From Verrucomicrobia subdivision 3 bacterium UBA3939 (GTDB lineage Bacteria; Verrucomicrobiota; Verrucomicrobiia; Limisphaerales; UBA3939), in the NCBI GenBank assembly GCA_002385705.1, contig DGDZ01000054.1:386-27154 (forward strand): a stretch of 26,769 nucleotides of DNA, read 5' to 3'. The translations under genes were made by a program, and so were the position numbers. Shown in pieces: positions 1-26,769 of the stretch. The notes under the pieces were generated by a model. The model was given only the letters and a program-made list of their open reading frames with translations. It did not search any database and was not told where the DNA came from. The number at the start of each line of letters is the position of its first letter. Positions within the stretch are counted from its first letter, which is position 1.

Positions 1-50
1 GAAGTCTGACTGCTGTCCCCGTGCTGCGGCTGAGGACAGCCGCGCGCCGG
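1..50. repeat. Copy A of a ~50-bp direct repeat (gaagtctgactgctgtccccgtgctgcggctgaggacagccgcgcgccgg). It contains the hairpin gctgtcc-N15-ggacagc.
   Basis: Direct sequence comparison with 165..214 shows 47/50 identical positions. The inverted 7-nt arms are read directly from the sequence. Confidence 0.6.
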
Positions 51-164
51 GCAGGCGCAGTCCTTCGGGTTCCGCGCGTGGACGAAGCGCGCGACTGCCG
101 GGTTCTGCCGGCGCTCATCGGCACCACCTGCCGGATTTGAAGGGTAGGTCTTTCTGCTGAACTC

Positions 165-214
165 GAAGTCTTGCTGCTGTCTCCGTGCTGCGGCTGAGGA
201 CAGCCGCGCGCCGG
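165..214. repeat. Copy B of the same ~50-bp repeat, 114 bp downstream of copy A. It lies just upstream of the pectate lyase gene.
   Basis: gaagtcttgctgctgtctccgtgctgcggctgaggacagccgcgcgccgg is near-identical to 1..50. Confidence 0.6.
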
Positions 215-309
215 AATGGCTTCTCCCGCGGCCTTTTTTTCACTGCTTTTTGCAGAATTCAATAATGCGCAATGGCCGGAGTGCTTTACATTGTGGCGCC
301 AACAGCCAT

Positions 310-2157
310 ATGCGTTTGACGTTGTTCCGAATCGGCATCTGCCTGCTCGTTCCTTCCATTCCGTCATTCTCACTCGCCGCCACCATCAGCACAGCCGTGG
401 GAAATGGCGCGGACGTCGAAATGCGCGAGCCAGGCAACGATCGCCTGAACGGGACGTCGATGAACACGCGAACCTCGGGCGCCGGTGATCGCAATGAAAT
501 CATCGGGCTGCGCTTTGATCTGTCCGGTTACGTGCCGGCGCAGGTGAGCAATGTTTCGTTGACGTTGATCAGCTATCGCACGAACGACCAGGTGCGGCAG
601 GTGCATGTGTATGGCGTGACCGAGGGCGCCACGAGCGGGACCGGGAAGTTCAACACGGCCACCTGGAGCGAGGAAGGACTCGAGGAGTTCGGCGATCTTC
701 CCGGGCTCGAAGTCACCGATGGCGATTTCCTCACCCAGAGCATCAATTCCAACAGCGTCACGTTCCTGGGCGCGCTGACGTTTCCGGTCACGCCCGAAGG
801 CGGGACGCTCGTGTTCACGAACGCGGCGCTGACGTCTTTCGTCCAGAGCCACACCGGCAAGCTCGTGATGCTGTTGCTGGCCGCCGGAAACACCAGCTCC
901 GGCCAGTCGCGCTTCGCAACACGGGAAGCCACCGCGACGGCGACCGGTGTTCTGACCGGTTCCGGCGGTGCGTTCGCACCGCGCCTGGATTTCGCCGGGG
1001 AGGGTATCGTGGACGGTGGCTTGCGCTTTACCAACATATGGCTGACGGAGGACGGCATCGTGGCGGCGGGAGAAGGTGGCACGAGCCTTGGGGATTACGC
1101 GATCCTTTCGGCGCCTGACCTGACGGTTCCCGCGGCGAGCTGGGCGGCGCTGGCGACGAACTCCTTCGACGCGGCGGGCTCGTTTGTCTTTACCAATCCG
1201 GTGCAGTTCAACGAGGGCGCGCGGTTCTTCCGCGTGCTGGAGGTGGACAGGCCGATCAACTTCGATCACGTGGGTTTCGCCGGTGTGGCGGGAACGCTCA
1301 CCGGAGGCGCAGGCGGGCCGACCCAGACGGTCAGCTCCTCCGCTCAGTTCATCAGCGCCGTGACCGCGACGGGCCCTCGCGTGGTCCAGGTCTCCGGGCA
1401 GATCGATCTGAACGGCTCGGGGACCGGCAGCGTGAACATTCAGTCGGACAAGACCATCGTCGGCCTGGGCACCAACGCGACGGTGCTCGGCCAGTTGCAG
1501 ATCAGCGGCCGAAGCAATGTCATCATCCGCAACCTCATCATCAGCAACAATGGCGAGGCGGAGAGCCTGGACGGCGTGCGGATCGTGAACGGCTCGCACC
1601 ATATCTGGGTGGATCACTGCACGTTTGTGGATTGCGGAGACGGCGAGCTCGACAACACGGTGGGCGCGGATTACATCACGATTTCCTGGTGCAAGTTCTA
1701 CTACACGCGGGACAACGGGCATAACTTCGTAAACCTCATTGCCGCGTCGGACTTCGACTCCGGCAATTACCGCATCACGTTTCATCACAACTGGTACAGC
1801 ACGATGTGCCGCCAGCGCATGCCGATGTCGCGCTACGGCACCGTGCACCTGTTCAACAACTTCTATAACTCGCCGGGAAACGGTTACTGCTCGAACGCCC
1901 GGACCAACGCGCAGTTCCTTTCCGAACACAACGTCTATCGCGATGTCAGAGATCCCATCTTCAAGGAAAGCAACGGGCGCATTCGAACGGTGGGGAATCT
2001 GTACCAGAACTGCACCGGCAGGATTGATCCGGGAACCGACGTGCTGGATCCGATCCTGACTCCGCCGCCGTACCCGTACAATCTGGACCCGGCGGATCTG
2101 GTGCCGTTCATCGTGACGAACAACGCCGGCGCGGGCAAAGGACCGTTCGCGCCCTGA
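310..2157 (+). CDS. Secreted pectate lyase, polysaccharide lyase family 1, with an N-terminal ~330-aa non-catalytic extension. The ORF is open from 250, but the signal-peptide-like MRLTLFRIGICLLVPSIPSFSLAA begins at the ATG at 310.
   Basis: PL1 signatures are present in the translation: NGSHHIWVDHCTF, GADYITISWCKF, and the R-rich RQRMPMSRYG segment (RxPxxR-like). A hydrophobic signal peptide follows the Met at 310. The stop is at 2157. Confidence 0.85.
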   Translation: MRLTLFRIGICLLVPSIPSFSLAATISTAVGNGADVEMREPGNDRLNGTSMNTRTSGAGDRNEIIGLRFDLSGYVPAQVSNVSLTLISYRTNDQVRQVHVYGVTEGATSGTGKFNTATWSEEGLEEFGDLPGLEVTDGDFLTQSINSNSVTFLGALTFPVTPEGGTLVFTNAALTSFVQSHTGKLVMLLLAAGNTSSGQSRFATREATATATGVLTGSGGAFAPRLDFAGEGIVDGGLRFTNIWLTEDGIVAAGEGGTSLGDYAILSAPDLTVPAASWAALATNSFDAAGSFVFTNPVQFNEGARFFRVLEVDRPINFDHVGFAGVAGTLTGGAGGPTQTVSSSAQFISAVTATGPRVVQVSGQIDLNGSGTGSVNIQSDKTIVGLGTNATVLGQLQISGRSNVIIRNLIISNNGEAESLDGVRIVNGSHHIWVDHCTFVDCGDGELDNTVGADYITISWCKFYYTRDNGHNFVNLIAASDFDSGNYRITFHHNWYSTMCRQRMPMSRYGTVHLFNNFYNSPGNGYCSNARTNAQFLSEHNVYRDVRDPIFKESNGRIRTVGNLYQNCTGRIDPGTDVLDPILTPPPYPYNLDPADLVPFIVTNNAGAGKGPFAP

Positions 2158-2164
2158 ACGACAG

Positions 2165-2190
2165 CCGGAGCGCGGACCGCGAGTCCGCGC
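2165..2190. repeat. REP-like element: CCGGAGCGCG head plus an 8-bp-stem hairpin (gcgcggac cgcga gtccgcgc). It sits immediately after the pectate lyase stop.
   Basis: The palindrome is read directly. The same head motif followed by a hairpin recurs at 2487, 4489, 13338, 26541 and 26751, and in reverse complement at 26724. Confidence 0.5.
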
Positions 2191-2289
2191 GGAGCGAGGG
2201 CTCGAAAGACGAAGAAAAGGTTTTGTCTCACACGCCAACAGCCTGTTGAACGGGAAGGGAACGGAAAGAACGGCCTGCCGTCGTTGCGG

Positions 2290-2321
2290 CCTGGCGACTT
2301 GGCGTCTTGGCGCCCTGGCGT
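2290..2321. repeat. Tandem octamer array x4: cctggcga / cttggcgt / cttggcgc / cctggcgt.
   Basis: Read directly. It lies in the 480-bp intergenic region upstream of the GH43-like gene. Confidence 0.5.
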
Positions 2322-2486
2322 TGAAACAGGTTTGGGAGCACGCACGATCGTGGTTCTTAACGCAAAGGCGCAAAGGCGCCAGGACGCAAAGGACGGCGAA
2401 CGGCAACGGCCTGAACCACGAAAGGCACGAAGGGGCACGAAAAGGAAGGCTTGGTTTCACGCGAAGCGCCGAAGGCCCGAAGGAAG

Positions 2487-2512
2487 CGGAGCGCCGACTC
2501 TGCGAGTCGCAG
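2487..2512. repeat. REP-like element: cggagcgccgactctgcgagtcgcag, with hairpin cgactc-tgc-gagtcg.
   Basis: It is 24/25 identical to the core at 26541..26565. Confidence 0.55.
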
Positions 2513-2640
2513 AGGCTTCGACAGCACTGCCTGCCTCGGATCTGCATGAGACCAGTGCGTCTGCTGCTTCCTGCATTGCTGCGGGTCACAGCTGGCGGTC
2601 GCGCTTTCCAAACCACCTATCGTTCGCTACCTTCGGGCGC

Positions 2641-3669
2641 ATGAAGACGCTTGCGTCAGTTCTCCTCGTCACCTTGCTCAGTGCTGCAGCCGGTCTTCGT
2701 GCGGATGACGTGTCGCCGGCGGGAAAGATCGCTCCCAAACCGCTCTTCCGGGATCCCATCTACGACGGTGCGGCGGACCCGGTCGTGATCTGGAATCGCG
2801 CGGAAAAGAAGTGGTTCATGTTTTACACCAATCGCCGGGCCAGTCAGACCAACGGCGTGAGCGGTGTCGAGTGGGTGCACGGCACGAAGATCGGCATTGC
2901 CGAATCGTCGGACGGCGGAGCCACCTGGACCTATCGCGGCACGGCCGATATTCGTCATGGCGGCGAGGGAATGACACATTGGGCGCCGGAGGTCATCGAG
3001 CATGACGGCCTCTATCACATGTATCTCACGTTTGTCCCCGGTATCTTCTCGAACTGGGGGCATCCGCGCGACATCCTGCACCTGACGAGCACGAACCTGC
3101 TGAACTGGAAATACGAATCGACTCTGAAACTGGCCGCGGACCGCGTCATCGACGCCTGTGTGTTGCGGCTGTCGGACGGGACCTGGCGCATGTGGTACAA
3201 CAACGAGCGCGACGGCAAATCCATCTACTACGCGGACAGCAAGGATCTCTACACATGGGAAGACAAGGGCAAGGCGCGCGGCACGAGCGAGCGCGGCGGC
3301 GAAGGCCCGACCGTGATGCACTGGAAGGGACGCTACTGGATGGTCGTGGACATCTGGGCCGGATTGCGGGTTTATCGTTCGGACGACGCGTTGACCTGGG
3401 AACGACAACCCACCGATCTGTTGTCCCAACCCGGCAAGGGCGAGGACGACGGCGTGGTGGGACAACACGCCGACCTCGTCGTCAGCGGCGATCGCGCCTT
3501 CCTCTTCTACTTCACACATCCGGGGCGCCGCGGGTCGAATGCGCGCGCCGACGGTTATGAGCAGCGGCGCAGTTCCATCCAGGTGGTGGAACTCTTCGAA
3601 AAGGACGGGTGGCTCACGTGCGATCGGGATCAGCCCACCTATATTCGCCTGGTTCCGCCGGAGCCGTGA
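2641..3669 (+). CDS. Secreted glycoside hydrolase with a 5-bladed beta-propeller, GH43-like. The ORF track starts at 2284, but the first 119 codons are a low-complexity, R/K-rich read-through of the repeat-rich intergenic region. The ATG at 2641 precedes a clear signal peptide, MKTLASVLLVTLLSAAAGLRA.
   Basis: Motifs seen: DPVVIWNRAEKKWFMFYT (N-terminal Asp blade), HWAPEV, DGTWRMWYN, and EGPTVMHWKGRYWMV (the EGP acid motif typical of GH43-type propellers). Confidence 0.6.
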   Translation: MKTLASVLLVTLLSAAAGLRADDVSPAGKIAPKPLFRDPIYDGAADPVVIWNRAEKKWFMFYTNRRASQTNGVSGVEWVHGTKIGIAESSDGGATWTYRGTADIRHGGEGMTHWAPEVIEHDGLYHMYLTFVPGIFSNWGHPRDILHLTSTNLLNWKYESTLKLAADRVIDACVLRLSDGTWRMWYNNERDGKSIYYADSKDLYTWEDKGKARGTSERGGEGPTVMHWKGRYWMVVDIWAGLRVYRSDDALTWERQPTDLLSQPGKGEDDGVVGQHADLVVSGDRAFLFYFTHPGRRGSNARADGYEQRRSSIQVVELFEKDGWLTCDRDQPTYIRLVPPEP

Positions 3670-3704
3670 ACCGGTTCGTGCGCGCCAACCGGACCTGACC
3701 CGGA

Positions 3705-4478
3705 ATGCAAGCGGTCCAAGCGACTGAAGCGGCCGTTTCGAAGGATTCATCGCGTGGCGCATGGCTTGCCCTTGCCTTGCTGGTGCCGGTCCCGAGCATC
3801 GGCACCGCTGCGGCGCTCTGGTGGTGGCCGGATCTGCCGGTCGGGAAGATCCTCTTCGTGGCGGCAAAGGTCTGGATCCTGGCCTTGCCTCTGGCATGGC
3901 TGGTCCTGGTCGAACGATCGCGGCCCGGCTGGTCGCCGCCGCACCATGGAGGCTTCGGCGTTGCCATCGGCACAGGTCTCGCCATTGCCGCGGTTATTGT
4001 CGGGGCCTACGCGCTGGTGCGGAAACTCAACCTGCTGGATGCCACGATCATCACGGAACGGGCGGCGTTGACGGGATTGAACCAGCCGGCGTTCTACATC
4101 GGCGGCGCGCTGTACTGGATCCTGTTCAATTCGTTGATGGAGGAATATGTGTGGCGGTGGTTCGTCTTTCGCAAGGCGGAGGCGGCGGTGGGCGGCAGGG
4201 CGGCGGTCGTCGTATCCGCGCTCGGTTTCACCGCGCATCATGTCATTGCACTGGCGGCCCAGTTCACCTGGCCGATCACCGTCCTTGCGTCACTCGGCGT
4301 GTTTATCGGCGGAGTCACCTGGAGCTGGCTCTACCTTCGCTACCGTTCCATCTGGCCGTGCTACGTCAGCCACGCGATCGTCGATACGCCAATCTTCCTG
4401 ATAGGGTGGCGGCTGATCTTTCACGAAGGAACCCTCCGGGCTCTTGAAAGCTGCAGCCCGGGCGTTGGTTGTGTCTGA
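3705..4478 (+). CDS. CPBP-family (CAAX protease / Abi-like) intramembrane metalloprotease.
   Basis: Multiple TM segments are present. The motifs EEYVWRWF (EExxxR), FTAHH (FxxxH) and SHAIVDT (HxxxD) occur in the canonical order for PF02517. Confidence 0.8.
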   Translation: MQAVQATEAAVSKDSSRGAWLALALLVPVPSIGTAAALWWWPDLPVGKILFVAAKVWILALPLAWLVLVERSRPGWSPPHHGGFGVAIGTGLAIAAVIVGAYALVRKLNLLDATIITERAALTGLNQPAFYIGGALYWILFNSLMEEYVWRWFVFRKAEAAVGGRAAVVVSALGFTAHHVIALAAQFTWPITVLASLGVFIGGVTWSWLYLRYRSIWPCYVSHAIVDTPIFLIGWRLIFHEGTLRALESCSPGVGCV

Positions 4479-4488
4479 GCTTCGCACT

Positions 4489-4511
4489 CCGGAGCGCGGC
4501 ATTCATGCCGC
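4489..4511. repeat. REP-like element: CCGGAGCGCG head plus hairpin gcggca-ttca-tgccgc, followed by ttc. It may act as a weak terminator for the CPBP gene.
   Basis: Read directly. It sits between the convergent CPBP and GH28 genes. Confidence 0.45.
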
Positions 4512-4607
4512 TTCAGGCTACGCCTGCACGTGCATCTGCGAATCAGGTTCCACCGTGCTCTGCAATCGGACGTAAAGCGAGCTGAAGCTCTTACCCGGGC
4601 CTTCCAT

Positions 4608-6287
4608 TCAAAAGCTCTGTTCCCTGACTGAATCCAGCCTTACCTCCGAGGTGTCACGGCTGTTGCGCAAGGCGAATCGCTCCACATTCTTCAGAACAAA
4701 CGACGGCCGGCCTTCGGCGCGATCCCACTTGATGTTCACCAGATCGACGTCTTTCACGTCGTCGAGCACAAACGCCGGGCGCTGGTCCTCATTCAGGAAA
4801 CGCACTTCCACATCCTTCAGTTCCACGCGCGCGGCGTGCCGGATGTAGAACCCGTAGGCCGGTGTGACGCCGAACATGGACGGCTCGGGATACGAATTCG
4901 CGTTCTCAGGAATCGCTCGCTCCGCCTGCTCGCGCGTGCCGCCGCCGCGGTAGTGGATCCGGATATTGTTCAGCGTCACGTCCTCGACCGGGTGCCCTTC
5001 GATCCCGGCGATGATGCAGGCATACTGCGGGTCCACGTCATAGGCGAACACGTTGCTGATGTGGACGCGGCGCAGCTTTCCGACGGGCACGCCTTCAGGT
5101 CCGCGCATGCGGCTGCCCAGCCGCAGGAACAGCGGTGACGTCGTCACGTCGCGCATCGTGATGTTGTTGATGGCCACATCCTCGAGCAGGCCGCCGTCCA
5201 CCGTTTCCAGCGCGATTCCGCGACAGCGGTCGAACACGCAGTTTGCGATCGTAATGTTCTTGAACCCGCCATTCGATTCCGTGCCGAACTTGATCCGGCC
5301 GGTGACGCCGTCGCGGTCAGGCGCGAGTTTCTGGGTGCGTTTGAACGTGCCGTCGAAGAACGTGCCCGGGTCGTAACCCGTCACCTGGCAATTGACGATC
5401 GTCACGTTCTCCGTGGCCTGCGCGTAACCGAGCCCGAAGGAACTCTTCAGCACAATCGCGTCGTCGTTCGGCGAATTGATGGTGCAGTTCGAGATGCGCA
5501 CATTGCGACAGGAATCGATGTCGAGCCCGTCGCGGTTGGTGTCGATCTTCAGATTGTCGATGGTGAGGTTGTCCACGCCCGTGGCCAGCAGGACGAAGTG
5601 GCCCCCCATGAGAACGGAGAAGTCGCGCAACACAACGTTGCGGCAGAGCTTGAGCGCGATGGCCTTGTTGCCTTCGCCTTCCATCGAAGGATCGAGCGGA
5701 GGGCGTGGGCCGGATGCATTGGTCACCCCGTAAGTGGTTTCGAGCGGATTGGTCACTCCGGTGCTGAACACGCCTGGCATGTCGCCCGCCCGGCTGGCCC
5801 GGCGCGGGCCTGGACCACGGCGCGTCAACCCTTTGCCGTCGATCCGCCCTGGCCCGAGGATGGAGACGTTCTCGAGGCCGATACCCCAGATCAGGCTGTT
5901 CTGCCAGTGGCTGTGGCCGAAGTCCTGGTACATGTCCCACTCGTTCGGCTCCGGCAGGTCGTAGCGCCCGCCGTGTTCCTGCGGGTTTGCCGCGAGCAAC
6001 GTCGCGCCCTGATCGAGATACAGCGCGATGTGGCTCTTCAGCCGAATGGAAAAGCTCAGGTAGGTTCCCGCCGGGAAATACACTGTGCCGCCGCCGCGTT
6101 CCGCGGCCGTTTCAATGGCCTTGTTGATGGCGTCCGTGTCGAGGGTCTTGCCGTCGCCGCGCGCCCCGAACGCCCGCACATCGTACACCGGGGCATTGGA
6201 GAGCAGGAGATCCTGCGCTGCTGCCGCCCACGGAAACAGCATGCCGACACCAAGCAGAAGACCGAGCAGCCGGGTTTCCATTCTCAT
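4608..6287 (-). CDS. Secreted glycoside hydrolase family 28 protein (pectate-lyase-fold polygalacturonase / rhamnogalacturonase-like), right-handed beta-helix.
   Basis: Signal peptide MRMETRLLGLLLGVGMLFPWAAAA. The VYDVRAFGARGDGKTLDTDAINKAIE N-terminal motif is present. GH28 active-site-like blocks are TNRDGLDIDSCRNV, NSPNDDAIVLKSS and RIKFGTES. Confidence 0.8.
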   Translation of the reverse strand: MRMETRLLGLLLGVGMLFPWAAAAQDLLLSNAPVYDVRAFGARGDGKTLDTDAINKAIETAAERGGGTVYFPAGTYLSFSIRLKSHIALYLDQGATLLAANPQEHGGRYDLPEPNEWDMYQDFGHSHWQNSLIWGIGLENVSILGPGRIDGKGLTRRGPGPRRASRAGDMPGVFSTGVTNPLETTYGVTNASGPRPPLDPSMEGEGNKAIALKLCRNVVLRDFSVLMGGHFVLLATGVDNLTIDNLKIDTNRDGLDIDSCRNVRISNCTINSPNDDAIVLKSSFGLGYAQATENVTIVNCQVTGYDPGTFFDGTFKRTQKLAPDRDGVTGRIKFGTESNGGFKNITIANCVFDRCRGIALETVDGGLLEDVAINNITMRDVTTSPLFLRLGSRMRGPEGVPVGKLRRVHISNVFAYDVDPQYACIIAGIEGHPVEDVTLNNIRIHYRGGGTREQAERAIPENANSYPEPSMFGVTPAYGFYIRHAARVELKDVEVRFLNEDQRPAFVLDDVKDVDLVNIKWDRAEGRPSFVLKNVERFALRNSRDTSEVRLDSVREQSF

Positions 6288-6380
6288 AAGGGCGCCATGC
6301 TAGGGGAGCGCCCGTTCGAAATCAAAGCCGCCAGAACAGTGGAGGTCATCCCCGCCGGACCGCCCCGCCGCCTCCCGCAT

Positions 6381-6421
6381 CGGGACAATTCCGCGCGCAT
6401 ATGCGACAAGAATTGTCCCGG
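6381..6421. repeat. Copy 1 of a 41-bp nested palindrome: cgggacaattc-cgcgcgcatatgcgac-aagaattgtcccgg. It lies 94 bp upstream of the GH28 start.
   Basis: The outer 11-12-bp inverted arms (gggacaattc / gaattgtccc) and the inner palindrome gcatatgc are read directly. The second copy at 6478..6518 differs at 1 nt. Confidence 0.65.
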
Positions 6422-6477
6422 CGAAATTGGCAACTGCCTTGACCGCTGGTTCTTGCGAAAATCCGCGTTTTTGAGCC

Positions 6478-6518
6478 CGGGACAATTCCGCACGCATATG
6501 CGACAAGAATTGTCCCGG
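6478..6518. repeat. Copy 2 of the 41-bp nested palindrome. It lies 56 bp upstream of the PGPGW gene start.
   Basis: cgggacaattccgcacgcatatgcgacaagaattgtcccgg. Confidence 0.65.
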
Positions 6519-6573
6519 TCGACTGGATGGAATCCACTACTTGCGGAGTGCAGGGGATGACGGACGTTGAGGC

Positions 6574-6867
6574 ATGGAACCCCAGAATCCAAAGTCCGGG
6601 ACAAGCCGGCTGCGCAAGGCGGTGGGCTACGACAAGCTCTCGCCGGCGGTGCGTCGCGTGGTGTGCGGCATTGTGGGTGGTTTTCTCCTGTTCATCGGGG
6701 TGGCACTGCTCTTTCTGCCCGGGCCGGCGTTCGTGGTCATCCCGCTGGCGCTGGCGGTGCTCGCGATGGAGTTCGCCTGGGCCCGGCGGTACTGGGACAA
6801 GGTCCGCGGCTGGGCGGAGAAAGCAAAGCAACGCGCGTGTCGGAAGCGGGCTACTGCTCGCGGATGA
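6574..6867 (+). CDS. Small two-TM membrane protein of the PGPGW family (PF09656-like).
   Basis: LLFLPGPAFVVIPLALAVLAMEFAW contains the PGP(A/G)(F/W) signature flanked by hydrophobic helices. A GAGG lies 4 nt before the ATG. The 3' end overlaps the pheT stop by 17 nt on the opposite strand. Confidence 0.55.
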   Translation: MEPQNPKSGTSRLRKAVGYDKLSPAVRRVVCGIVGGFLLFIGVALLFLPGPAFVVIPLALAVLAMEFAWARRYWDKVRGWAEKAKQRACRKRATARG

Positions 6868-9328
6868 CCGCCTGGAGGCTGGTCTTCAACGCTTCCACCA
6901 GTTTGTCGTGCGCCGCGTTCACCTCCGCATCGGTCAAGGTGCGTTCGGCACTGCGATACGTGAACGCATAGGCCATGCTCTTCTGGCCGGCAGGAATGTT
7001 CTTTCCGCGGAACACGTCGAACAGTTCCACCGATTCGAGATTGGCCGGTTTGGCTTTGCGCACGGTCTGCAGCACGGCTTCGTGCGTGACCGCTTCGGGC
7101 ACGACCATTGCCACGTCGCGCCGGCTCGATGGAAACGCAGGCAGCGGCTTGAAGGACTTCGCCGGGTTCCGCCGCGCGATCAACTGGTCGAAGCTCAGTT
7201 CCGCAAGAAAGACCGGGTCGCGCAGGTCATACTGACGGGCGAGGGCGGGATGCAGTTGGCCCATTTCGCCCAGGGGCAGTTTGCCGATCTGCACGTCGGC
7301 CGATTCGACGAACAGTCCTGCGGCTTCCGGGCGTCGGGTGTAGACCAGACCGCGCACGCCGAAGTGTTCAAAGAACTCCTCAAGGAATCCCTTGAGATCG
7401 TGCAGGTCGAACTTCGCGCCGCGCCCACTGCCGCTCCAGAAGAGCGGATCGCGCTGTCCGGTCAGGGCGATCGCGACGCGGCGTTCCTCCCGGATCTGTT
7501 CGCCCTGCCTGGAGAACACGCGTCCGATCTCGAACAGGCCGACGTCGTAGTTCTTCCGGTTCACGTTGTGCCGCAGTGCGTGGATCAGGCCCACCAATAG
7601 CGTGGGGCGCAACACGTCCATGTCTGCGCTGAGCGGATTGGCCAGGTCCACCAGGTGAACGCCGGATCTCGAGTTTTGAACCTCGGATCTGGAGATCAGC
7701 GTCTGGCCCTGGGCTTCGTTCAGGCCGAGGCCGGTCAACAGGCGCCGCGCTTCGGCAATTTGATCGTGCACGGCATCGAACTCGTTCGAACCAATGGCGC
7801 CGCGCGGCGGCGTGGCGGGGATCTTGTCAACGCCATGGAGCCGCGCGACCTCCTCGATGAGATCGACCTCGCGTTTCAGATCCACGCGGAAGCTCGGGAT
7901 GCGGAAGGTGGCGGGTTCGACCGGTGCGTCCGCGCCAACGGGTTTGGGCTTGCGATGGGTAATCTTCAATCCGAGCTGGCCGAGGTAATACTCGACTTCC
8001 TCGGGTTTGAGCTCGATCCCGAGCAGTTCGTTGACCTTGTGATGCCGCAAGGTGATCTCGCGCGGAGCGGCGGGTTTGGGATACGCATCGACGACACCGG
8101 CGGCGAGCGTTCCGCCGGCGGTCTCGAGAATCAGTTGCGCGGCGCGTTGGCTGGCCCAGTCGCAGATGCCCACGTCGGCCCCGCGCTCGAAGCGGTAGCT
8201 GGATTCGCTGCGCAGGCCGAGCGCCTTGCTGGTGCGGCGGATATTGCCGGGATGGAAGTTGGCGCTTTCGATCAACACATCGACCGTGCGTTCGTTGATC
8301 TCGGTGTTCTGGCCGCCCATGATTCCGGCGAGTGCGATGCCTTTCTGTTCGTCGGCGATCAGCAGCATATCCGCGTTGAGCACGCGCTGCTGGCCGTCGA
8401 GCGTTGTGAACTTCTCCCGGTCGGTCGCGCGGCGCACCACAATGGCGGGCTTCCCGTCCGCGCCCGGGGCGATAAGGTGATAGTCGAACGCGTGCAACGG
8501 CTGGCCGACTTCCATCATGACGTAGTTCGTCACGTCCACCACGTTGTTGATGCTGCGGATGCCGACCTTCTCGAGGGTGGTGCGGAGCCAGTCGGGGCTG
8601 GGGCCGATCTTCACGCCCTGAACCACGCGCGCCGTGTACCGCGGACACAATTCAGGGTCGGCAATACGCACGGTGACAAGACTCGACACCGGGGTCGCGC
8701 TTTCCTGGATTTTGATCTCGGGCAGGCGGAGAGGATTGCCCGTGAGGGCGGCGATTTCGCGAGCGATGCCGATGACGCTGTTCCAATCGGGCCGGTTCGG
8801 CGTGGTTTCCAGGTCGAACATCTCGTCGCTGCCGCCGCGCCCGAGGTACTCCGAGAACGGCTGGCCGACTTTGGCGTCCTCGCGCAGGATCAGCAGGCCT
8901 TCCTCGCGCTTGAGGCCGATGCTCTCCGGATCGATGCCGAGTTCATCCGCCGAGCACATCATTCCGTGCGATTCGACGCCGCGGATTTTGCCGACCTTGA
9001 TGGTAAATGGTTCCTTTTCGCCCGGTTTTAACGGCAGCGAGGCGCCCGGGAGGATCAGCGGAACCTTGTCGCCGGGCTTGAAATTGTTGGCGCCGCACAC
9101 GATCTGCCGCTCGCCCTGGCCGTCGTTGACGCGGCAGACGGAGAGTTTGTCGGCGTTCGGATGTTTGTCGCGGGTGAGGACCTGGGCGACGACGATGCCT
9201 TCGAACTCGCCGCCGATTCTGTGAATGCCTTCGACTTCCAAGCCGAGCATGGTGAGTCGATCGGCCAGTTCATCCGCCGACCAATCGAAATCCACGTACT
9301 GCCTGAGCCAATTCAGAGTGACTTTCAT
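6851..9328 (-). CDS. pheT: Phenylalanine--tRNA ligase beta subunit. The ORF is open to 9367 with a non-ATG first codon. The conserved N-terminus MKVTLNWLRQYVDFD starts 13 codons in.
   Basis: The canonical PheT N-terminus (MK..LNWLR.YV) is present. The tRNA-binding, B3/B4, B5 and C-terminal FDX-ACB-like regions are recognisable (e.g. HAFDY, MGGQNTEI). Length is 825 aa. Confidence 0.95.
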   Translation of the reverse strand: MKVTLNWLRQYVDFDWSADELADRLTMLGLEVEGIHRIGGEFEGIVVAQVLTRDKHPNADKLSVCRVNDGQGERQIVCGANNFKPGDKVPLILPGASLPLKPGEKEPFTIKVGKIRGVESHGMMCSADELGIDPESIGLKREEGLLILREDAKVGQPFSEYLGRGGSDEMFDLETTPNRPDWNSVIGIAREIAALTGNPLRLPEIKIQESATPVSSLVTVRIADPELCPRYTARVVQGVKIGPSPDWLRTTLEKVGIRSINNVVDVTNYVMMEVGQPLHAFDYHLIAPGADGKPAIVVRRATDREKFTTLDGQQRVLNADMLLIADEQKGIALAGIMGGQNTEINERTVDVLIESANFHPGNIRRTSKALGLRSESSYRFERGADVGICDWASQRAAQLILETAGGTLAAGVVDAYPKPAAPREITLRHHKVNELLGIELKPEEVEYYLGQLGLKITHRKPKPVGADAPVEPATFRIPSFRVDLKREVDLIEEVARLHGVDKIPATPPRGAIGSNEFDAVHDQIAEARRLLTGLGLNEAQGQTLISRSEVQNSRSGVHLVDLANPLSADMDVLRPTLLVGLIHALRHNVNRKNYDVGLFEIGRVFSRQGEQIREERRVAIALTGQRDPLFWSGSGRGAKFDLHDLKGFLEEFFEHFGVRGLVYTRRPEAAGLFVESADVQIGKLPLGEMGQLHPALARQYDLRDPVFLAELSFDQLIARRNPAKSFKPLPAFPSSRRDVAMVVPEAVTHEAVLQTVRKAKPANLESVELFDVFRGKNIPAGQKSMAYAFTYRSAERTLTDAEVNAAHDKLVEALKTSLQAVIREQ

Positions 9329-9386
9329 TGGGGCGGCAACGGTAATTGGCGGGGAGGAGGCAGTCAACAGAGGGGGTTAAGGAAAA

Positions 9387-9436
9387 CACCCAACATCCAA
9401 ACACCCAACCTCCAACACCGAACATTCAACATCCAA
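9387..9436. repeat. Tandem heptanucleotide array, 7 units of CAYCCAA on the plus strand (TTGGRTG on the pheT-sense strand): cacccaa catccaa acacccaa cctccaa caccgaa cattcaa catccaa.
   Basis: Read directly. It is located 59-108 nt upstream of the pheT start, inside the pheT / SPFH divergent region. Confidence 0.6.
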
Positions 9437-9579
9437 TGAGGACGGCTCCAACAAGGCAAAGCTGAAGAGCTGAAATCAGAGTCAAGGAACCGTTTGCGGC
9501 TCGGTGGGCGTGATGTTCATTCCTGCTTGCTCCACGTGACAGCCGATCGGGCAACACAACGTTTTTCTGAAGAAATCGC

Positions 9580-9606
9580 TTGACGTTAATATCGAAGTGA
9601 TATCAC
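9580..9606 (+). promoter_or_regulatory. Candidate sigma70-type promoter for the SPFH operon: TTGACG followed by an extended -10 (tgaTATCAC).
   Basis: ttgacg at 9580-9585; gTGaTATCAC at 9597-9606. The AAAGGA Shine-Dalgarno is 9 nt before ATG 9634. Confidence 0.3.
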
Positions 9607-9633
9607 ATCGATACCAAGAAAGGACCTGTGAAT

Positions 9634-10644
9634 ATGAACTCGAATCCTGTGAAGTCGGTCAGTCGCGAGCGAACGGTCAACGCGGTCAATGGCTGGGCCA
9701 TGTTGTTCTTCAATGTCCTGCTCCTGCTGGGCGGAATAGCCGGGATCGTCGCAACGGTGACGAAGGTCGCGCGCACCAATGATCCGGCGTATCTCTGGTG
9801 GCTTGTTCCGTTCATATTCCTCGAGTTGCTTGCTTTCATCCTGATGTTCGGTCACTTCACGCTGCAGCCGAACGAGGCGCGGGTGTTGATCCTCTTCGGC
9901 GCCTACAAGGGAACCGTGCGCGAGAGCGGGTTCTGGTGGGCGAACCCGTTCTATTCCCGGGTCCGGACGAAAGTGCCGGTGCGTCCGACGACGGTGAACG
10001 TGCAGAGGGGGACTCACGGGCGCGATGTGGCGAGCGTCGTGCACCTGACGCGGGGAACGAAGATTTCGTTGCGCGCGCAGAATTTCAACAGCGACAAGCT
10101 GAAGGTGAACGACAAACGCGGGAACCCGATCGAGATCGCCGCGGTCGTGGTGTGGCGGGTGAAGGACACCGCGAGGGCGGCGTTCGACGTGGACGATTAC
10201 GAGAGTTACGTGCACATCCAGAGCGAGGCGGCGATCCGTCATATCGCGAGCCTTTACGCGTATGACCGCGGGGACGAGCATGAGCCGACGTTGCGCGAGA
10301 GCACGGACGAGGTGTCGGCGGGTTTGATGAAGGAGCTGCAGGAGCGTCTGGAGAAGGCGGGCGTGGTGGTCGAGGAAGCGCGTCTGACGCACCTGGCGTA
10401 TGCGCCGGAGATTGCGCAGGCGATGTTGCGCCGGCAGCAGGCGGAGGCGGTGATTGCGGCGCGGCAGAAGATCGTGCACGGTGCGGTGAGCATGGTGGAT
10501 ATGGCATTGCGCGAATTGGCGGACAAGGCTGTGGTGAAGCTGGACGACGAGCGGAAGGCGGCGATGGTGAGCAACCTTCTGGTGGTGTTGTGCAGCGAAT
10601 CGGAGACGACGCCGGTGATCAATACGGGCACGCTGTATGCATAG
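9634..10644 (+). CDS. SPFH / band-7 (stomatin-prohibitin-like) membrane protein. The ORF track begins at GTG 9628, but the ATG at 9634 has better Shine-Dalgarno spacing.
   Basis: N-terminal TM ([18 protein letters not shown]... [18 protein letters not shown]), then SPFH-like blocks ([36 protein letters not shown]), then an A/E/R-rich helical C-terminus. Confidence 0.8.
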
Positions 10645-10649
10645 GACTC

Positions 10650-10814
10650 ATGCCTGAAGAGCGAAAGTCATTCCTGTTGCGGATCCCGCCCGATTTGTGG
10701 AAGGAGCTCGAGAAGTGGGCGGCGGACGAGCTGCGCAGTGTGAACGGGCAGATCGAATACATCCTGCGCCAGGCGGTGGAGAAACGCCGCCGGGCGCAGG
10801 AAAAGGAGGAATGA
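10650..10814 (+). CDS. Small Arc/MetJ-type ribbon-helix-helix DNA-binding protein (54 aa). It is 6 nt downstream of the SPFH gene.
   Basis: [47 protein letters not shown] matches the Arc-like beta-strand (SFLLRIP) plus two-helix pattern of PF03869-like proteins. The ORF track's upstream start at 10590 overlaps the SPFH gene and is not needed. Confidence 0.6.
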
Positions 10815-10836
10815 CGAAGGCAAGCCTTCGACGCCC

Positions 10837-10857
10837 CACACCGAACCTCCAACCTCC
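10837..10857. repeat. Short second copy of the heptad family: caccgaa cctccaa cctcc.
   Basis: It uses the same heptad units as 9387..9436 in the same orientation, 23 nt after the RHH gene stop. Confidence 0.45.
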
Positions 10858-11024
10858 GGGGCTCATTCTCGCCATTTTTCCCGTAGGGACTGCCGGGAAC
10901 AGCCCACCGCTCCGGCTAACGCGGCAGGCTGTCGGTTGTCCTTTCGGGAAGAAGAAACGGGCAGGCGCGGGTTGAATCCGGGACGCCACGCGGGTGCGGT
11001 TTCGAAAATCGCGCGGAATTTATA

Positions 11025-11052
11025 TTGGCACCCGCTTATTGTTCATGATAAC
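11025..11052 (+). promoter_or_regulatory. Weak candidate promoter for the flotillin-like gene (TTGGCA -N17- tGATAAC).
   Basis: It sits in the 330-bp gap before 11145. A strong Shine-Dalgarno (GAGGA) is 6 nt before ATG 11145. Confidence 0.2.
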
Positions 11053-11144
11053 CACGGAGCCATTACAGACGACCGTCTGTATGGCCAAATGAACCCGCTT
11101 TGCAAAAATCATTCGGGAGGAATCCCCTAACAACTTGAGGACCT

Positions 11145-13322
11145 ATGTTCTGGCTTAAACTTCTCATCGCATTTGTTGTCGTGGTCGCGATGTTTCTGGG
11201 AGTGGCATCGCTCTTCTGCATTCGCAAGATTCAGCCCGGCCGCGCCGGTGTGAAAACCGGCTGGGGCGGGATCAAGGTGTCCTTCGACTGGATGATCCGG
11301 ATCCCGCTGGTCCAGACCTATCACATCGTCGATATCTCGGTGAAGAAGCTCGAGATCTCGCGCAAAGGCAAGGACGGGCTGGTGTGCAAGGACAACATTC
11401 GCGCGGATATCTCGGTGGCATTCTACATCCGCGTGGAAGCGACGGAGGAAAGCGTGCGGAAGGTGGCGCAGATGCTGACGCCGGAGCGCGTGTCGGATAT
11501 GGTGCAGTTGCGGGAGCTGTTCGAGGCGAAGTTTTCCGAGGCGCTCAAGACGGCGGGCAAGCAGATGGAATTTCACGAGCTGTTCACGGAGCGGATCAAG
11601 TTCCGCGATCAGATCCAGGCGACGATCGGCAAGGACCTGGACGGGTTCCTGTTGCAGGACGTGGCGATCGACTACCTCGAGCAGACGCCGCTGGATCAGC
11701 ATGATCCGGACAACGTGCTCGACGCGGAGGGCATCAAGAAGATCACGCAGATCACGCAGCGCGAGCGGGTGGTTGCGAACGAGCACGCCCAGCGCGCCAG
11801 CGTGCAGATCGAGAAGGAGAACGCGGACGCGGACATTGCGCGGCGCGAGCAGAAGCGGCGCAACGAAGAGGACAATGCGCGGCAGACGCGTGCGATCACC
11901 GAGGTGCGGGCCAACGAGGAGGCCGAAGCGCGCAAAGTGATCGAAGCCCGCCGGCTCGAGGTTGAGGCCAAGCGGCTGGAAGTGGACGAGGCGATCCGGT
12001 TGCGGACGGAGGACATGAACCGCGCCGTGCAGGAGCGCGAATACACGGTGAAGAAGGAGCGCCAGCGGCTCGAACAGGAAGCGCTGCAGGAGGGCGAGGA
12101 AGCGCGCGTCCGGCGCGAGCGCACGGTCGCCCTGGCCGAGCTGGACAAGGACGCGAAGGTCGCGGAAGCCGGTGTCGAGGTCGAGCGCAAGCGCGCGATC
12201 GTCGTCGCCGAGCAGAAGGCCGTCGTCCAGCAGGAGGAGGAGAAGCTGAATATCGAAGCGCGCATGACCGCCGAGCGCGTGCGCGAAGTGACGCTCATCG
12301 AGGCGGACATGAACGCCAAGAAGGAGCAGGTGGAGAAGGTGGTGGCGGCCGAGGCGCAGAAGGAGGCCGAGCAGCACATGGCGGAAGCCGAGAAGATCAA
12401 GGTGATCACCGCGGCGGAGGCGGCGCGCGAAGCGGCGTTGCGCGAAGCCGAGCGCATCCAGACCATCGCGGAGGCCGAAGCGAAGGCGTCCGAGCGCAAG
12501 CGTCATGCGATGGAGCAGGAAGCCGAGGGTGTCGCGGCGCAGGAAGCCGCCAAAGGCATTGCCGAGGCGAAGGTCATCACGGCCAAGGCCGGCGCGAAGA
12601 AGGTCGATGCGGCGGCGATCCGCGAGTTGGGCCTGGCCGAGGCGGATGTGATCAAGGCCAAGGGCGACGTGACGGCGGAAGTGACGCAGATGCAGGCCGA
12701 GGCGGAAGCGGAAGGCACGAAGGACAAGGAGCTGGCGACTGCGGCCGGCATCCAGGCCAGGGGCCTTGCCGAAGCGAAAGCCATCGAAGAGAAGGCGAAA
12801 GCGATGAAGCTGCTGCACGAGGCGGGGCAGGCGCACGAGGAATTCCGCCTGCGCCTGGCGAAGGAGCGCGACGTCGAGCTCGCCGCCATCAACGTGGAAC
12901 GTTACATCGCGGAAGCGCACTCGAACATCGTGGGCGAAGCGCTCAAGAACGCGAAGATCGACATCGTGGGAGGCGAGAACGACTTCTTCGAGAAGGTGGT
13001 GCGGGCCGTGGGCAGGGGCAAGGCCGTGGACCGGCTGGTCCAGAGCAGCGCCACGCTGACCGACCTCAAGACCAGTCTGTTCAACGGCGACGCGGAACAC
13101 TTCCGGGCGAAGCTGCGGCAGTGGGTGAAGGACTTCGGGGTCACGAGCGAGGACCTGAAGAACCTCACTGTGGCGGCGTTGCTGGCGAAACTGATCGCAT
13201 CGACGAAGGACAGCGGGCTGCAGTCGGTTCTCCGGTCGGCTCAGGCGATGGCAAAAGAGAGCGGGCTGGGCGACGTGCTGGCTTCGTCCGTGATTTCGGA
13301 ACCCGAGCTTGCCAAGCTGTAG
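11145..13322 (+). CDS. Flotillin-like protein (SPFH domain plus a long E/A/K/R-rich coiled coil, YqiK/FloT-like), 725 aa.
   Basis: N-terminal TM LKLLIAFVVVVAMFLGVASLF, then an SPFH core (TYHIVDISVKKLEI...ADISVAFYIRV), then ~350 aa of EA-repeat coiled coil and a globular C-terminal tail. This is the typical flotillin architecture. Confidence 0.85.
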   Translation: MFWLKLLIAFVVVVAMFLGVASLFCIRKIQPGRAGVKTGWGGIKVSFDWMIRIPLVQTYHIVDISVKKLEISRKGKDGLVCKDNIRADISVAFYIRVEATEESVRKVAQMLTPERVSDMVQLRELFEAKFSEALKTAGKQMEFHELFTERIKFRDQIQATIGKDLDGFLLQDVAIDYLEQTPLDQHDPDNVLDAEGIKKITQITQRERVVANEHAQRASVQIEKENADADIARREQKRRNEEDNARQTRAITEVRANEEAEARKVIEARRLEVEAKRLEVDEAIRLRTEDMNRAVQEREYTVKKERQRLEQEALQEGEEARVRRERTVALAELDKDAKVAEAGVEVERKRAIVVAEQKAVVQQEEEKLNIEARMTAERVREVTLIEADMNAKKEQVEKVVAAEAQKEAEQHMAEAEKIKVITAAEAAREAALREAERIQTIAEAEAKASERKRHAMEQEAEGVAAQEAAKGIAEAKVITAKAGAKKVDAAAIRELGLAEADVIKAKGDVTAEVTQMQAEAEAEGTKDKELATAAGIQARGLAEAKAIEEKAKAMKLLHEAGQAHEEFRLRLAKERDVELAAINVERYIAEAHSNIVGEALKNAKIDIVGGENDFFEKVVRAVGRGKAVDRLVQSSATLTDLKTSLFNGDAEHFRAKLRQWVKDFGVTSEDLKNLTVAALLAKLIASTKDSGLQSVLRSAQAMAKESGLGDVLASSVISEPELAKL

Positions 13323-13337
13323 AGGCGCCGCGGCGCT

Positions 13338-13358
13338 CCGGAGCGGACGCGTGTCCGC
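13338..13358. repeat. REP-like element (ccggagcg + hairpin gcggac-gcgt-gtccgc) in the 54-bp flotillin / giant-gene spacer. It is preceded by the 12-nt perfect palindrome gcgccgcggcgc.
   Basis: Read directly. Confidence 0.45.
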
Positions 13359-13376
13359 CCCGAACTGGTTTCGATC

Positions 13377-16300
13377 ATGGCCAGGAAAAAGTCAGATCCA
13401 CCCGCGCCGGTAGAGGCCACCGCTGCCGGCGCGCCGTCGGAGGCTTCACCCGCGTCCGATTCGGCGGCGCAGGCGCTGGGCAGCGCCACGTACGAGATCA
13501 TCCGGCAGCGCCTGCACGGGCTGGGCTCGACGTTGCGCGAGCGGATGTCGCAGTTGAACCGCCGGCGGCAGGAGGTGTTCGGCTCGGTCGAGTTCAAGCT
13601 GTTGCAGGCCGATCGCGTGGTGACGGCGCACAACTGCATTCCGCGCGACATGGTGCAGTTGGGCGATCAGCAGTTCCTGTTCGGGTTCAACGTGCAGTTC
13701 GGGTTGAAGAAAGAGATCGGCCTTGCGGACGTGTTTGCGATCTACACGCGCGACGAGGCGTCCGGGACATTCAAGGAGGCGGGGCTTGAACCGTTGCAGG
13801 ATCCGAACTTCGTCACGGATTTCAAACGGCTCTACAACGTTTACGAGAAGGCGTTCTTCGCCAAGTTCTCCGTCATCGAGGGCAAGCTCTACATGGTGTT
13901 CCGCGTGGGCACGAGCGTGACGGACATCGCCGTGTTCAAGTGGGCGTTCGATGACGGCCGGCTGCACTATGTGGACGGGCGGGCGGAGACCGAGTACCGC
14001 CGTGTCGGCTTTCCGCCGCAATACGAGTTCGCGTGGCGCACGCCGGACCGCGAGTCGTTCCGCTACGGCGACCACCCGCATGTTTCGATCGAGGATCGCG
14101 TTTTCGTCGAATGCGTCGGTGGCGACATCACGATCAAGGTCGAGGACAACACGAAGACGGGGGAGGGCATTTATTCGGAGCCGGTGGAGGACAAGTATCA
14201 GAAGGTGGACGACGCGGAGATCGCGTATGCGATCATCGGGCACGTGATTCTGTTGAAGATGCGGCCGTACAAGGAGAACCGGCCGCGGTACTTCATTTAC
14301 AATGAGAAGACCCAGACGGCGCACCGGGTGGATTCCATCGGGCAATCGTGCGCGCTGTTGCCGGAGGACCACGGGTTGATCTTCCCGGACGGGTATTACC
14401 TGGGGACGGGGGAATTGAAGCTGTTCGAGAGCAAGGAACAGGGAATGGCGATCGAGCGGGTCGTGCATTCTCCGAACGGCGAGGACGCGCTGTATGTCTT
14501 CTACAACCGCGAGAGCGGCGAGTACGTGCTGATGCCGTACCGATTGATTCCGCAGAAGGTGGAGGAACGCATCACCTGCCATGGCTTCTCGCTGTTCCCG
14601 TCCGGACACCTGCTGCTGTTCCGGGCGGAGGCGGAGCCGCAGAAGCACCACATGATTCAGTTGCGGCAGACGCCGTTCTATCAGCCCGGTTATGAACCGG
14701 CGGGACGAAAGGACGCGTTCCTGTATCAGGTCGGCAACAAGGACGTGGTGCGCTGCCTCGCGGAGTGCAACGAGGTGCTGACGCTGGTTGAAAAGGAGGA
14801 CCCGTACCCGGAGCTGTACGCGGATCTGGTGATGCGTTGCACGGCCATGCTGGACGCGTATCCGTGGCTGTCGGGCGAGGACGGGTTCAAGTTGGACGAA
14901 GCGCTGCGCGAGATCCGGAACGCGGCGGACAGGGCGGTGGACGAGTTCGACAAGGTGCGCCGCCTCAAGCGCGAGGCGGTGCAGCGCGTCAGCGACGTGC
15001 GCAAGCGGTGCGACGAACGGTTCCAGACCATCCGCCGCGCGAGCCTGAAGGCGCTGGGCGATTACGTCGTGAACCTGGCGGCGCTGCGCCAGTTGCGCGG
15101 GGAATTGATCACGCTCAAAGAGGTGCGCTACGTGGACCTCGCCCAGGTGGAGCTGATCGAGAAGGACGTGATCGCCCGGACGGCCGAGCTGTCGGACGCA
15201 ACGGTGAAGTTCCTGCTCAAACCGGAATCGCTGGACCCGTATCGGAAGCAGGCGGCCGGGTTTCTCGCGCAGGCCGGCAAAATCGCGAAGGTCGCCGAGG
15301 GCCGCGAACTCGAGAAGGCGGCTTCGGCCTCGGGCGCCGAGCTCGAGATGCTCATCGAGATCGTCAACAGCCTGAAGATCGAGGACGCGACGGAGACGAC
15401 GCGGATCATCGACGGGATCACGGCGGTGTATTCGACGTTGAACCAGGTGAAGGCGGCGTTGAAGCAGCGGATGCAGGAGCTGGCGGCGCACGAAGGGGCG
15501 GCGCAGTTCGCGGCGCAGATGAAGCTGCTGGGCCAGGCGGCGGCGAGTTATCTCGACCTGTGCGATACGCCGGCGCGTTGCGACGAGTATTTGAACCGGC
15601 TCACGGTGCAGATCGAGGAGCTCGAGGGGGTCTTTGCCGATTTCGAGGAATACACGGTGCAGTTGTCGGAGCGCCGGACCGAGCTGTACGAGGCGTTCGA
15701 GCAGCGGAAACTGGCATTGATCGAGCAGCGCAACCGGCGGGCGGGCGCGCTGATGACCGCGGCGGAGCGGATCCTGAAGGTGATCCAGAACCGTTTGAAC
15801 GGGTTCAAGACGGCCGAGGAGATCAACACCTACATGGCTTCGGACCTGATGGTCGCGAAGGTGCGGGAGATCATCGACCAGTTGATAGCGCTGGAGGACT
15901 CGGTCAAGGCGGACGATCTCGAGGGCCGGCTCAAGAGCGCGCAGCAGGAGGCGGTGCGCCAGCTGAAGGATCGCCAGGAACTGTTCGTGGACGGCGCGCC
16001 GGTGATCCAGCTGGGCAAACACAGGTTCAACGTCAACACGCAGCCGCTGGACCTCACCGTGGTGCACCGGGACGGGGTTCCCTGCGTTCACCTGACCAGC
16101 ACGAAGTTCTTCGAAGAGATCACCGATCCGGAGTACCTGTCCACGCGCGACGTCTGGGACCAGGAGGTGGTGTCCGAGAACGCGGACGTGTACCGCTCGG
16201 AATACCTTGCCTATCAGCTTTTGCGATCGCTGGAACCGGGCAATGGCGGCGCCGACACGAAGGCCAATGGCGCGGTGTCCGGCGCAAAGGCGACGCCGGC

Positions 16301-18872
16301 CGAGGTGCTGGCGCGATCGGACGAAGAGCGGCTGGCGATGGTGCAGGAGTTCGCGAGCGCGCGGTACCAGGAGGGGTACACGAAGGGCGTTCACGATCTG
16401 GACGCCGCGCGGATCTTCAGCGCCTTGCTGAACGCGCACGTGGCGCTGGAACTGGCGCGGTATCGCCCGGCGGCGCGCGCCTGCGCGTCCGTTTTCTGGT
16501 GCCGCTTCTGCCCGGAACCGGTGCGCGCCCTCTGGACGGCGAAGCTCAAGGGGTTCTCCGAGCGGAACAAGCTGTTTCCCGGTGAACGCGTCCAGCGCAA
16601 TTACATCGCCGCGCTGCAGGAACTGGTGCGCGAGTTCCTGCGGAACACGCCGCTGTATCCGGAGGAACTTGCGGACGACGCGGGCGAATATCTGTTCCAT
16701 GAACTGACCGGCGGCGAGGTGTTTGTTGTCAGCCGCGAGGCGCACCAGTTGTCGGTTGAGTTCGAGAAGCATCTTGCGGCGAAGGACGGGCGGCGCGTGT
16801 TTGAGCGGGCGCTCCAGCCGCTGGCGGAGCACCCGGACAGCGCGCTCGAACTGACGCGCGACTGGGTGCGGGGCTTTCTGCTGGGACGCCTCGGCACGTC
16901 GCAGTATCTCGAAGAAGTGACGTCGATCCTGTTCTGCGGCGACAAGGTGAAGCGGTCGGTCGTTCAGGCGGGAACCACCTGCGTCATCGAGGGGATGAGG
17001 GGCAGCCATCCGCGGATCGACGGGAACCGGTATCACTTCGATTATTTGGACTTTCACGACCGGTTGCGCCGGTTCGAGCGCGACGTCGTGCCGCGCTTTG
17101 AGCGGCATCGCGCCTTGAAACAGCAGTTGCTGGATCGGGAACGCGCGCGCCTGCGGCTGGACGAGTTCAAACCGCGCGTGCTGACGTCGTTTGTGCGGAA
17201 TCAGTTGATCGACCGGGTGTATTTGCCGCTGATCGGGGACAACCTCGCGAAACAGATCGGCGCCGCCGGCGACCAGAAACGCACCGATCTCATGGGCCTG
17301 TTGCTGGTGGTCTCGCCGCCCGGGTACGGCAAGACCACTCTGATGGAATACATCGCCAACCGCCTGGGCATCGTGTTCGTCAAGATCAACGGCCCCGCCC
17401 TTGGCCCGAACGTGACGTCGCTGGATCCCGAGGAAGCGCCGAACGCCGCCGCGCGCGAGGAGATCCAGAAGCTGAACCTCGCGCTGGAGATGGGCGACAA
17501 CACAATGATCTGCGTGGACGACATCCAGCATTGCAACCCGGAGTTTCTGCAGAAGTTCATCTCGTTGTGCGACGCGCAGCGGAAGATCGAAGGTGTCTGG
17601 CGCGGGCAACCGCGCACCTACGACCTGCGCGGGCGCAAGGTCGTGGTCGTGATGGCGGGCAATCCCTACACCGAGAGCGGCCAGAAATTCCGGATCCCGG
17701 ACATGCTCGCGAATCGCGCCGACACGTACAACCTGGGCGACATCATCGGCGGCCACGCCGACGCGTTCAAATCGAGCTACATCGAGAACGCGATCACCTC
17801 CAACCCCGTGCTGGCCTCGCTGGCGAACAAGAGCCAGAAGGACATCCGCGCGTTCATCCGCATGGCCGAGTCCGGCGACCGCGCCGCCGACGGCTTCGAG
17901 GGCAGTTACTCGTCGCAGGAGGTTGAGGAGATCCTGTCAGTGATGAAGAAGCTGGTGGCGATCCGCGAGATGGTGCTGCGCGTGAACCAGGAATACATCC
18001 ATTCGGCCGCCCAGGCGGATGAATTCCGCACCGAGCCGCCTTTCCGCCTGCAGGGTTCGTATCGCAACATGAATCGCCTGGCCGAAAAGGTGGTGCCGAT
18101 CATGAACGACGGCGAGGTGCGCGCGCTCGTGGTGGAACATTACCGGAACGAAGCGCAAACGCTCACCACCGGCGCGGAGGCGAATCTGCTCAAGTTCAAG
18201 GAGATCATCGGCGAGCTCTCGCCGGAGGAGAAGGCGCGCTGGGAAGAGATCAAGAAGACCTTCAAGCGCAACCAGCTCGTGCGCGGCGGCGACCAGTCGG
18301 ATCCGGTGGGGCGCGTGGTCGGGCAGTTGTCCGCCTTCCAGTCCGGGCTGCAATCGATCCAGGAAACGCTCGAAAAGCAGTTGTCGAAAGCGCAGGCGCC
18401 GGTGGTGCTGGACCTGTCGCCCGTGGGGAAGGGGTTGGAAGCATTGCAGGCGACGGTGGAGAAGCGGCTCAGCGAGGTGGCTTCATTCAAGCCCGGGCCG
18501 GAGCCGCAGGGAGTGGCCGCGCAATTGAGCGAGGGGCTGAAGGCATTGCGCGAGGACCTTGCCCGCGCGATCACGGCGGTGCACACGGGCACAATGGCAG
18601 AGAAGCTGCAAAGCCTGTCGCACGAGCTGGAGATGATCCACAGCACGCTGGCGACGTTGAAGGATCTTGCCGAGCAGCAGCGGAATCATCTGCGCAACGC
18701 GCAGGAACTGCTGGCCACCCGCGCGCGCCAGGGAACGGTGGAAATCGATCTGACGCAGGAGATGCTGGCGAATGAGCAAATGTTCCTCGAGAAAGTTCAG
18801 CAGGTGCTGAGCGAGGTGAAGGGCGAAGTGCCGCCGCCTGAAACGCAACCGGGTGAGCAGGGCCAAACCTGA
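13377..18872 (+). CDS. Giant 1831-aa protein with three parts. The first ~1300 aa are an uncharacterised, largely beta-rich N-terminal region. A single MoxR / AAA_5-class AAA+ ATPase domain follows. The last ~370 aa are a C-terminal coiled-coil tail.
   Basis: Walker A LLVVSPPGYGKTTL (nt ~17313-17345). Walker B and MoxR-like block MICVDDIQHCNPEFLQKFISLCD. Sensor-1 block VVVVMAGNPYTESGQKFRIPDMLANRADTYNL. Amino-acid composition is normal on the plus strand, whereas the 1436-aa antisense ORF is R/L/A-biased. Confidence 0.85.
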   Translation: MARKKSDPPAPVEATAAGAPSEASPASDSAAQALGSATYEIIRQRLHGLGSTLRERMSQLNRRRQEVFGSVEFKLLQADRVVTAHNCIPRDMVQLGDQQFLFGFNVQFGLKKEIGLADVFAIYTRDEASGTFKEAGLEPLQDPNFVTDFKRLYNVYEKAFFAKFSVIEGKLYMVFRVGTSVTDIAVFKWAFDDGRLHYVDGRAETEYRRVGFPPQYEFAWRTPDRESFRYGDHPHVSIEDRVFVECVGGDITIKVEDNTKTGEGIYSEPVEDKYQKVDDAEIAYAIIGHVILLKMRPYKENRPRYFIYNEKTQTAHRVDSIGQSCALLPEDHGLIFPDGYYLGTGELKLFESKEQGMAIERVVHSPNGEDALYVFYNRESGEYVLMPYRLIPQKVEERITCHGFSLFPSGHLLLFRAEAEPQKHHMIQLRQTPFYQPGYEPAGRKDAFLYQVGNKDVVRCLAECNEVLTLVEKEDPYPELYADLVMRCTAMLDAYPWLSGEDGFKLDEALREIRNAADRAVDEFDKVRRLKREAVQRVSDVRKRCDERFQTIRRASLKALGDYVVNLAALRQLRGELITLKEVRYVDLAQVELIEKDVIARTAELSDATVKFLLKPESLDPYRKQAAGFLAQAGKIAKVAEGRELEKAASASGAELEMLIEIVNSLKIEDATETTRIIDGITAVYSTLNQVKAALKQRMQELAAHEGAAQFAAQMKLLGQAAASYLDLCDTPARCDEYLNRLTVQIEELEGVFADFEEYTVQLSERRTELYEAFEQRKLALIEQRNRRAGALMTAAERILKVIQNRLNGFKTAEEINTYMASDLMVAKVREIIDQLIALEDSVKADDLEGRLKSAQQEAVRQLKDRQELFVDGAPVIQLGKHRFNVNTQPLDLTVVHRDGVPCVHLTSTKFFEEITDPEYLSTRDVWDQEVVSENADVYRSEYLAYQLLRSLEPGNGGADTKANGAVSGAKATPAEVLARSDEERLAMVQEFASARYQEGYTKGVHDLDAARIFSALLNAHVALELARYRPAARACASVFWCRFCPEPVRALWTAKLKGFSERNKLFPGERVQRNYIAALQELVREFLRNTPLYPEELADDAGEYLFHELTGGEVFVVSREAHQLSVEFEKHLAAKDGRRVFERALQPLAEHPDSALELTRDWVRGFLLGRLGTSQYLEEVTSILFCGDKVKRSVVQAGTTCVIEGMRGSHPRIDGNRYHFDYLDFHDRLRRFERDVVPRFERHRALKQQLLDRERARLRLDEFKPRVLTSFVRNQLIDRVYLPLIGDNLAKQIGAAGDQKRTDLMGLLLVVSPPGYGKTTLMEYIANRLGIVFVKINGPALGPNVTSLDPEEAPNAAAREEIQKLNLALEMGDNTMICVDDIQHCNPEFLQKFISLCDAQRKIEGVWRGQPRTYDLRGRKVVVVMAGNPYTESGQKFRIPDMLANRADTYNLGDIIGGHADAFKSSYIENAITSNPVLASLANKSQKDIRAFIRMAESGDRAADGFEGSYSSQEVEEILSVMKKLVAIREMVLRVNQEYIHSAAQADEFRTEPPFRLQGSYRNMNRLAEKVVPIMNDGEVRALVVEHYRNEAQTLTTGAEANLLKFKEIIGELSPEEKARWEEIKKTFKRNQLVRGGDQSDPVGRVVGQLSAFQSGLQSIQETLEKQLSKAQAPVVLDLSPVGKGLEALQATVEKRLSEVASFKPGPEPQGVAAQLSEGLKALREDLARAITAVHTGTMAEKLQSLSHELEMIHSTLATLKDLAEQQRNHLRNAQELLATRARQGTVEIDLTQEMLANEQMFLEKVQQVLSEVKGEVPPPETQPGEQGQT

Positions 18873-18880
18873 AACGCAAT

Positions 18881-19714
18881 ATGAAAAGAATCATCAGACG
18901 AGTCCAGAACCTGGGCCAGAAAGCGGCCCAGCTCCAACAGGCCATTCAAAACGTGCCGCCGAAGATCGCGGAGGTGCGGCAGGCGGTGGCCATGACGACC
19001 GGGCAGTTACAGCAGTTGCGAGCCGACCTCCGGGCCGGCGCGGCGGACCTGCGCGCCGACAACGAAGGCAGCCTGGTGCAGGCGTTGAACGAAGTGAACG
19101 GCGCCACGCAGGTCTTCGAACAGGCCGGGTATGAACTGACGGGCGTGGACATGGAATTGAGTCCGAACCAGCGCCTGATCGTTCACCTGGCGCGTTTCGA
19201 AGTGGTGGATCAGAGAACGCTCCAGTCCCTGCTCAGGGCCAATCAGCATGCAAAGACCGTTCACGGCATTCTCTGGTCGTTGATCCGCGCCGAGGAAATG
19301 GCGGCGCAGGTGGACGTGACGAACATGGTTTACCGGGAACTCATTGTGCACGTCGGGCCGATTCCGTCGGTGCGGATGAGCTGGGGCTATGCCGAGGAGG
19401 AGGAGGAGGAGGCACCGGTGGCACAGCCGGCGCCCGTTCAGACGACCGTGGTGTCCGGTGCCGCGCCGGCATCGGCGTCCGCTCCGACACAGTTCGCACA
19501 AACGACGTTTTTCGAATCGCGGTCGGTGCCGCAGCCGCAGGGTTCGGCGGCGGTGGCGAGCACGGCGACTTCGGATGTTTCGGCGACAACGACCGTCGCG
19601 CCCGCGGGCCAGGCGGAGGAATCGAGAGAGATGACATCGGCCGATTGGCGGCGGGATGCGCTGGAGCGGTTGAAGAAGAACCCGCATGTCTCGAAGTATC
19701 AGCGGCGGTTCTGA
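18881..19714 (+). CDS. Hypothetical 277-aa protein with an N-terminal coiled coil (Q/A/L-rich), a poly-Glu tract (EEEEEE), an A/T/S/V/Q-rich disordered region and a basic C-terminus. Its start is 8 nt after the giant gene stop.
   Basis: The ORF is in frame. Its composition is protein-like and differs from the antisense frames. Its tight spacing suggests translational coupling to the giant gene. Confidence 0.5.
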   Translation: MKRIIRRVQNLGQKAAQLQQAIQNVPPKIAEVRQAVAMTTGQLQQLRADLRAGAADLRADNEGSLVQALNEVNGATQVFEQAGYELTGVDMELSPNQRLIVHLARFEVVDQRTLQSLLRANQHAKTVHGILWSLIRAEEMAAQVDVTNMVYRELIVHVGPIPSVRMSWGYAEEEEEEAPVAQPAPVQTTVVSGAAPASASAPTQFAQTTFFESRSVPQPQGSAAVASTATSDVSATTTVAPAGQAEESREMTSADWRRDALERLKKNPHVSKYQRRF

Positions 19715-19773
19715 GGTTTACATGGCCTGTCGGGGCACCGCGACTTCCGGCTTCGCCTGGTGTTGGCGTTGTT

Positions 19774-20115
19774 ATGATTGAGAGGGTCGTTCTGATATTC
19801 TCCGGCGGCGCCGGTCTGTTGGTCCTGGCTCTGGGCATTGCCGCGTTTGTCCGCGCTCGAAATACTCCAGCCTCAAACGCGTGCATTAACAATCTGAGGC
19901 ATCTGAATGCCGTCAAGCAGCAGTGGGCGGTGGAGAACTCAATGAGCACGAACGCAATGCCGACATGGGAAGCCCTTCGCCCATATATGTCGAAGGCGGA
20001 ACAGGAAGGCCGGCCGGTCAGGCTTGTGTGTCCTGAGGGCGGAGTGTATCTGCCGGGCCGCACGGGCGATGCGCCCACCTGTTCGATCGGCGGACCGGAC
20101 CATACGCTGCACTGA
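19774..20115 (+). CDS. Small membrane-anchored protein (113 aa) with a pilin / pseudopilin-like N-terminus that lacks a prepilin leader. It contains a CxNNLR(H/Q)L motif reminiscent of H-X9-DG / DUF1559-type proteins.
   Basis: MIERVVLIFSGGAGLLVLALGIAAFVRARNTPASNACINNLRHLNAV resembles the FTLIELLVVIAII...CxNNLKQI pattern. The ORF is open from 19645, but that extension has no start codon and no hydrophobic logic. Confidence 0.4.
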   Translation: MIERVVLIFSGGAGLLVLALGIAAFVRARNTPASNACINNLRHLNAVKQQWAVENSMSTNAMPTWEALRPYMSKAEQEGRPVRLVCPEGGVYLPGRTGDAPTCSIGGPDHTLH

Positions 20116-20135
20116 TCAGGGAGCATCGCCTGCCT

Positions 20136-20672
20136 ATGTCACGCCGACAGAAATGGATCTGGATCGGGCTGTTTGTGGTGATTCTCTCCGCACCGTTGTG
20201 GCTGTCCTTCCTTGGTTTTTTCGCGTGGTCGCCTGTCAACTGCTGGCATTACGACGTGGACATCCGGAGCGGAAGGGTTCGTTACACTCGCTATCTGCTC
20301 TTTGCGCAGGTGGCGCAACGCGTGGAAGAGACGGCCCTGAGCAAAGCTCTGCAGCCCGAAGATCTTGCGGGCGTGCAGCCGGACTGGCACCGCGTCGCTG
20401 CTTTTTCGCCGGGAGTCCACCACTCGCCGCACTACACATTCCATTCCGCCCTCGGGCAAATGCGCGAGTTGGAGATGATCTGGAGAACCGGTGGGTTCAC
20501 GCCGGCAGCTCGCCGCGCCAGCGCCCGGCAGGTCCTGCGGCTCTGGCAGCGACACGGGCATGATGGCTCGGCACAGGAGTATTTGCGGGCTCTTTCCGAA
20601 ATTGCGCTTCGCAGTGATGTGGCATCCAAAGGCACGGATGAGGAAGATCTGCCGGCACCCGAGCAGCCATAG
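20136..20672 (+). CDS. Hypothetical N-terminally anchored membrane protein (178 aa).
   Basis: TM segment WIWIGLFVVILSAPLWLSFLGFFAW. The gene lies 20 nt after the previous gene and is followed by an intrinsic terminator. Confidence 0.45.
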   Translation: MSRRQKWIWIGLFVVILSAPLWLSFLGFFAWSPVNCWHYDVDIRSGRVRYTRYLLFAQVAQRVEETALSKALQPEDLAGVQPDWHRVAAFSPGVHHSPHYTFHSALGQMRELEMIWRTGGFTPAARRASARQVLRLWQRHGHDGSAQEYLRALSEIALRSDVASKGTDEEDLPAPEQP

Positions 20673-20686
20673 TCGAATCCACTCAC

Positions 20687-20710
20687 GCGGGCGTTTCACC
20701 CGCCCGCTTT
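20687..20710 (+). terminator. Rho-independent terminator: gcgggcg-tttcacc-cgcccgc followed by TTT. It closes the plus-strand block.
   Basis: A 7-bp GC stem and a T-run on the plus strand, 15 nt after stop 20672. It overlaps the last codons of the convergent methyltransferase gene. Confidence 0.55.
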
Positions 20711-21604
20711 GCGTCCGCAGAGCCAGTGAGGTTTGATCCAGAAATGCAGGCGGGCGCCCATGTTGATGAACTGCGTCATGCCGCACTGGCGCATGTGCGC
20801 GGTCAACTCGCGGCGGCTCAGGCCGATCTCGTGCGTGTTCGACAGCCTGGCCACCCGATACGAGGAGAACGTGTGAACCAGGTTGGGCTCGTTGCAGAGC
20901 AACAGCCAGCCCCCGGGTTTCAGGCATTCCGCCGCGGATTGGATCGCCTCGCGCCAGGAGAACGCGTGATGCAACGCTTCATAAACGAGCACCGCGTCGT
21001 AATAGCCCTTCGGGCCGACGTCTTCGGCGACGGATTCCATGGGCGCGACTTCAAAGCGCAGGACGCGTTGGAGTCCCTTGGCTTCGAGGCTGGCGATGCG
21101 TTTGCGCGCCCATTCAATGCTGGACGCGGCAATAGAGGTGCCCGTGACTTCGTATCCGATCGCGGCGAGGAACTCGGAAGTCCAGCCGAAGCCGCATCCC
21201 ATCTCCAGCACCCGGGCGGGAGGCAGGATGCCGCAACGTTCGAGTGATTCGTGGATCAGACAGAAGTCGCGCAGGTAGGTCCGGAGCCGCGGGCCCACCC
21301 AGAACGGTTTCTGCATGTCGGCGAGGGCGGCGGTTTCGAGCGTGACGCCCGGGAGCGATTCCGAGCACTCGATCTCGGCCCTGTAGGTGGCTTCGCGGTC
21401 TTCGAACCTGGGCGGAAACAACCCGGCGGCGTAGTCGCGCAGGATCAGGTGGAGCCCAGCCTGAAGCTTCTCGCTCCTGGACAATTGCATGTTCCAGTGC
21501 TTGCAGTTGGCCTCGTAAAGATTCTTCCCCCGGCGAAGCAAGGGGCTTTCCGCCAGCCACCCGGCGAGCCGCCGCAGAGGTGTCACTTCGCCGGCGCGCG
21601 CCAT
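20696..21604 (-). CDS. Class I SAM-dependent methyltransferase.
   Basis: Motif I VLEMGCGFGWTSEFLAAIGYEVTGTSIA. Motif post-I/II region DAVLVYEALHH. KPGGWLLL is present. Its start is 1 nt after the pheS stop, on the same strand. Confidence 0.8.
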   Translation of the reverse strand: MARAGEVTPLRRLAGWLAESPLLRRGKNLYEANCKHWNMQLSRSEKLQAGLHLILRDYAAGLFPPRFEDREATYRAEIECSESLPGVTLETAALADMQKPFWVGPRLRTYLRDFCLIHESLERCGILPPARVLEMGCGFGWTSEFLAAIGYEVTGTSIAASSIEWARKRIASLEAKGLQRVLRFEVAPMESVAEDVGPKGYYDAVLVYEALHHAFSWREAIQSAAECLKPGGWLLLCNEPNLVHTFSSYRVARLSNTHEIGLSRRELTAHMRQCGMTQFINMGARLHFWIKPHWLCGRKAGG

Positions 21605-21605
21605 A

Positions 21606-22637
21606 TCAGAATTGCTTCAGGAAACGCAGGTCGTTCTCGTAGAACAACCGGATGTCGGTGATCCCGTAACGGATCATCGCGATGCGCTCGATGCCGAACC
21701 CGAACGCCCAGCCCGTCCAGACCTCCGGATCGTAACCCACATTCTCGAACACCTGCGGATGCACCATGCCGCACCCGGCGATCTCCAGCCACTCCTTGCC
21801 CATCTTCCGGACGAGCGAACTGGTGAAATCGATCTCGAAACTCGGTTCGGTATAACTGAAGTAGTGCGGGCGAAACCGGATTTTCACATCCGATCCCATC
21901 AGTTCCTTGAACACGAACTCGACAGTGCCTTTCAGGTCGGCCGCGGTGACCCCTTTATCGACGTACAATCCTTCGACCTGCTGGAAGGTCGGGTTGTGCG
22001 TGGCATCGGCGTTGTCGCGCCGGTAAACGCGGCCCGGCACGATGATGCGCACCGGCGGCGGCTGCTTCTTCATCACGCGGATCTGCACCGAGCTCGTGTG
22101 CGTGCGCAGCAGCAATGACTTCGGACCCCGGATTTCGGATTTCGGGTCGTTCTGAAGGTAAAAGGTGTCCTGTGTATCGCGCGCCGGGTGATCGGCCGGC
22201 GTGTTCAACGCGTCGAAACAATGATACTCGTCCTCGACCTCGGGCCCGTCGGCGACGGCGAAGCCGATTTTGCGGAAACTGCGGACGATGTCCTCGGTGA
22301 CCTGGGTGAGCGGGTGCAGTCTGCCGAGGACGCGCCGACGGCCGGGCAGGGTGAAGTCGGCCGGCTCGGACGGCATGGCGGCTTTCAATTCGAGCTCGCT
22401 GCGGCGGCGCGCGAGCACGGTTTCGAGCTCGGCTTTGGCGGCGTTGATGGCCTTTCCGGCGGCGGGTTTTTCCTCTTTGGGAAGCGAGCCGAGCTGCTTC
22501 ATGAGGGCGGTGAAGCGGCCGTGCGGGCCGATCCAATTGCCCTTGGCCTGCTCGAGCGCGGCAAGGTCAGCGGCATTCTGCAGGTCGGCCAGACCCGCGG
22601 ACTTCAACGGTTCAATCTGATCGATTAATCCAGCCAT
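21606..22637 (-). CDS. pheS: Phenylalanine--tRNA ligase alpha subunit.
   Basis: Class II aaRS motifs and the diagnostic PheS C-terminus are present (FGFGIERIAMIRYGITDIRLFYENDLRFLKQF, HPARD, GLYVDKG). Confidence 0.95.
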   Translation of the reverse strand: MAGLIDQIEPLKSAGLADLQNAADLAALEQAKGNWIGPHGRFTALMKQLGSLPKEEKPAAGKAINAAKAELETVLARRRSELELKAAMPSEPADFTLPGRRRVLGRLHPLTQVTEDIVRSFRKIGFAVADGPEVEDEYHCFDALNTPADHPARDTQDTFYLQNDPKSEIRGPKSLLLRTHTSSVQIRVMKKQPPPVRIIVPGRVYRRDNADATHNPTFQQVEGLYVDKGVTAADLKGTVEFVFKELMGSDVKIRFRPHYFSYTEPSFEIDFTSSLVRKMGKEWLEIAGCGMVHPQVFENVGYDPEVWTGWAFGFGIERIAMIRYGITDIRLFYENDLRFLKQF

Positions 22638-22695
22638 GGTGGGGAAGCAAACGCACTGGACGAATGGAATTCAACACTTTTCTGATGGAGCAGGG

Positions 22696-22717
22696 GCGGG
22701 GACGGCCTCGTCCCCGC
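22696..22717 (-). promoter_or_regulatory. Strong GC hairpin (gcggggacg-gcct-cgtccccgc) in the 287-nt rplT-pheS spacer, 59-80 nt upstream of the pheS start. It is a possible attenuator or structured leader, with no U-tract.
   Basis: The 9-bp perfect stem is read directly. Confidence 0.3.
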
Positions 22718-22894
22718 GGCGTCACGCATCCACCTTTGTTTTTCCCTTTGTTGGAAACTTCGTCGGTCCTGGAGGGGAAACGGATGACGACGTCAAAAGC
22801 CGAAAGCTTCCGGCGAAGTCTGCGACAAAGCTGAAGCCTGCTGCTACTGGCGTGACGCAGTCCTGCGCACGCAACCCGGCCGCGCCCTCGCGTC

Positions 22895-22915
22895 GTCAAT
22901 CATCAATCGTCAATC
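22895..22915. repeat. Tandem heptad gtcaatc / atcaatc / gtcaatc immediately after the rplT stop.
   Basis: Read directly. Confidence 0.5.
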
Positions 22916-22924
22916 GCAAGGCCG

Positions 22925-23293
22925 CTACTTCGCAGCCTTTGCCTTGAGGGCGTCCTGGGAGATTTTCACCAGTTCGCTGAAGGCGGCGCTGTCCTGGGCG
23001 GCGATGTCCGCCAGGATCTTGCGATCGAGGGCGCACTTGGCGGCTTTGAGGCCTTCCATGAAGCGGCTGTAGGTCATGCCGGCGGCGCGGGCGGCGGCGT
23101 TGATGCGGATCTGCCAGAGATACCGGAACTCGCGCTTCCTGCGCCGGCGATCGCGGTAGGCGTATTGTCGGCCGTGGTCCACGGCGTCGGAAGCGTAGCG
23201 GTAGAGCTTCGAACGGCGCATCCGGAAGCCCTTGGCCGCGCGGAGCATCCGCGTGCGGCGTTTGCGGGAAGCTGGTGCGTTGGTAACTCGCAT
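22925..23293 (-). CDS. rplT: 50S ribosomal protein L20.
   Basis: YAYRDRRRRKREFRYLWQIRINAAARAAGMTYSRFMEGLKAAKCALDRKILADIA is a near-canonical L20 sequence. Confidence 0.95.
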   Translation of the reverse strand: MRVTNAPASRKRRTRMLRAAKGFRMRRSKLYRYASDAVDHGRQYAYRDRRRRKREFRYLWQIRINAAARAAGMTYSRFMEGLKAAKCALDRKILADIAAQDSAAFSELVKISQDALKAKAAK

Positions 23294-23310
23294 AAACTCT
23301 CAGGCTGAAA

Positions 23311-23520
23311 TCAGTGGGTGAAGGGCAGGTTCTGCTTGATGCGGTATTCGTCCGCGGGATGCACGGTGGTGGTGCCGCGCAGATTGCGACGGCGCTTGGG
23401 ATTCTTGGTCTGGGCCAGATGCCGTTTCCCTGCCCTGGCGCGCAGGACCTTGCCGCCGGCCGTCACCTTGAAACGCTTGGCCACGGATTTCCGGGTCTTG
23501 ATGCCTTTTGGACGTCGCAT
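23311..23520 (-). CDS. rpmI: 50S ribosomal protein L35.
   Basis: PKGIKTRKSVAKRFKVTAGGKVLRARAGKRHLAQTKNPKRRRNLRG matches the L35 pattern (AKRFK..G.GK...R....KRH). It is a 69-aa basic protein, 17 nt upstream of rplT. Confidence 0.9.
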   Translation of the reverse strand: MRRPKGIKTRKSVAKRFKVTAGGKVLRARAGKRHLAQTKNPKRRRNLRGTTTVHPADEYRIKQNLPFTH

Positions 23521-23977
23521 AAAGTCAGAATCGAATTTCTATCAAAAAGAGCGCGCAATATAAGGAGCGTGCACCGGCCGTGCAAGCAGTTATTTTTCAC
23601 CAACCGAGCGCCGTCGGAGCGCGGCTGTCCCCAGCCGCAGCAGGTGGACGAAGCTTTTCAACCACGGATCCCGCGGCCGCGGGACGGATGGACACGGATA
23701 GGAAACGGCAACGTCAAAGGCCTGACGCGCGAATCGACGCGGAAGGTGGCGAACCGCTGTTCAGGCTGAAGGCCTCACACAAGACAGCCCGGGGCAAGCG
23801 AGCCTGCGAGCGCCGCGCCGGGTGACGAAATCCAGAATTGGATTCCAGCACTGTAAGTGCGTCACAAACGGAACGGCGAACGGCGTCAAGTACCAAAGAC
23901 AAGAACCACACGAAAGGACGTCGGGCAGGCCGAAGCTCCGGGACGAAGAAGCCGACACGCCTTCCGGACATCGTCGC

Positions 23978-24814
23978 TCAGTCCGTTTCCCTCGCCAACC
24001 GTTCAGCGTACGCGCGTCGGAGCTCGCTGGTGATCCTGGAAGTGCGCAAAGCGGTGCCGTCCAATGAATCCGCTTCCACAATTCCGCGCGAACTGAGCGT
24101 CAGAAAAACGCCCTCCGACGATCTCAATTGCTCGGGCGTAACGCTGCGTTCCACGAGCGGGATGCCGAGTGAGTGGCAAAGCTCGATGACGACTGCACGG
24201 GTGGTTCCTTCCACGATTCCTCCCAGGCGCGTCGTGCAGACGCAGTCGCTATCGTCGATCCAGAAAAGATTGCTGCTCGAACCCTGCGCGACGGTTTCGC
24301 CATCGCCGAGCAGCAACAACGCTTCGTCCGCGCCCGCGGCGTCGGCTTCCATTCGGGCGCGGATCTGCGGGAGGCGGTTGGCGGTCTTGAATCGCGCAAG
24401 CGGGTCGGAGCCGGGCAGGCGCACGGTGGACGTGATCAGGCTCCACGAAGGTTTGGGTGGGGGGAGTGGGTGCAGCGAGAGCACGATCGTGGGATTCGTG
24501 GCGTCACGCGGAGAGTAGCCGCGCGGGCCGGGTCCTCTCGACAGGGTCAGGCGCAACAAAGCGTCGGGCAGGTTGTTTCGAGTCGCCAGTTCTCGGGCTG
24601 TTTTCTGCAGCGCGTCGTCTTCCATCGGCAACGGGATGCCCAGGAATCCGGCGCCTGCTTTCAGCCGACCGAGGTGGCGGTTCCATTGAAACGGCACGCC
24701 GTTGCGCACCCGGATCGTTTCAAACAATCCGTCGCCATAGAGGAATCCACGATCAAAGACCGGGACGAGCGCTTCTTCCTCGGGCACAAACCTGCCGTTG
24801 ATGAAAACGATCAT
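23978..24814 (-). CDS. pabC: Class IV (PLP fold-type IV) aminotransferase-family protein, most likely aminodeoxychorismate lyase. The ORF is open to 25039, but the conserved N-terminus MIVFINGRFVPEEEALVPVFDRGFLYGDGLFETIRV starts at 24814.
   Basis: Fold-type IV N-terminal signature (DRGFLYGDGLFET). An ATGA overlap with the upstream pabB-like gene is typical of pabBC pairs. Confidence 0.65.
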   Translation of the reverse strand: MIVFINGRFVPEEEALVPVFDRGFLYGDGLFETIRVRNGVPFQWNRHLGRLKAGAGFLGIPLPMEDDALQKTARELATRNNLPDALLRLTLSRGPGPRGYSPRDATNPTIVLSLHPLPPPKPSWSLITSTVRLPGSDPLARFKTANRLPQIRARMEADAAGADEALLLLGDGETVAQGSSSNLFWIDDSDCVCTTRLGGIVEGTTRAVVIELCHSLGIPLVERSVTPEQLRSSEGVFLTLSSRGIVEADSLDGTALRTSRITSELRRAYAERLARETD

Positions 24815-26256
24815 TGCCTGGACGGAACCGCGGGCGCACGGAGATCTGCTTCGCGCAGGCTGAGCGCGGCAAGAAAACCGCGAGCTTTCGCCACCGTTTC
24901 CTCGTATTCCGCCGCGGGATCGGAATCGGCGACAATGCCGGCGCCGACGTTGAAGTGGGCCTGGCCGTTTGCGCAGATCGCAGTGCGGATGGTGATGCTC
25001 AGATGGCTTTCGCGATTGAAACCGAGGAACCCATGGCAACCGGTGTAAGGCCCGCGGGAAACGGGTTCGAGTTCGTCAATGATTTCCATCGCACGGATCT
25101 TGGGCGCGCCGGTGATGCTGCCGCCGGGGAAACAGGACGCAAACGCCGCGAAATGCGTGATATCCGGGCGTAAACGCCCTTCGACGGTCGATACGAGATG
25201 ATGCACCTGGGGGAAGTGTTCGAGCCGGCAGAGTTCGGGCACCTGGACGGAGCCGAACTCGCAGACCTTGCCGAGATCGTTCCGCAGCAGATCGGTGATC
25301 ATCACCAGTTCGGCCGTCTCTTTTGCGCTGGTCTGGAGTTCGTAGCCGAGTTGTGCATCGCGCGTGGGATCTGCCGAGCGCGGGCGGGTTCCCTTGATCG
25401 GGCGCGTTTGCACCTGCGCGCCGCTCATGCGGAGGAACTGCTCGGGAGACGACGATGCGATCTGGAAATCGCCGCAGTCGATGAACGCGGAGTAGGGCGC
25501 CGGCGAAACGGCGCTGAGCCTGCGGAACCATTGCCAGCCCGAGAGATTGCTGGGGACCGTGAACCGATGCGACAGGTTCACCTGGTAGATGTGCCCGGCG
25601 CGGATGTACTCCTGCGCGCGCCTGACCCGGTCCATGAATTCGGCGCGGGACAGGGTGGACACGGGGTCGGCGGCCTGCTGTTCGGCGGGCGAATCGGTGG
25701 GCGGTGTCACGCCCCGCTCCATGGCAGCCCGCCACCAATCGAGCTGCGCCGCGGCGCGTTGTTCGGTGCGCGAGCCGTCTTCGCACAGGCCCGTTGCGAT
25801 GATCCATGCGTGCCCGAGCCGATGATCGAACGCGACGAGGCTGTCGTAGAAACCCACGTGGCAATCCGGCAATTCGAGATCGTTGATCGCGCGCCGGGGA
25901 AGGCGCGGTTCAACAAAGTTCTTCAGACCGTAGCCCCAGTAACCGAAGCAGCCGCCCATGGGGAAGGGTGAGTCGGCGTCTTCAAGGAGCTCGTATCGCG
26001 ACATCAGGCTGTCGAGCAGGTTCCAGGGATTGCCGAAGCGCGCCTGGACGGAACGCGCGGCGCGGCTGCGAATTTCGCAAAGCGAACCCGTCGAGCGAAA
26101 CACGAGGAAAGGGCGCGCCGTGGCGAAAGAATAGCGAGCGTGCGGCGAGGCGAAGTGCCGGCTCCGAAGAAGCACAACGCCCGGTTCGCCGGCGAGTTGC
26201 TCCGCCAGTGTGTCCGGGTCAATGGCTGTGGCGACCTGTTGAACCAATGAACGCAT
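24811..26256 (-). CDS. pabB: Chorismate-utilising enzyme, aminodeoxychorismate synthase component I-like. The ORF is open to 26355. The start was chosen at MRSLVQQVATAIDPDT.
   Basis: Chorismate-binding C-terminal motifs are present: FPGGSITGAPKIRAMEIIDELEPVSRGPYTGCHGFLGF and IRTAICANG...GAGIVADSDPAAEYEET. The placement next to a class IV aminotransferase is consistent with a PabB call. TrpE/PabB ambiguity remains. Confidence 0.75.
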   Translation of the reverse strand: MRSLVQQVATAIDPDTLAEQLAGEPGVVLLRSRHFASPHARYSFATARPFLVFRSTGSLCEIRSRAARSVQARFGNPWNLLDSLMSRYELLEDADSPFPMGGCFGYWGYGLKNFVEPRLPRRAINDLELPDCHVGFYDSLVAFDHRLGHAWIIATGLCEDGSRTEQRAAAQLDWWRAAMERGVTPPTDSPAEQQAADPVSTLSRAEFMDRVRRAQEYIRAGHIYQVNLSHRFTVPSNLSGWQWFRRLSAVSPAPYSAFIDCGDFQIASSSPEQFLRMSGAQVQTRPIKGTRPRSADPTRDAQLGYELQTSAKETAELVMITDLLRNDLGKVCEFGSVQVPELCRLEHFPQVHHLVSTVEGRLRPDITHFAAFASCFPGGSITGAPKIRAMEIIDELEPVSRGPYTGCHGFLGFNRESHLSITIRTAICANGQAHFNVGAGIVADSDPAAEYEETVAKARGFLAALSLREADLRAPAVPSRQ

Positions 26257-26540
26257 GCGATCCGTCAGGCCGGTTGTTCTGTCCGCACTGGCCGGACGAT
26301 CCTGTCTGTATGCGGCCGCCGGCGCCGGCTTTCGTGCGCGAGCGCGGGTTGCCAATCTTCCAGGGACCAGGCGTGCATGGCGAAATGCTGAAGGGAAGGA
26401 CGCGGAAGGGCAATGAGATTTGCGATCGACGCGTTGGCTTCAACCTCATGGGTGTCGTGCGTCCTATGCCGTCAAGCTACGGACAAGGTTTGCGACAAAG
26501 TGGAGGCGGGATGGCAAGAATGCCAGGCTGGTGCGCGGTC

Positions 26541-26565
26541 CGGAGCGCGACTCTGCGAGTCGCAG
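26541..26565. repeat. REP-like element core: cggagcgcgactctgcgagtcgcag (hairpin gcgactc-tgc-gagtcgc).
   Basis: It is identical over 19 nt to 26751..26769 and 24/25 to 2487..2512. Confidence 0.6.
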
Positions 26566-26704
26566 CACGACCGAAGGCTCAAAAGCGGTCAGGGATCCGC
26601 AGGCAATCGCGTCTCCCAATGCGTGGATGTTCTAATGGAATCGATGGTGCGTCCGCGCGTTTGCTGAACTCGGAGTCGCACGCTTCGTCCACGCGCTGCG
26701 ACTG

Positions 26705-26769
26705 GTCCCGCAGAGCGGGACACAGTCGCGCTCCGGGTCGCAGACCCGATCGGAGCGCGACTCTGCGAG
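26705..26769. repeat. Cluster of nested palindromes. It contains the hairpin gtcccgc-aga-gcgggac (26705-26721). It also contains a 12-bp perfect inverted repeat agtcgcgctccg (26724-26735) / cggagcgcgact (26751-26762) around a 15-nt loop. It ends with another REP-like head that is cut by the window edge.
   Basis: Read directly. The element is truncated at the window boundary. Confidence 0.55.

Follow-up and report, generated by a model that had tools for sequence, protein, structure and literature searches.

What are the short, G+C-rich hairpins scattered along this Verrucomicrobial contig, and which enzyme, if any, reads them? The stretch of DNA analysed as a whole, hereafter the window, is 26,769 nt long. 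A sequence-only reading of it had listed at least seven copies of a fixed head followed by a variable hairpin (2165, 2487, 4489, 13338, 26541, 26751 and 26724–26736) and had likened them to a REP family. All seven sites were present as described, and three further copies, at 24–50, 188–214 and 23615, were absent from that list. The window holds 10–11 head-plus-hairpin modules, which with the segments that accompany them are as follows.

24–50, minus strand: type-d module, whose reverse complement reads CCGGCGCGCGGCTGTCCTCAGCCGCAG, with the variant head GGCGC; part of the next-to-last unit of a 163-nt-period tandem array cut by the window start.
74–96, plus strand: array-unit segment GCGCGTGGACGAAGCGCGCGACT, 96% complementary to 26674–26696 of the 194-nt element below.
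188–214, minus strand: type-d module, 96 nt upstream of a pectate lyase gene and within the final unit of the 163-nt array.
2165–2196, plus strand: solo type-c module, CCGGAGC, then GCGCGGAC cgcga GTCCGCGC, then GGAGCG.
2487–2609, plus strand: degenerate but complete a-b element of 123 nt, with the 5' end CGGAGCGCcGACTCTGCGAGTCGCAG.
4489–4515, plus strand: type-e module, CCGGAGC GCGGCA ttca TGCCGC TTCA.
13338–13358, plus strand: solo type-c module, CCGGAGC(G)GAC gcgt GTCCGC.
23615–23654, plus strand: type-d module and inner repeat CGGAGCGCGGCTGTCCCCAGCCGCAGCAGGTGGACGAAGC, stem GCGGCTG/CAGCCGC.
26541–26734, plus strand: 194-nt inverted-repeat element, with the 5' end CGGAGCGCGACTCTGCGAGTCGCAGCACG.
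26735–26750, plus strand: 16-nt linker with a type-b hairpin, GGGTCgcaGACCC, separating two tandem 194-nt copies.
26751–26769, plus strand: start of the second tandem 194-nt element (period 210), cut by the window end.

In the basic module, an unpaired 5' tag (CGGAGC) precedes a G+C-rich hairpin with GCG at the start of its stem, and the tail AGCA usually follows. The tag, with its GGAG one base from the stem, was found in all sub-families and species examined; the two reverse-orientation copies at 24–50 and 188–214 carry the variant head CCGGCGCGC. Behind the tag the stem differs from copy to copy. The copy at 2165 has the head CCGGAGCGCG and the stem arms GCGCGGAC/GTCCGCGC, that at 2487 has GCGGAGCGCC followed by the stem CGACTC/GAGTCG, and the stems at 13338 and 26541 are GCGGAC/GTCCGC and GCGACTC/GAGTCGC. 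Sub-family hairpins include GCGACTC, GCGGGTC, GCGGCTG, GCGGCA, GCGGAC and others, with both arms always co-varying, and the loop of one hairpin was flipped in one copy. At least seven stem types stand behind one and the same head, and each is perfectly self-complementary; it is the hairpin that is conserved and not its sequence. Modules occurred in three forms: alone, often a few bases past a stop codon; as inverted doublets forming the ends of 105–210-nt elements; and in tandem arrays.

Such modules could be a chance by-product of G+C-rich composition, in which a common short word happens to lie beside accidental palindromes. The word count agrees with this idea, as the 7-mer CGGAGCG showed no excess across the window (19 seen vs 14.9 ± 4.1 in shuffles), and the earlier statement that a 9–10-mer recurs far more often than by chance failed for the count of the word. 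The distribution of the head and the head–hairpin composite were nevertheless non-random. Ten of the 19 CGGAGCG occurrences and six of seven CGGAGCGCG occurrences were intergenic, with an intergenic fraction of 12.6% of the window (binomial P ~3e-5); this fraction comes from a gene list that mis-called 6527–9031, a region that is pheT on the minus strand, and the corrected list gave 14.7% for the 43.6-kb supercontig. In the window, GGAGC had a perfect hairpin (6 bp or longer) no more than 4 nt behind it eight times, vs 1.07 ± 1.0 times (maximum 4) in 200 dinucleotide shuffles, an eightfold excess. Over 182 kb of Verrucomicrobial sequence, 40 of 70 occurrences of GGAGCGCG (57%) had such a hairpin behind them, vs 3.9% for permuted 8-mers. 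The family shows intergenic restriction also in the 43.6-kb reconstruction of the source locus, where 16 of 19 composites were intergenic (against the 14.7% intergenic DNA). Identical 26-nt modules recur in many Verrucomicrobia MAGs, and the 163–194-nt elements described below repeat at 89–98% identity. The shuffles, the intergenic bias and the recurrence across MAGs refute the composition-only account, which we regard as having practically no chance of being right.

A second possibility is that the modules are primarily host RNA elements, that is, 3'-end hairpins that terminate transcription or shield mRNA from exonucleases and are selected at gene ends, with any transposase link being secondary. 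E. coli REPs reportedly stabilise mRNA and act as transcription terminators (PMC6006769). The head at 2165 begins 8 nt past the TGA stop of the pectate lyase gene (250/310–2157). The module at 4489 lies 11 nt past the stop of a CAAX protease gene, within a 129-nt gap between convergent genes, and that at 13338 lies in the 54-nt spacer between a 725-aa gene (stop 13322, 16 nt before the head) and a DUF3686 ATPase gene (start 13377). Together with the first array unit, these give heads 5–18 nt past same-strand stops, and heads were also found 1–4 nt past stops of the RAYT (REP-associated tyrosine transposase) genes described below. Across loci the enrichment was modest: 7.6% of modules lay no more than 20 nt past the end of a long ORF vs 2.0% of random positions. 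The placement mostly at gene 3' ends proposed earlier applied to 2165, 4489 and 13338 and did not apply to 2487, 23615 and 26541; the element at 2487–2609 ends 31 nt upstream of the start of a GH43 gene (2641), and the module at 23615 lies 95 nt upstream of the minus-strand rpmI. At the orthologous 725-aa/DUF3686 junction of three relatives (L081–L083, 73–77% protein identity), the module was missing.

Other observations fit poorly with a primary role in RNA. None of the modules was followed by a T-run, so that their hairpins do not have the form of intrinsic (Rho-independent) terminators, and a terminator scan of 2100–4700 placed none at the modules there. Copies were found upstream of genes and antisense to local transcription (23615, 26541, 24–50 and 188–214) and in arrays of two to six units, and a simple stability hairpin leaves the conserved unpaired head and tail unexplained. 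RNAalifold applied to ten a-b elements recovered the end-to-end stem only, with no compensatory changes and no covariation outside the end stems, and for this reason the idea of a structured RNA was dropped. Rfam 15 gave no match at the gathering score; gathering and permissive thresholds together yielded three chance-level matches elsewhere (E up to 5). No tRNA or tmRNA was found, and an RNA-processing enzyme, which had been offered as an alternative reader of the head, gained no support. Shine-Dalgarno mimicry by GGAG was also rejected, as 35 nt separate the head at 13338 from the following start codon, and heads elsewhere come after genes. On the side of the RNA account, an orthologous locus showed complete conservation of the element ends and decay of the centre (see below). 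We infer that the hairpins may affect transcripts, and consider it unlikely that this is their primary role.

Most modules turned out to be the ends of longer inverted-repeat elements, of ~107 nt in related Verrucomicrobia MAGs and of 123, 163 and 194 nt here. The sites noted earlier stand, and the unit is larger than drawn there, many copies being the ends of inverted-repeat elements of 105–210 nt; the accompanying suggestion of a mobile miniature element agrees with these REPIN- or MITE-like termini. Eleven a-b pairs were arranged head-outward, ten spaced 105–107 nt and one 69 nt. The 123-nt element at 2487–2609, whose 3' end reads GCTGCGGGTCACAG..TCGCGCTTTCC with a 7-nt insertion, aligns end to end with eight a-b elements of other Verrucomicrobia. 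The type-e module also occurs at two other loci (L018 and L033), there as the two inverted type-e doublets of 105–107 nt; an intact inverted partner for the copy at 4489–4515 was not found. Doublets of 106–147 nt adjoin RAYT homologues. The 194-nt element, present in four to five copies in 43.6 kb of this genome, has the 3' end CGCGCTGCGACTG-GTCCCGCagaGCGGGAC-CAGTCGCGCTCC, and the reverse copy listed at 26724–26736 is its last 13 nt. The complementarity of 74–96 to 26674–26696 indicates that the 163- and 194-nt element families share the inner part of the terminal repeat.

Both ends of the window lie inside tandem arrays, and copy number varies between strains. The 163-nt-period array was seen whole in L109, a 70-kb assembly (6736–7548), with four forward units there and three in assembly L110; in two array units the whole module was inverted in place. 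At the other array, two assemblies of the species (L115 and L116) carry an extra 194-nt copy that is absent in a third (L114), a difference of 210 nt. Contigs of several assemblies break at these repeats, and four independent assemblies break ~35 nt beyond the module at 23615. A CRISPR-like array was rejected for the 163- and 210-nt tandem repeats, as whole units repeat without unique spacers. Across MAGs, the ends of the a-b elements are identical and the centre is variable, without covariation. At one orthologous pair of loci (L046 and L054), the element ends were identical at 57 of 57 positions, compared to ~80% identity in the flanks and ~60% in the centre. To judge from these alignments, this points to selection or gene conversion at fixed loci and not to selfish spread alone.

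Conserved ends and a drifting centre would also be expected of ordinary MITEs, that is, internally deleted copies of an IS with a DDE transposase, moved in trans through their terminal inverted repeats, in which the internal hairpins are incidental. The 107–194-nt elements do have terminal inverted repeats of 25–45 nt, and their folding into long hairpins recalls Correia or ERIC elements. Yet every terminus is itself a perfect palindrome, and the two termini of one element differ (8 of 13 positions alike) with each internally compensated, GACTC..GAGTC at one and GGGTC..GACCC at the other. A reader of double-stranded terminal repeats would have no need of different, individually compensated palindromes, which counts against this account. 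Furthermore, no target-site duplication was visible at eleven elements, solo modules are common, and DDE transposases were not among the 25 of 68 Pfam families displayed for 100 neighbouring ORFs. The Y1/RAYT gene that modules flank in five organisms also argues against a DDE enzyme. The MITE account is weakened by these results to the point where we hold it very improbable.

A search for a RAYT- or IS200-like transposase gene in the genome, which the earlier reading had proposed as a check, was positive. The lead came from tblastn with two approximate transposase queries and was then verified by Pfam, NCBIfam, PDB and fold searches. A gene for a 235-aa HUH/Y1 transposase is present in L110 (304–1011, minus strand) and in L124, which are independent assemblies of the same species; it lies outside the window, inside the array that the left end of the window cuts. 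By far its best NCBIfam model was NF047646, REP_Tyr_transpos (E 3.3e-20), at 72.4 bits, below the curated cut-off of 80, and it passed Pfam Y1_Tnp with 37.6 bits vs a cut-off of 23. The best PDB sequence match was E. coli TnpA-REP (4ER8). An AlphaFold model with a core pLDDT of 80–93 gave 4ER8 as the top Foldseek PDB match (E 3.7e-5), followed by 29 IS200/IS605 Y1 transposases. NHVH, W181 and Y202-I-E-x-N-P were invariant in 24 homologues; NHVH and YIExNP align to HMH and YIYINP of 4ER8, and Y---NP is the class-2 tyrosine signature (PMC6006769). Homologues number in the thousands, many named RayT by JGI. The protein itself formed a single 100%-identity cluster with the next homologue at 69%, in assemblies that collapse repeats.

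The repeats are physically associated with this RAYT-like gene in the source species and in four other organisms. Inverted type-d modules, CGGAGCGCGGCTG...CAGCCGCAGCA, stand on both sides of the gene in L110 and L124; one starts 1 nt past the transposase stop and the other ends ~35 nt upstream of the start (277–302 and 1044–1075 in L110). Homologues of 65–73% identity in the four others (L119, L120, L121/L122 and L123) have CGGAG-headed GCGGC...GCCGC modules 2–37 nt from a gene end. At the place where L110 has the transposase gene, L109 has array units only, so that L110 may represent a variant strain or a path that the assembly took across the repeats. Only type-d modules were seen beside a RAYT; across ~180 kb of Verrucomicrobial loci, no such enzyme was found beside modules of types a, b, c or e. 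Nor was a transposase among the 25 of 68 Pfam families displayed for the 100 ORFs of 22 module-bearing loci, an ORF set that excluded frames overlapped by longer spurious ORFs, such as the Y1 gene of locus L024. That gene is a true IS200-like gene with another palindrome family.

We believe that the repeats are probably a REP/REPIN–RAYT system of Verrucomicrobiota, with the 5' tag GGAGC instead of the canonical GT[AG]G and several hairpins under one tag. The initial suggestion of a REP-like family read by a REP-associated tyrosine transposase is thereby supported, through a RAYT gene of the same species that the modules flank. The most likely mechanism would be modelled on that of TnpA-REP in E. 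coli. A RAYT-class HUH/Y1 transposase, present in single copy, would bind the hairpin in single-stranded DNA, for example in the lagging-strand template, take the 5' tag as guide or recognition sequence, and then cut and rejoin the strand. Cutting and rejoining of this kind, for which there are mechanistic precedents (PMC3333891, PMC3479197, PMC8266576), would let modules spread, duplicate, invert and be deleted. GC skew is positive across the window and the head is on the plus strand in all six solo or 5' modules; in this small sample, the bias fits exposure on the lagging-strand template. No empty/filled site pair was obtained at nucleotide resolution. The RAYT would presumably mobilise the modules, and one enzyme may serve all hairpin sub-families.

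Canonical RAYT-associated REPs are defined by a GT[AG]G tag (PMC3733652, PMC6006769). As in REPs and REPtrons, the modules here are G+C-rich extragenic palindromes present in many intergenic copies, and inverted doublets of the BIME/REPIN kind are represented by the a-b pairs, the type-e doublets and the 194-nt element. A class-2 Y1 gene with inverted flanking repeats is likewise present in the same species, outside the window. In place of GTAG or GTGG 0–2 nt 5' of the hairpin foot, the tag here is CGGAGC. The E. coli REP/BIME system with TnpA-REP (PMC3333891, PMC3479197, PDB 4ER8) shares the conserved unpaired 5' tag, the inverted doublets and the single HUH/Y1 transposase gene between inverted copies, and 4ER8 is the best match in both sequence and fold. 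It differs in its GTAG tag and bulged stems, where the stems here are perfect, and in its short BIME linker, compared to doublets spaced 105–210 nt here with a non-repeated or family-specific centre. Identity between the 235-aa protein and 4ER8 is ~14–25%, and the former has an N-terminal extension of ~45 aa. Pseudomonas REPINs (PMC6006769) are alike in that the apparent replicating unit is an inverted REP pair folding into one long hairpin, that singlets resemble remnants, and that the RAYT is low-copy and repeat-flanked. Those REPINs, with group 2/3 RAYTs, belong to another phylum, tag and RAYT subclass, whereas here several hairpin sub-families share one tag and there are arrays with periods of 163 and 210 nt, one of which embeds the RAYT gene.

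By motif only, the protein resembles TnpA-REP of subclass 2.4 (Bertels group 4; PMC6006769), in which NH[IFV]H, WQ and YIxNNP compare with NHVH, FWQ and YIENNP here. Subclass 2.4 is scattered over various phyla (PMC6006769). Its REPs are long, with three G-C pairs at the stem base (stems here begin GCG); their feet are GT[AG]G, unlike those of the present modules. The transposase gene here showed no internal REP insertions. RAYT-like genes can have inverted-repeat flanks without GTAG, as in the TIRYT/TIRtrons, whose repeats make up families of moderate abundance (Di Nocera et al. 2013, PMC3733652), and palindromes tagged with other tetranucleotides exist, such as the CGTC-tagged REPs (PMC3733652). 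Neither fits the modules: GGGGWSAS is common to the TIRYT repeats, and the stems of CGTC repeats begin with two A-T pairs and have no transposase associated with them (PMC3733652). Correia/NEMIS and ERIC elements resemble the larger elements in length (100–200 nt), inverted ends of ~26 nt, intergenic position and folding into a long hairpin, but they lack a palindrome inside each end and a known Y1 partner, and Correia has a TA target duplication. In IS200/IS605 elements, too, a Y1 HUH enzyme reads sub-terminal hairpins together with a 5' guide tetranucleotide in single-stranded DNA. That enzyme has the tyrosine motif Y---Q and not the Y---NP found here, and the elements are autonomous, each with left and right ends of its own and present in multiple copies, in contrast to thousands of gene-less hairpins.

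Repeat systems of this kind are already known from bacteria; for this lineage and this sequence tag, the literature searched gave no description of one. REPs reported for Verrucomicrobia are GTAG only, in Opitutus terrae (PMC3733652), and no mention of the present repeat sequences was found in the searchable literature. The type-a module had no matches in a viral-contig scan. As nearly all work on REP/RAYT systems concerns Proteobacteria and GTAG or GTGG tags, a different tag with several coexisting hairpins adds a natural test of what a RAYT reads. The enzyme–module pair that we propose is the 235-aa protein (P0008) with the type-d module. More tentatively, and with the odds rather against it, one Verrucomicrobiota RAYT lineage might read a shared guide (CGGAGC...AGCA) plus the shape of the hairpin and tolerate many hairpins, so that a single domesticated enzyme could maintain a REP superfamily across this group of MAGs, while the host would have co-opted modules as 3'-end signals, as the conserved orthologous ends and post-stop placement may suggest. 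If true, this would supply such signals in a group whose terminators are uncharacterised. The repeats are also the reason that assemblies of this organism break, the window itself starting and ending in them, and they generate many spurious small ORFs in MAG annotation.

The window is chromosomal DNA from an uncultured Verrucomicrobiota bacterium of anaerobic digesters. Three of the encoded proteins, L20, PheS and the DUF3686 ATPase, matched NCBI MAG proteins labelled Verrucomicrobiota at 100%, and several assemblies at ENA, JGI, NCBI and Logan contained contigs near-identical to it. Its main genes were placed as follows.

Genes in the window
310–2157, plus strand, pectate lyase
2641–3669, plus strand, GH43
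3705–4478, plus strand, CAAX protease
4608–6281, minus strand, GH28-like
6574–6867, plus strand, PGPGW
6851–9328, minus strand, pheT
9634–10644, plus strand, Band 7
11145–13322, plus strand, 725-aa gene
13377–18872, plus strand, DUF3686 ATPase
20696–23520, minus strand, methyltransferase, pheS, rplT and rpmI
23978–26256, minus strand, aminotransferase IV and chorismate-binding enzyme

Positions 9634–19714 form a conserved cluster encoding a Band 7/SPFH protein, a small RHH protein, the 725-aa protein (which has no Pfam match), a 1831-aa ATPase (DUF3686, DUF7902 and AAA domains) and a 277-aa protein. Relatives of the ATPase N-terminal region were found at 67–78% identity in at least 10 metagenome contigs and at ~46–54% in marine ones. 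The 725-aa gene lies directly upstream of the ATPase gene in L081–L083 and L086, as in the window, and not in several other loci.

A sequence-only reading of this DNA had proposed a REP-like repeat family in which a conserved head precedes a variable hairpin. All the copies it listed were present, with head and stem as stated, and further copies were found at 23615 and, in reverse orientation, at 24–50 and 188–214. Its claim of over-representation failed for the head word itself, CGGAGCG occurring 19 times against 14.9 expected. The placement of this word was biased, 10 of the 19 occurrences falling in the intergenic 12.6% of the window (P ~3e-5), and a head followed by a perfect hairpin occurred 8 times in the window compared to 1.07 in shuffles. 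In 182 kb of Verrucomicrobial sequence, a perfect hairpin followed 57% of the occurrences of GGAGCGCG and 3.9% of those of permuted words.

The units are larger than the head plus hairpin (hereafter, module) drawn in that reading. Positions 26541–26734 hold a 194-nt inverted-repeat element (ends CGGAGCGCGACTCTG... and ...CACAGTCGCGCTCC), which occurs at 4–5 places within the 43.6 kb of reconstructed source locus (86–100% identity), twice as a tandem pair with a 210-nt period. In one such pair, the second copy is cut by the window end after 19 nt. The window starts inside an array with a 163-nt period (5–6 units), which lies upstream of the pectate lyase gene. All array units open with CGGAGCGCGGCTGTCCTCAGCCGCAGCAGGTGGACGAAGCG; the two that fall in the window, the last of the array, carry the module in place but inverted. 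A degenerate element of 123 nt extends from the copy at 2487, which forms its 5' end, to 2609. The contig ends at window 1 and 26769, and those of L003–L006 at window 23687, lie inside or adjoin these repeats, which limit how far this organism's genome, still incomplete, can be assembled.

Copy number differed between assemblies of the species. The interval between the LDcluster4 and chorismate genes varied by exactly one 210-nt unit, with one copy in L114 and two in L115, L116 and the window, and the forward units of the 163-nt array numbered four in L109 and three in L110. One 194-nt copy had its hairpin loop flipped. The spacer holding the module at 13338 is 54 nt long, whereas in relatives with 73–77% identical proteins it is 12–33 nt and module-free. 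Between two MAGs, at one orthologous locus, the ends of the element agreed at 57 of 57 positions, compared to ~80% identity for the flank and ~60% for the centre, which indicates that the ends are kept by selection or gene conversion.

A single scan for the 17-mer GACTCTGCGAGTCGCAG across GTDB species genomes returned 73 loci. Of these, ~21 are Verrucomicrobia MAGs (soil, groundwater, Limisphaerales, subdivision 3), every one with the context cGGAGCGCGACTCTGCGAGTCGCAGC, or GGACCGC. In eleven cases this module was paired with an inverted CGGAGCGCGGGTCTG(C/T)GACCCGCAGC module, at a spacing of 105–107 nt in 10 of the 11, making a ~107-nt element with invariant ends and a variable 55-nt centre. 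RNAalifold detected no compensatory change in this element, only an end-to-end stem; single elements folded as long DNA hairpins (z-scores –2 to –5.6). Other sub-families with the same head also recurred across MAGs, namely GCGGCA/GCGGCG/GCGACC (ttca loop; 105–107-nt doublets), GCGGAC and GCGGCTG. A further module type under this head, GGAGC(C/G)(A)GCGGACA gcct TGTCCGC, was found in L080 (15283, 15661, 20682) and L007 (6479, 6544), from relatives in which the DUF3686 operon is present too. Stem sequence varied by sub-family, every stem was perfectly self-complementary and the two ends of one element had different palindromes, so the conserved feature is a hairpin with an unpaired tag. This is the signature of single-strand recognition rather than of a double-strand terminal repeat.

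A high-copy repeat of their own, ...GGCCCGCGCGACTCTGCGAGTCGCAG, whose 20-nt hairpin is that of the Verrucomicrobial type-a module and whose flanks differ, is found in MAGs of Alistipes and Rikenella (L009, L010, L014, L016, L020, L021, L025–L028, L031, L036, L039, L049–L051, L053, L056, L058, L060, L067, L073, L076).

The search for a RAYT/IS200-like gene that the earlier reading had called for yielded a module-flanked RAYT-type gene in the same species, outside the window. The tblastn candidate occupies 304–1089 (minus strand) of L110, another assembly of this species, at a position equivalent to ~0.5–1.2 kb upstream of window base 1. Its 235-aa product, P0008, has a GTG start, as in the JGI call. 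It scored above the cut-off for Pfam Y1_Tnp and narrowly under that of NCBIfam REP_Tyr_transpos (E 3.3e-20; 72.4 bits, cut-off 80). E. coli TnpA-REP (4ER8) was its only sequence match in the PDB and the best fold match of its AlphaFold model (core pLDDT 80–93), the next 29 fold matches being IS200/IS605 transposases. Among 24 homologues, the motifs NHVH and YIExNP and a conserved W were invariant, YIExNP corresponding to 'Y---NP', the signature of class 2 (TnpA-REP) (PMC6006769); by motif comparison, the family consensus NHVH/WQ/YIENNP appears closest to subclass 2.4 (PMC6006769). There are >7,700 homologues, many of them with the annotation RayT; contigs of 1–2 kb hold most of these homologues, as expected for repeat-bracketed genes.

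Two independent assemblies, L110 and L124, place the RAYT gene inside the 163-nt array. In both, CCGGAGCGCGGCTGTCCTCAGCCGCAG starts 1 nt past the stop codon and a copy in the opposite orientation (head CCGGCGCGC) ends ~35 nt upstream of the start, both heads pointing toward the gene. Homologues 65–73% identical in four other organisms (L119, L120, L121/L122, L123) each had CGGAG-headed GCGGC...GCCGC modules 2–37 nt from one or other end of the gene, with further inverted doublets of 106–147 nt nearby. The arrangement is that of the REPtron of E. coli and Pseudomonas (PMC3333891, PMC2817692). Only type d modules (GCGGCTG stem) adjoined a RAYT. At the same place, outside the window, L109 (a 70-kb contig) has array units only, so the linkage of the RAYT to this locus may be strain-specific or reflect an assembly path through repeats.

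An IS200-like Y1 transposase (L024 1199–1654, plus strand; Pfam E 5e-21; YIAGQEERH motif) is encoded in one of the Verrucomicrobia MAGs that carry a-b elements (inverted type-a and type-b modules as ends). The palindromes on either side of its gene, ACAACCCCGTTGGGGTTGT, belong to another family, itself abundant in these MAGs, which therefore contain several hairpin-repeat/Y1 systems side by side.

TnpA-REP binds folded single-stranded REPs, requires a conserved 5' motif and hairpin, and cleaves and rejoins DNA (PMC3333891, PMC3479197, PMC8266576). By analogy, the Verrucomicrobial enzyme would act on DNA that is transiently single-stranded, where it would recognise CGGAGC together with the hairpin, and its activity would give rise to module spread, doublets, inversions and tandem units. 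GC skew is positive over the whole window and solo or 5' modules all have the head on the plus strand, which fits exposure on the lagging-strand template (n = 6). A role of the modules in RNA is possible. Heads start 5–18 nt past a stop codon at four loci, with modest enrichment over all loci; no T-run follows any module, and a scan of 2100–4700 put no terminator at the modules there. The tag is GGAGC here, in contrast to the canonical GT[AG]G of REPs. With a RAYT-type gene flanked by inverted modules in the same species, the proposal of RAYT-recognised REP-like repeats is supported. Repeats and enzyme make up a genuine REP/REPIN-RAYT system in which a non-canonical tag, GGAGC, precedes hairpins of several sub-families. 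The system occurs in several MAGs of Verrucomicrobiota, most of which carry the label subdivision 3 or Limisphaerales. This kind of system is well known; a literature search found no published description of this repeat family or its sequences.

The window has other small repeats. Purine-rich, word-like tracts (ACGGCGAACGGC, CACGAAAGG, CGCAAAGG) at 2200–2480 and 23690–23930 fill long intergenic regions adjoining modules, and an imperfect inverted repeat pairs 2286–2330 with 2360–2400. Just upstream of the minus-strand pheT start is a CA-rich short-period repeat (9385–9440, L109 16745–16796; AACATCC / AAACACCC; periods 7, 15 and 21). The divergent GH28-like/PGPGW region holds two copies, 98% identical and 97 nt apart, of a 41-nt unit, CGGGACAATTCCGC(G/A)CGCATATGCGACAAGAATTGTCCCGG, with its own 12-nt inverted ends (6381–6421 and 6478–6518); the arrangement resembles a paired operator or a further small element of palindromic type.

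Follow-up and report, generated by a model that had tools for sequence, protein, structure and literature searches.

A composite gene block separates pheS and pheT in a soil Verrucomicrobium, within an interval that varies across the Limisphaerales

We analysed a 26,769-nt stretch of DNA (hereafter, the window) from a soil Verrucomicrobium of the order Limisphaerales, in which the phenylalanyl-tRNA synthetase genes pheS and pheT lie about 12 kb (12.3 kb) apart. Gene identities and coordinates, derived from Pfam and from public gene calls on identical contigs, place rpmI (23311-23520), rplT (22925-23293), pheS (21606-22637) and a class-I SAM methyltransferase gene (20696-21604) on the minus strand. 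On the same strand, pheT (6851-9328) encodes an 825-aa protein from the ATG at 9328, with the Pfam domains B3_4, B5, tRNA_synthFbeta, FDX-ACB and tRNA_bind; its longest open reading frame extends to a TTG at 9367. Seven plus-strand genes (9634-20672) separate pheS from pheT in a block of approximately 11.4 kb, and the order, strands and coordinates given for this split array in the original prediction hold. The window retains the gene order and strand of the canonical rpmI-rplT-pheS-pheT cluster, but differs from it in the pheS-pheT distance, in the opposite-strand genes between the two, and in having pabC/pabB, rather than infC, upstream of rpmI, with no leader RNA detected. pheS and pheT are hence not the uninterrupted same-strand neighbours expected of a co-transcribed pheST operon. 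The window is 100% identical to contig DUWF01000113.1 of GCA_012842865.1, and 19 contigs from several samples carry the same arrangement, which rules out misassembly.

The divergent intergenic region between pheT and the first gene of the block (9329-9633), read directly from the sequence, contains three tandem plus-strand copies of a CCAAC-rich 16-nt motif (ACACCSAACMTCCAAC; 9386-9430), with 3 matches found against 0.22 expected, and a near-perfect 24-nt palindrome (9590-9613), an inverted repeat approximately 25 nt before the start of the first gene. This gene encodes an SPFH/Band-7 membrane protein of 336 aa (9634-10644; Pfam Band_7, 1.7e-25), and is followed by a gene for an Arc/CopG-like ribbon-helix-helix (RHH) protein of 54 aa (10650-10814; Pfam RHH_5 [PF07878], 1.4e-6; Arc, 1.1e-3). 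An overlapping 92-aa open reading frame at 10697-10975 was considered as the RHH gene and rejected. At least 8000 scored candidate homologs of the SPFH protein reach E<=1e-20; among the 120 matches listed, those outside this species show 70-81% identity, and those with a source name come from Verrucomicrobia. The RHH gene is a conserved partner of the SPFH gene, and the pair stands by itself at three other Verrucomicrobial loci (L143, L144 and L145). Furthermore, the palindrome core (ATAT..TGATATCA.A.CGATA) is invariant 5' of the SPFH orthologues at the unrelated loci L143 and L144, making this palindrome a candidate operator for the RHH protein. A fourth copy of the CCAAC-rich motif at 10838-10853 places copies on both sides of the SPFH-RHH pair; the motif is missing from every related locus outside this species, and we discarded the notion that it is a widespread repeat element.

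The central part of the block is a triad of co-oriented genes encoding a flotillin (flot; 11145-13322), a very large AAA+ protein (13377-18872) and a third protein, p277 (18881-19714). The 725-aa flotillin is composed of an N-terminal transmembrane helix, an SPFH domain and a long E/A-rich coiled coil. Neither this protein nor two distant homologues matched any Pfam family, Band_7 and Flot included, even at E<=1, since the family is too divergent for these models. The family profile nonetheless aligned to E. coli YqiK using hhalign (probability 100, E 3.3e-41, 390 aligned columns, 31% identity), so that the flotillin identity proposed for the protein is correct; it presents both the YqiK homology and the succession of SPFH domain and coiled coil that characterize this family. 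The 1831-aa protein contains DUF3686 (residues 53-495), DUF7902 (618-701) and a single AAA+ module with a Walker A motif (GYGKT) near residue 1316. The 277-aa p277 comprises a helical hairpin, an alpha/beta domain, a disordered linker and a conserved C-terminal helix (DW..AL.RFKKMP..SKY).

At every fetched locus extending far enough upstream, and down to 39% identity in the AAA+ protein, flot lies directly 5' of the AAA gene in the same orientation. A p277 gene behind the AAA gene is restricted to Verrucomicrobia-type loci, and a p277 HMM returned no homologue among the open reading frames of distant modules. These distant modules carry a PspA gene upstream and, 5' of flot, a YqiJ/NfeD-like gene (YqiJ_N, 2.7e-4); no such partner gene of approximately 215 aa was seen upstream of flot in the window or in the Verrucomicrobial loci checked, using public gene calls or ORF picks. 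In most Verrucomicrobial triads examined, a two-part promoter-like motif (GGAATTnTATTGGC, 16-18 nt, TGnTAACCAC; plus strand, 11016-11055 in the window) lies approximately 130-200 nt upstream of flot. The full motif is present at 11 loci (the window's own locus, termed WIN, and L014, L086-L089, L093, L094 and L138-L140), and its first half only at L104. Sequence searches of solved structures with the ATPase, the flotillin, p277 and the ATPase-family profile revealed only a p97 Walker-A and a QmcA coiled-coil similarity, NCBIfam provided no informative equivalog for the block proteins, and a literature search found no paper mentioning DUF3686 or PF12458. Of the seven block proteins, only the ATPase matched a PADLOC defence model, weakly and through its coiled coil (LmuB, 1.9e-6).

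Two small genes with hydrophobic N-terminal segments, both taken from gene calls, complete the block: one of 113 aa (19774-20115) and one of 178 aa (sm178; 20136-20672). The former gave no tblastn match at any related locus, and neither gene was found outside this species. A GC hairpin followed by TTT (20687-20710, plus strand), which the original prediction took to be an intrinsic terminator ending the block, lies where sm178 and the methyltransferase gene converge. This claim fared poorly: the stem (20687-20707) is only 5-7 bp long and is followed by three T rather than the five or more typical of a Rho-independent terminator, it is absent from the output of the terminator scan, its fold z-score is -2.2, and the methyltransferase stop codon falls within its loop. 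We regard it as a weak terminator candidate. On the other side of the convergence, the methyltransferase gene starts 1 nt past the pheS stop codon, so the two are probably co-transcribed; its orthologues occur as pheS-methyltransferase-pheT in L006 and next to pheT in L018 and L030. No sigma-70 consensus site was found in 9329-9633, the region in which any promoter of pheT must lie.

The block lacks the hallmarks of a mobile island. Pfam matches of its proteins include no integrase, transposase or recombinase domain, no att-like repeats were found, and tRNA and Rfam scans returned nothing, indicating the absence of a tRNA integration site and of a leader RNA; the only flanking repeat is the 16-nt motif around the SPFH-RHH pair. 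The GC content of the block (0.57-0.67) is the same as that of its flanks, as had been proposed, and the comparisons below confirm the attached caveat that an insertion, if there was one, would be old.

To place this arrangement in context, we compared the pheS-pheT interval across the Limisphaerales. Among 69 informative relatives, only 8 have pheS and pheT less than 100 nt apart, 46 show a gap of 0.1-8 kb, and the remaining 15 have no pheT within at least 9 kb of pheS. The distance between rpmI and rplT, in contrast, has a median of 43 nt. The original prediction assumed adjacent pheS and pheT, a premise that fails in this order. The gaps of relatives hold PIN/VapB toxin-antitoxin pairs, XhoI restriction-modification genes and Lhr helicases, as well as carbonic anhydrases, methyltransferases and phosphodiesterases (PDE), and this variety, together with the scarcity of adjacent pairs, indicates that the interval is variable across the order. 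The synteny check suggested with the prediction did find pheS followed directly by pheT in relatives without the block: the two genes are 6 nt apart in L001 (6-19 nt in some relatives), pabB-pabC-rpmI-rplT-pheS-pheT is contiguous in L044, and only the methyltransferase intervenes in L006. L002 has the same flanks as the window, pabBC at one end and PGPGW at the opposite end, but different cargo inside. Tightly adjacent pairs are scattered over the tree, a distribution that is easier to explain as an ancestral state than as repeated precise deletion. In gaps lacking the triad (L002, L007 and L064, among others), a search turned up neither remnants of its genes nor traces of the promoter-like motif that precedes flot. 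A literature search on the pheS-pheT operon in Verrucomicrobia returned no paper.

At least six further species-level lineages have the triad beside pheS, pheT or both. In L086 and L087/L096 it occupies the pheT-pheS gap and converges on pheS; it is found next to pheS in L088, L138, L094 and L014, and next to pheT in L139, and it adjoins pabC/pabB in L104. Pairwise identities of pheS, flot, AAA and p277 all recover the same sister pairs (L014 with L087, and L088 with L094), and the triad proteins are 73-75% identical to the versions of relatives, with 72-75% for pheT. This divergence in step with pheS suggests that the arrangement is old and vertically inherited, even though the same pattern would be equally expected of a resident gene set moving within each genome. 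The flanks, PGPGW and ManC beyond pheT and pabBC beyond rpmI, are orthologous with and without the triad, and in the pheT tree WIN groups with L002, L007 and L087 (85.5% bootstrap), a clade that mixes triad-bearing and triad-less genomes. Starting from pheS, the triad is found within 10 kb in only one of about 69 species; starting from the AAA protein, it stands beside pheS and/or pheT in about half of the sampled cases, and elsewhere in the other half (L095, L115, L091, L140 and L141, for instance). Distant homologues show no linkage to either gene.

Taken together, these data show that the block is composed of three units with separate histories (the SPFH-RHH pair, the triad and the two small genes) rather than one self-contained module. 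The proposed insertion into pheST stands insofar as orthologous flanks occur with and without the block, and fails in that there are three units whose core triad is not confined to this genome. The counter-proposal of ancestral lineage-specific synteny is upheld to some extent by the same place and orientation of the triad in L086 and L087, by its position beside pheS or pheT in other relatives and by its divergence congruent with pheS. We consider it probable, with some reserve, that the block was assembled in layers within a variable pheS-pheT slot, around an old, vertically inherited triad. The triad with its promoter-like motif (11016-19714), which encodes a membrane-anchored flotillin and a beta-rich/coiled-coil ATPase besides p277, would be the oldest layer, having entered the spacer inverted in an ancestor common to several Limisphaerales species, with subsequent vertical inheritance and with loss or relocation in many lineages. 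An autoregulated SPFH-RHH pair would have joined later on the pheT side and the two small genes on the pheS side, either in this species or in recent ancestors of it, the methyltransferase gene also being a later addition at the end of the pheS transcript. Under this arrangement, pheT would be transcribed from its own promoter in 9329-9633, and rpmI-rplT-pheS-methyltransferase would form a separate transcript converging on the block.

Several observations speak against a single old origin, namely the scattered adjacency of pheS and pheT, the triad-less gaps free of relics and the rarity of the triad near pheS in the pheS-based sample. A possible, if less probable, history is one in which the pheS/pheT junction is a hotspot of insertion and rearrangement and the triad, normally located elsewhere in the genome, reached it by separate events in several lineages, among them the present one. 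Triad-linked taxa are scattered among triad-less ones in the pheS and pheT trees, the gap holds many unrelated cargoes and, where triad-less, no deletion scars, and the triad is co-directional with pheS in L014. In addition, L064, with pheS-PDE-pheT, clusters (86% bootstrap) with L088/L138, in which pheS-PDE is followed by the triad and pheT is missing; a single inversion would explain this difference. Independent landings are harder to reconcile with the agreement of WIN, L086, L087, L088 and L094 in triad position and convergent orientation, with a block devoid of integrase, transposase and att-like repeats, and with the L104 triad, whose place beside pabC/pabB looks like the outcome of losing the rpmI-pheS segment alone. 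Single-gene NJ trees, with deep nodes at 10-40% bootstrap, would accommodate one origin with many losses and a few independent captures alike.

A more speculative extension of the layered reading, which we put forward tentatively, holds that the junction serves the entire order as a landing pad. The triad, inserted long ago in inverted orientation, would have left pheT with a promoter of its own and released the spacer from the constraints of an operon. Flanked by two essential genes, the spacer would have become a protected site, with recurrent gain and loss of toxin-antitoxin, restriction-modification, helicase and membrane-stress cargo; the triad would then be an SPFH-scaffold/AAA+ remodelling machine, with p277 as a lineage-specific adaptor docking on the ATPase by its C-terminal helix. 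It seems improbable that selection holds the triad in place, with convergent transcription or a shared stress response tying membrane-stress genes to phenylalanyl-tRNA synthetase expression: the linkage recurs in at least seven lineages, and the triad's third gene in L087 (p268) and pheS stand tail to tail with ends only 10 nt apart, but about half of the sampled triads lie elsewhere, distant homologues are not linked in this way and the junctions tolerate unrelated cargo. Finally, the view that a self-contained 11-kb island recently entered an intact pheST operon of this genome by horizontal transfer, to which the closely spaced pheS and pheT of some relatives, the opposite strand of the block and its terminal hairpin might point, is contradicted by the flank-like GC content of the block without mobility genes or tRNA, its division into units of different distribution, triad identities in line with those of pheT and the shared arrangement in L086 and L087.

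The pheST operon is one of the most conserved in bacteria, and the Limisphaerales offer a clear case in which it is routinely split across a whole order; gain and loss can be reconstructed there by comparing orthologous flanks that enclose cargo with those that do not. Conserved at approximately 70% identity over 1800 residues, with its own conserved promoter motif and no solved structural relative, the triad constitutes a well-defined target for studies of flotillin-scaffold remodelling. HflK/C-FtsH and ESCRT-III/PspA-Vps4 couple an SPFH or membrane-scaffold polymer to an AAA+ machine, and by analogy with these pairings the triad may be a membrane-stress or membrane-remodelling machine, in which the flotillin would form a scaffold at the inner membrane face and the ATPase would assemble, remodel or clear this scaffold or its clients. 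Unlike those systems, the triad lacks a protease domain and shows no homology to MIT or ESCRT-III, and its AAA module matches p97/Cdc48 around the Walker A motif only. With respect to E. coli yqiJK and B. subtilis yuaFG (floT), the 725-aa protein aligns to YqiK across the transmembrane, SPFH and coiled-coil regions, but is approximately 170 residues longer, is coupled to an AAA+ ATPase and has no NfeD/YqiJ partner in the window. The locus does not represent a new kind of system: its components are all of known classes, and the flotillin/AAA+ pairing was predicted in 2024 in a purely computational study describing a PspA-associated operon of a Band-7/flotillin, a beta-propeller AAA+ ATPase and YqiJ/YuaF (Popp et al. 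2024, mSystems; PMC11237479). As described there, that operon resembles the triad in placing a flotillin with transmembrane, SPFH and coiled-coil segments immediately 5' of a giant AAA+ ATPase, which combines an N-terminal helix or coiled coil with a beta-rich domain. In distant members of the triad's AAA family, YqiJ-like and PspA genes likewise lie upstream, and the PLD/HKD gene of that description was found downstream in one relative (L141). Compared with the operon so described, the Verrucomicrobial locus includes neither the YqiJ/NfeD-like gene nor the CesT/Tir-PspA dyad, encodes instead a 277-aa protein particular to its lineage after the ATPase, and resides within a split pheST cluster.

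The gene layout obtained from ORF listing and Pfam scans places pheT (6851-9328/9367), a class-I SAM methyltransferase gene (20696-21604), pheS (21606-22637), rplT (22925-23293) and rpmI (23311-23520) on the minus strand. The plus-strand block between pheT and the methyltransferase gene encodes an SPFH/Band-7 protein (9634-10644), a 54-aa ribbon-helix-helix (RHH) protein (10650-10814; RHH_5, 1.4e-6), a triad composed of a 725-aa flotillin (11145-13322), an 1831-aa DUF3686, DUF7902 and AAA protein (13377-18872) and a 277-aa protein, p277 (18881-19714), and two small ORFs (19774-20115 and 20136-20672). A 92-aa ORF (10697-10975) considered as the RHH gene was rejected as spurious. An exact match to the window is present on contig DUWF01000113.1 (assembly GCA_012842865.1, 'Verrucomicrobia bacterium'), and the window's layout recurs on 19 contigs from independent samples at no less than 99.99% identity, so it is not an assembly artefact. 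The split of pheS and pheT by opposite-strand genes, as stated in the original prediction, is thus real, and GC measurement confirmed that the block matches its flanks in composition. No tRNA was detected in the window by tRNA scan and no Rfam family by Rfam scan, and the Pfam matches of the block's proteins include no integrase or transposase domain.

The original prediction started from the adjacency of pheS and pheT in most bacteria. A pheS genome scan yielded 80 species-level relatives, all of them Limisphaerales or 'subdivision 3' metagenome-assembled genomes (pheS identity 77-87%), onto which we mapped the window's proteins; 69 loci (designated by L numbers) were informative for pheS-pheT. 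The two genes lie less than 100 nt apart in only 8/69 loci, 0.1-1 kb apart in 11/69, 1-3 kb apart in 26/69 and 3-8 kb apart in 9/69, and pheT is missing within at least 9 kb in the remaining 15/69. In contrast, the rpmI-rplT distance has a median of 43 nt and a maximum of 123 nt, and the rplT-pheS distance a median of 181 nt, exceeding 1 kb in 7/63 loci. The premise of adjacency therefore fails in Limisphaerales, and it is at the pheS-pheT spacer that the cluster varies. Insertions of 3-9 kb between rplT and pheS in 6/63 loci, together with one of 1 kb in L024, show that some lineages carry a second interruption of the cluster.

The flanks are orthologous with or without the block. Orthologues of the window's methyltransferase gene stand between pheS and pheT in L006 and next to pheT in L018 and L030; on the far side of rpmI, the window, L002, L044 and L096 all carry pabB-pabC; and PGPGW and/or ManC genes lie beyond pheT in triad-bearing loci (the window, L087 and L139) and in nine triad-less ones. 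In the window, the ORF selected by the public gene calls encodes a 97-aa membrane protein of the PGPGW family (6574-6867, plus strand) and is convergent on pheT, and this small gene is kept beside pheT in triad-bearing and triad-less relatives; a 161-aa minus-strand ORF overlapping it (6346-6831) is therefore probably spurious. Upstream of rpmI, pabC-like (Aminotran_4) and pabB-like (Chorismate_bind) genes occupy 23978-26355 in the window and 20603-22881 in L081; infC and thrS are not found there in either locus, and the usual infC-rpmI-rplT linkage is also missing.

The content of the pheS-pheT gaps was typed by Pfam on 92 ORFs, which included 10 PIN toxins accompanied by VapB/MazE antitoxins, carbonic anhydrases (8), methyltransferases (6), phosphodiesterases and PAP2 proteins (5 each), and two each of XhoI restriction-modification pairs and Lhr helicases. 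A two-gene pair encoding 68 and 128 aa follows pheS immediately in five loci, with a matching pair (72 and 127 aa) in L038. Since these lengths agree with the matches to VapB-type antitoxins and PIN toxins among the gap ORFs, the recurring pair suggests a favoured toxin-antitoxin landing site. In L144 and L145, class-II tRNA-synthetase and HGTP_anticodon fragments (13893-15938) lie on both sides of a PIN_3 gene, beside which a PhdYeFM antitoxin gene is also called in L145; another aminoacyl-tRNA synthetase gene may have been split there by toxin-antitoxin cargo.

Within this variable slot, the block is made up of three units: the SPFH-RHH pair, the triad and the two small ORFs. The SPFH protein is very common, with all 8000 scored candidates at E<=1e-20; among the 120 matches listed, those outside the window's species share 70-81% identity, and all named sources belong to Verrucomicrobia. 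The pair occurs alone elsewhere, adjoining VTT and PQQ genes in L143 and rpmB and smpB in L144 and L145, and among the fetched loci it adjoins the triad or pheS/pheT only in the window's species. A 24-nt palindrome (9590-9613) lies ~25 nt before the SPFH start codon, and its core is invariant at that spacing in L143 and L144, at unrelated genomic sites; it is probably the operator through which the RHH protein regulates its own synthesis. Furthermore, a 16-nt CCAAC-rich motif (ACACCSAACMTCCAAC) is present in three tandem copies just upstream of pheT (9386-9430) and in one further copy after the RHH gene (10838-10853), thereby bracketing the pair. This motif, absent from all related loci outside the window's species, could be the footprint of an insertion, an element of the pheT leader or a chance occurrence. 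For the two small ORFs, the fetched loci of other species contain no homologue.

No Pfam model scores on the flotillin, yet a profile of 16 family members matches E. coli YqiK (probability 100, E 3.3e-41, 31% identity) across the transmembrane helix, SPFH domain and coiled coil. The ATPase contains a single AAA+ module (Walker A SPPGYGKTT, Walker B ICVDD) that resembles p97/Cdc48 around Walker A only, and a family profile search found no solved relative. An AlphaFold2 model of residues 1-520 (pLDDT 73.6) predicts a long helix leading into an all-beta domain. The ATPase has numerous close relatives: its best 120 clusters are all 68-75% identical, and the named sources among them are Verrucomicrobia, with the annotation 'DNA repair ATPase' or 'AAA family ATPase'; a literature search found no paper mentioning DUF3686 or PF12458. 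Among the 111 homologues of p277, every taxon label is Verrucomicrobia and none has a functional annotation. The p277 model (pLDDT 76) predicts a helical hairpin at residues 2-57, an alpha/beta domain modelled with confidence (62-170), a disordered linker of the Pro/Ala/Ser/Thr type in which the motif F.QSSFFE.R is conserved, and, at the C terminus, a helix with the conserved motif DW..AL.RFKKMP..SKY. In a mechanism proposed by analogy to HflK/C-FtsH and ESCRT-III/PspA-Vps4, the flotillin would line the membrane's inner face with a scaffold, whose assembly, remodelling or clearance would fall to the AAA+ ATPase, and p277 would serve as a lineage-specific adaptor.

A promoter-like motif consisting of GGAATTnTATTGGC, 16-18 nt and TGnTAACCAC lies ~130-200 nt upstream of the flotillin gene (11016-11055 in the window). 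Both parts occur in the window and ten related loci, and the first half only in L104, so that this putative element is strongly conserved in most Verrucomicrobial triads examined. At the other end of the block, the original prediction placed an intrinsic terminator. The candidate hairpin (20687-20707) has a 5-7 bp GC stem followed by three T, shows a fold z-score of -2.2, holds the methyltransferase stop codon in its loop and was not called by the terminator scan, making it a weak candidate. The 1-nt spacing between pheS and the methyltransferase gene indicates that both are probably co-transcribed with rpmI-rplT. Seven opposite-strand genes stand before pheT, which, judging from this arrangement, must have a putative promoter of its own within 9329-9633; a scan of that interval found no consensus sigma-70 site.

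The contexts of the triad were examined in seven homologues and 49 metagenome loci. In L086 and in L087/L096 it is placed as in the window, separating pheT from pheS and running convergently towards pheS, and L087/L096 also has cydAB on its pheT side; the triad adjoins only pheS in L088, L138, L094 and L014 (co-directional with pheS in L014), only pheT in L139, and pabC/pabB without rpmI-rplT-pheS in L104, and is located elsewhere in five loci. In L138, the flotillin and ATPase genes of an otherwise intact triad are interrupted by a Y1 transposase gene of the IS200/IS605 type together with a 121-aa ORF (9176-9993), an insertion lacking in its sister L088.

Identities for pheS, flotillin, ATPase and p277 are 93/88/81/71% between L014 and L087, 93/85/87/79% between L088 and L094, and about 84/80/74/52% for other pairs of linked genomes. 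The four genes yield the same pairwise structure, indicating that the triad diverged together with its host genes. Bootstrapped neighbour-joining trees group the window with L002, L007 and L087 for pheT (85.5%; inner trio 96.5%) and L064 with L088 and L138 for pheS (86%), deeper nodes being unsupported; triad-bearing and triad-less genomes are thus close relatives in at least two places. Tight pheS-pheT adjacency is scattered over the tree, and no triad relics were found in triad-less gaps. We lean towards one old inverted insertion of the triad into the pheS-pheT spacer, which would have been followed by repeated loss or local rearrangement. The main rival, a few independent captures of the triad at a hotspot, fits the co-divergence equally well should the triad be a resident set of genes that moves within genomes, and appears rather improbable. 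Recent acquisition is excluded by this co-divergence and by an ATPase identity (73-75%) in the range of that of pheT (72-75%). The interpretation in the original prediction is hence supported in part: its self-contained module gives way to a composite block, whose core reflects old synteny of the lineage and not a discrete insertion of recent date, in a slot that is variable across the order.

The block offers a good natural system for operon splitting and defines an uncharacterised flotillin/AAA+ machine, but no new category. A published operon combines a Band-7/flotillin, a beta-propeller AAA+ ATPase and YqiJ/YuaF, has CesT/Tir-PspA and a PLD hydrolase as occasional members, and is widespread in abbreviated forms, its association with phospholipase D being reported in Proteobacteria (PMC11237479, section 19). 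In distant members of the ATPase family (39-52% identity), a YqiJ/NfeD-like membrane protein gene precedes the flotillin gene (YqiJ_N, 2.7e-4), and the YqiJ/NfeD-like gene is itself preceded by a PspA/IM30 gene (1.6e-35) in low-GC genomes. Like the published operon, L141 carries a PLD/HKD-superfamily gene (16431-17129), directly 3' of its p277 homologue. Unlike it, the Verrucomicrobial triad lacks the NfeD partner, includes p277 and resides inside a split pheST. Its components are of known kinds, and the triad is a new version of an operon known computationally.

Follow-up and report, generated by a model that had tools for sequence, protein, structure and literature searches.

Tandem repeats with a 7-nt unit have been described in several bacterial groups. 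Those closest to the repeats analyzed here are the intergenic heptamer SSRs of Xanthomonas (GGGAATC) and Nostoc (GGGGA[C/T]T), of which about 90% are intergenic and which lie close to the end of the upstream ORF (28 nt on average), sometimes as inverted pairs (Rehm et al. 2015, PMC4692102; a survey of long SSRs by Mrazek et al. 2007 is cited therein). TAACTGA heptamers are found in Beggiatoaceae, cyanobacteria and Bacteroidetes (MacGregor 2015, PMC4679880), with the cyanobacterial STRR heptamers as a related comparison, and promoter-proximal heptamers have been described in Nostoc (bioRxiv 10.1101/2022.06.06.494920). The function of the Xanthomonas, Nostoc and TAACTGA repeats is unproven (PMC4692102; PMC4679880; bioRxiv 10.1101/2022.06.06.494920). 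Two further points of reference are the REP/REPIN elements (Bertels and Rainey 2011, PMC3116915; Di Nocera et al. 2013, PMC3733652) and gene cassettes bounded by attL/attR sites or target-site duplications.

We analyzed a 26,769-nt stretch of DNA from Verrucomicrobia subdivision 3 bacterium UBA3939 (GCA_002385705.1 DGDZ01000054.1:386-27154; 62.9% G+C), referred to below as the window, for which an earlier note had reported two same-orientation arrays of related heptads on either side of a two-gene SPFH-RHH unit. Both arrays are real, as is the two-gene unit, whose products match Band_7 and RHH_5 in Pfam. Array A occupies exactly 9387-9436, as reported, whereas the related array B, also confirmed in the same orientation, starts at 10839 rather than at 10837 (the two extra bases are 'ca') and holds 2.7 units. 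The arrays had been said to bracket the unit exactly; no other gene lies between them, but A ends 197 nt before the SPFH start and B begins 25 nt after the RHH stop codon. The features are collected in Table 1. We read A and B as local copies of a lineage-specific, strand-asymmetric heptanucleotide SSR family, (CAYCSAA)n, that is scattered in Verrucomicrobiota, and give this reading a probability of roughly 0.6.

Table 1. Features around the two heptad arrays, numbered from the first letter of the window.
Feature	Coordinates	Strand	Content or basis
pheT	6851-9328	-	gene left of array A
pheT promoter-like element	9339-9367	-	TTGACT-N17-TACCGT; conservation with the relative L153
Array A with family-type flanks	9381-9439	+	GGAAAA, seven heptads (9387-9436), TGA; TRF, composition, flank logo
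SPFH promoter/operator candidate	9580-9615	+	TTGACG (9580-9585), ATATCG (9589-9594), GTGATATCAC (9597-9606), CGATACC (9609-9615)
SPFH/Band_7 membrane protein gene	9634-10644	+	Pfam PF01145, E = 1.6e-25
RHH_5 (CopG/Arc-like) DNA-binding protein gene	10650-10814	+	Pfam PF07878, E = 1.4e-6
Array B	10839-10857	+	CACCGAA CCTCCAA CCTCC; 20-nt loop of predicted stem; units shared with A
Imperfect hairpin, strong	10878-10950	+	downstream of B; fold of 10805-10950

Array A is composed of seven CAYCSAA-type heptads with one extra A at 9401 (CACCCAA CATCCAA (a) CACCCAA CCTCCAA CACCGAA CATTCAA CATCCAA on the plus strand), which TRF reports as period 7 with 7.3 copies. Both arrays are heptad SSRs in the sense of head-to-tail 7-nt units with imperfections allowed. 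The flanks of A (aaGGAAAA...CATCCAATGA) are exactly of the family type, and since its 3' end, CCAATGA, is likewise intact, the array does not look truncated. A search of both strands with a unit class derived from the array copies found tandem sites only at A and B. The two arrays are also the most A+C-skewed sites of the window, with A its top 40-mer (92% A+C; mean 48%, sd 8%) and B second, and there is one G in the 50 nt of A.

Chance does not account for array B. When the window without A was simulated 300 times with a first-order Markov model, a 2-unit match was obtained in 4.7% of runs, a 2.7-unit match in none (0/300) and two adjacent exact A-type units in 0.3%. Of 340 family units, only 1.5% are CACCGAA and 1.2% CCTCCAA, the two full units of B, and because these rare units adjoin each other within A, the unit sequences indicate that A and B are related by descent and are not independent draws. 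The arrays lie ~1.4 kb apart, a closeness that may be more than coincidence (p roughly estimated at about 0.1-0.2). Array B is predicted to form the 20-nt loop closed by a GCCCC/GGGGC stem (10832-10861), and the fold of array A has a z score of +0.85. Neither array has a recognizable partner arm: local alignment of the reverse complement of A with the downstream 164 nt was no better than with shuffles (P = 0.79) or other windows, and the corresponding alignment for B was no better than chance. The minimum free energy fold pairs the 5' part of A with 9503-9524, but a decayed right arm at this site was rejected, the alignment being at chance level.

Array A falls between the divergently transcribed pheT and SPFH genes, at distances of 19 nt and 143 nt upstream of the -35-like hexamer of pheT and the -35 of SPFH, respectively. 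The pheT element ends 10 nt upstream of the ATG (9328); its two hexamers are conserved relative to L153 while its spacer differs, and nucleotide similarity to L153 extends from the pheT coding region to 9368, stopping 19 nt from array A. On the SPFH side, TTGAC and three GATA-type boxes with ~10-11 bp spacing, which overlap the -10 region, are kept in all six SPFH-RHH loci, each from a different genome, and a palindrome was also detected at this promoter/operator candidate. A sigma-70 consensus scan of 9000-11400 returned no promoter, and the promoter calls rest on conservation. Because array A is upstream of both conserved core promoters, it is probably untranscribed and outside either mRNA.

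The SPFH and RHH genes provide context for the arrays and lie outside the repeat family. SPFH homologues number thousands in Verrucomicrobiota, and in relatives the RHH gene is always positioned directly downstream of the SPFH gene, so that the two-gene unit is itself conserved in the phylum. Downstream of the RHH gene are an unannotated 725-aa gene (p725), an 1831-aa DUF3686/DUF7902/AAA gene (p1831) and a 277-aa gene (p277). Searches of these neighbors with PADLOC and NCBIfam returned nothing for SPFH, RHH, p725 or p277; assignment to a defense system was rejected, the sole match being a weak LmuB-like one for p1831. The segment 10805-10950 folds with -64.7 kcal/mol (z = -3.3; 1 of 200 shuffles as stable), and the hairpin predicted at 10878-10950 is a candidate for the structure that ends the SPFH-RHH transcript. 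An Rfam search of the window gave no matches at the gathering threshold, nor at E <= 5 around the arrays, and a tRNA/tmRNA search of the window found none. A pheS/pheT breakpoint at array A was ruled out as well: tblastn places pheS beyond the p725 block in L153 too, where the gene adjoining pheT encodes 335 aa and is not pheS, so that the separation of pheS from pheT is ancestral and has nothing to do with the arrays.

The earlier note had offered a genome-wide low-complexity motif as one of three possibilities, and it is this one that fits best. In the source species a third array, C (CGTTCAA CATCCAA CGCTCAA, preceded by GGGGAATCGAA; L213, 4346-4366), is found at an unrelated site between trpA and a PAS/histidine-kinase gene, 5.3 kb to the left of the window and in the orientation opposite to its flanking genes. 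Like A and B it is intergenic. The proposed genome-wide count of the motif stands at these three arrays in the 44.5 kb that were read (the window and one step to each side on a 70-kb same-species contig), and it is on them that dispersal within the source species rests. Elsewhere, dozens of arrays with matching flanks occur in unrelated contexts that include coding sequence.

Public sequences were scanned with the pattern CMYCCAACMYCCAACMYCSAA, using one genome per species and with the order of the scan unspecified. The scan matched at least 120 loci; among the matches listed, 28 are labelled Verrucomicrobiota, including Chthoniobacter, Pedosphaerales/Limisphaerales, Opitutales and subdivision 3, five are contigs of a single Ca. 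Acidoferrum genome, and several genomes other than the source genome are matched on 2-5 contigs. With Verrucomicrobiota accounting for no more than a few percent of bacterial species, their share of 28 among the at least 120 loci looks like enrichment, although the pattern itself dictates which heptamer is found, and the recurrence of this heptamer across phyla in part reflects the search pattern. The architecture GGAAA-(CAYCSAA)n-TG is present in many Verrucomicrobiota and some Acidobacteriota. Among the loci listed, 65 arrays have three or more units, with CATCCAA (51%), CATCGAA (18%) and CACCCAA (6%) as the common ones; of 64 arrays, 92% have AA at positions -2/-1, mostly within GGAAA or GAA, and TG follows in 51-55% of the 65.

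At 18 loci the array is part of a hairpin doublet, in which a GC-rich spacer of 15-35 nt separates it from its complement downstream, CA-(TTSGRTG)n-TTTCC, so that a long hairpin can form. These hairpins lie 5-95 nt from the nearest upstream stop codon (median about 35 nt), and none of those found is between divergent genes. In other genomes, solo arrays frequently start 5-25 nt past a stop codon, their C-rich strand being the sense strand. Spacer or flank sequence is common to copies of one genome, as is seen in the pair L081/L113 and in Ca. Acidoferrum. Family arrays elsewhere are mostly intergenic, with a minority in frame in genes (LeuA, LarC, an HTTM/VKGC linker, a transketolase and an AMP-binding enzyme), where Pfam domains lie on both sides of the array or run across it and the C-rich strand is the sense strand in five of five. 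Read from the sequence, the common units hold a stop codon in none of the six frames. In two genomes of 75% nucleotide identity, L060 and L065, a four-helix-bundle gene has arrays at two matching positions around it, with differing unit number and content; this retention is a hint that the arrays persist or function and are not neutral junk. Rfam searches of the 18 hairpin-bearing loci returned nothing except one tRNA, and no covariance model or known RNA family matched the arrays or hairpins. The distribution of the family is patchy. A high array density in relatives that carry p725 was ruled out, since 920 kb from 80 metagenome loci with p725 homologues (45-85% identity) contained one clear element, a CATCGAA hairpin in L157, and 15 2-unit matches, about chance level (2-12 in shuffles).

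Comparison with the described systems places A and B largely among ordinary heptamer SSRs whose habits are already known. They share with the Xanthomonas and Nostoc repeats the 7-nt unit, the imperfect tandem arrangement, the strand asymmetry and the lineage-specific abundance, and the placement of B 25 nt past a stop codon, like the median of about 35 nt for the family hairpins, recalls the position of those repeats. The unit sequence and the taxon are different. The GGG and GGGG runs of the Xanthomonas and Nostoc units form G-quadruplexes, whereas the complement of CAYCSAA has GG doublets only, and the GGAAA...TG flanks and frequent long hairpin doublets belong to the present family and have not been described for those repeats. 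With the TAACTGA and STRR sets the family has in common 2-7 tandem heptamers, a mostly intergenic location, a patchy phylogeny, some copies in ORFs and an unproven function. Strain-specific differences in those sets come in 7-nt steps; no 7-nt length variation was seen within the source species. TAACTGA sets are mostly positioned in the forward direction a few nucleotides upstream of start codons, whereas A is upstream of both promoters and B is past a stop codon.

The resemblance to REPINs concerns the family elsewhere, with its two inverted arms and short spacer, its hairpins near gene 3' ends, its solo copies, and its within-genome copies that share spacer or flank sequence. Unlike in REP elements, the arms consist of tandem heptads instead of a palindrome of 20-40 nt; the GTAG or CGTC tag (as in the definition of PMC3733652) is absent, the arrays starting after GGAAA or GAA and ending in TG; and no link of the heptad family to a RAYT transposase is known. 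A and B themselves are solo and in direct orientation, without a partner arm. Among the papers searched, none gave the exact repeat strings in a bacterial context.

The remaining possibilities raised in the earlier note tie the arrays to the genes between them. As in attL/attR or target-site-duplication cassettes, same-orientation repeats here flank a small gene pair with varying neighborhoods. The arrays could be junction scars or recombination substrates, the cassette having entered the interval between pheT and the p725 operon through recombination or template switching at the arrays, or by insertion into a pre-existing array, a reading that we regard as possible but unlikely. It is in keeping with the two rare unit variants and the orientation shared by A and B, with the point at which L153 similarity stops, 19 nt from A, and with the differing neighbors of SPFH-RHH in all six genomes. 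Three relatives with the pheT...p725 arrangement have other genes and no arrays in the interval, though they are distant (67-74% PheT identity). Against it, the identical core expected of att-like borders was ruled out, the longest exact string common to both window flanks being 10 nt (AACCTCCAAC), within the shuffled range (mean 8.4, maximum 11); flanking direct repeats above chance were found at none of the six SPFH-RHH cassettes, the one in the window included; and no recombinase, integrase or transposase is present among the window genes (Pfam) or the genes within about 10 kb (precomputed domains). The five other cassettes, each with different neighbors in another Verrucomicrobia genome, have no heptad arrays in the 99 kb around them (L009, L010-12, L220, L222 and L225), which removes the arrays as a conserved feature of SPFH-RHH. 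All 23 same-species contigs with the 725-aa gene carry the module, so that a module-less allele with a single array, sought at the suggestion of the earlier note, was found in none of the 23, and copy-number polymorphism was likewise absent from the same-species assemblies. The intact family-type 3' end of A and the third array at an unrelated site also argue against scars. It is the location of A and B at both ends of a lineage-specific segment, together with their shared origin, and nothing else, that keeps a recombination-junction reading alive, and as module boundaries the arrays make a weak case.

It is hardly credible that the RHH protein uses the arrays on either side of the cassette as its operators. 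RHH proteins of the CopG/Arc/MetJ family bind repeated sites, and proximity is the single point in favor; but five genomes have the orthologous RHH gene with no arrays beside it, these heptads are also present where this RHH gene is missing, in other genomes and loci, and a spacing of 7 bp does not keep phase with the DNA helix. The GATA-type boxes, by comparison, are spaced by ~10-11 bp over the -10 and are conserved in six of six loci, and the RHH protein more plausibly binds these boxes at 9589-9615, a candidate operator suggested by sequence conservation, than the heptads. Nothing shows the arrays to be markers of a mobile module or binding sites of a regulator. A role as hypermutable contingency repeats, switching expression of pheT or of the SPFH operon through copy number, is very improbable. 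SSRs near promoters cause phase variation in several pathogens (PMC2651432), but A is outside both core promoters, the heterogeneous units suppress slippage, and A and B are base-for-base identical, with the same unit number, in all covering same-species assemblies (>10 samples), which may be near-clonal. In these assemblies A and B show no phase variation.

It is also doubtful that the arrays are functional cis elements, read heptad by heptad by a nucleic-acid-binding protein and serving to insulate the operon or set its ends. Such reading could take place at the RNA level, by an OB-fold, cold-shock or S1 protein or in Rho loading, or at the DNA level, by a nucleoid or regulatory protein. A protein-binding role has been suggested for heptamer repeats (PMC4679880; bioRxiv 10.1101/2022.06.06.494920), and the extreme composition of A, the position of B just past a stop codon, which solo arrays of other genomes often share with the C-rich strand as sense, and the retention of arrays at orthologous positions in L060 and L065 are all consistent with such a role. 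The composition also fits a rut site (C-rich, G-poor, unstructured, roughly 60-80 nt), but A, upstream of both core promoters, is probably in no mRNA, and B, at 19 nt, is short for a Rho loading site. Array C is oriented opposite to its flanking genes, arrays are also found inside coding sequences, orthologous SPFH-RHH modules have none, and there is no match to a covariance model or known RNA family.

A broader proposal is that the arrays represent an undescribed class of heptad-array foldbacks, GGAAA-(CAYCSAA)n-TG, spacer, CA-(TTSGRTG)n-TTTCC, in Verrucomicrobiota and some Acidobacteriota. These would proliferate as non-autonomous mobile DNA or through a dedicated repeat-adding or repair activity, spreading to neighboring intergenic regions, inserting in frame into linkers and acting as gene-order breakpoints, including the placement of SPFH-RHH between pheT and the p725 operon. 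We consider this proposal unlikely.

The preferred reading is that A and B are local copies of the (CAYCSAA)n family, which typically has GGAAA upstream and ends in ...CCAATG. Its arrays would arise and change by replication slippage or by local copying of a heptamer seed, and would settle where insertions are tolerated, here in the non-coding DNA at either border of a segment that is variable among relatives. Array B may have been seeded from A, or the reverse, through local template switching or gene conversion, and such local spread would account for two related copies in adjacent intergenic regions. The SPFH-RHH module would be independent of the arrays, with a conserved promoter/operator candidate of its own, though the arrays might have had some part in the rearrangement that placed the cassette here. 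Any effect of the arrays would be generic, with B adding a G-poor, C-rich unstructured stretch to the 3' untranslated region of the operon.

The result removes a tempting but unsupported reading, that of a mobile or RHH-controlled module bounded by repeats, and points instead to a candidate SPFH-RHH operator over the SPFH promoter. What novelty remains belongs to the family as a whole, with its conserved flanks, foldback doublets and in-frame invasion of genes, and not to this locus. Heptad arrays also have practical consequences, since they break assemblies and can mislead binning as well as ORF calling, the latter because the common units are free of stop codons in every frame. A heptamer family is now documented in Verrucomicrobiota that has conserved flanks, forms hairpin doublets just past stop codons and is tolerated as in-frame insertions in enzymes, and its orthologous pairs and within-genome copies provide material with which slippage and mobility of bacterial heptamers may be tested against each other.

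Members of the heptad family, GGAAA-(CAYCSAA)n-TG arrays, occur in other genomes both within coding sequences and as elements between genes. Arrays lie in frame in five genes (see table); the sense strand is the C-rich strand in all five, and the arrays encode loops rich in His, Pro, Thr, Ser, Asn, Ile and Gln. The genome under study carries a third array on a same-species contig (L213), positioned between a PAS/histidine-kinase gene, which ends 103 nt before it, and trpA, which starts 25 nt after it; the sense strand of both genes is the G/T-rich strand of the array. This trpA does not neighbor trpB.

Features identified in the window and in related loci
Feature	Locus	Position	Details
In-frame array, LeuA gene	L127	3186-3206	
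In-frame array, LarC gene	L131	1629-1656	
In-frame array, HTTM/VKGC protein gene	L040	3689-3723	
In-frame array, transketolase gene	L071	1178-1212	
In-frame array, AMP-binding enzyme gene	L121	4908-4942	
Third array	L213	4346-4366	CGTTCAA CATCCAA CGCTCAA; same genome, 5.3 kb left of window
pheT promoter-like element	window	9339-9367	minus strand; TTGACT-N17-TACCGT; ends 10 nt before ATG
Conserved sequence 5' of SPFH	window	9580-9615	TTGACG, then three GATA-type boxes ~10-11 bp apart: ATATCG; palindrome GTGATATCAC; CGATACC
Imperfect hairpin, strong	window	10878-10950	3' of array B; fold z = -3.3 for 10805-10950
Three-gene operon	window	11145-19714	725 aa; 1831 aa with DUF3686/DUF7902/AAA; 277 aa

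Two Verrucomicrobiota genomes (L060 7276-7784 and L065 2232-2738, 75% nucleotide identity) have arrays at the same two positions, in inverted orientation, flanking a small four-helix-bundle gene of the 23S rRNA intervening-sequence type, the start of whose coding sequence is itself similar to the complementary heptads. Four near-identical hairpin doublets, GGGAA-(CATCCAA)5-TG-N17-CA-(TTGGATG)5-TTCCC, were found in the single genome of Ca. Acidoferrum sp. SMAG_U14751 (L020, L046, L056 and L084), and because their common sequence extends past the arrays, they fit a multi-copy element. In another locus (L029 1578-2250), a ~280-nt unit is present in three tandem copies; every copy has a short heptad array at its start and then continues with the identical sequence TGAGAAAGATACTCGC.... 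Verrucomicrobia-type heptad elements were also observed, at 56–61% G+C, on three contigs labeled as Bifidobacteriaceae MAGs (L033, L043 and L132), which may be mis-binned.

The sequence 5' of the SPFH gene is conserved across six genomes, and the palindromic middle GATA-type box overlaps a −10-like TATCAC. The region probably serves as an autoregulatory operator of the RHH protein. At the other end of the SPFH-RHH pair, the hairpin downstream of array B, the array following the RHH gene, is predicted to fold strongly and may mark where the SPFH-RHH transcript ends; no U-run follows it. Among relatives, a prokaryotic STING-domain gene (L222 13565-14425) and PIN and TIR-domain genes (L010 16841-21011) were observed a few kb from SPFH-RHH, and these neighborhoods may be variable or defense-rich.

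The gene order of the downstream three-gene operon is kept in ~80 metagenome loci. Its 725-aa protein is without any Pfam domain, and the sole match for the operon is a weak, LmuB-like one of the 1831-aa protein.

On the opposite strand, the proximity of the pheT promoter-like element to the start codon suggests that the leader is very short or absent; both hexamers are kept in a relative (L153), with a different spacer. A 12-kb opposite-strand block (SPFH to the 178-aa gene) and a methyltransferase gene lie between pheT (6851-9328) and pheS (21606-22637). Since pheT and pheS are likewise split around the block of the 725-aa gene in L153, the split is ancestral in this clade.

Follow-up and report, generated by a model that had tools for sequence, protein, structure and literature searches.

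A conserved SPFH-RHH gene pair with a predicted GATATC operator beside a separate flotillin-AAA+ module in a Verrucomicrobia subdivision 3 bacterium

The window analysed here is a 26,769-nt stretch of DNA from a Verrucomicrobia subdivision 3 bacterium (UBA3939), in which three consecutive genes encode an SPFH/Band-7 protein, a small ribbon-helix-helix (RHH) protein and a flotillin. As a whole the region is probably best explained as two independent transcription units, not one system, which are neighbours only in this species. The first unit is the SPFH-RHH operon (9580-10814) and the second one (about 11003-19714) comprises the flotillin, a DUF3686/AAA+ ATPase and a 277-aa protein. SPFH and RHH form a conserved two-gene cassette in which RHH is the dedicated partner of SPFH, and the RHH protein is predicted from sequence to be the autorepressor of its own operon. 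The flotillin opens a separate module, in which its conserved partner is the DUF3686/AAA+ ATPase.

The SPFH/Band-7 gene (9634-10644, + strand) encodes 336 aa from an ATG, with an in-frame GTG at 9628, the RHH gene (10650-10814, + strand) encodes 54 aa and the flotillin-like gene (11145-13322, + strand) encodes 725 aa. The first-pass annotation had placed and identified the three proteins correctly, as judged from the ORFs and Pfam, and the 330-bp gap that it gave before the flotillin is exactly 330 nt (10815-11144). The SPFH-RHH spacing, reported there as 6 nt, is 5 nt (last base of the SPFH stop at 10644, first base of the RHH ATG at 10650), and RHH translation is probably coupled to that of SPFH. 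The 54-aa ORF was also called by independent gene callers, and the three genes are all under strong conservation. For SPFH the 336-aa start is favoured over the 314-aa call of NCBI, as homologues show no variation in residues 12-21.

In the 336-aa protein, residues 76-279 match Pfam Band_7 (PF01145) at E=1.6e-25 and 90.6 bits (cut-off 23.6). The protein appears to comprise an N-terminal two-helix hydrophobic hairpin with hydrophobic segments at about 21-44 and 55-76, the SPFH domain with a variable insertion, and a helical C-terminal region. The C-terminus is kept to the last residues among homologues (..NTGTLY). The AF2 model is poor overall (pLDDT 46), with helices at 10-48, 51-87 and 257-297 and with blocks in residues 21-70 at pLDDT 72-83. 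Subfamily and topology are read from sequence features; the two-TM hairpin would put the SPFH domain on the side of the N-terminus, presumably the cytoplasmic one. No solved SPFH structure gave a significant sequence match to this protein. Relatives are 70-81% identical within Verrucomicrobia and 56-81% across phyla. At E<=1e-30 the family numbers 869 clusters of 50% identity, and a single scan identified the subfamily in at least 514 species.

The 54-aa protein matches Pfam RHH_5 (PF07878) with E=1.4e-6 and 28.4 bits (cut-off 26), the family also precomputed for its homologues. Of the models proposed for checking in the first-pass annotation, PF01145 matched as described above, whereas Arc (PF03869) reached 19.2 bits against the 54-aa protein, just under the cut-off of 20.4, and no flotillin-specific model was matched. 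Weak full-length PDB profile matches were obtained for AmrZ and Arc (E 0.2-0.95), and the protein has a strand-helix-helix pattern with an RSVNGQ turn like that of both. The Parabacteroides orthologue is named 'Arc family DNA-binding protein' in RefSeq. Conservation of the ORF, a point that had been left for checking, is confirmed by orthologues across phyla, with a near-invariant core of 45 aa followed by a low-complexity tail variable in length and sequence. No sensor or ligand domain is present.

By phmmer, RHH was identified 3' of SPFH in 78/80 species, and clustering raised this to 80/80; it is the sole universally conserved neighbour of SPFH in these 80 species. The reverse test placed SPFH upstream of RHH in 76 of the 78 RHH-anchored metagenome loci, and thus the co-occurrence of the two genes, suggested earlier as a check, holds in both directions. 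The pair is present in Deinococcus, Bacillus thuringiensis and Parabacteroides.

The predicted RHH operator (9588-9615, unstranded) is formed by three GATATC-type boxes with an 11-bp period: AATATC (9588-9593), GATATC (9599-9604) and GATACC (9610-9615). Together they make a 24-bp near-perfect palindrome (9590-9613), an inverted repeat with arms of 12 nt that are 92% complementary. A candidate -35, TTGACG (9580-9585, + strand), can be read from the sequence, and a TTGAC-type element lies just 5' of the boxes in most homologous loci, while the central box overlaps the apparent -10 region (TATGAT in most loci). A strict sigma-70 scan reported no promoter at the -35/-10 of SPFH in the window, and the exact assignment of both elements is tentative. 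Of the 80 species, 76 have GATATC in the 120 nt that precede SPFH, where the background expectation is 0.016 per 120 nt, with the consensus GATaTCA-N4-GATATCA-N4-GATATC and the same 11-bp period. The motif was replicated in 43 of 46 independent metagenome loci and is also kept in Deinococcus (Deinococcota) and B. thuringiensis (Bacillota).

A PWM of the operator, built from 75 species, gave a single match in the window (38 bits), located at the SPFH promoter, with the next best unrelated site below 0. The in silico motif search recommended earlier for the region upstream of the RHH's own operon has therefore returned a unique site. A conserved predicted operator overlapping the SPFH-RHH promoter makes autoregulation of the pair very probable, and to this extent the autoregulated expression proposed in the first-pass annotation stands; it does not extend to the flotillin, since the 10815-11144 region lacks an operator-like site (best PWM score -11.9). 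Part of the motif conservation could reflect promoter function instead of repressor binding, because the central box is on the apparent -10. Binding of RHH to the GATATC array, with repression of transcription, would be consistent with the conserved sequence pattern. This SPFH-RHH operator module appears to be undescribed so far.

The mechanism proposed is one of simple negative autoregulation. A membrane-anchored SPFH scaffold would be co-transcribed with the 54-aa Arc-like RHH, probably with translational coupling, and RHH dimers, presumably three of them, would bind the three GATATC boxes one helical turn (11 bp) apart. The array sits on the core promoter, so that bound RHH would repress transcription of its own genes and the level of the cage-forming SPFH would be kept in check, whereas titration or inactivation of the repressor would induce the operon. 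The system shares with the autorepressors Arc, Mnt, AmrZ and CopG a small RHH (about 50 aa) that has an 'RSVN(G/S)' turn like that of Arc, and a predicted operator on its own promoter in which short palindromic boxes recur at intervals of about one helical turn. Boxes so arranged are bound cooperatively by Arc tetramers and by arrays of CopG or MetJ. The differences are that here the RHH gene lies 3' of a membrane SPFH gene and not with phage immunity, plasmid copy-number or toxin-antitoxin (TA) genes, and that the SPFH-linked RHH and the predicted operator are conserved together across phyla.

A more elaborate reading of the pair is a partner switch by analogy with PspA-PspF, where the SPFH assembly would sequester RHH at the membrane and the state of the membrane would feed back on transcription. 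The pair would then be an ancient cross-phylum membrane-state switch in which the SPFH cage reversibly sequesters RHH and membrane damage or remodelling releases or captures it, retuning transcription from the GATATC operator. This is possible but unlikely: an RHH without a ligand domain that is nonetheless strictly coupled to one membrane protein, an SPFH C-terminus conserved to the last residue and an SPFH domain on the N-terminus side of the membrane, inferred to be cytoplasmic, would all suit it, but the RHH tail is not conserved, so the contact would need the 45-aa core, and simple negative autoregulation accounts for all the data.

That SPFH-RHH is a TA-like or anti-phage defence pair, with SPFH as effector and RHH as antitoxin and repressor, is quite improbable. 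It shares with type II TA systems having RHH antitoxins (ParD, RelB and CopG-like) a small RHH in a predicted autoregulated bicistronic operon, the B. thuringiensis RHH is labelled 'HicB family antitoxin' in RefSeq, weak Pfam HicB and ParD_like matches were obtained for RHH, and the patchy, variable surroundings of the pair include prok_STING, TIR or PIN genes in some loci. However, the HicB and ParD scores are under the Pfam cut-offs, and other loci are in housekeeping contexts (purD/pcrA in Bacillus, rpmB/smpB in another locus). The cargo gene comes first and belongs to no recognisable toxin family; no SPFH protein is known to be a TA toxin. RHH consists of a DNA-binding core and a varying tail, which leaves no conserved toxin-binding or neutralising segment, and the very high identity across phyla (56-81%) is unlike that of fast-evolving TA or defence genes. 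PADLOC gave no match for SPFH, RHH or the flotillin, and the TA-like or defence-like logic put forward in the first-pass annotation is unsupported.

The 725-aa protein of the second unit has a TM segment at the N-terminus, then an SPFH domain, a coiled coil rich in Glu, Ala and Lys (about 400 aa) and, at the C-terminus, a conserved domain. The full-length protein gave no Pfam match even at E<=10; a Band_7 match (residues 28-169, E=8.9e-12, 45.8 bits) was obtained from its first 252 residues. Outside the SPFH domain no Pfam (including Flot), NCBIfam or PDB-sequence match was found, with a compositional-bias filter that may hide weak ones. Public sources name the protein 'flotillin family protein' or YqiK, and its relatives are 77-85% identical. 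The candidate promoter earlier assigned to the flotillin agrees with a conserved promoter-like block (11003-11054, + strand), composed of an A-rich stretch, TTGGCA (11025-11030), TG (11046-11047) and TAACCA (11049-11054). These positions do not vary across four aligned flotillin loci, each of which has a different gene upstream, and from this pattern the block may act as a promoter.

The giant DUF3686/AAA+ protein (13377-18872, + strand, 1831 aa; Pfam) starts 54 nt 3' of the flotillin stop and contains DUF3686 (53-495, E=4e-169), DUF7902 (618-701, E=2e-24) and an AAA+ ATPase domain (about 1290-1434, AAA E=4e-6). The first-pass annotation had missed this gene. In the window and in three other loci, the flotillin is followed at a distance of 10-55 nt by a DUF3686-AAA+ gene (about 1830 aa). 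The third gene of the module (18881-19714, + strand) encodes the 277-aa protein, restricted to Verrucomicrobia, which combines a helical hairpin with an alpha/beta domain, has a disordered linker and, at the C-terminus, a conserved motif, and gave no informative fold match. A gene of about 270 aa is also in the module at all three other flotillin loci.

The association of flotillin with AAA+ proteins in membrane dynamics was already noted by comparative genomics, where the beta-propeller nature of DUF3686 is given (Ravi et al. 2024, PMC11237479). In that study the operons contain the flotillin, an AAA+ protein (beta-propeller/coiled-coil) and YqiJ/YuaF, to which CesT/Tir-PspA is added in some cases (Ravi et al. 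2024, PMC11237479). The module in the window resembles them in its flotillin (TM, Band-7, long coiled coil and C-terminal domain) and in the giant ATPase that follows, with an N-terminal DUF3686 region, a coiled coil and the AAA+ domain. It differs in lacking YqiJ/YuaF (NfeD-like), PspA and CesT/Tir, the third gene being that of the 277-aa protein.

A Pfam scan that covered 30 ORFs of the window returned no NfeD family, and no NfeD/YqiJ/YuaF partner lies beside the flotillin in the window or in the three other flotillin loci. The absence reported earlier is thus correct, and it is normal for most SPFH subfamilies, with no NfeD described for subfamilies 3, 4 and 6-12 (Hinderhofer 2009, PMC2636767). 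The SPFH-RHH pair resembles the SPFH-NfeD operons (stomatin/YbbK-YbbJ, FloA-NfeD and PH1511-PH1510) in its putatively membrane-anchored SPFH, its tight two-gene operon and its small, strictly conserved partner. The exception is the nature of this partner, which is a soluble DNA-binding-type RHH and not a membrane NfeD OB-fold or a protease.

The separation of the two units is apparent in the genomic contexts. The SPFH-RHH pair stands beside the flotillin in all contigs of this species and this juxtaposition was seen in no other species. Flotillin or giant-ATPase homologues were identified in the flanks of none of the 170 SPFH/RHH-anchored loci. SPFH homologues from four unrelated contexts have RHH in all and the flotillin in none, and the SPFH relative nearest in sequence, at 81% identity, lies in a neighbourhood unlike that of the window. 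Conversely, SPFH-RHH is absent from three flotillin loci of other Verrucomicrobia, one of which presents pheT, the flotillin module and pheS, the synteny of the window without SPFH-RHH. The complete chromosome OW818681.1 contains both units about 2.4 Mb apart. No profile-profile similarity was detectable between the 336-aa SPFH and the flotillin, and therefore they are not recent paralogues; with this and the 170 loci, the earlier description of an RHH embedded between two SPFH paralogues does not hold in a functional sense. No clear intrinsic terminator was found 3' of RHH, the weak terminator-like hairpins there being no more frequent than in shuffled sequence, and some read-through from RHH into the flotillin may occur in this genome.

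A single functional operon in which RHH regulates both SPFH-family scaffolds is very hard to sustain, for although the genes are in series on the same strand, in a stable order within the species and with no strong terminator 3' of RHH, the flotillin is preceded by a conserved block of its own, lacks the operator motif and is not found with SPFH-RHH elsewhere, and the nearest relative of the SPFH lies in another neighbourhood. The reading as two scaffolds plus a regulator is an over-reading of a species-specific juxtaposition.

The functions of bacterial SPFH proteins are poorly defined and the conserved partners, NfeD and FtsH, have been the main clues to them. A large SPFH subfamily now has an invariable partner, a minimal RHH protein, and the pair retains a three-box GATATC motif in phyla that range from Bacillota and Deinococcota to Verrucomicrobiota. 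The predictions made here (binding site, repression and induction conditions) are open to direct testing, and tractable hosts for the pair are the B. cereus group, Deinococcus and Parabacteroides. The partner switch, if true, would be a previously unrecognised and near-universal envelope-stress circuit, and it would offer a first clue to the function of an SPFH subfamily that is uncharacterised.

Part of this locus is a two-gene cassette formed by SPFH and RHH. The first gene (9634-10644, + strand) encodes a Band_7/SPFH protein of 336 aa (Pfam E=1.6e-25) and the second (10650-10814, + strand) a ribbon-helix-helix protein of 54 aa, which matched Pfam RHH_5 over the cut-off and Arc slightly under it. 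The RHH gene begins 5 nt past the SPFH stop; the figure of 6 nt in the first-pass annotation was one too many. The NCBI version of SPFH (314 aa) begins at Met23, which drops 9634-9699 and with it part of the first hydrophobic segment. The longer start is favoured because residues 12-21 are invariant among homologues. The AF2 model of SPFH, built on a 13-sequence alignment, was too poor (pLDDT 46) to place it in a structural subfamily by fold. Nothing significant was found for SPFH or flotillin among PDB sequences with single-sequence and profile searches. The family is large: an exhaustive HMMER search at E<=1e-30 gave 869 clusters at 50% identity, and when a single genome of each species was scanned, at least 514 species encoded a relative. 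The window is from a metagenome-assembled Verrucomicrobia genome, and its proteins match GCA_012842865.1 at 100%.

The pairing of both genes is widely conserved. SPFH homologues 72-81% identical were identified in four unrelated neighbourhoods, each followed at -4 to +7 nt by an RHH_5 gene of 55-57 aa, and no flotillin was found near any of the four. From the at least 514 species, the best 80 SPFH loci were examined; they belong to Verrucomicrobiota, Gammaproteobacteria, Acidobacteriota and Planctomycetota. Phmmer detected a same-strand RHH homologue downstream in 78 of them and BLAST clustering in all 80, and the pair has no further conserved neighbour. In the reverse test, anchored on RHH in an independent metagenome collection, 78 loci could be tested and 76 of these have SPFH directly upstream. 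Annotated records extend the pair to three further phyla: Deinococcus, where the partner is a 'hypothetical protein'; Bacillus thuringiensis, where it is labelled 'HicB family antitoxin' and purD and pcrA are in the same locus; and Parabacteroides distasonis, where it is an 'Arc family DNA-binding protein'. The RHH protein has a 45-aa conserved core with K6, F8 and R11 invariant in the predicted DNA-contacting strand, followed by a tail variable in length and composition.

About one locus in eight carries, between SPFH and RHH, a protein of ~180 aa with a bacterial PH domain (bPH_5, Pfam E=5e-11) and two TM segments, which may be an accessory third component. Such inserts were identified in four homologous loci from other genomes (L021, 3748-4287; L054, 3555-4100; L058, 5058-5681; L071, 5280-5816) and in ~10 metagenome loci. 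Plasmid and phage searches also located the family on large replicons and in a few short unannotated 'phage' records; a mobile-element function is unsupported.

The upstream region of SPFH contains a near-perfect palindrome of 24 bp (9590-9613). A TTGACG hexamer directly precedes it, and the start codon lies 20 nt further on. In 76 of 80 species GATATC occurs in the 120 nt preceding SPFH, against a background of 0.016 per 120 nt. When these sites were aligned on the central box, the consensus was GATaTCA-N4-GATATCA-N4-GATATC, in which three palindromic boxes recur every 11 bp. The position weight matrix (PWM) derived from them scored 38 bits at 9587-9616 and less than 3 elsewhere in the 26.7-kb window, the latter being merely shifted registers of the same site. 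When the independent RHH-anchored metagenome loci were scanned over their full length, 43 of 46 had their top PWM hit no more than 140 nt upstream of SPFH. The three-box element can also be recognised in Deinococcus and B. thuringiensis, and Parabacteroides has a version whose boxes read AATATCA.

The predicted SPFH-RHH operator is built like those of Arc, CopG, MetJ and other cooperative RHH repressors, from short palindromic boxes that are spaced by one helical turn and overlap the core promoter. The RHH protein, probably as three dimers, would bind the three-box array and autorepress its operon. Autoregulated expression, as proposed in the first-pass annotation, is probable for this pair. 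In most loci a good -10 hexamer (TATGAT) coincides in part with the central box, whose conservation may come partly from the promoter itself. A strict sigma-70 scan of 9368-11200 called no promoter; the promoter positions were taken solely from comparative conservation. The most interesting alternative is a partner switch in which an SPFH assembly would sequester RHH, and this is considered unlikely.

A repeat of 19-23 nt (CACCSAACMTYCAAC...) brackets the whole SPFH-RHH cassette, with three tandem copies of 15-nt period upstream of the SPFH promoter at 9383-9434 and one copy at 10835-10857, just past the RHH stop (4 matches in the window, 0.02 expected). It is absent from 173 other loci and from the 'empty' pheT-flotillin spacer of L009, a flotillin-anchored locus, and could be a cassette insertion mark or a genome-specific intergenic repeat. 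Two candidate RHH targets had been proposed earlier, nested palindromes and 'heptad arrays'. The 15-nt direct repeats upstream of SPFH, which are probably those arrays, were ruled out as the conserved operator because none of the 173 other loci has them.

Besides autorepression, the first-pass annotation had proposed a toxin-antitoxin or defence logic. This is very unlikely. Its support is superficial: two genes share an operon, one of them encodes a small RHH occasionally labelled 'antitoxin', and STING, TIR or PIN genes are close to some loci. Against it, PADLOC gave no hits for the pair, the RHH tail shows no conserved neutralising segment, identity across phyla is unusually high and the neighbourhoods are of housekeeping type. 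The defence-type genes include prok_STING in L001 (13565-14425) and PIN/PhdYeFM and CAP12-PCTIR TIR in L006/L007 (16841-17610, 20444-21011). They are not systematic, since only RHH is conserved around SPFH.

Flotillin (11145-13322, + strand; 725 aa; public names flotillin and YqiK) belongs to a different unit. Exactly 330 nt separate it from RHH, and the claimed series of three same-strand ORFs was confirmed by the ORF list. At full length it had no Pfam match even at E<=10, and its first 252 residues matched Band_7 (E=8.9e-12). The blank result probably comes from a Glu/Ala/Lys-rich coiled coil of ~400 aa triggering the HMMER composition filter, to which the blank ('-') automated domain tables of the family were also attributed. 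Homologues 79-83% identical are followed, in three of three other contexts, by a DUF3686/DUF7902/AAA+ protein of 1831-1843 aa and then by one of 264-279 aa, and SPFH-RHH is upstream in none of the three. The order in L009 is pheT, flotillin, giant ATPase, 264-aa gene and pheS, which is the synteny of the window without SPFH-RHH.

A single system of SPFH, RHH and flotillin is hardly credible, being contradicted by co-occurrence: no homologue of flotillin or of the giant protein was found among 170 SPFH/RHH-anchored loci, which together span 1.1 Mb. The two units are ~2.4 Mb apart in the complete chromosome OW818681.1, and the 330-nt gap contains no operator-like site (best PWM score -11.9). The hhalign profile-profile comparison detected no similarity between SPFH and flotillin, which makes 'paralogues' an unhelpful term. 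The earlier picture of an RHH embedded between two SPFH paralogues therefore fails in functional terms, as RHH pairs with the first SPFH only, and the three-gene composite is not a real unit. The earlier observation was confirmed, including the absence of an NfeD partner (no NfeD family among 30 window ORFs scanned against Pfam), and its interpretation partly supported. In the ~150 nt that lead up to the flotillin start, a TTGGCA-N18-TAACCA block preceded by TG is kept in four loci with differing upstream genes, which fits a putative promoter of its own.

The coiled-coil middle (residues 501-899) of the giant ATPase (gene 13377-18872) matched LmuB, the Lamassu SMC-like protein, in PADLOC (E=1.9e-6); this is probably generic coiled-coil/SMC-like similarity and not defence membership. 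The next protein (18881-19714; 277 aa) is encoded by the third gene of the flotillin unit. Its residues 1-170 are predicted with confidence to form a helical hairpin and an alpha/beta domain; it also has a disordered linker rich in Pro and Ala, in which F.QSSFFE.R is conserved, and a conserved C-terminal DWK..AL.RFKKMPD.SKY. It had no informative fold or family match, and NCBIfam found nothing in it, in the flotillin segments or in the DUF3686 region. The pheT (6851-9367, - strand) and pheS (21606-22637, - strand) genes, usually adjacent, are ~12 kb apart here. Between them lie SPFH-RHH, the three genes of the flotillin unit (flotillin, DUF3686-AAA+ and the 277-aa protein) and a methyltransferase gene; in L009 they are likewise separated, but SPFH-RHH is missing. 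Searches of the window for Rfam families and for tRNAs gave no hits. Several ORFs of 150-260 aa are without Pfam match (6346-6831, - strand; 19341-20927; 23314-24518), and some of them may be spurious, from high G+C.

In the literature searched, no mention of DUF3686 was found and no paper connected RHH, Arc, CopG or HicB to SPFH proteins, an absence that is no proof of novelty. Genome annotations already give both proteins generic names, and Hinderhofer 2009 (PMC2636767) lists SPFH subfamilies 6-12 as without documented members and without an NfeD partner. For these reasons the cassette, whose three-box operator is deeply conserved, appears to be a variant, not yet described, of two known themes: like other SPFH operons it has a partner of its own, and its RHH would be an autorepressor as in other RHH systems. 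Its importance comes from a testable regulator-operator pair present across phyla and not from the juxtaposition with flotillin.

Follow-up and report, generated by a model that had tools for sequence, protein, structure and literature searches.

A giant AAA+ ATPase encoded directly downstream of a flotillin gene in a Limisphaerales bacterium, and its possible action on flotillin assemblies

The window analysed here, a 26,769-nucleotide stretch of contig DGDZ01000054.1 from the Verrucomicrobia subdivision 3 bacterium UBA3939, carries a 1831-codon gene (13377..18872, +) for a giant soluble AAA+ ATPase of the DUF3686-DUF7902-AAA+ family, whose members appear at NCBI as 'DNA repair ATPase' or 'AAA family ATPase'. 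A sequence-only reading had proposed this reading frame, and its product is identical to the deposited protein HHY86079.1 ('AAA family ATPase'); the gene is real and its family is widespread. The gene for a 725-residue flotillin-like protein (11145..13322, +) ends 54 nt before the ATPase start, and the gene for a soluble 277-residue protein, p277 (18881..19714, +), begins 8 nt after the ATPase end. Both spacings agree with those given earlier, as does the lack of a GGAGG-like Shine-Dalgarno sequence in front of position 13377. Transmembrane (TM) prediction returned zero segments for the ATPase. A long antisense reading frame (13446-17756, -) was discarded as a high-GC shadow ORF, and Rfam and tRNA scans of the window were empty.

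The assignment of the upstream gene as a flotillin was upheld by a Band_7 match obtained with residues 1-230 as query (5.9e-13, 49.7 bits versus a cut-off of 23.6), by a single predicted N-terminal TM segment, and by the NCBI name 'flotillin family protein' (HHY86078.1). The protein comprises a TM anchor (residues 1-30), an SPFH/Band_7 domain (residues 28-169), a long charged coiled coil that is visible in the sequence as an E/A/K-rich stretch, and a C-terminal domain; by the positive-inside rule, the bulk of it should be cytoplasmic. Used at full length, the flotillin had no Pfam match, probably because of composition bias, and searches against the PDB with the single sequence and with a profile gave no match. 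Positions 11010..11069 (+; GGAATTTaTATTGGC...TTCaTGaTAaCC) align with the pheT-flotillin gap of a close relative (L001), to which the pheT-SPFH338 gap does not align, and this conserved stretch probably serves the flotillin-ATPase-p277 unit as a promoter or regulatory region. A consensus sigma-70 scan found no site within it, and a sigma-54-like promoter was rejected since the GG-N10-GC spacing does not fit. The earlier suggestion that the ATPase is coupled to both an SPFH gene and a flotillin gene held for the flotillin but not for the separate SPFH gene (9628-10644), which is not a conserved neighbour; it and its Arc partner form an insertion that is not conserved.

The first ~1300 residues of the ATPase, in which no motif had been placed, contain two Pfam families, both of unknown function: DUF3686 (PF12458) at residues 53-495 (13533..14861, +; E 4.3e-169, 563 bits versus a cut-off of 25, profile fully covered) and DUF7902 (PF25472) at residues 618-701 (nt 15228-15479; E 2e-24, 86 bits). 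Fold models of the ATPase were of high confidence and predict that the DUF3686 region contains a roughly seven-bladed beta-propeller-like domain (~residues 74-431, nt 13596-14669) along with a long N-terminal helix and C-terminal helices that pack together as a bundle. The N-terminal block quoted previously, HGFSLFPSGHLLLF, was found at residues 402-415. The helical or coiled-coil stalk (residues 520-867; 14934..15977, +), which includes DUF7902, is followed by a middle region (residues 868-1270; 15978..17186, +) predicted to consist, in order, of a beta element (868-915), an all-alpha domain in which the motif G-V-H-D-x-D-A is invariant (1004-1010), beta hairpins (1192-1222) and a long helix that runs on to the AAA+ module. 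The description of this N-terminal portion as beta-rich was thus accurate for residues ~74-431 only, plus the small beta elements near 868-915 and 1192-1222, whereas residues 445-867 and 930-1190 are helical in the fold models. Nor do the last ~370 residues form the coiled coil that had been described, since a conserved AAA+ lid and helical region extends to residue ~1625 and a variable helical tail follows (residues 1640-1831; 18294..18869, +). Alignment columns in this tail have a gap fraction of 0.55-0.74 and a conservation of about 0.1, most relatives lack it, and Pfam gives only weak coiled-coil-type matches to it.

A fold search with the N-terminal head retrieved helical bundles and propellers of generic type (the latter including Sec12, WDR5 and DCAF1) and gave no functional lead. 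Pfam searches with separate segments (stalk, middle domain and tail of the ATPase, and the coiled coil of the flotillin) returned nothing past DUF7902 and generic AAA. PDB sequence searches with the whole ATPase and with a profile of residues 868-1625 matched the P-loop alone (p97, NVL or RuvB), and the PHROGs search matched the ATPase to a clamp-loader-type AAA and nothing else. The best reading is of a soluble cytoplasmic protein in four parts, namely a propeller set in a helical bundle, a ~350-residue stalk, a helical middle domain and the AAA+ module.

The AAA+ module with its lid (residues 1271-1625; 17187..18251, +) contains a Walker A motif, SPPGYGKT (residues 1313-1320; nt 17313-17336, +), a Walker B motif ending in VDDIQH in which DD replaces DE (residues 1378-1385; nt 17508-17531, +), a predicted beta hairpin before sensor 1 (residues 1403-1416, +), the sensor-1 residue N1429 within GNPYTE (nt 17658-17675, +), a candidate Arg finger, R1447 (nt 17715-17717, +), and a candidate sensor 2, R1563 in QGSYR (nt 18063-18065, +), with roles such as sensor 1, Arg finger and sensor 2 assigned from position in the fold model. 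All of the AAA+ motifs quoted in the sequence-only reading were located (SPPGYGKTT at 1313-1321, VDDIQ at 1380-1384, NPEFLQKF at 1387-1394 and AGNPYTE at 1427-1433), along with the block RIPDMLANRADTYNL at residues 1439-1453. In an alignment of 40 diverse family members, GYGKT (1316-1320), DD (1381-1382), N1429, R1447 and R1563 were invariant, and the module appears to hold a complete set of catalytic residues. All members have DD in place of DE in Walker B, so hydrolysis may be slow or switch-like.

Pfam matches this module to AAA and AAA_5 at residues 1309-1434, although the AAA_5 similarity is marginal (26.6 bits) and a MoxR-specific NCBIfam match is absent. Its nearest structural neighbours in the fold search were CbbQ, NorQ, dynein and midasin, and the motif set, the AAA_5 match and these neighbours bear out the view of a giant protein with a single AAA+ domain of MoxR/AAA_5 type. 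The ATPase shares with MoxR-class proteins (CbbQ, NorQ, RavA) and with dynein and midasin the sensor-1/Arg-finger block ...GNP.tE..G..f.iPdml.nR... and the beta hairpin before sensor 1; if the fold model is right, it also resembles the midasin MIDAS domain and the dynein stalk in placing a target-binding module remotely, on a long arm. In contrast with the MoxR class, it has one AAA+ module per chain after about 1270 residues and a DD Walker B. Where MoxR-class pores typically have the helix-2 insert hairpin, the predicted structure shows a conserved 18-residue loop (about 1339-1356) between beta2 and alpha2.

The ATPase has the features that define its family: its stalk carries DUF7902, a single AAA+ module lies towards the C-terminus, and its length is within the range of about 1600-1930 residues. 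Relatives align with it over 87-100% of its length, and full-length representatives span 1590-1931 residues. The best 120 database matches are ~70% identical over their full length and, where named, come from Verrucomicrobia, while members from other phyla have 40-50% full-length identity to the window protein. The statement that the protein matches no characterised family was correct in that no experimentally studied family fits, but the family is already catalogued as Pfam DUF3686 plus DUF7902 and as 'DNA repair ATPase' at NCBI. Literature searches that covered YqiK and YqiJ with an ATPase, and flotillin and NfeD with AAA+ proteins, turned up no experimental study of this ATPase.

The flotillin-ATPase operon has been described in silico before. 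Using comparative genomics, Ravi et al. (2024, mSystems, PMC11237479) placed a beta-propeller, coiled-coil and AAA+ ATPase in CesT/Tir-PspA-YqiJ/YuaF-flotillin operons, allowed for abbreviated forms of the operon, and interpreted the band-7/CesT/AAA+ genes near PspA as encoding machinery that assembles membrane-linked complexes. The Dokdonia neighbourhood in their table agrees with the Bacteroidota loci found here. The window locus has the same family and the same flotillin-to-ATPase order; it differs from the full operon in being 'abbreviated', without CesT/Tir, PspA or YqiJ, and in adding the clade-specific 277-residue gene downstream and a longer ATPase C-terminal tail.

Inspection of gene neighbourhoods in relatives, in which we counted a locus when a flotillin gene lay directly upstream of the ATPase gene on the same strand, confirmed that the adjacency is conserved across phyla. 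It was present at 64 of the 67 assessable genomic loci and at all 7 loci from a separate search of a plasmid collection; an adjacent flotillin gene was absent at the other three genomic loci, so that an ATPase gene with no flotillin gene beside it is very rare among the loci sampled. The pair occurs in Verrucomicrobiota, Planctomycetota, Bacteroidota, Desulfobacterota, Clostridia, Kiritimatiellota, Fibrobacterota, Actinomycetota, Deinococcota and Gammaproteobacteria, with intergenic gaps mostly between -10 and 130 nt. Pairwise divergence of the ATPase and of the flotillin was correlated (r = 0.82 over 52 loci, species phylogeny not corrected for). At 56 of the 67 loci a YqiJ/NfeD-like gene precedes the flotillin gene. 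PspA and CesT/Tir, both Pfam-confirmed, lie upstream at 15-17 of the 67 (17 for PspA), mostly in named Bacteroidota, where a LexA-like regulator is also found upstream. These five (flotillin, YqiJ-like, PspA, CesT/Tir and the LexA-like regulator) were the only recurrent neighbour clusters; no VWA/MIDAS partner was among them, and no VWA domain was found in the ORFs of the window. One apparent Rosetta-stone fusion (P0146) was rejected, as its 470-residue N-terminal extension has no relation to flotillin and seems to stem from the merging of gene calls.

The family thus shares its two upstream genes, at 56 of 67 loci, with yqiJ-yqiK of Escherichia coli, yuaF-floT of Bacillus subtilis and SO1376-SO1377 of Shewanella, and the window flotillin has the same TM, SPFH and coiled-coil layout as the flotillins of those operons. 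The model operons, however, end after the flotillin gene and lack the ATPase: SO1376-77 stops at a terminator, and no ATPase homologue was found in E. coli. The window also differs from them in having no NfeD-like gene; no YqiJ-like ORF was detected anywhere in it at E <= 1, and neither was a PspA or CesT/Tir ORF. The YqiJ-like gene is also missing in close relatives (L001, L005-L007 and L009-L011), and p277 adjoins the ATPase only in YqiJ-less loci. p277 is confined to one verrucomicrobial clade, as judged by homologue search and alignment: its 111 homologues, where named, are solely from Verrucomicrobia. It has a conserved helical N-terminus, an alpha/beta core, a linker that is acidic and rich in Pro and Ala, and two short motifs conserved near the C-terminus (SSFFE.R and DWxxxALxRFKKxPxxSKY), with no Pfam domain and no PDB match in a profile search. 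The window carries a Limisphaerales variant, with YqiJ missing and a clade-restricted protein downstream, rather than a new kind of system.

Of the roles that had been suggested for the ATPase, membrane remodelling is the one that the conserved gene neighbourhood (flotillin, YqiJ/NfeD-like, PspA and CesT/Tir) backs best. We tentatively propose that the protein is a MoxR-like ATPase of the cytoplasm that remodels flotillin assemblies when the membrane is under stress. The ATPase would be made from the same operon as the membrane-anchored flotillin and work with it; its AAA+ modules would assemble into a ring, and the propeller-on-stalk arms would dock on the cytoplasmic flotillin (SPFH) oligomer. 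ATP hydrolysis could then pull on the scaffold, with opening, disassembly or recycling under envelope or membrane stress as the presumed direction. MoxR-class motors pull their targets via a VWA/MIDAS adaptor, and here the adaptor may be built into the same chain. In this Limisphaerales lineage the usual YqiJ/NfeD-like membrane partner is absent; p277, with its short conserved C-terminal motifs, is found instead and may itself be an adaptor.

Two known pairings of a scaffold with an AAA+ machine offer comparisons. FtsH-HflK/C is an AAA+ protease within an SPFH cage at the inner membrane. The present gene pair likewise joins an SPFH scaffold with an AAA+ machine, and its genetic coupling is equally tight; the ATPase is, however, soluble, lacks a protease domain and belongs to another AAA+ clade, and the SPFH partner is of the flotillin/YqiK type rather than HflK/C. 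Membrane-remodelling pairs of the Vps4-ESCRT-III or PspA type also combine a membrane-bound polymerising scaffold with a dedicated AAA+ recycler, and here the likeness would be one of function only, since Vps4 is a classical-clade AAA+ protein with an MIT domain that threads ESCRT-III, whereas the scaffold at this locus is SPFH and the motor MoxR-like. A bolder form of the proposal, which we consider speculative, is that the family represents the missing energy-consuming partner of bacterial flotillins. On this view a ring motor of the MoxR/midasin kind, its six arms each tipped by a propeller, would grip the cytoplasmic SPFH cage and open or disassemble it when needed, as the SPFH counterpart of Vps4 for ESCRT-III, with p277 a newly evolved soluble adaptor that replaces the NfeD-like partner in Limisphaerales.

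The conserved adjacency fits equally well with an ATPase that acts on flotillin clients and not on flotillin itself. It is possible, if doubtful, that the flotillin is only a platform at which a MoxR-like chaperone ATPase is recruited or enclosed and extracts, matures or disassembles client membrane-protein complexes, much as FtsH works inside the HflK/C SPFH cage and CbbQ and NorQ mature Rubisco and NO reductase. The nearest folds, CbbQ and NorQ, are client-remodelling chaperones, a propeller is a generic protein-binding module, and the reading of PspA neighbours as assemblers of membrane-linked complexes (PMC11237479) points the same way. Yet the neighbourhood holds no conserved candidate client gene, and the recurrent neighbour clusters include no VWA/MIDAS partner, in contrast to true MoxR systems.

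That the two genes are merely co-regulated within an envelope-stress regulon, with some other cytoplasmic target for the ATPase and no direct mechanical link, seems unlikely. Operon membership by itself does not prove contact, and in Bacteroidota the block is part of a longer stress operon that also includes genes for PspA and a LexA-like repressor. Nevertheless, the flotillin-to-ATPase order and its tight spacing are held over about 10 phyla and on plasmids as well as chromosomes, the pair stays constant while other neighbours vary, and the divergence of the two proteins is correlated.

A defence role had also been raised but gained no support. In such an anti-phage or abortive-infection system the ATPase would sense infection and the flotillin would perturb the membrane, which we consider improbable. 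Defence systems often include large NTPases with propeller or repeat sensor domains, the distribution of the family is patchy and includes megaplasmids such as pQBR103, and small nuclease genes (DUF559, PDDEXK_3) are inserted at some loci. Against this, PADLOC-DB 2.0 gave the ATPase only a weak LmuB match in the coiled coil (residues 501-899, E 1.9e-6) and found nothing for the flotillin, p277 or SPFH338, and a search of 50,697 phage records found no homologue. The surrounding genes in the window are of housekeeping type (pheT, pheS, rplT, glycoside hydrolases), the Pfam-scanned ORFs include no integrase or transposase domain, and the GC content is the same as that of the flanks; the best 120 matches look vertically inherited, and the recurrent neighbours are membrane-stress genes.

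Least probable of all is the DNA repair ATPase implied by the NCBI product name and by the Pfam description of PF12458 ('ATPase involved in DNA repair'), which weak RuvB P-loop matches and the LexA-like regulator adjoining Bacteroidota operons might favour: RuvB and p97 similarity is confined to about 40-60 residues of the P-loop, RuvB NCBIfam scores are about 20 bits versus cut-offs of 282-299, the sole SMC-like signal is the LmuB match in the coiled coil, the protein has neither an ABC-type split ATPase head nor an AAA+ of RuvB type joined to DNA-binding or partner domains, neither the ATPase nor its conserved partners (all of them membrane or membrane-stress proteins) contain a nuclease, helicase or DNA-binding domain, and literature searches found no paper on 'DUF3686' or 'DUF7902' or pairing 'DNA repair ATPase' with flotillin. 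The product name has no visible basis and is probably misleading, and the SMC-like, LmuB-like coiled coil of the stalk is its likely source.

There is as yet no agreement on what bacterial flotillins do or on how their large oligomers form, open and are recycled, and to our knowledge no SPFH scaffold other than HflK/C, with FtsH, has a dedicated ATPase. Because the family is big, well conserved, almost obligatorily linked to a flotillin gene and present in tractable hosts, the flotillin-ATPase question is directly testable; such hosts include Pseudomonas fluorescens SBW25 with pQBR103, Proteus mirabilis, Vibrio campbellii, Streptomyces and flavobacteria.

The gene for the giant ATPase (13377-18872, forward strand) is an uninterrupted open reading frame of 1831 codons in a window with a GC content of ~0.63 throughout, and its translation contains every motif quoted in the sequence-only reading. 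The 54-nt gap from the flotillin gene, the 8-nt gap to the gene encoding a 277-aa protein (p277), and the absence of a Shine-Dalgarno sequence before the ATPase gene were likewise verified. An identical protein from a Verrucomicrobiota MAG is deposited under HHY86079.1 and named "AAA family ATPase". A 1436-aa ORF on the opposite strand over this gene was rejected as a high-GC shadow ORF. The N-terminal 1300 residues had been considered unplaceable, but Pfam places DUF3686 (residues 53-495, E = 4.3e-169) and DUF7902 (residues 618-701, E = 2e-24) in this region. All defining features tested for the DUF3686-DUF7902-AAA+ family were found, and the ATPase is a member of this family.

An AlphaFold2 model of residues 30-520, using 26 diverse relatives as input (pLDDT 91, pTM 0.89), predicted a head in which a long N-terminal helix precedes ~7 four-stranded blades (residues ~74-431), with the C-terminal helices and the first helix closing the bundle. 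Residues 520-867 form a helical stalk, whose sole database signal besides DUF7902 was weak similarity to the coiled coil of the SMC-like LmuB. The propeller head is thereby carried at the end of a long arm of helices. A second model, of residues 868-1625 (pLDDT 87.7), comprised, in order, a small beta element, an all-alpha domain, two hairpins, a long helix, and a complete AAA+ module, with a beta hairpin (residues 1403-1416) ahead of sensor 1. Transmembrane prediction found no membrane-spanning segment in the ATPase. The protein is soluble, and its AAA+ module is MoxR-like and complete. This module is by far the most conserved part of the protein: Walker A (GYGKT), a Walker B of DD rather than DE, Asn1429 (GNPYTE), Arg1447 (PDMLANR), and Arg1563 (QGSYR) were invariant in 40 relatives sharing 30-50% identity. 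A GVHDxDA motif (residues 1004-1010, window 16386-16406) within the all-alpha domain is also invariant and caps a long helix, while the helical middle domain surrounding it is otherwise poorly conserved. The tail (~1640-1831) is variable and missing from most relatives.

In contrast with MoxR proteins, the ATPase family has an invariant DD in Walker B and the helix-2 hairpin is absent from the model, features that may produce slow, switch-like hydrolysis. The fold is that of a MoxR/midasin-type motor and, by analogy, the protein may work like one; we do not class it as a MoxR protein because its recurrent neighbors include no VWA partner, the model does not confirm a helix-2 insert, and its similarity to these proteins in sequence is only marginal.

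When residues 1-520 were scanned exhaustively with HMMER, they matched 706 clusters (50% identity), 253 of them at E <= 1e-30, with full-length family members spanning ~1600-1930 aa. More than 3700 homologues were found in a word-indexed search, of which the best 120 were full-length, ~70% identical, and from Verrucomicrobia where a source was named. At least 585 genomes carried a homologue in a one-genome-per-species scan, the best 80 including Verrucomicrobiota, Planctomycetota, Bacteroidota, Desulfobacterota, Clostridia, Kiritimatiellota, and Chitinispirillaceae. Searching plasmid records with tblastn added Streptomyces, Nonomuraea, Deinococcus, Pseudomonas (pQBR103), Proteus, Halomonas, Vibrio, and Photobacterium, all at 87-94% query coverage. 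No homologue was found in phage records, nor in E. coli at blastn sensitivity. One metagenomic DUF3686 protein (P0146, 1345 aa) has an N-terminal extension of ~470 aa that begins with a ClpP/long-NfeD-like "IDSPGG" stretch and then turns into low-complexity sequence that resembles junk. Two genes were probably merged in this call, and a long-form NfeD protease gene may lie just upstream in its contig.

The flotillin (725 aa, 11145-13322, forward strand), which NCBI labels a "flotillin family protein", has one N-terminal transmembrane segment and a Pfam Band_7/SPFH match to its first 230 residues (5.9e-13); searched at full length, it had no Pfam match. We called and clustered ORFs in all fetched related loci and counted upstream genes in the 67 loci with at least 2.6 kb of upstream sequence. 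A flotillin-like gene (650-790 aa) lay directly upstream of the ATPase gene on the same strand in 64 of these, being frameshifted in one (L035), and was absent from three (L020, L024, and L054). The order flotillin then ATPase also held in all seven plasmid-collection records inspected (Hymenobacter, pQBR103, Streptomyces, Deinococcus, Proteus, Vibrio, and Nonomuraea, several being chromosome-sized records filed as plasmids). The linkage, whose loss in other genomes would have counted against the sequence-only reading, is clearly retained, and the two genes are near-obligatorily co-located. Their pairwise identities correlated across 52 loci (r = 0.82, uncorrected for phylogeny), and their spacing was -10 to 130 nt in most loci. 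Wider gaps contain unrelated small genes, such as DUF559 (Vsr-like; L036:7521-7943) or PDDEXK_3 (L030:7522-7941) nucleases by Pfam, with which the genes at L038:7398-7955 and L057:7550-7924 cluster; these wedged genes look like selfish insertions rather than parts of the system.

Membrane-stress genes recur nearby. A gene for a YqiJ/DUF1449-like membrane protein precedes flotillin in 56/67 loci and is present in 6/7 plasmid-collection records, while PspA (17 loci), CesT/Tir (15), and a divergent HTH_3 + Peptidase_S24 regulator (15) occur mostly in named Bacteroidota; representative members of these three clusters were confirmed by Pfam. This regulator (L002:1577-2359, reverse strand, and its equivalents in the 15 loci), of the LexA-like self-cleaving type, adjoins the CesT/Tir-PspA-YqiJ-flotillin-ATPase operon. 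The divergent LexA-like regulator suggests that the operon is derepressed by a damage or stress signal.

Exactly this operon was derived from PspA neighborhoods by Ravi et al. 2024 (mSystems, PMC11237479), who found abbreviated operons (flotillin, YqiJ, and sometimes the ATPase) to be more widespread; the Dokdonia entry in their table matches our Bacteroidota loci gene for gene. The studied Shewanella flotillin operon (SO1376-SO1377) ends in a terminator and lacks the ATPase. Our literature search found no mention of DUF3686 or DUF7902 and no experimental study of the ATPase.

The family is a good candidate, amenable to testing, for the energy-dependent partner missing from bacterial flotillins, an idea already outlined in print. 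We tentatively favor the ATPase acting on the flotillin scaffold itself. The invariant Arg finger argues that the AAA+ modules would assemble into a ring; the propeller heads would dock onto the flotillin oligomer, which is presumably oriented toward the cytoplasm, and ATP hydrolysis would remodel or disassemble the scaffold. By analogy, the propeller arm could take in cis the role of the VWA/MIDAS adaptors of CbbQ, NorQ, and midasin. Somewhat less probably, flotillin is only a platform from which the ATPase works on clients, as FtsH does in its HflK/C cage; the data do not separate this reading from flotillin as the target. Pure co-regulation of the two genes is less likely than either and rather improbable, and a defense role is more doubtful again. 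A role in DNA repair is the least credible, and that label for the family is unfounded.

The system in the window is an abbreviated form of the operon described computationally and also includes an accessory gene specific to its clade. What the locus newly contributes is only this p277-for-YqiJ variant and the evidence against the "DNA repair" label. YqiJ, PspA, and CesT/Tir were found neither in the window nor in its close relatives; here p277 (18881-19714, forward strand) lies 3' of the ATPase gene. Its family has 111 members, the named ones all from Verrucomicrobia, and it had no match in Pfam or the PDB. Alignment revealed an adaptor-like layout: the N-terminal half is folded, a disordered linker rich in acidic residues and Pro/Ala follows, and the C-terminal part contains two short motifs that are conserved (SSFFE.R and DWxxxALxRFKKxPxxSKY). 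p277 was present only in loci without a YqiJ-like gene, a pattern that amounts to a single evolutionary event because these loci form one clade. Its gene in L010 and L011 is also downstream of the ATPase gene, on the other strand.

A separate SPFH protein (338 aa, 9628-10644, forward strand; two transmembrane segments plus Band_7; PHROG 200) and its 54-aa Arc/RHH partner (10650-10814, forward strand) are not conserved with the flotillin-ATPase-p277 trio, and the pair was found in no other related locus. The 73% identical relative L001 runs directly from pheT to flotillin, and the sequence between these two genes aligns with the gap between the Arc and flotillin genes of the window, indicating that the pair is an inserted cassette and that the flotillin operon has a separate conserved upstream region (~11010-11069). 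Copies of a CCAAC-rich 23-nt motif flank the cassette (9383-9434 and 10835-10857), and a 24-nt palindrome immediately upstream (9590-9613) could be an operator.

The flanks hold housekeeping and carbohydrate genes (pectate lyase, GH43, GH28, pheT, methyltransferase, pheS, rplT, aminotransferase, and chorismate-binding enzyme), and no integrase or transposase domain was found among the window ORFs scanned. pheT and pheS are usually adjacent; here they lie ~12 kb apart (6851-9367 and 21606-22637, both reverse strand), separated by the SPFH, Arc, flotillin, ATPase, p277, two small membrane-protein, and methyltransferase genes on the opposite strand, a placement shared with L001 and not with other Limisphaerales loci. 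The two small proteins after p277 (113 aa, 19774-20115; 178 aa, 20136-20672; both forward strand) matched no family, and each has one N-terminal transmembrane segment. The 113-aa protein, annotated by NCBI only as a 57-aa version, has a prepilin-like N-terminus (...ACINNLRHLNAVKQQWAVEN).
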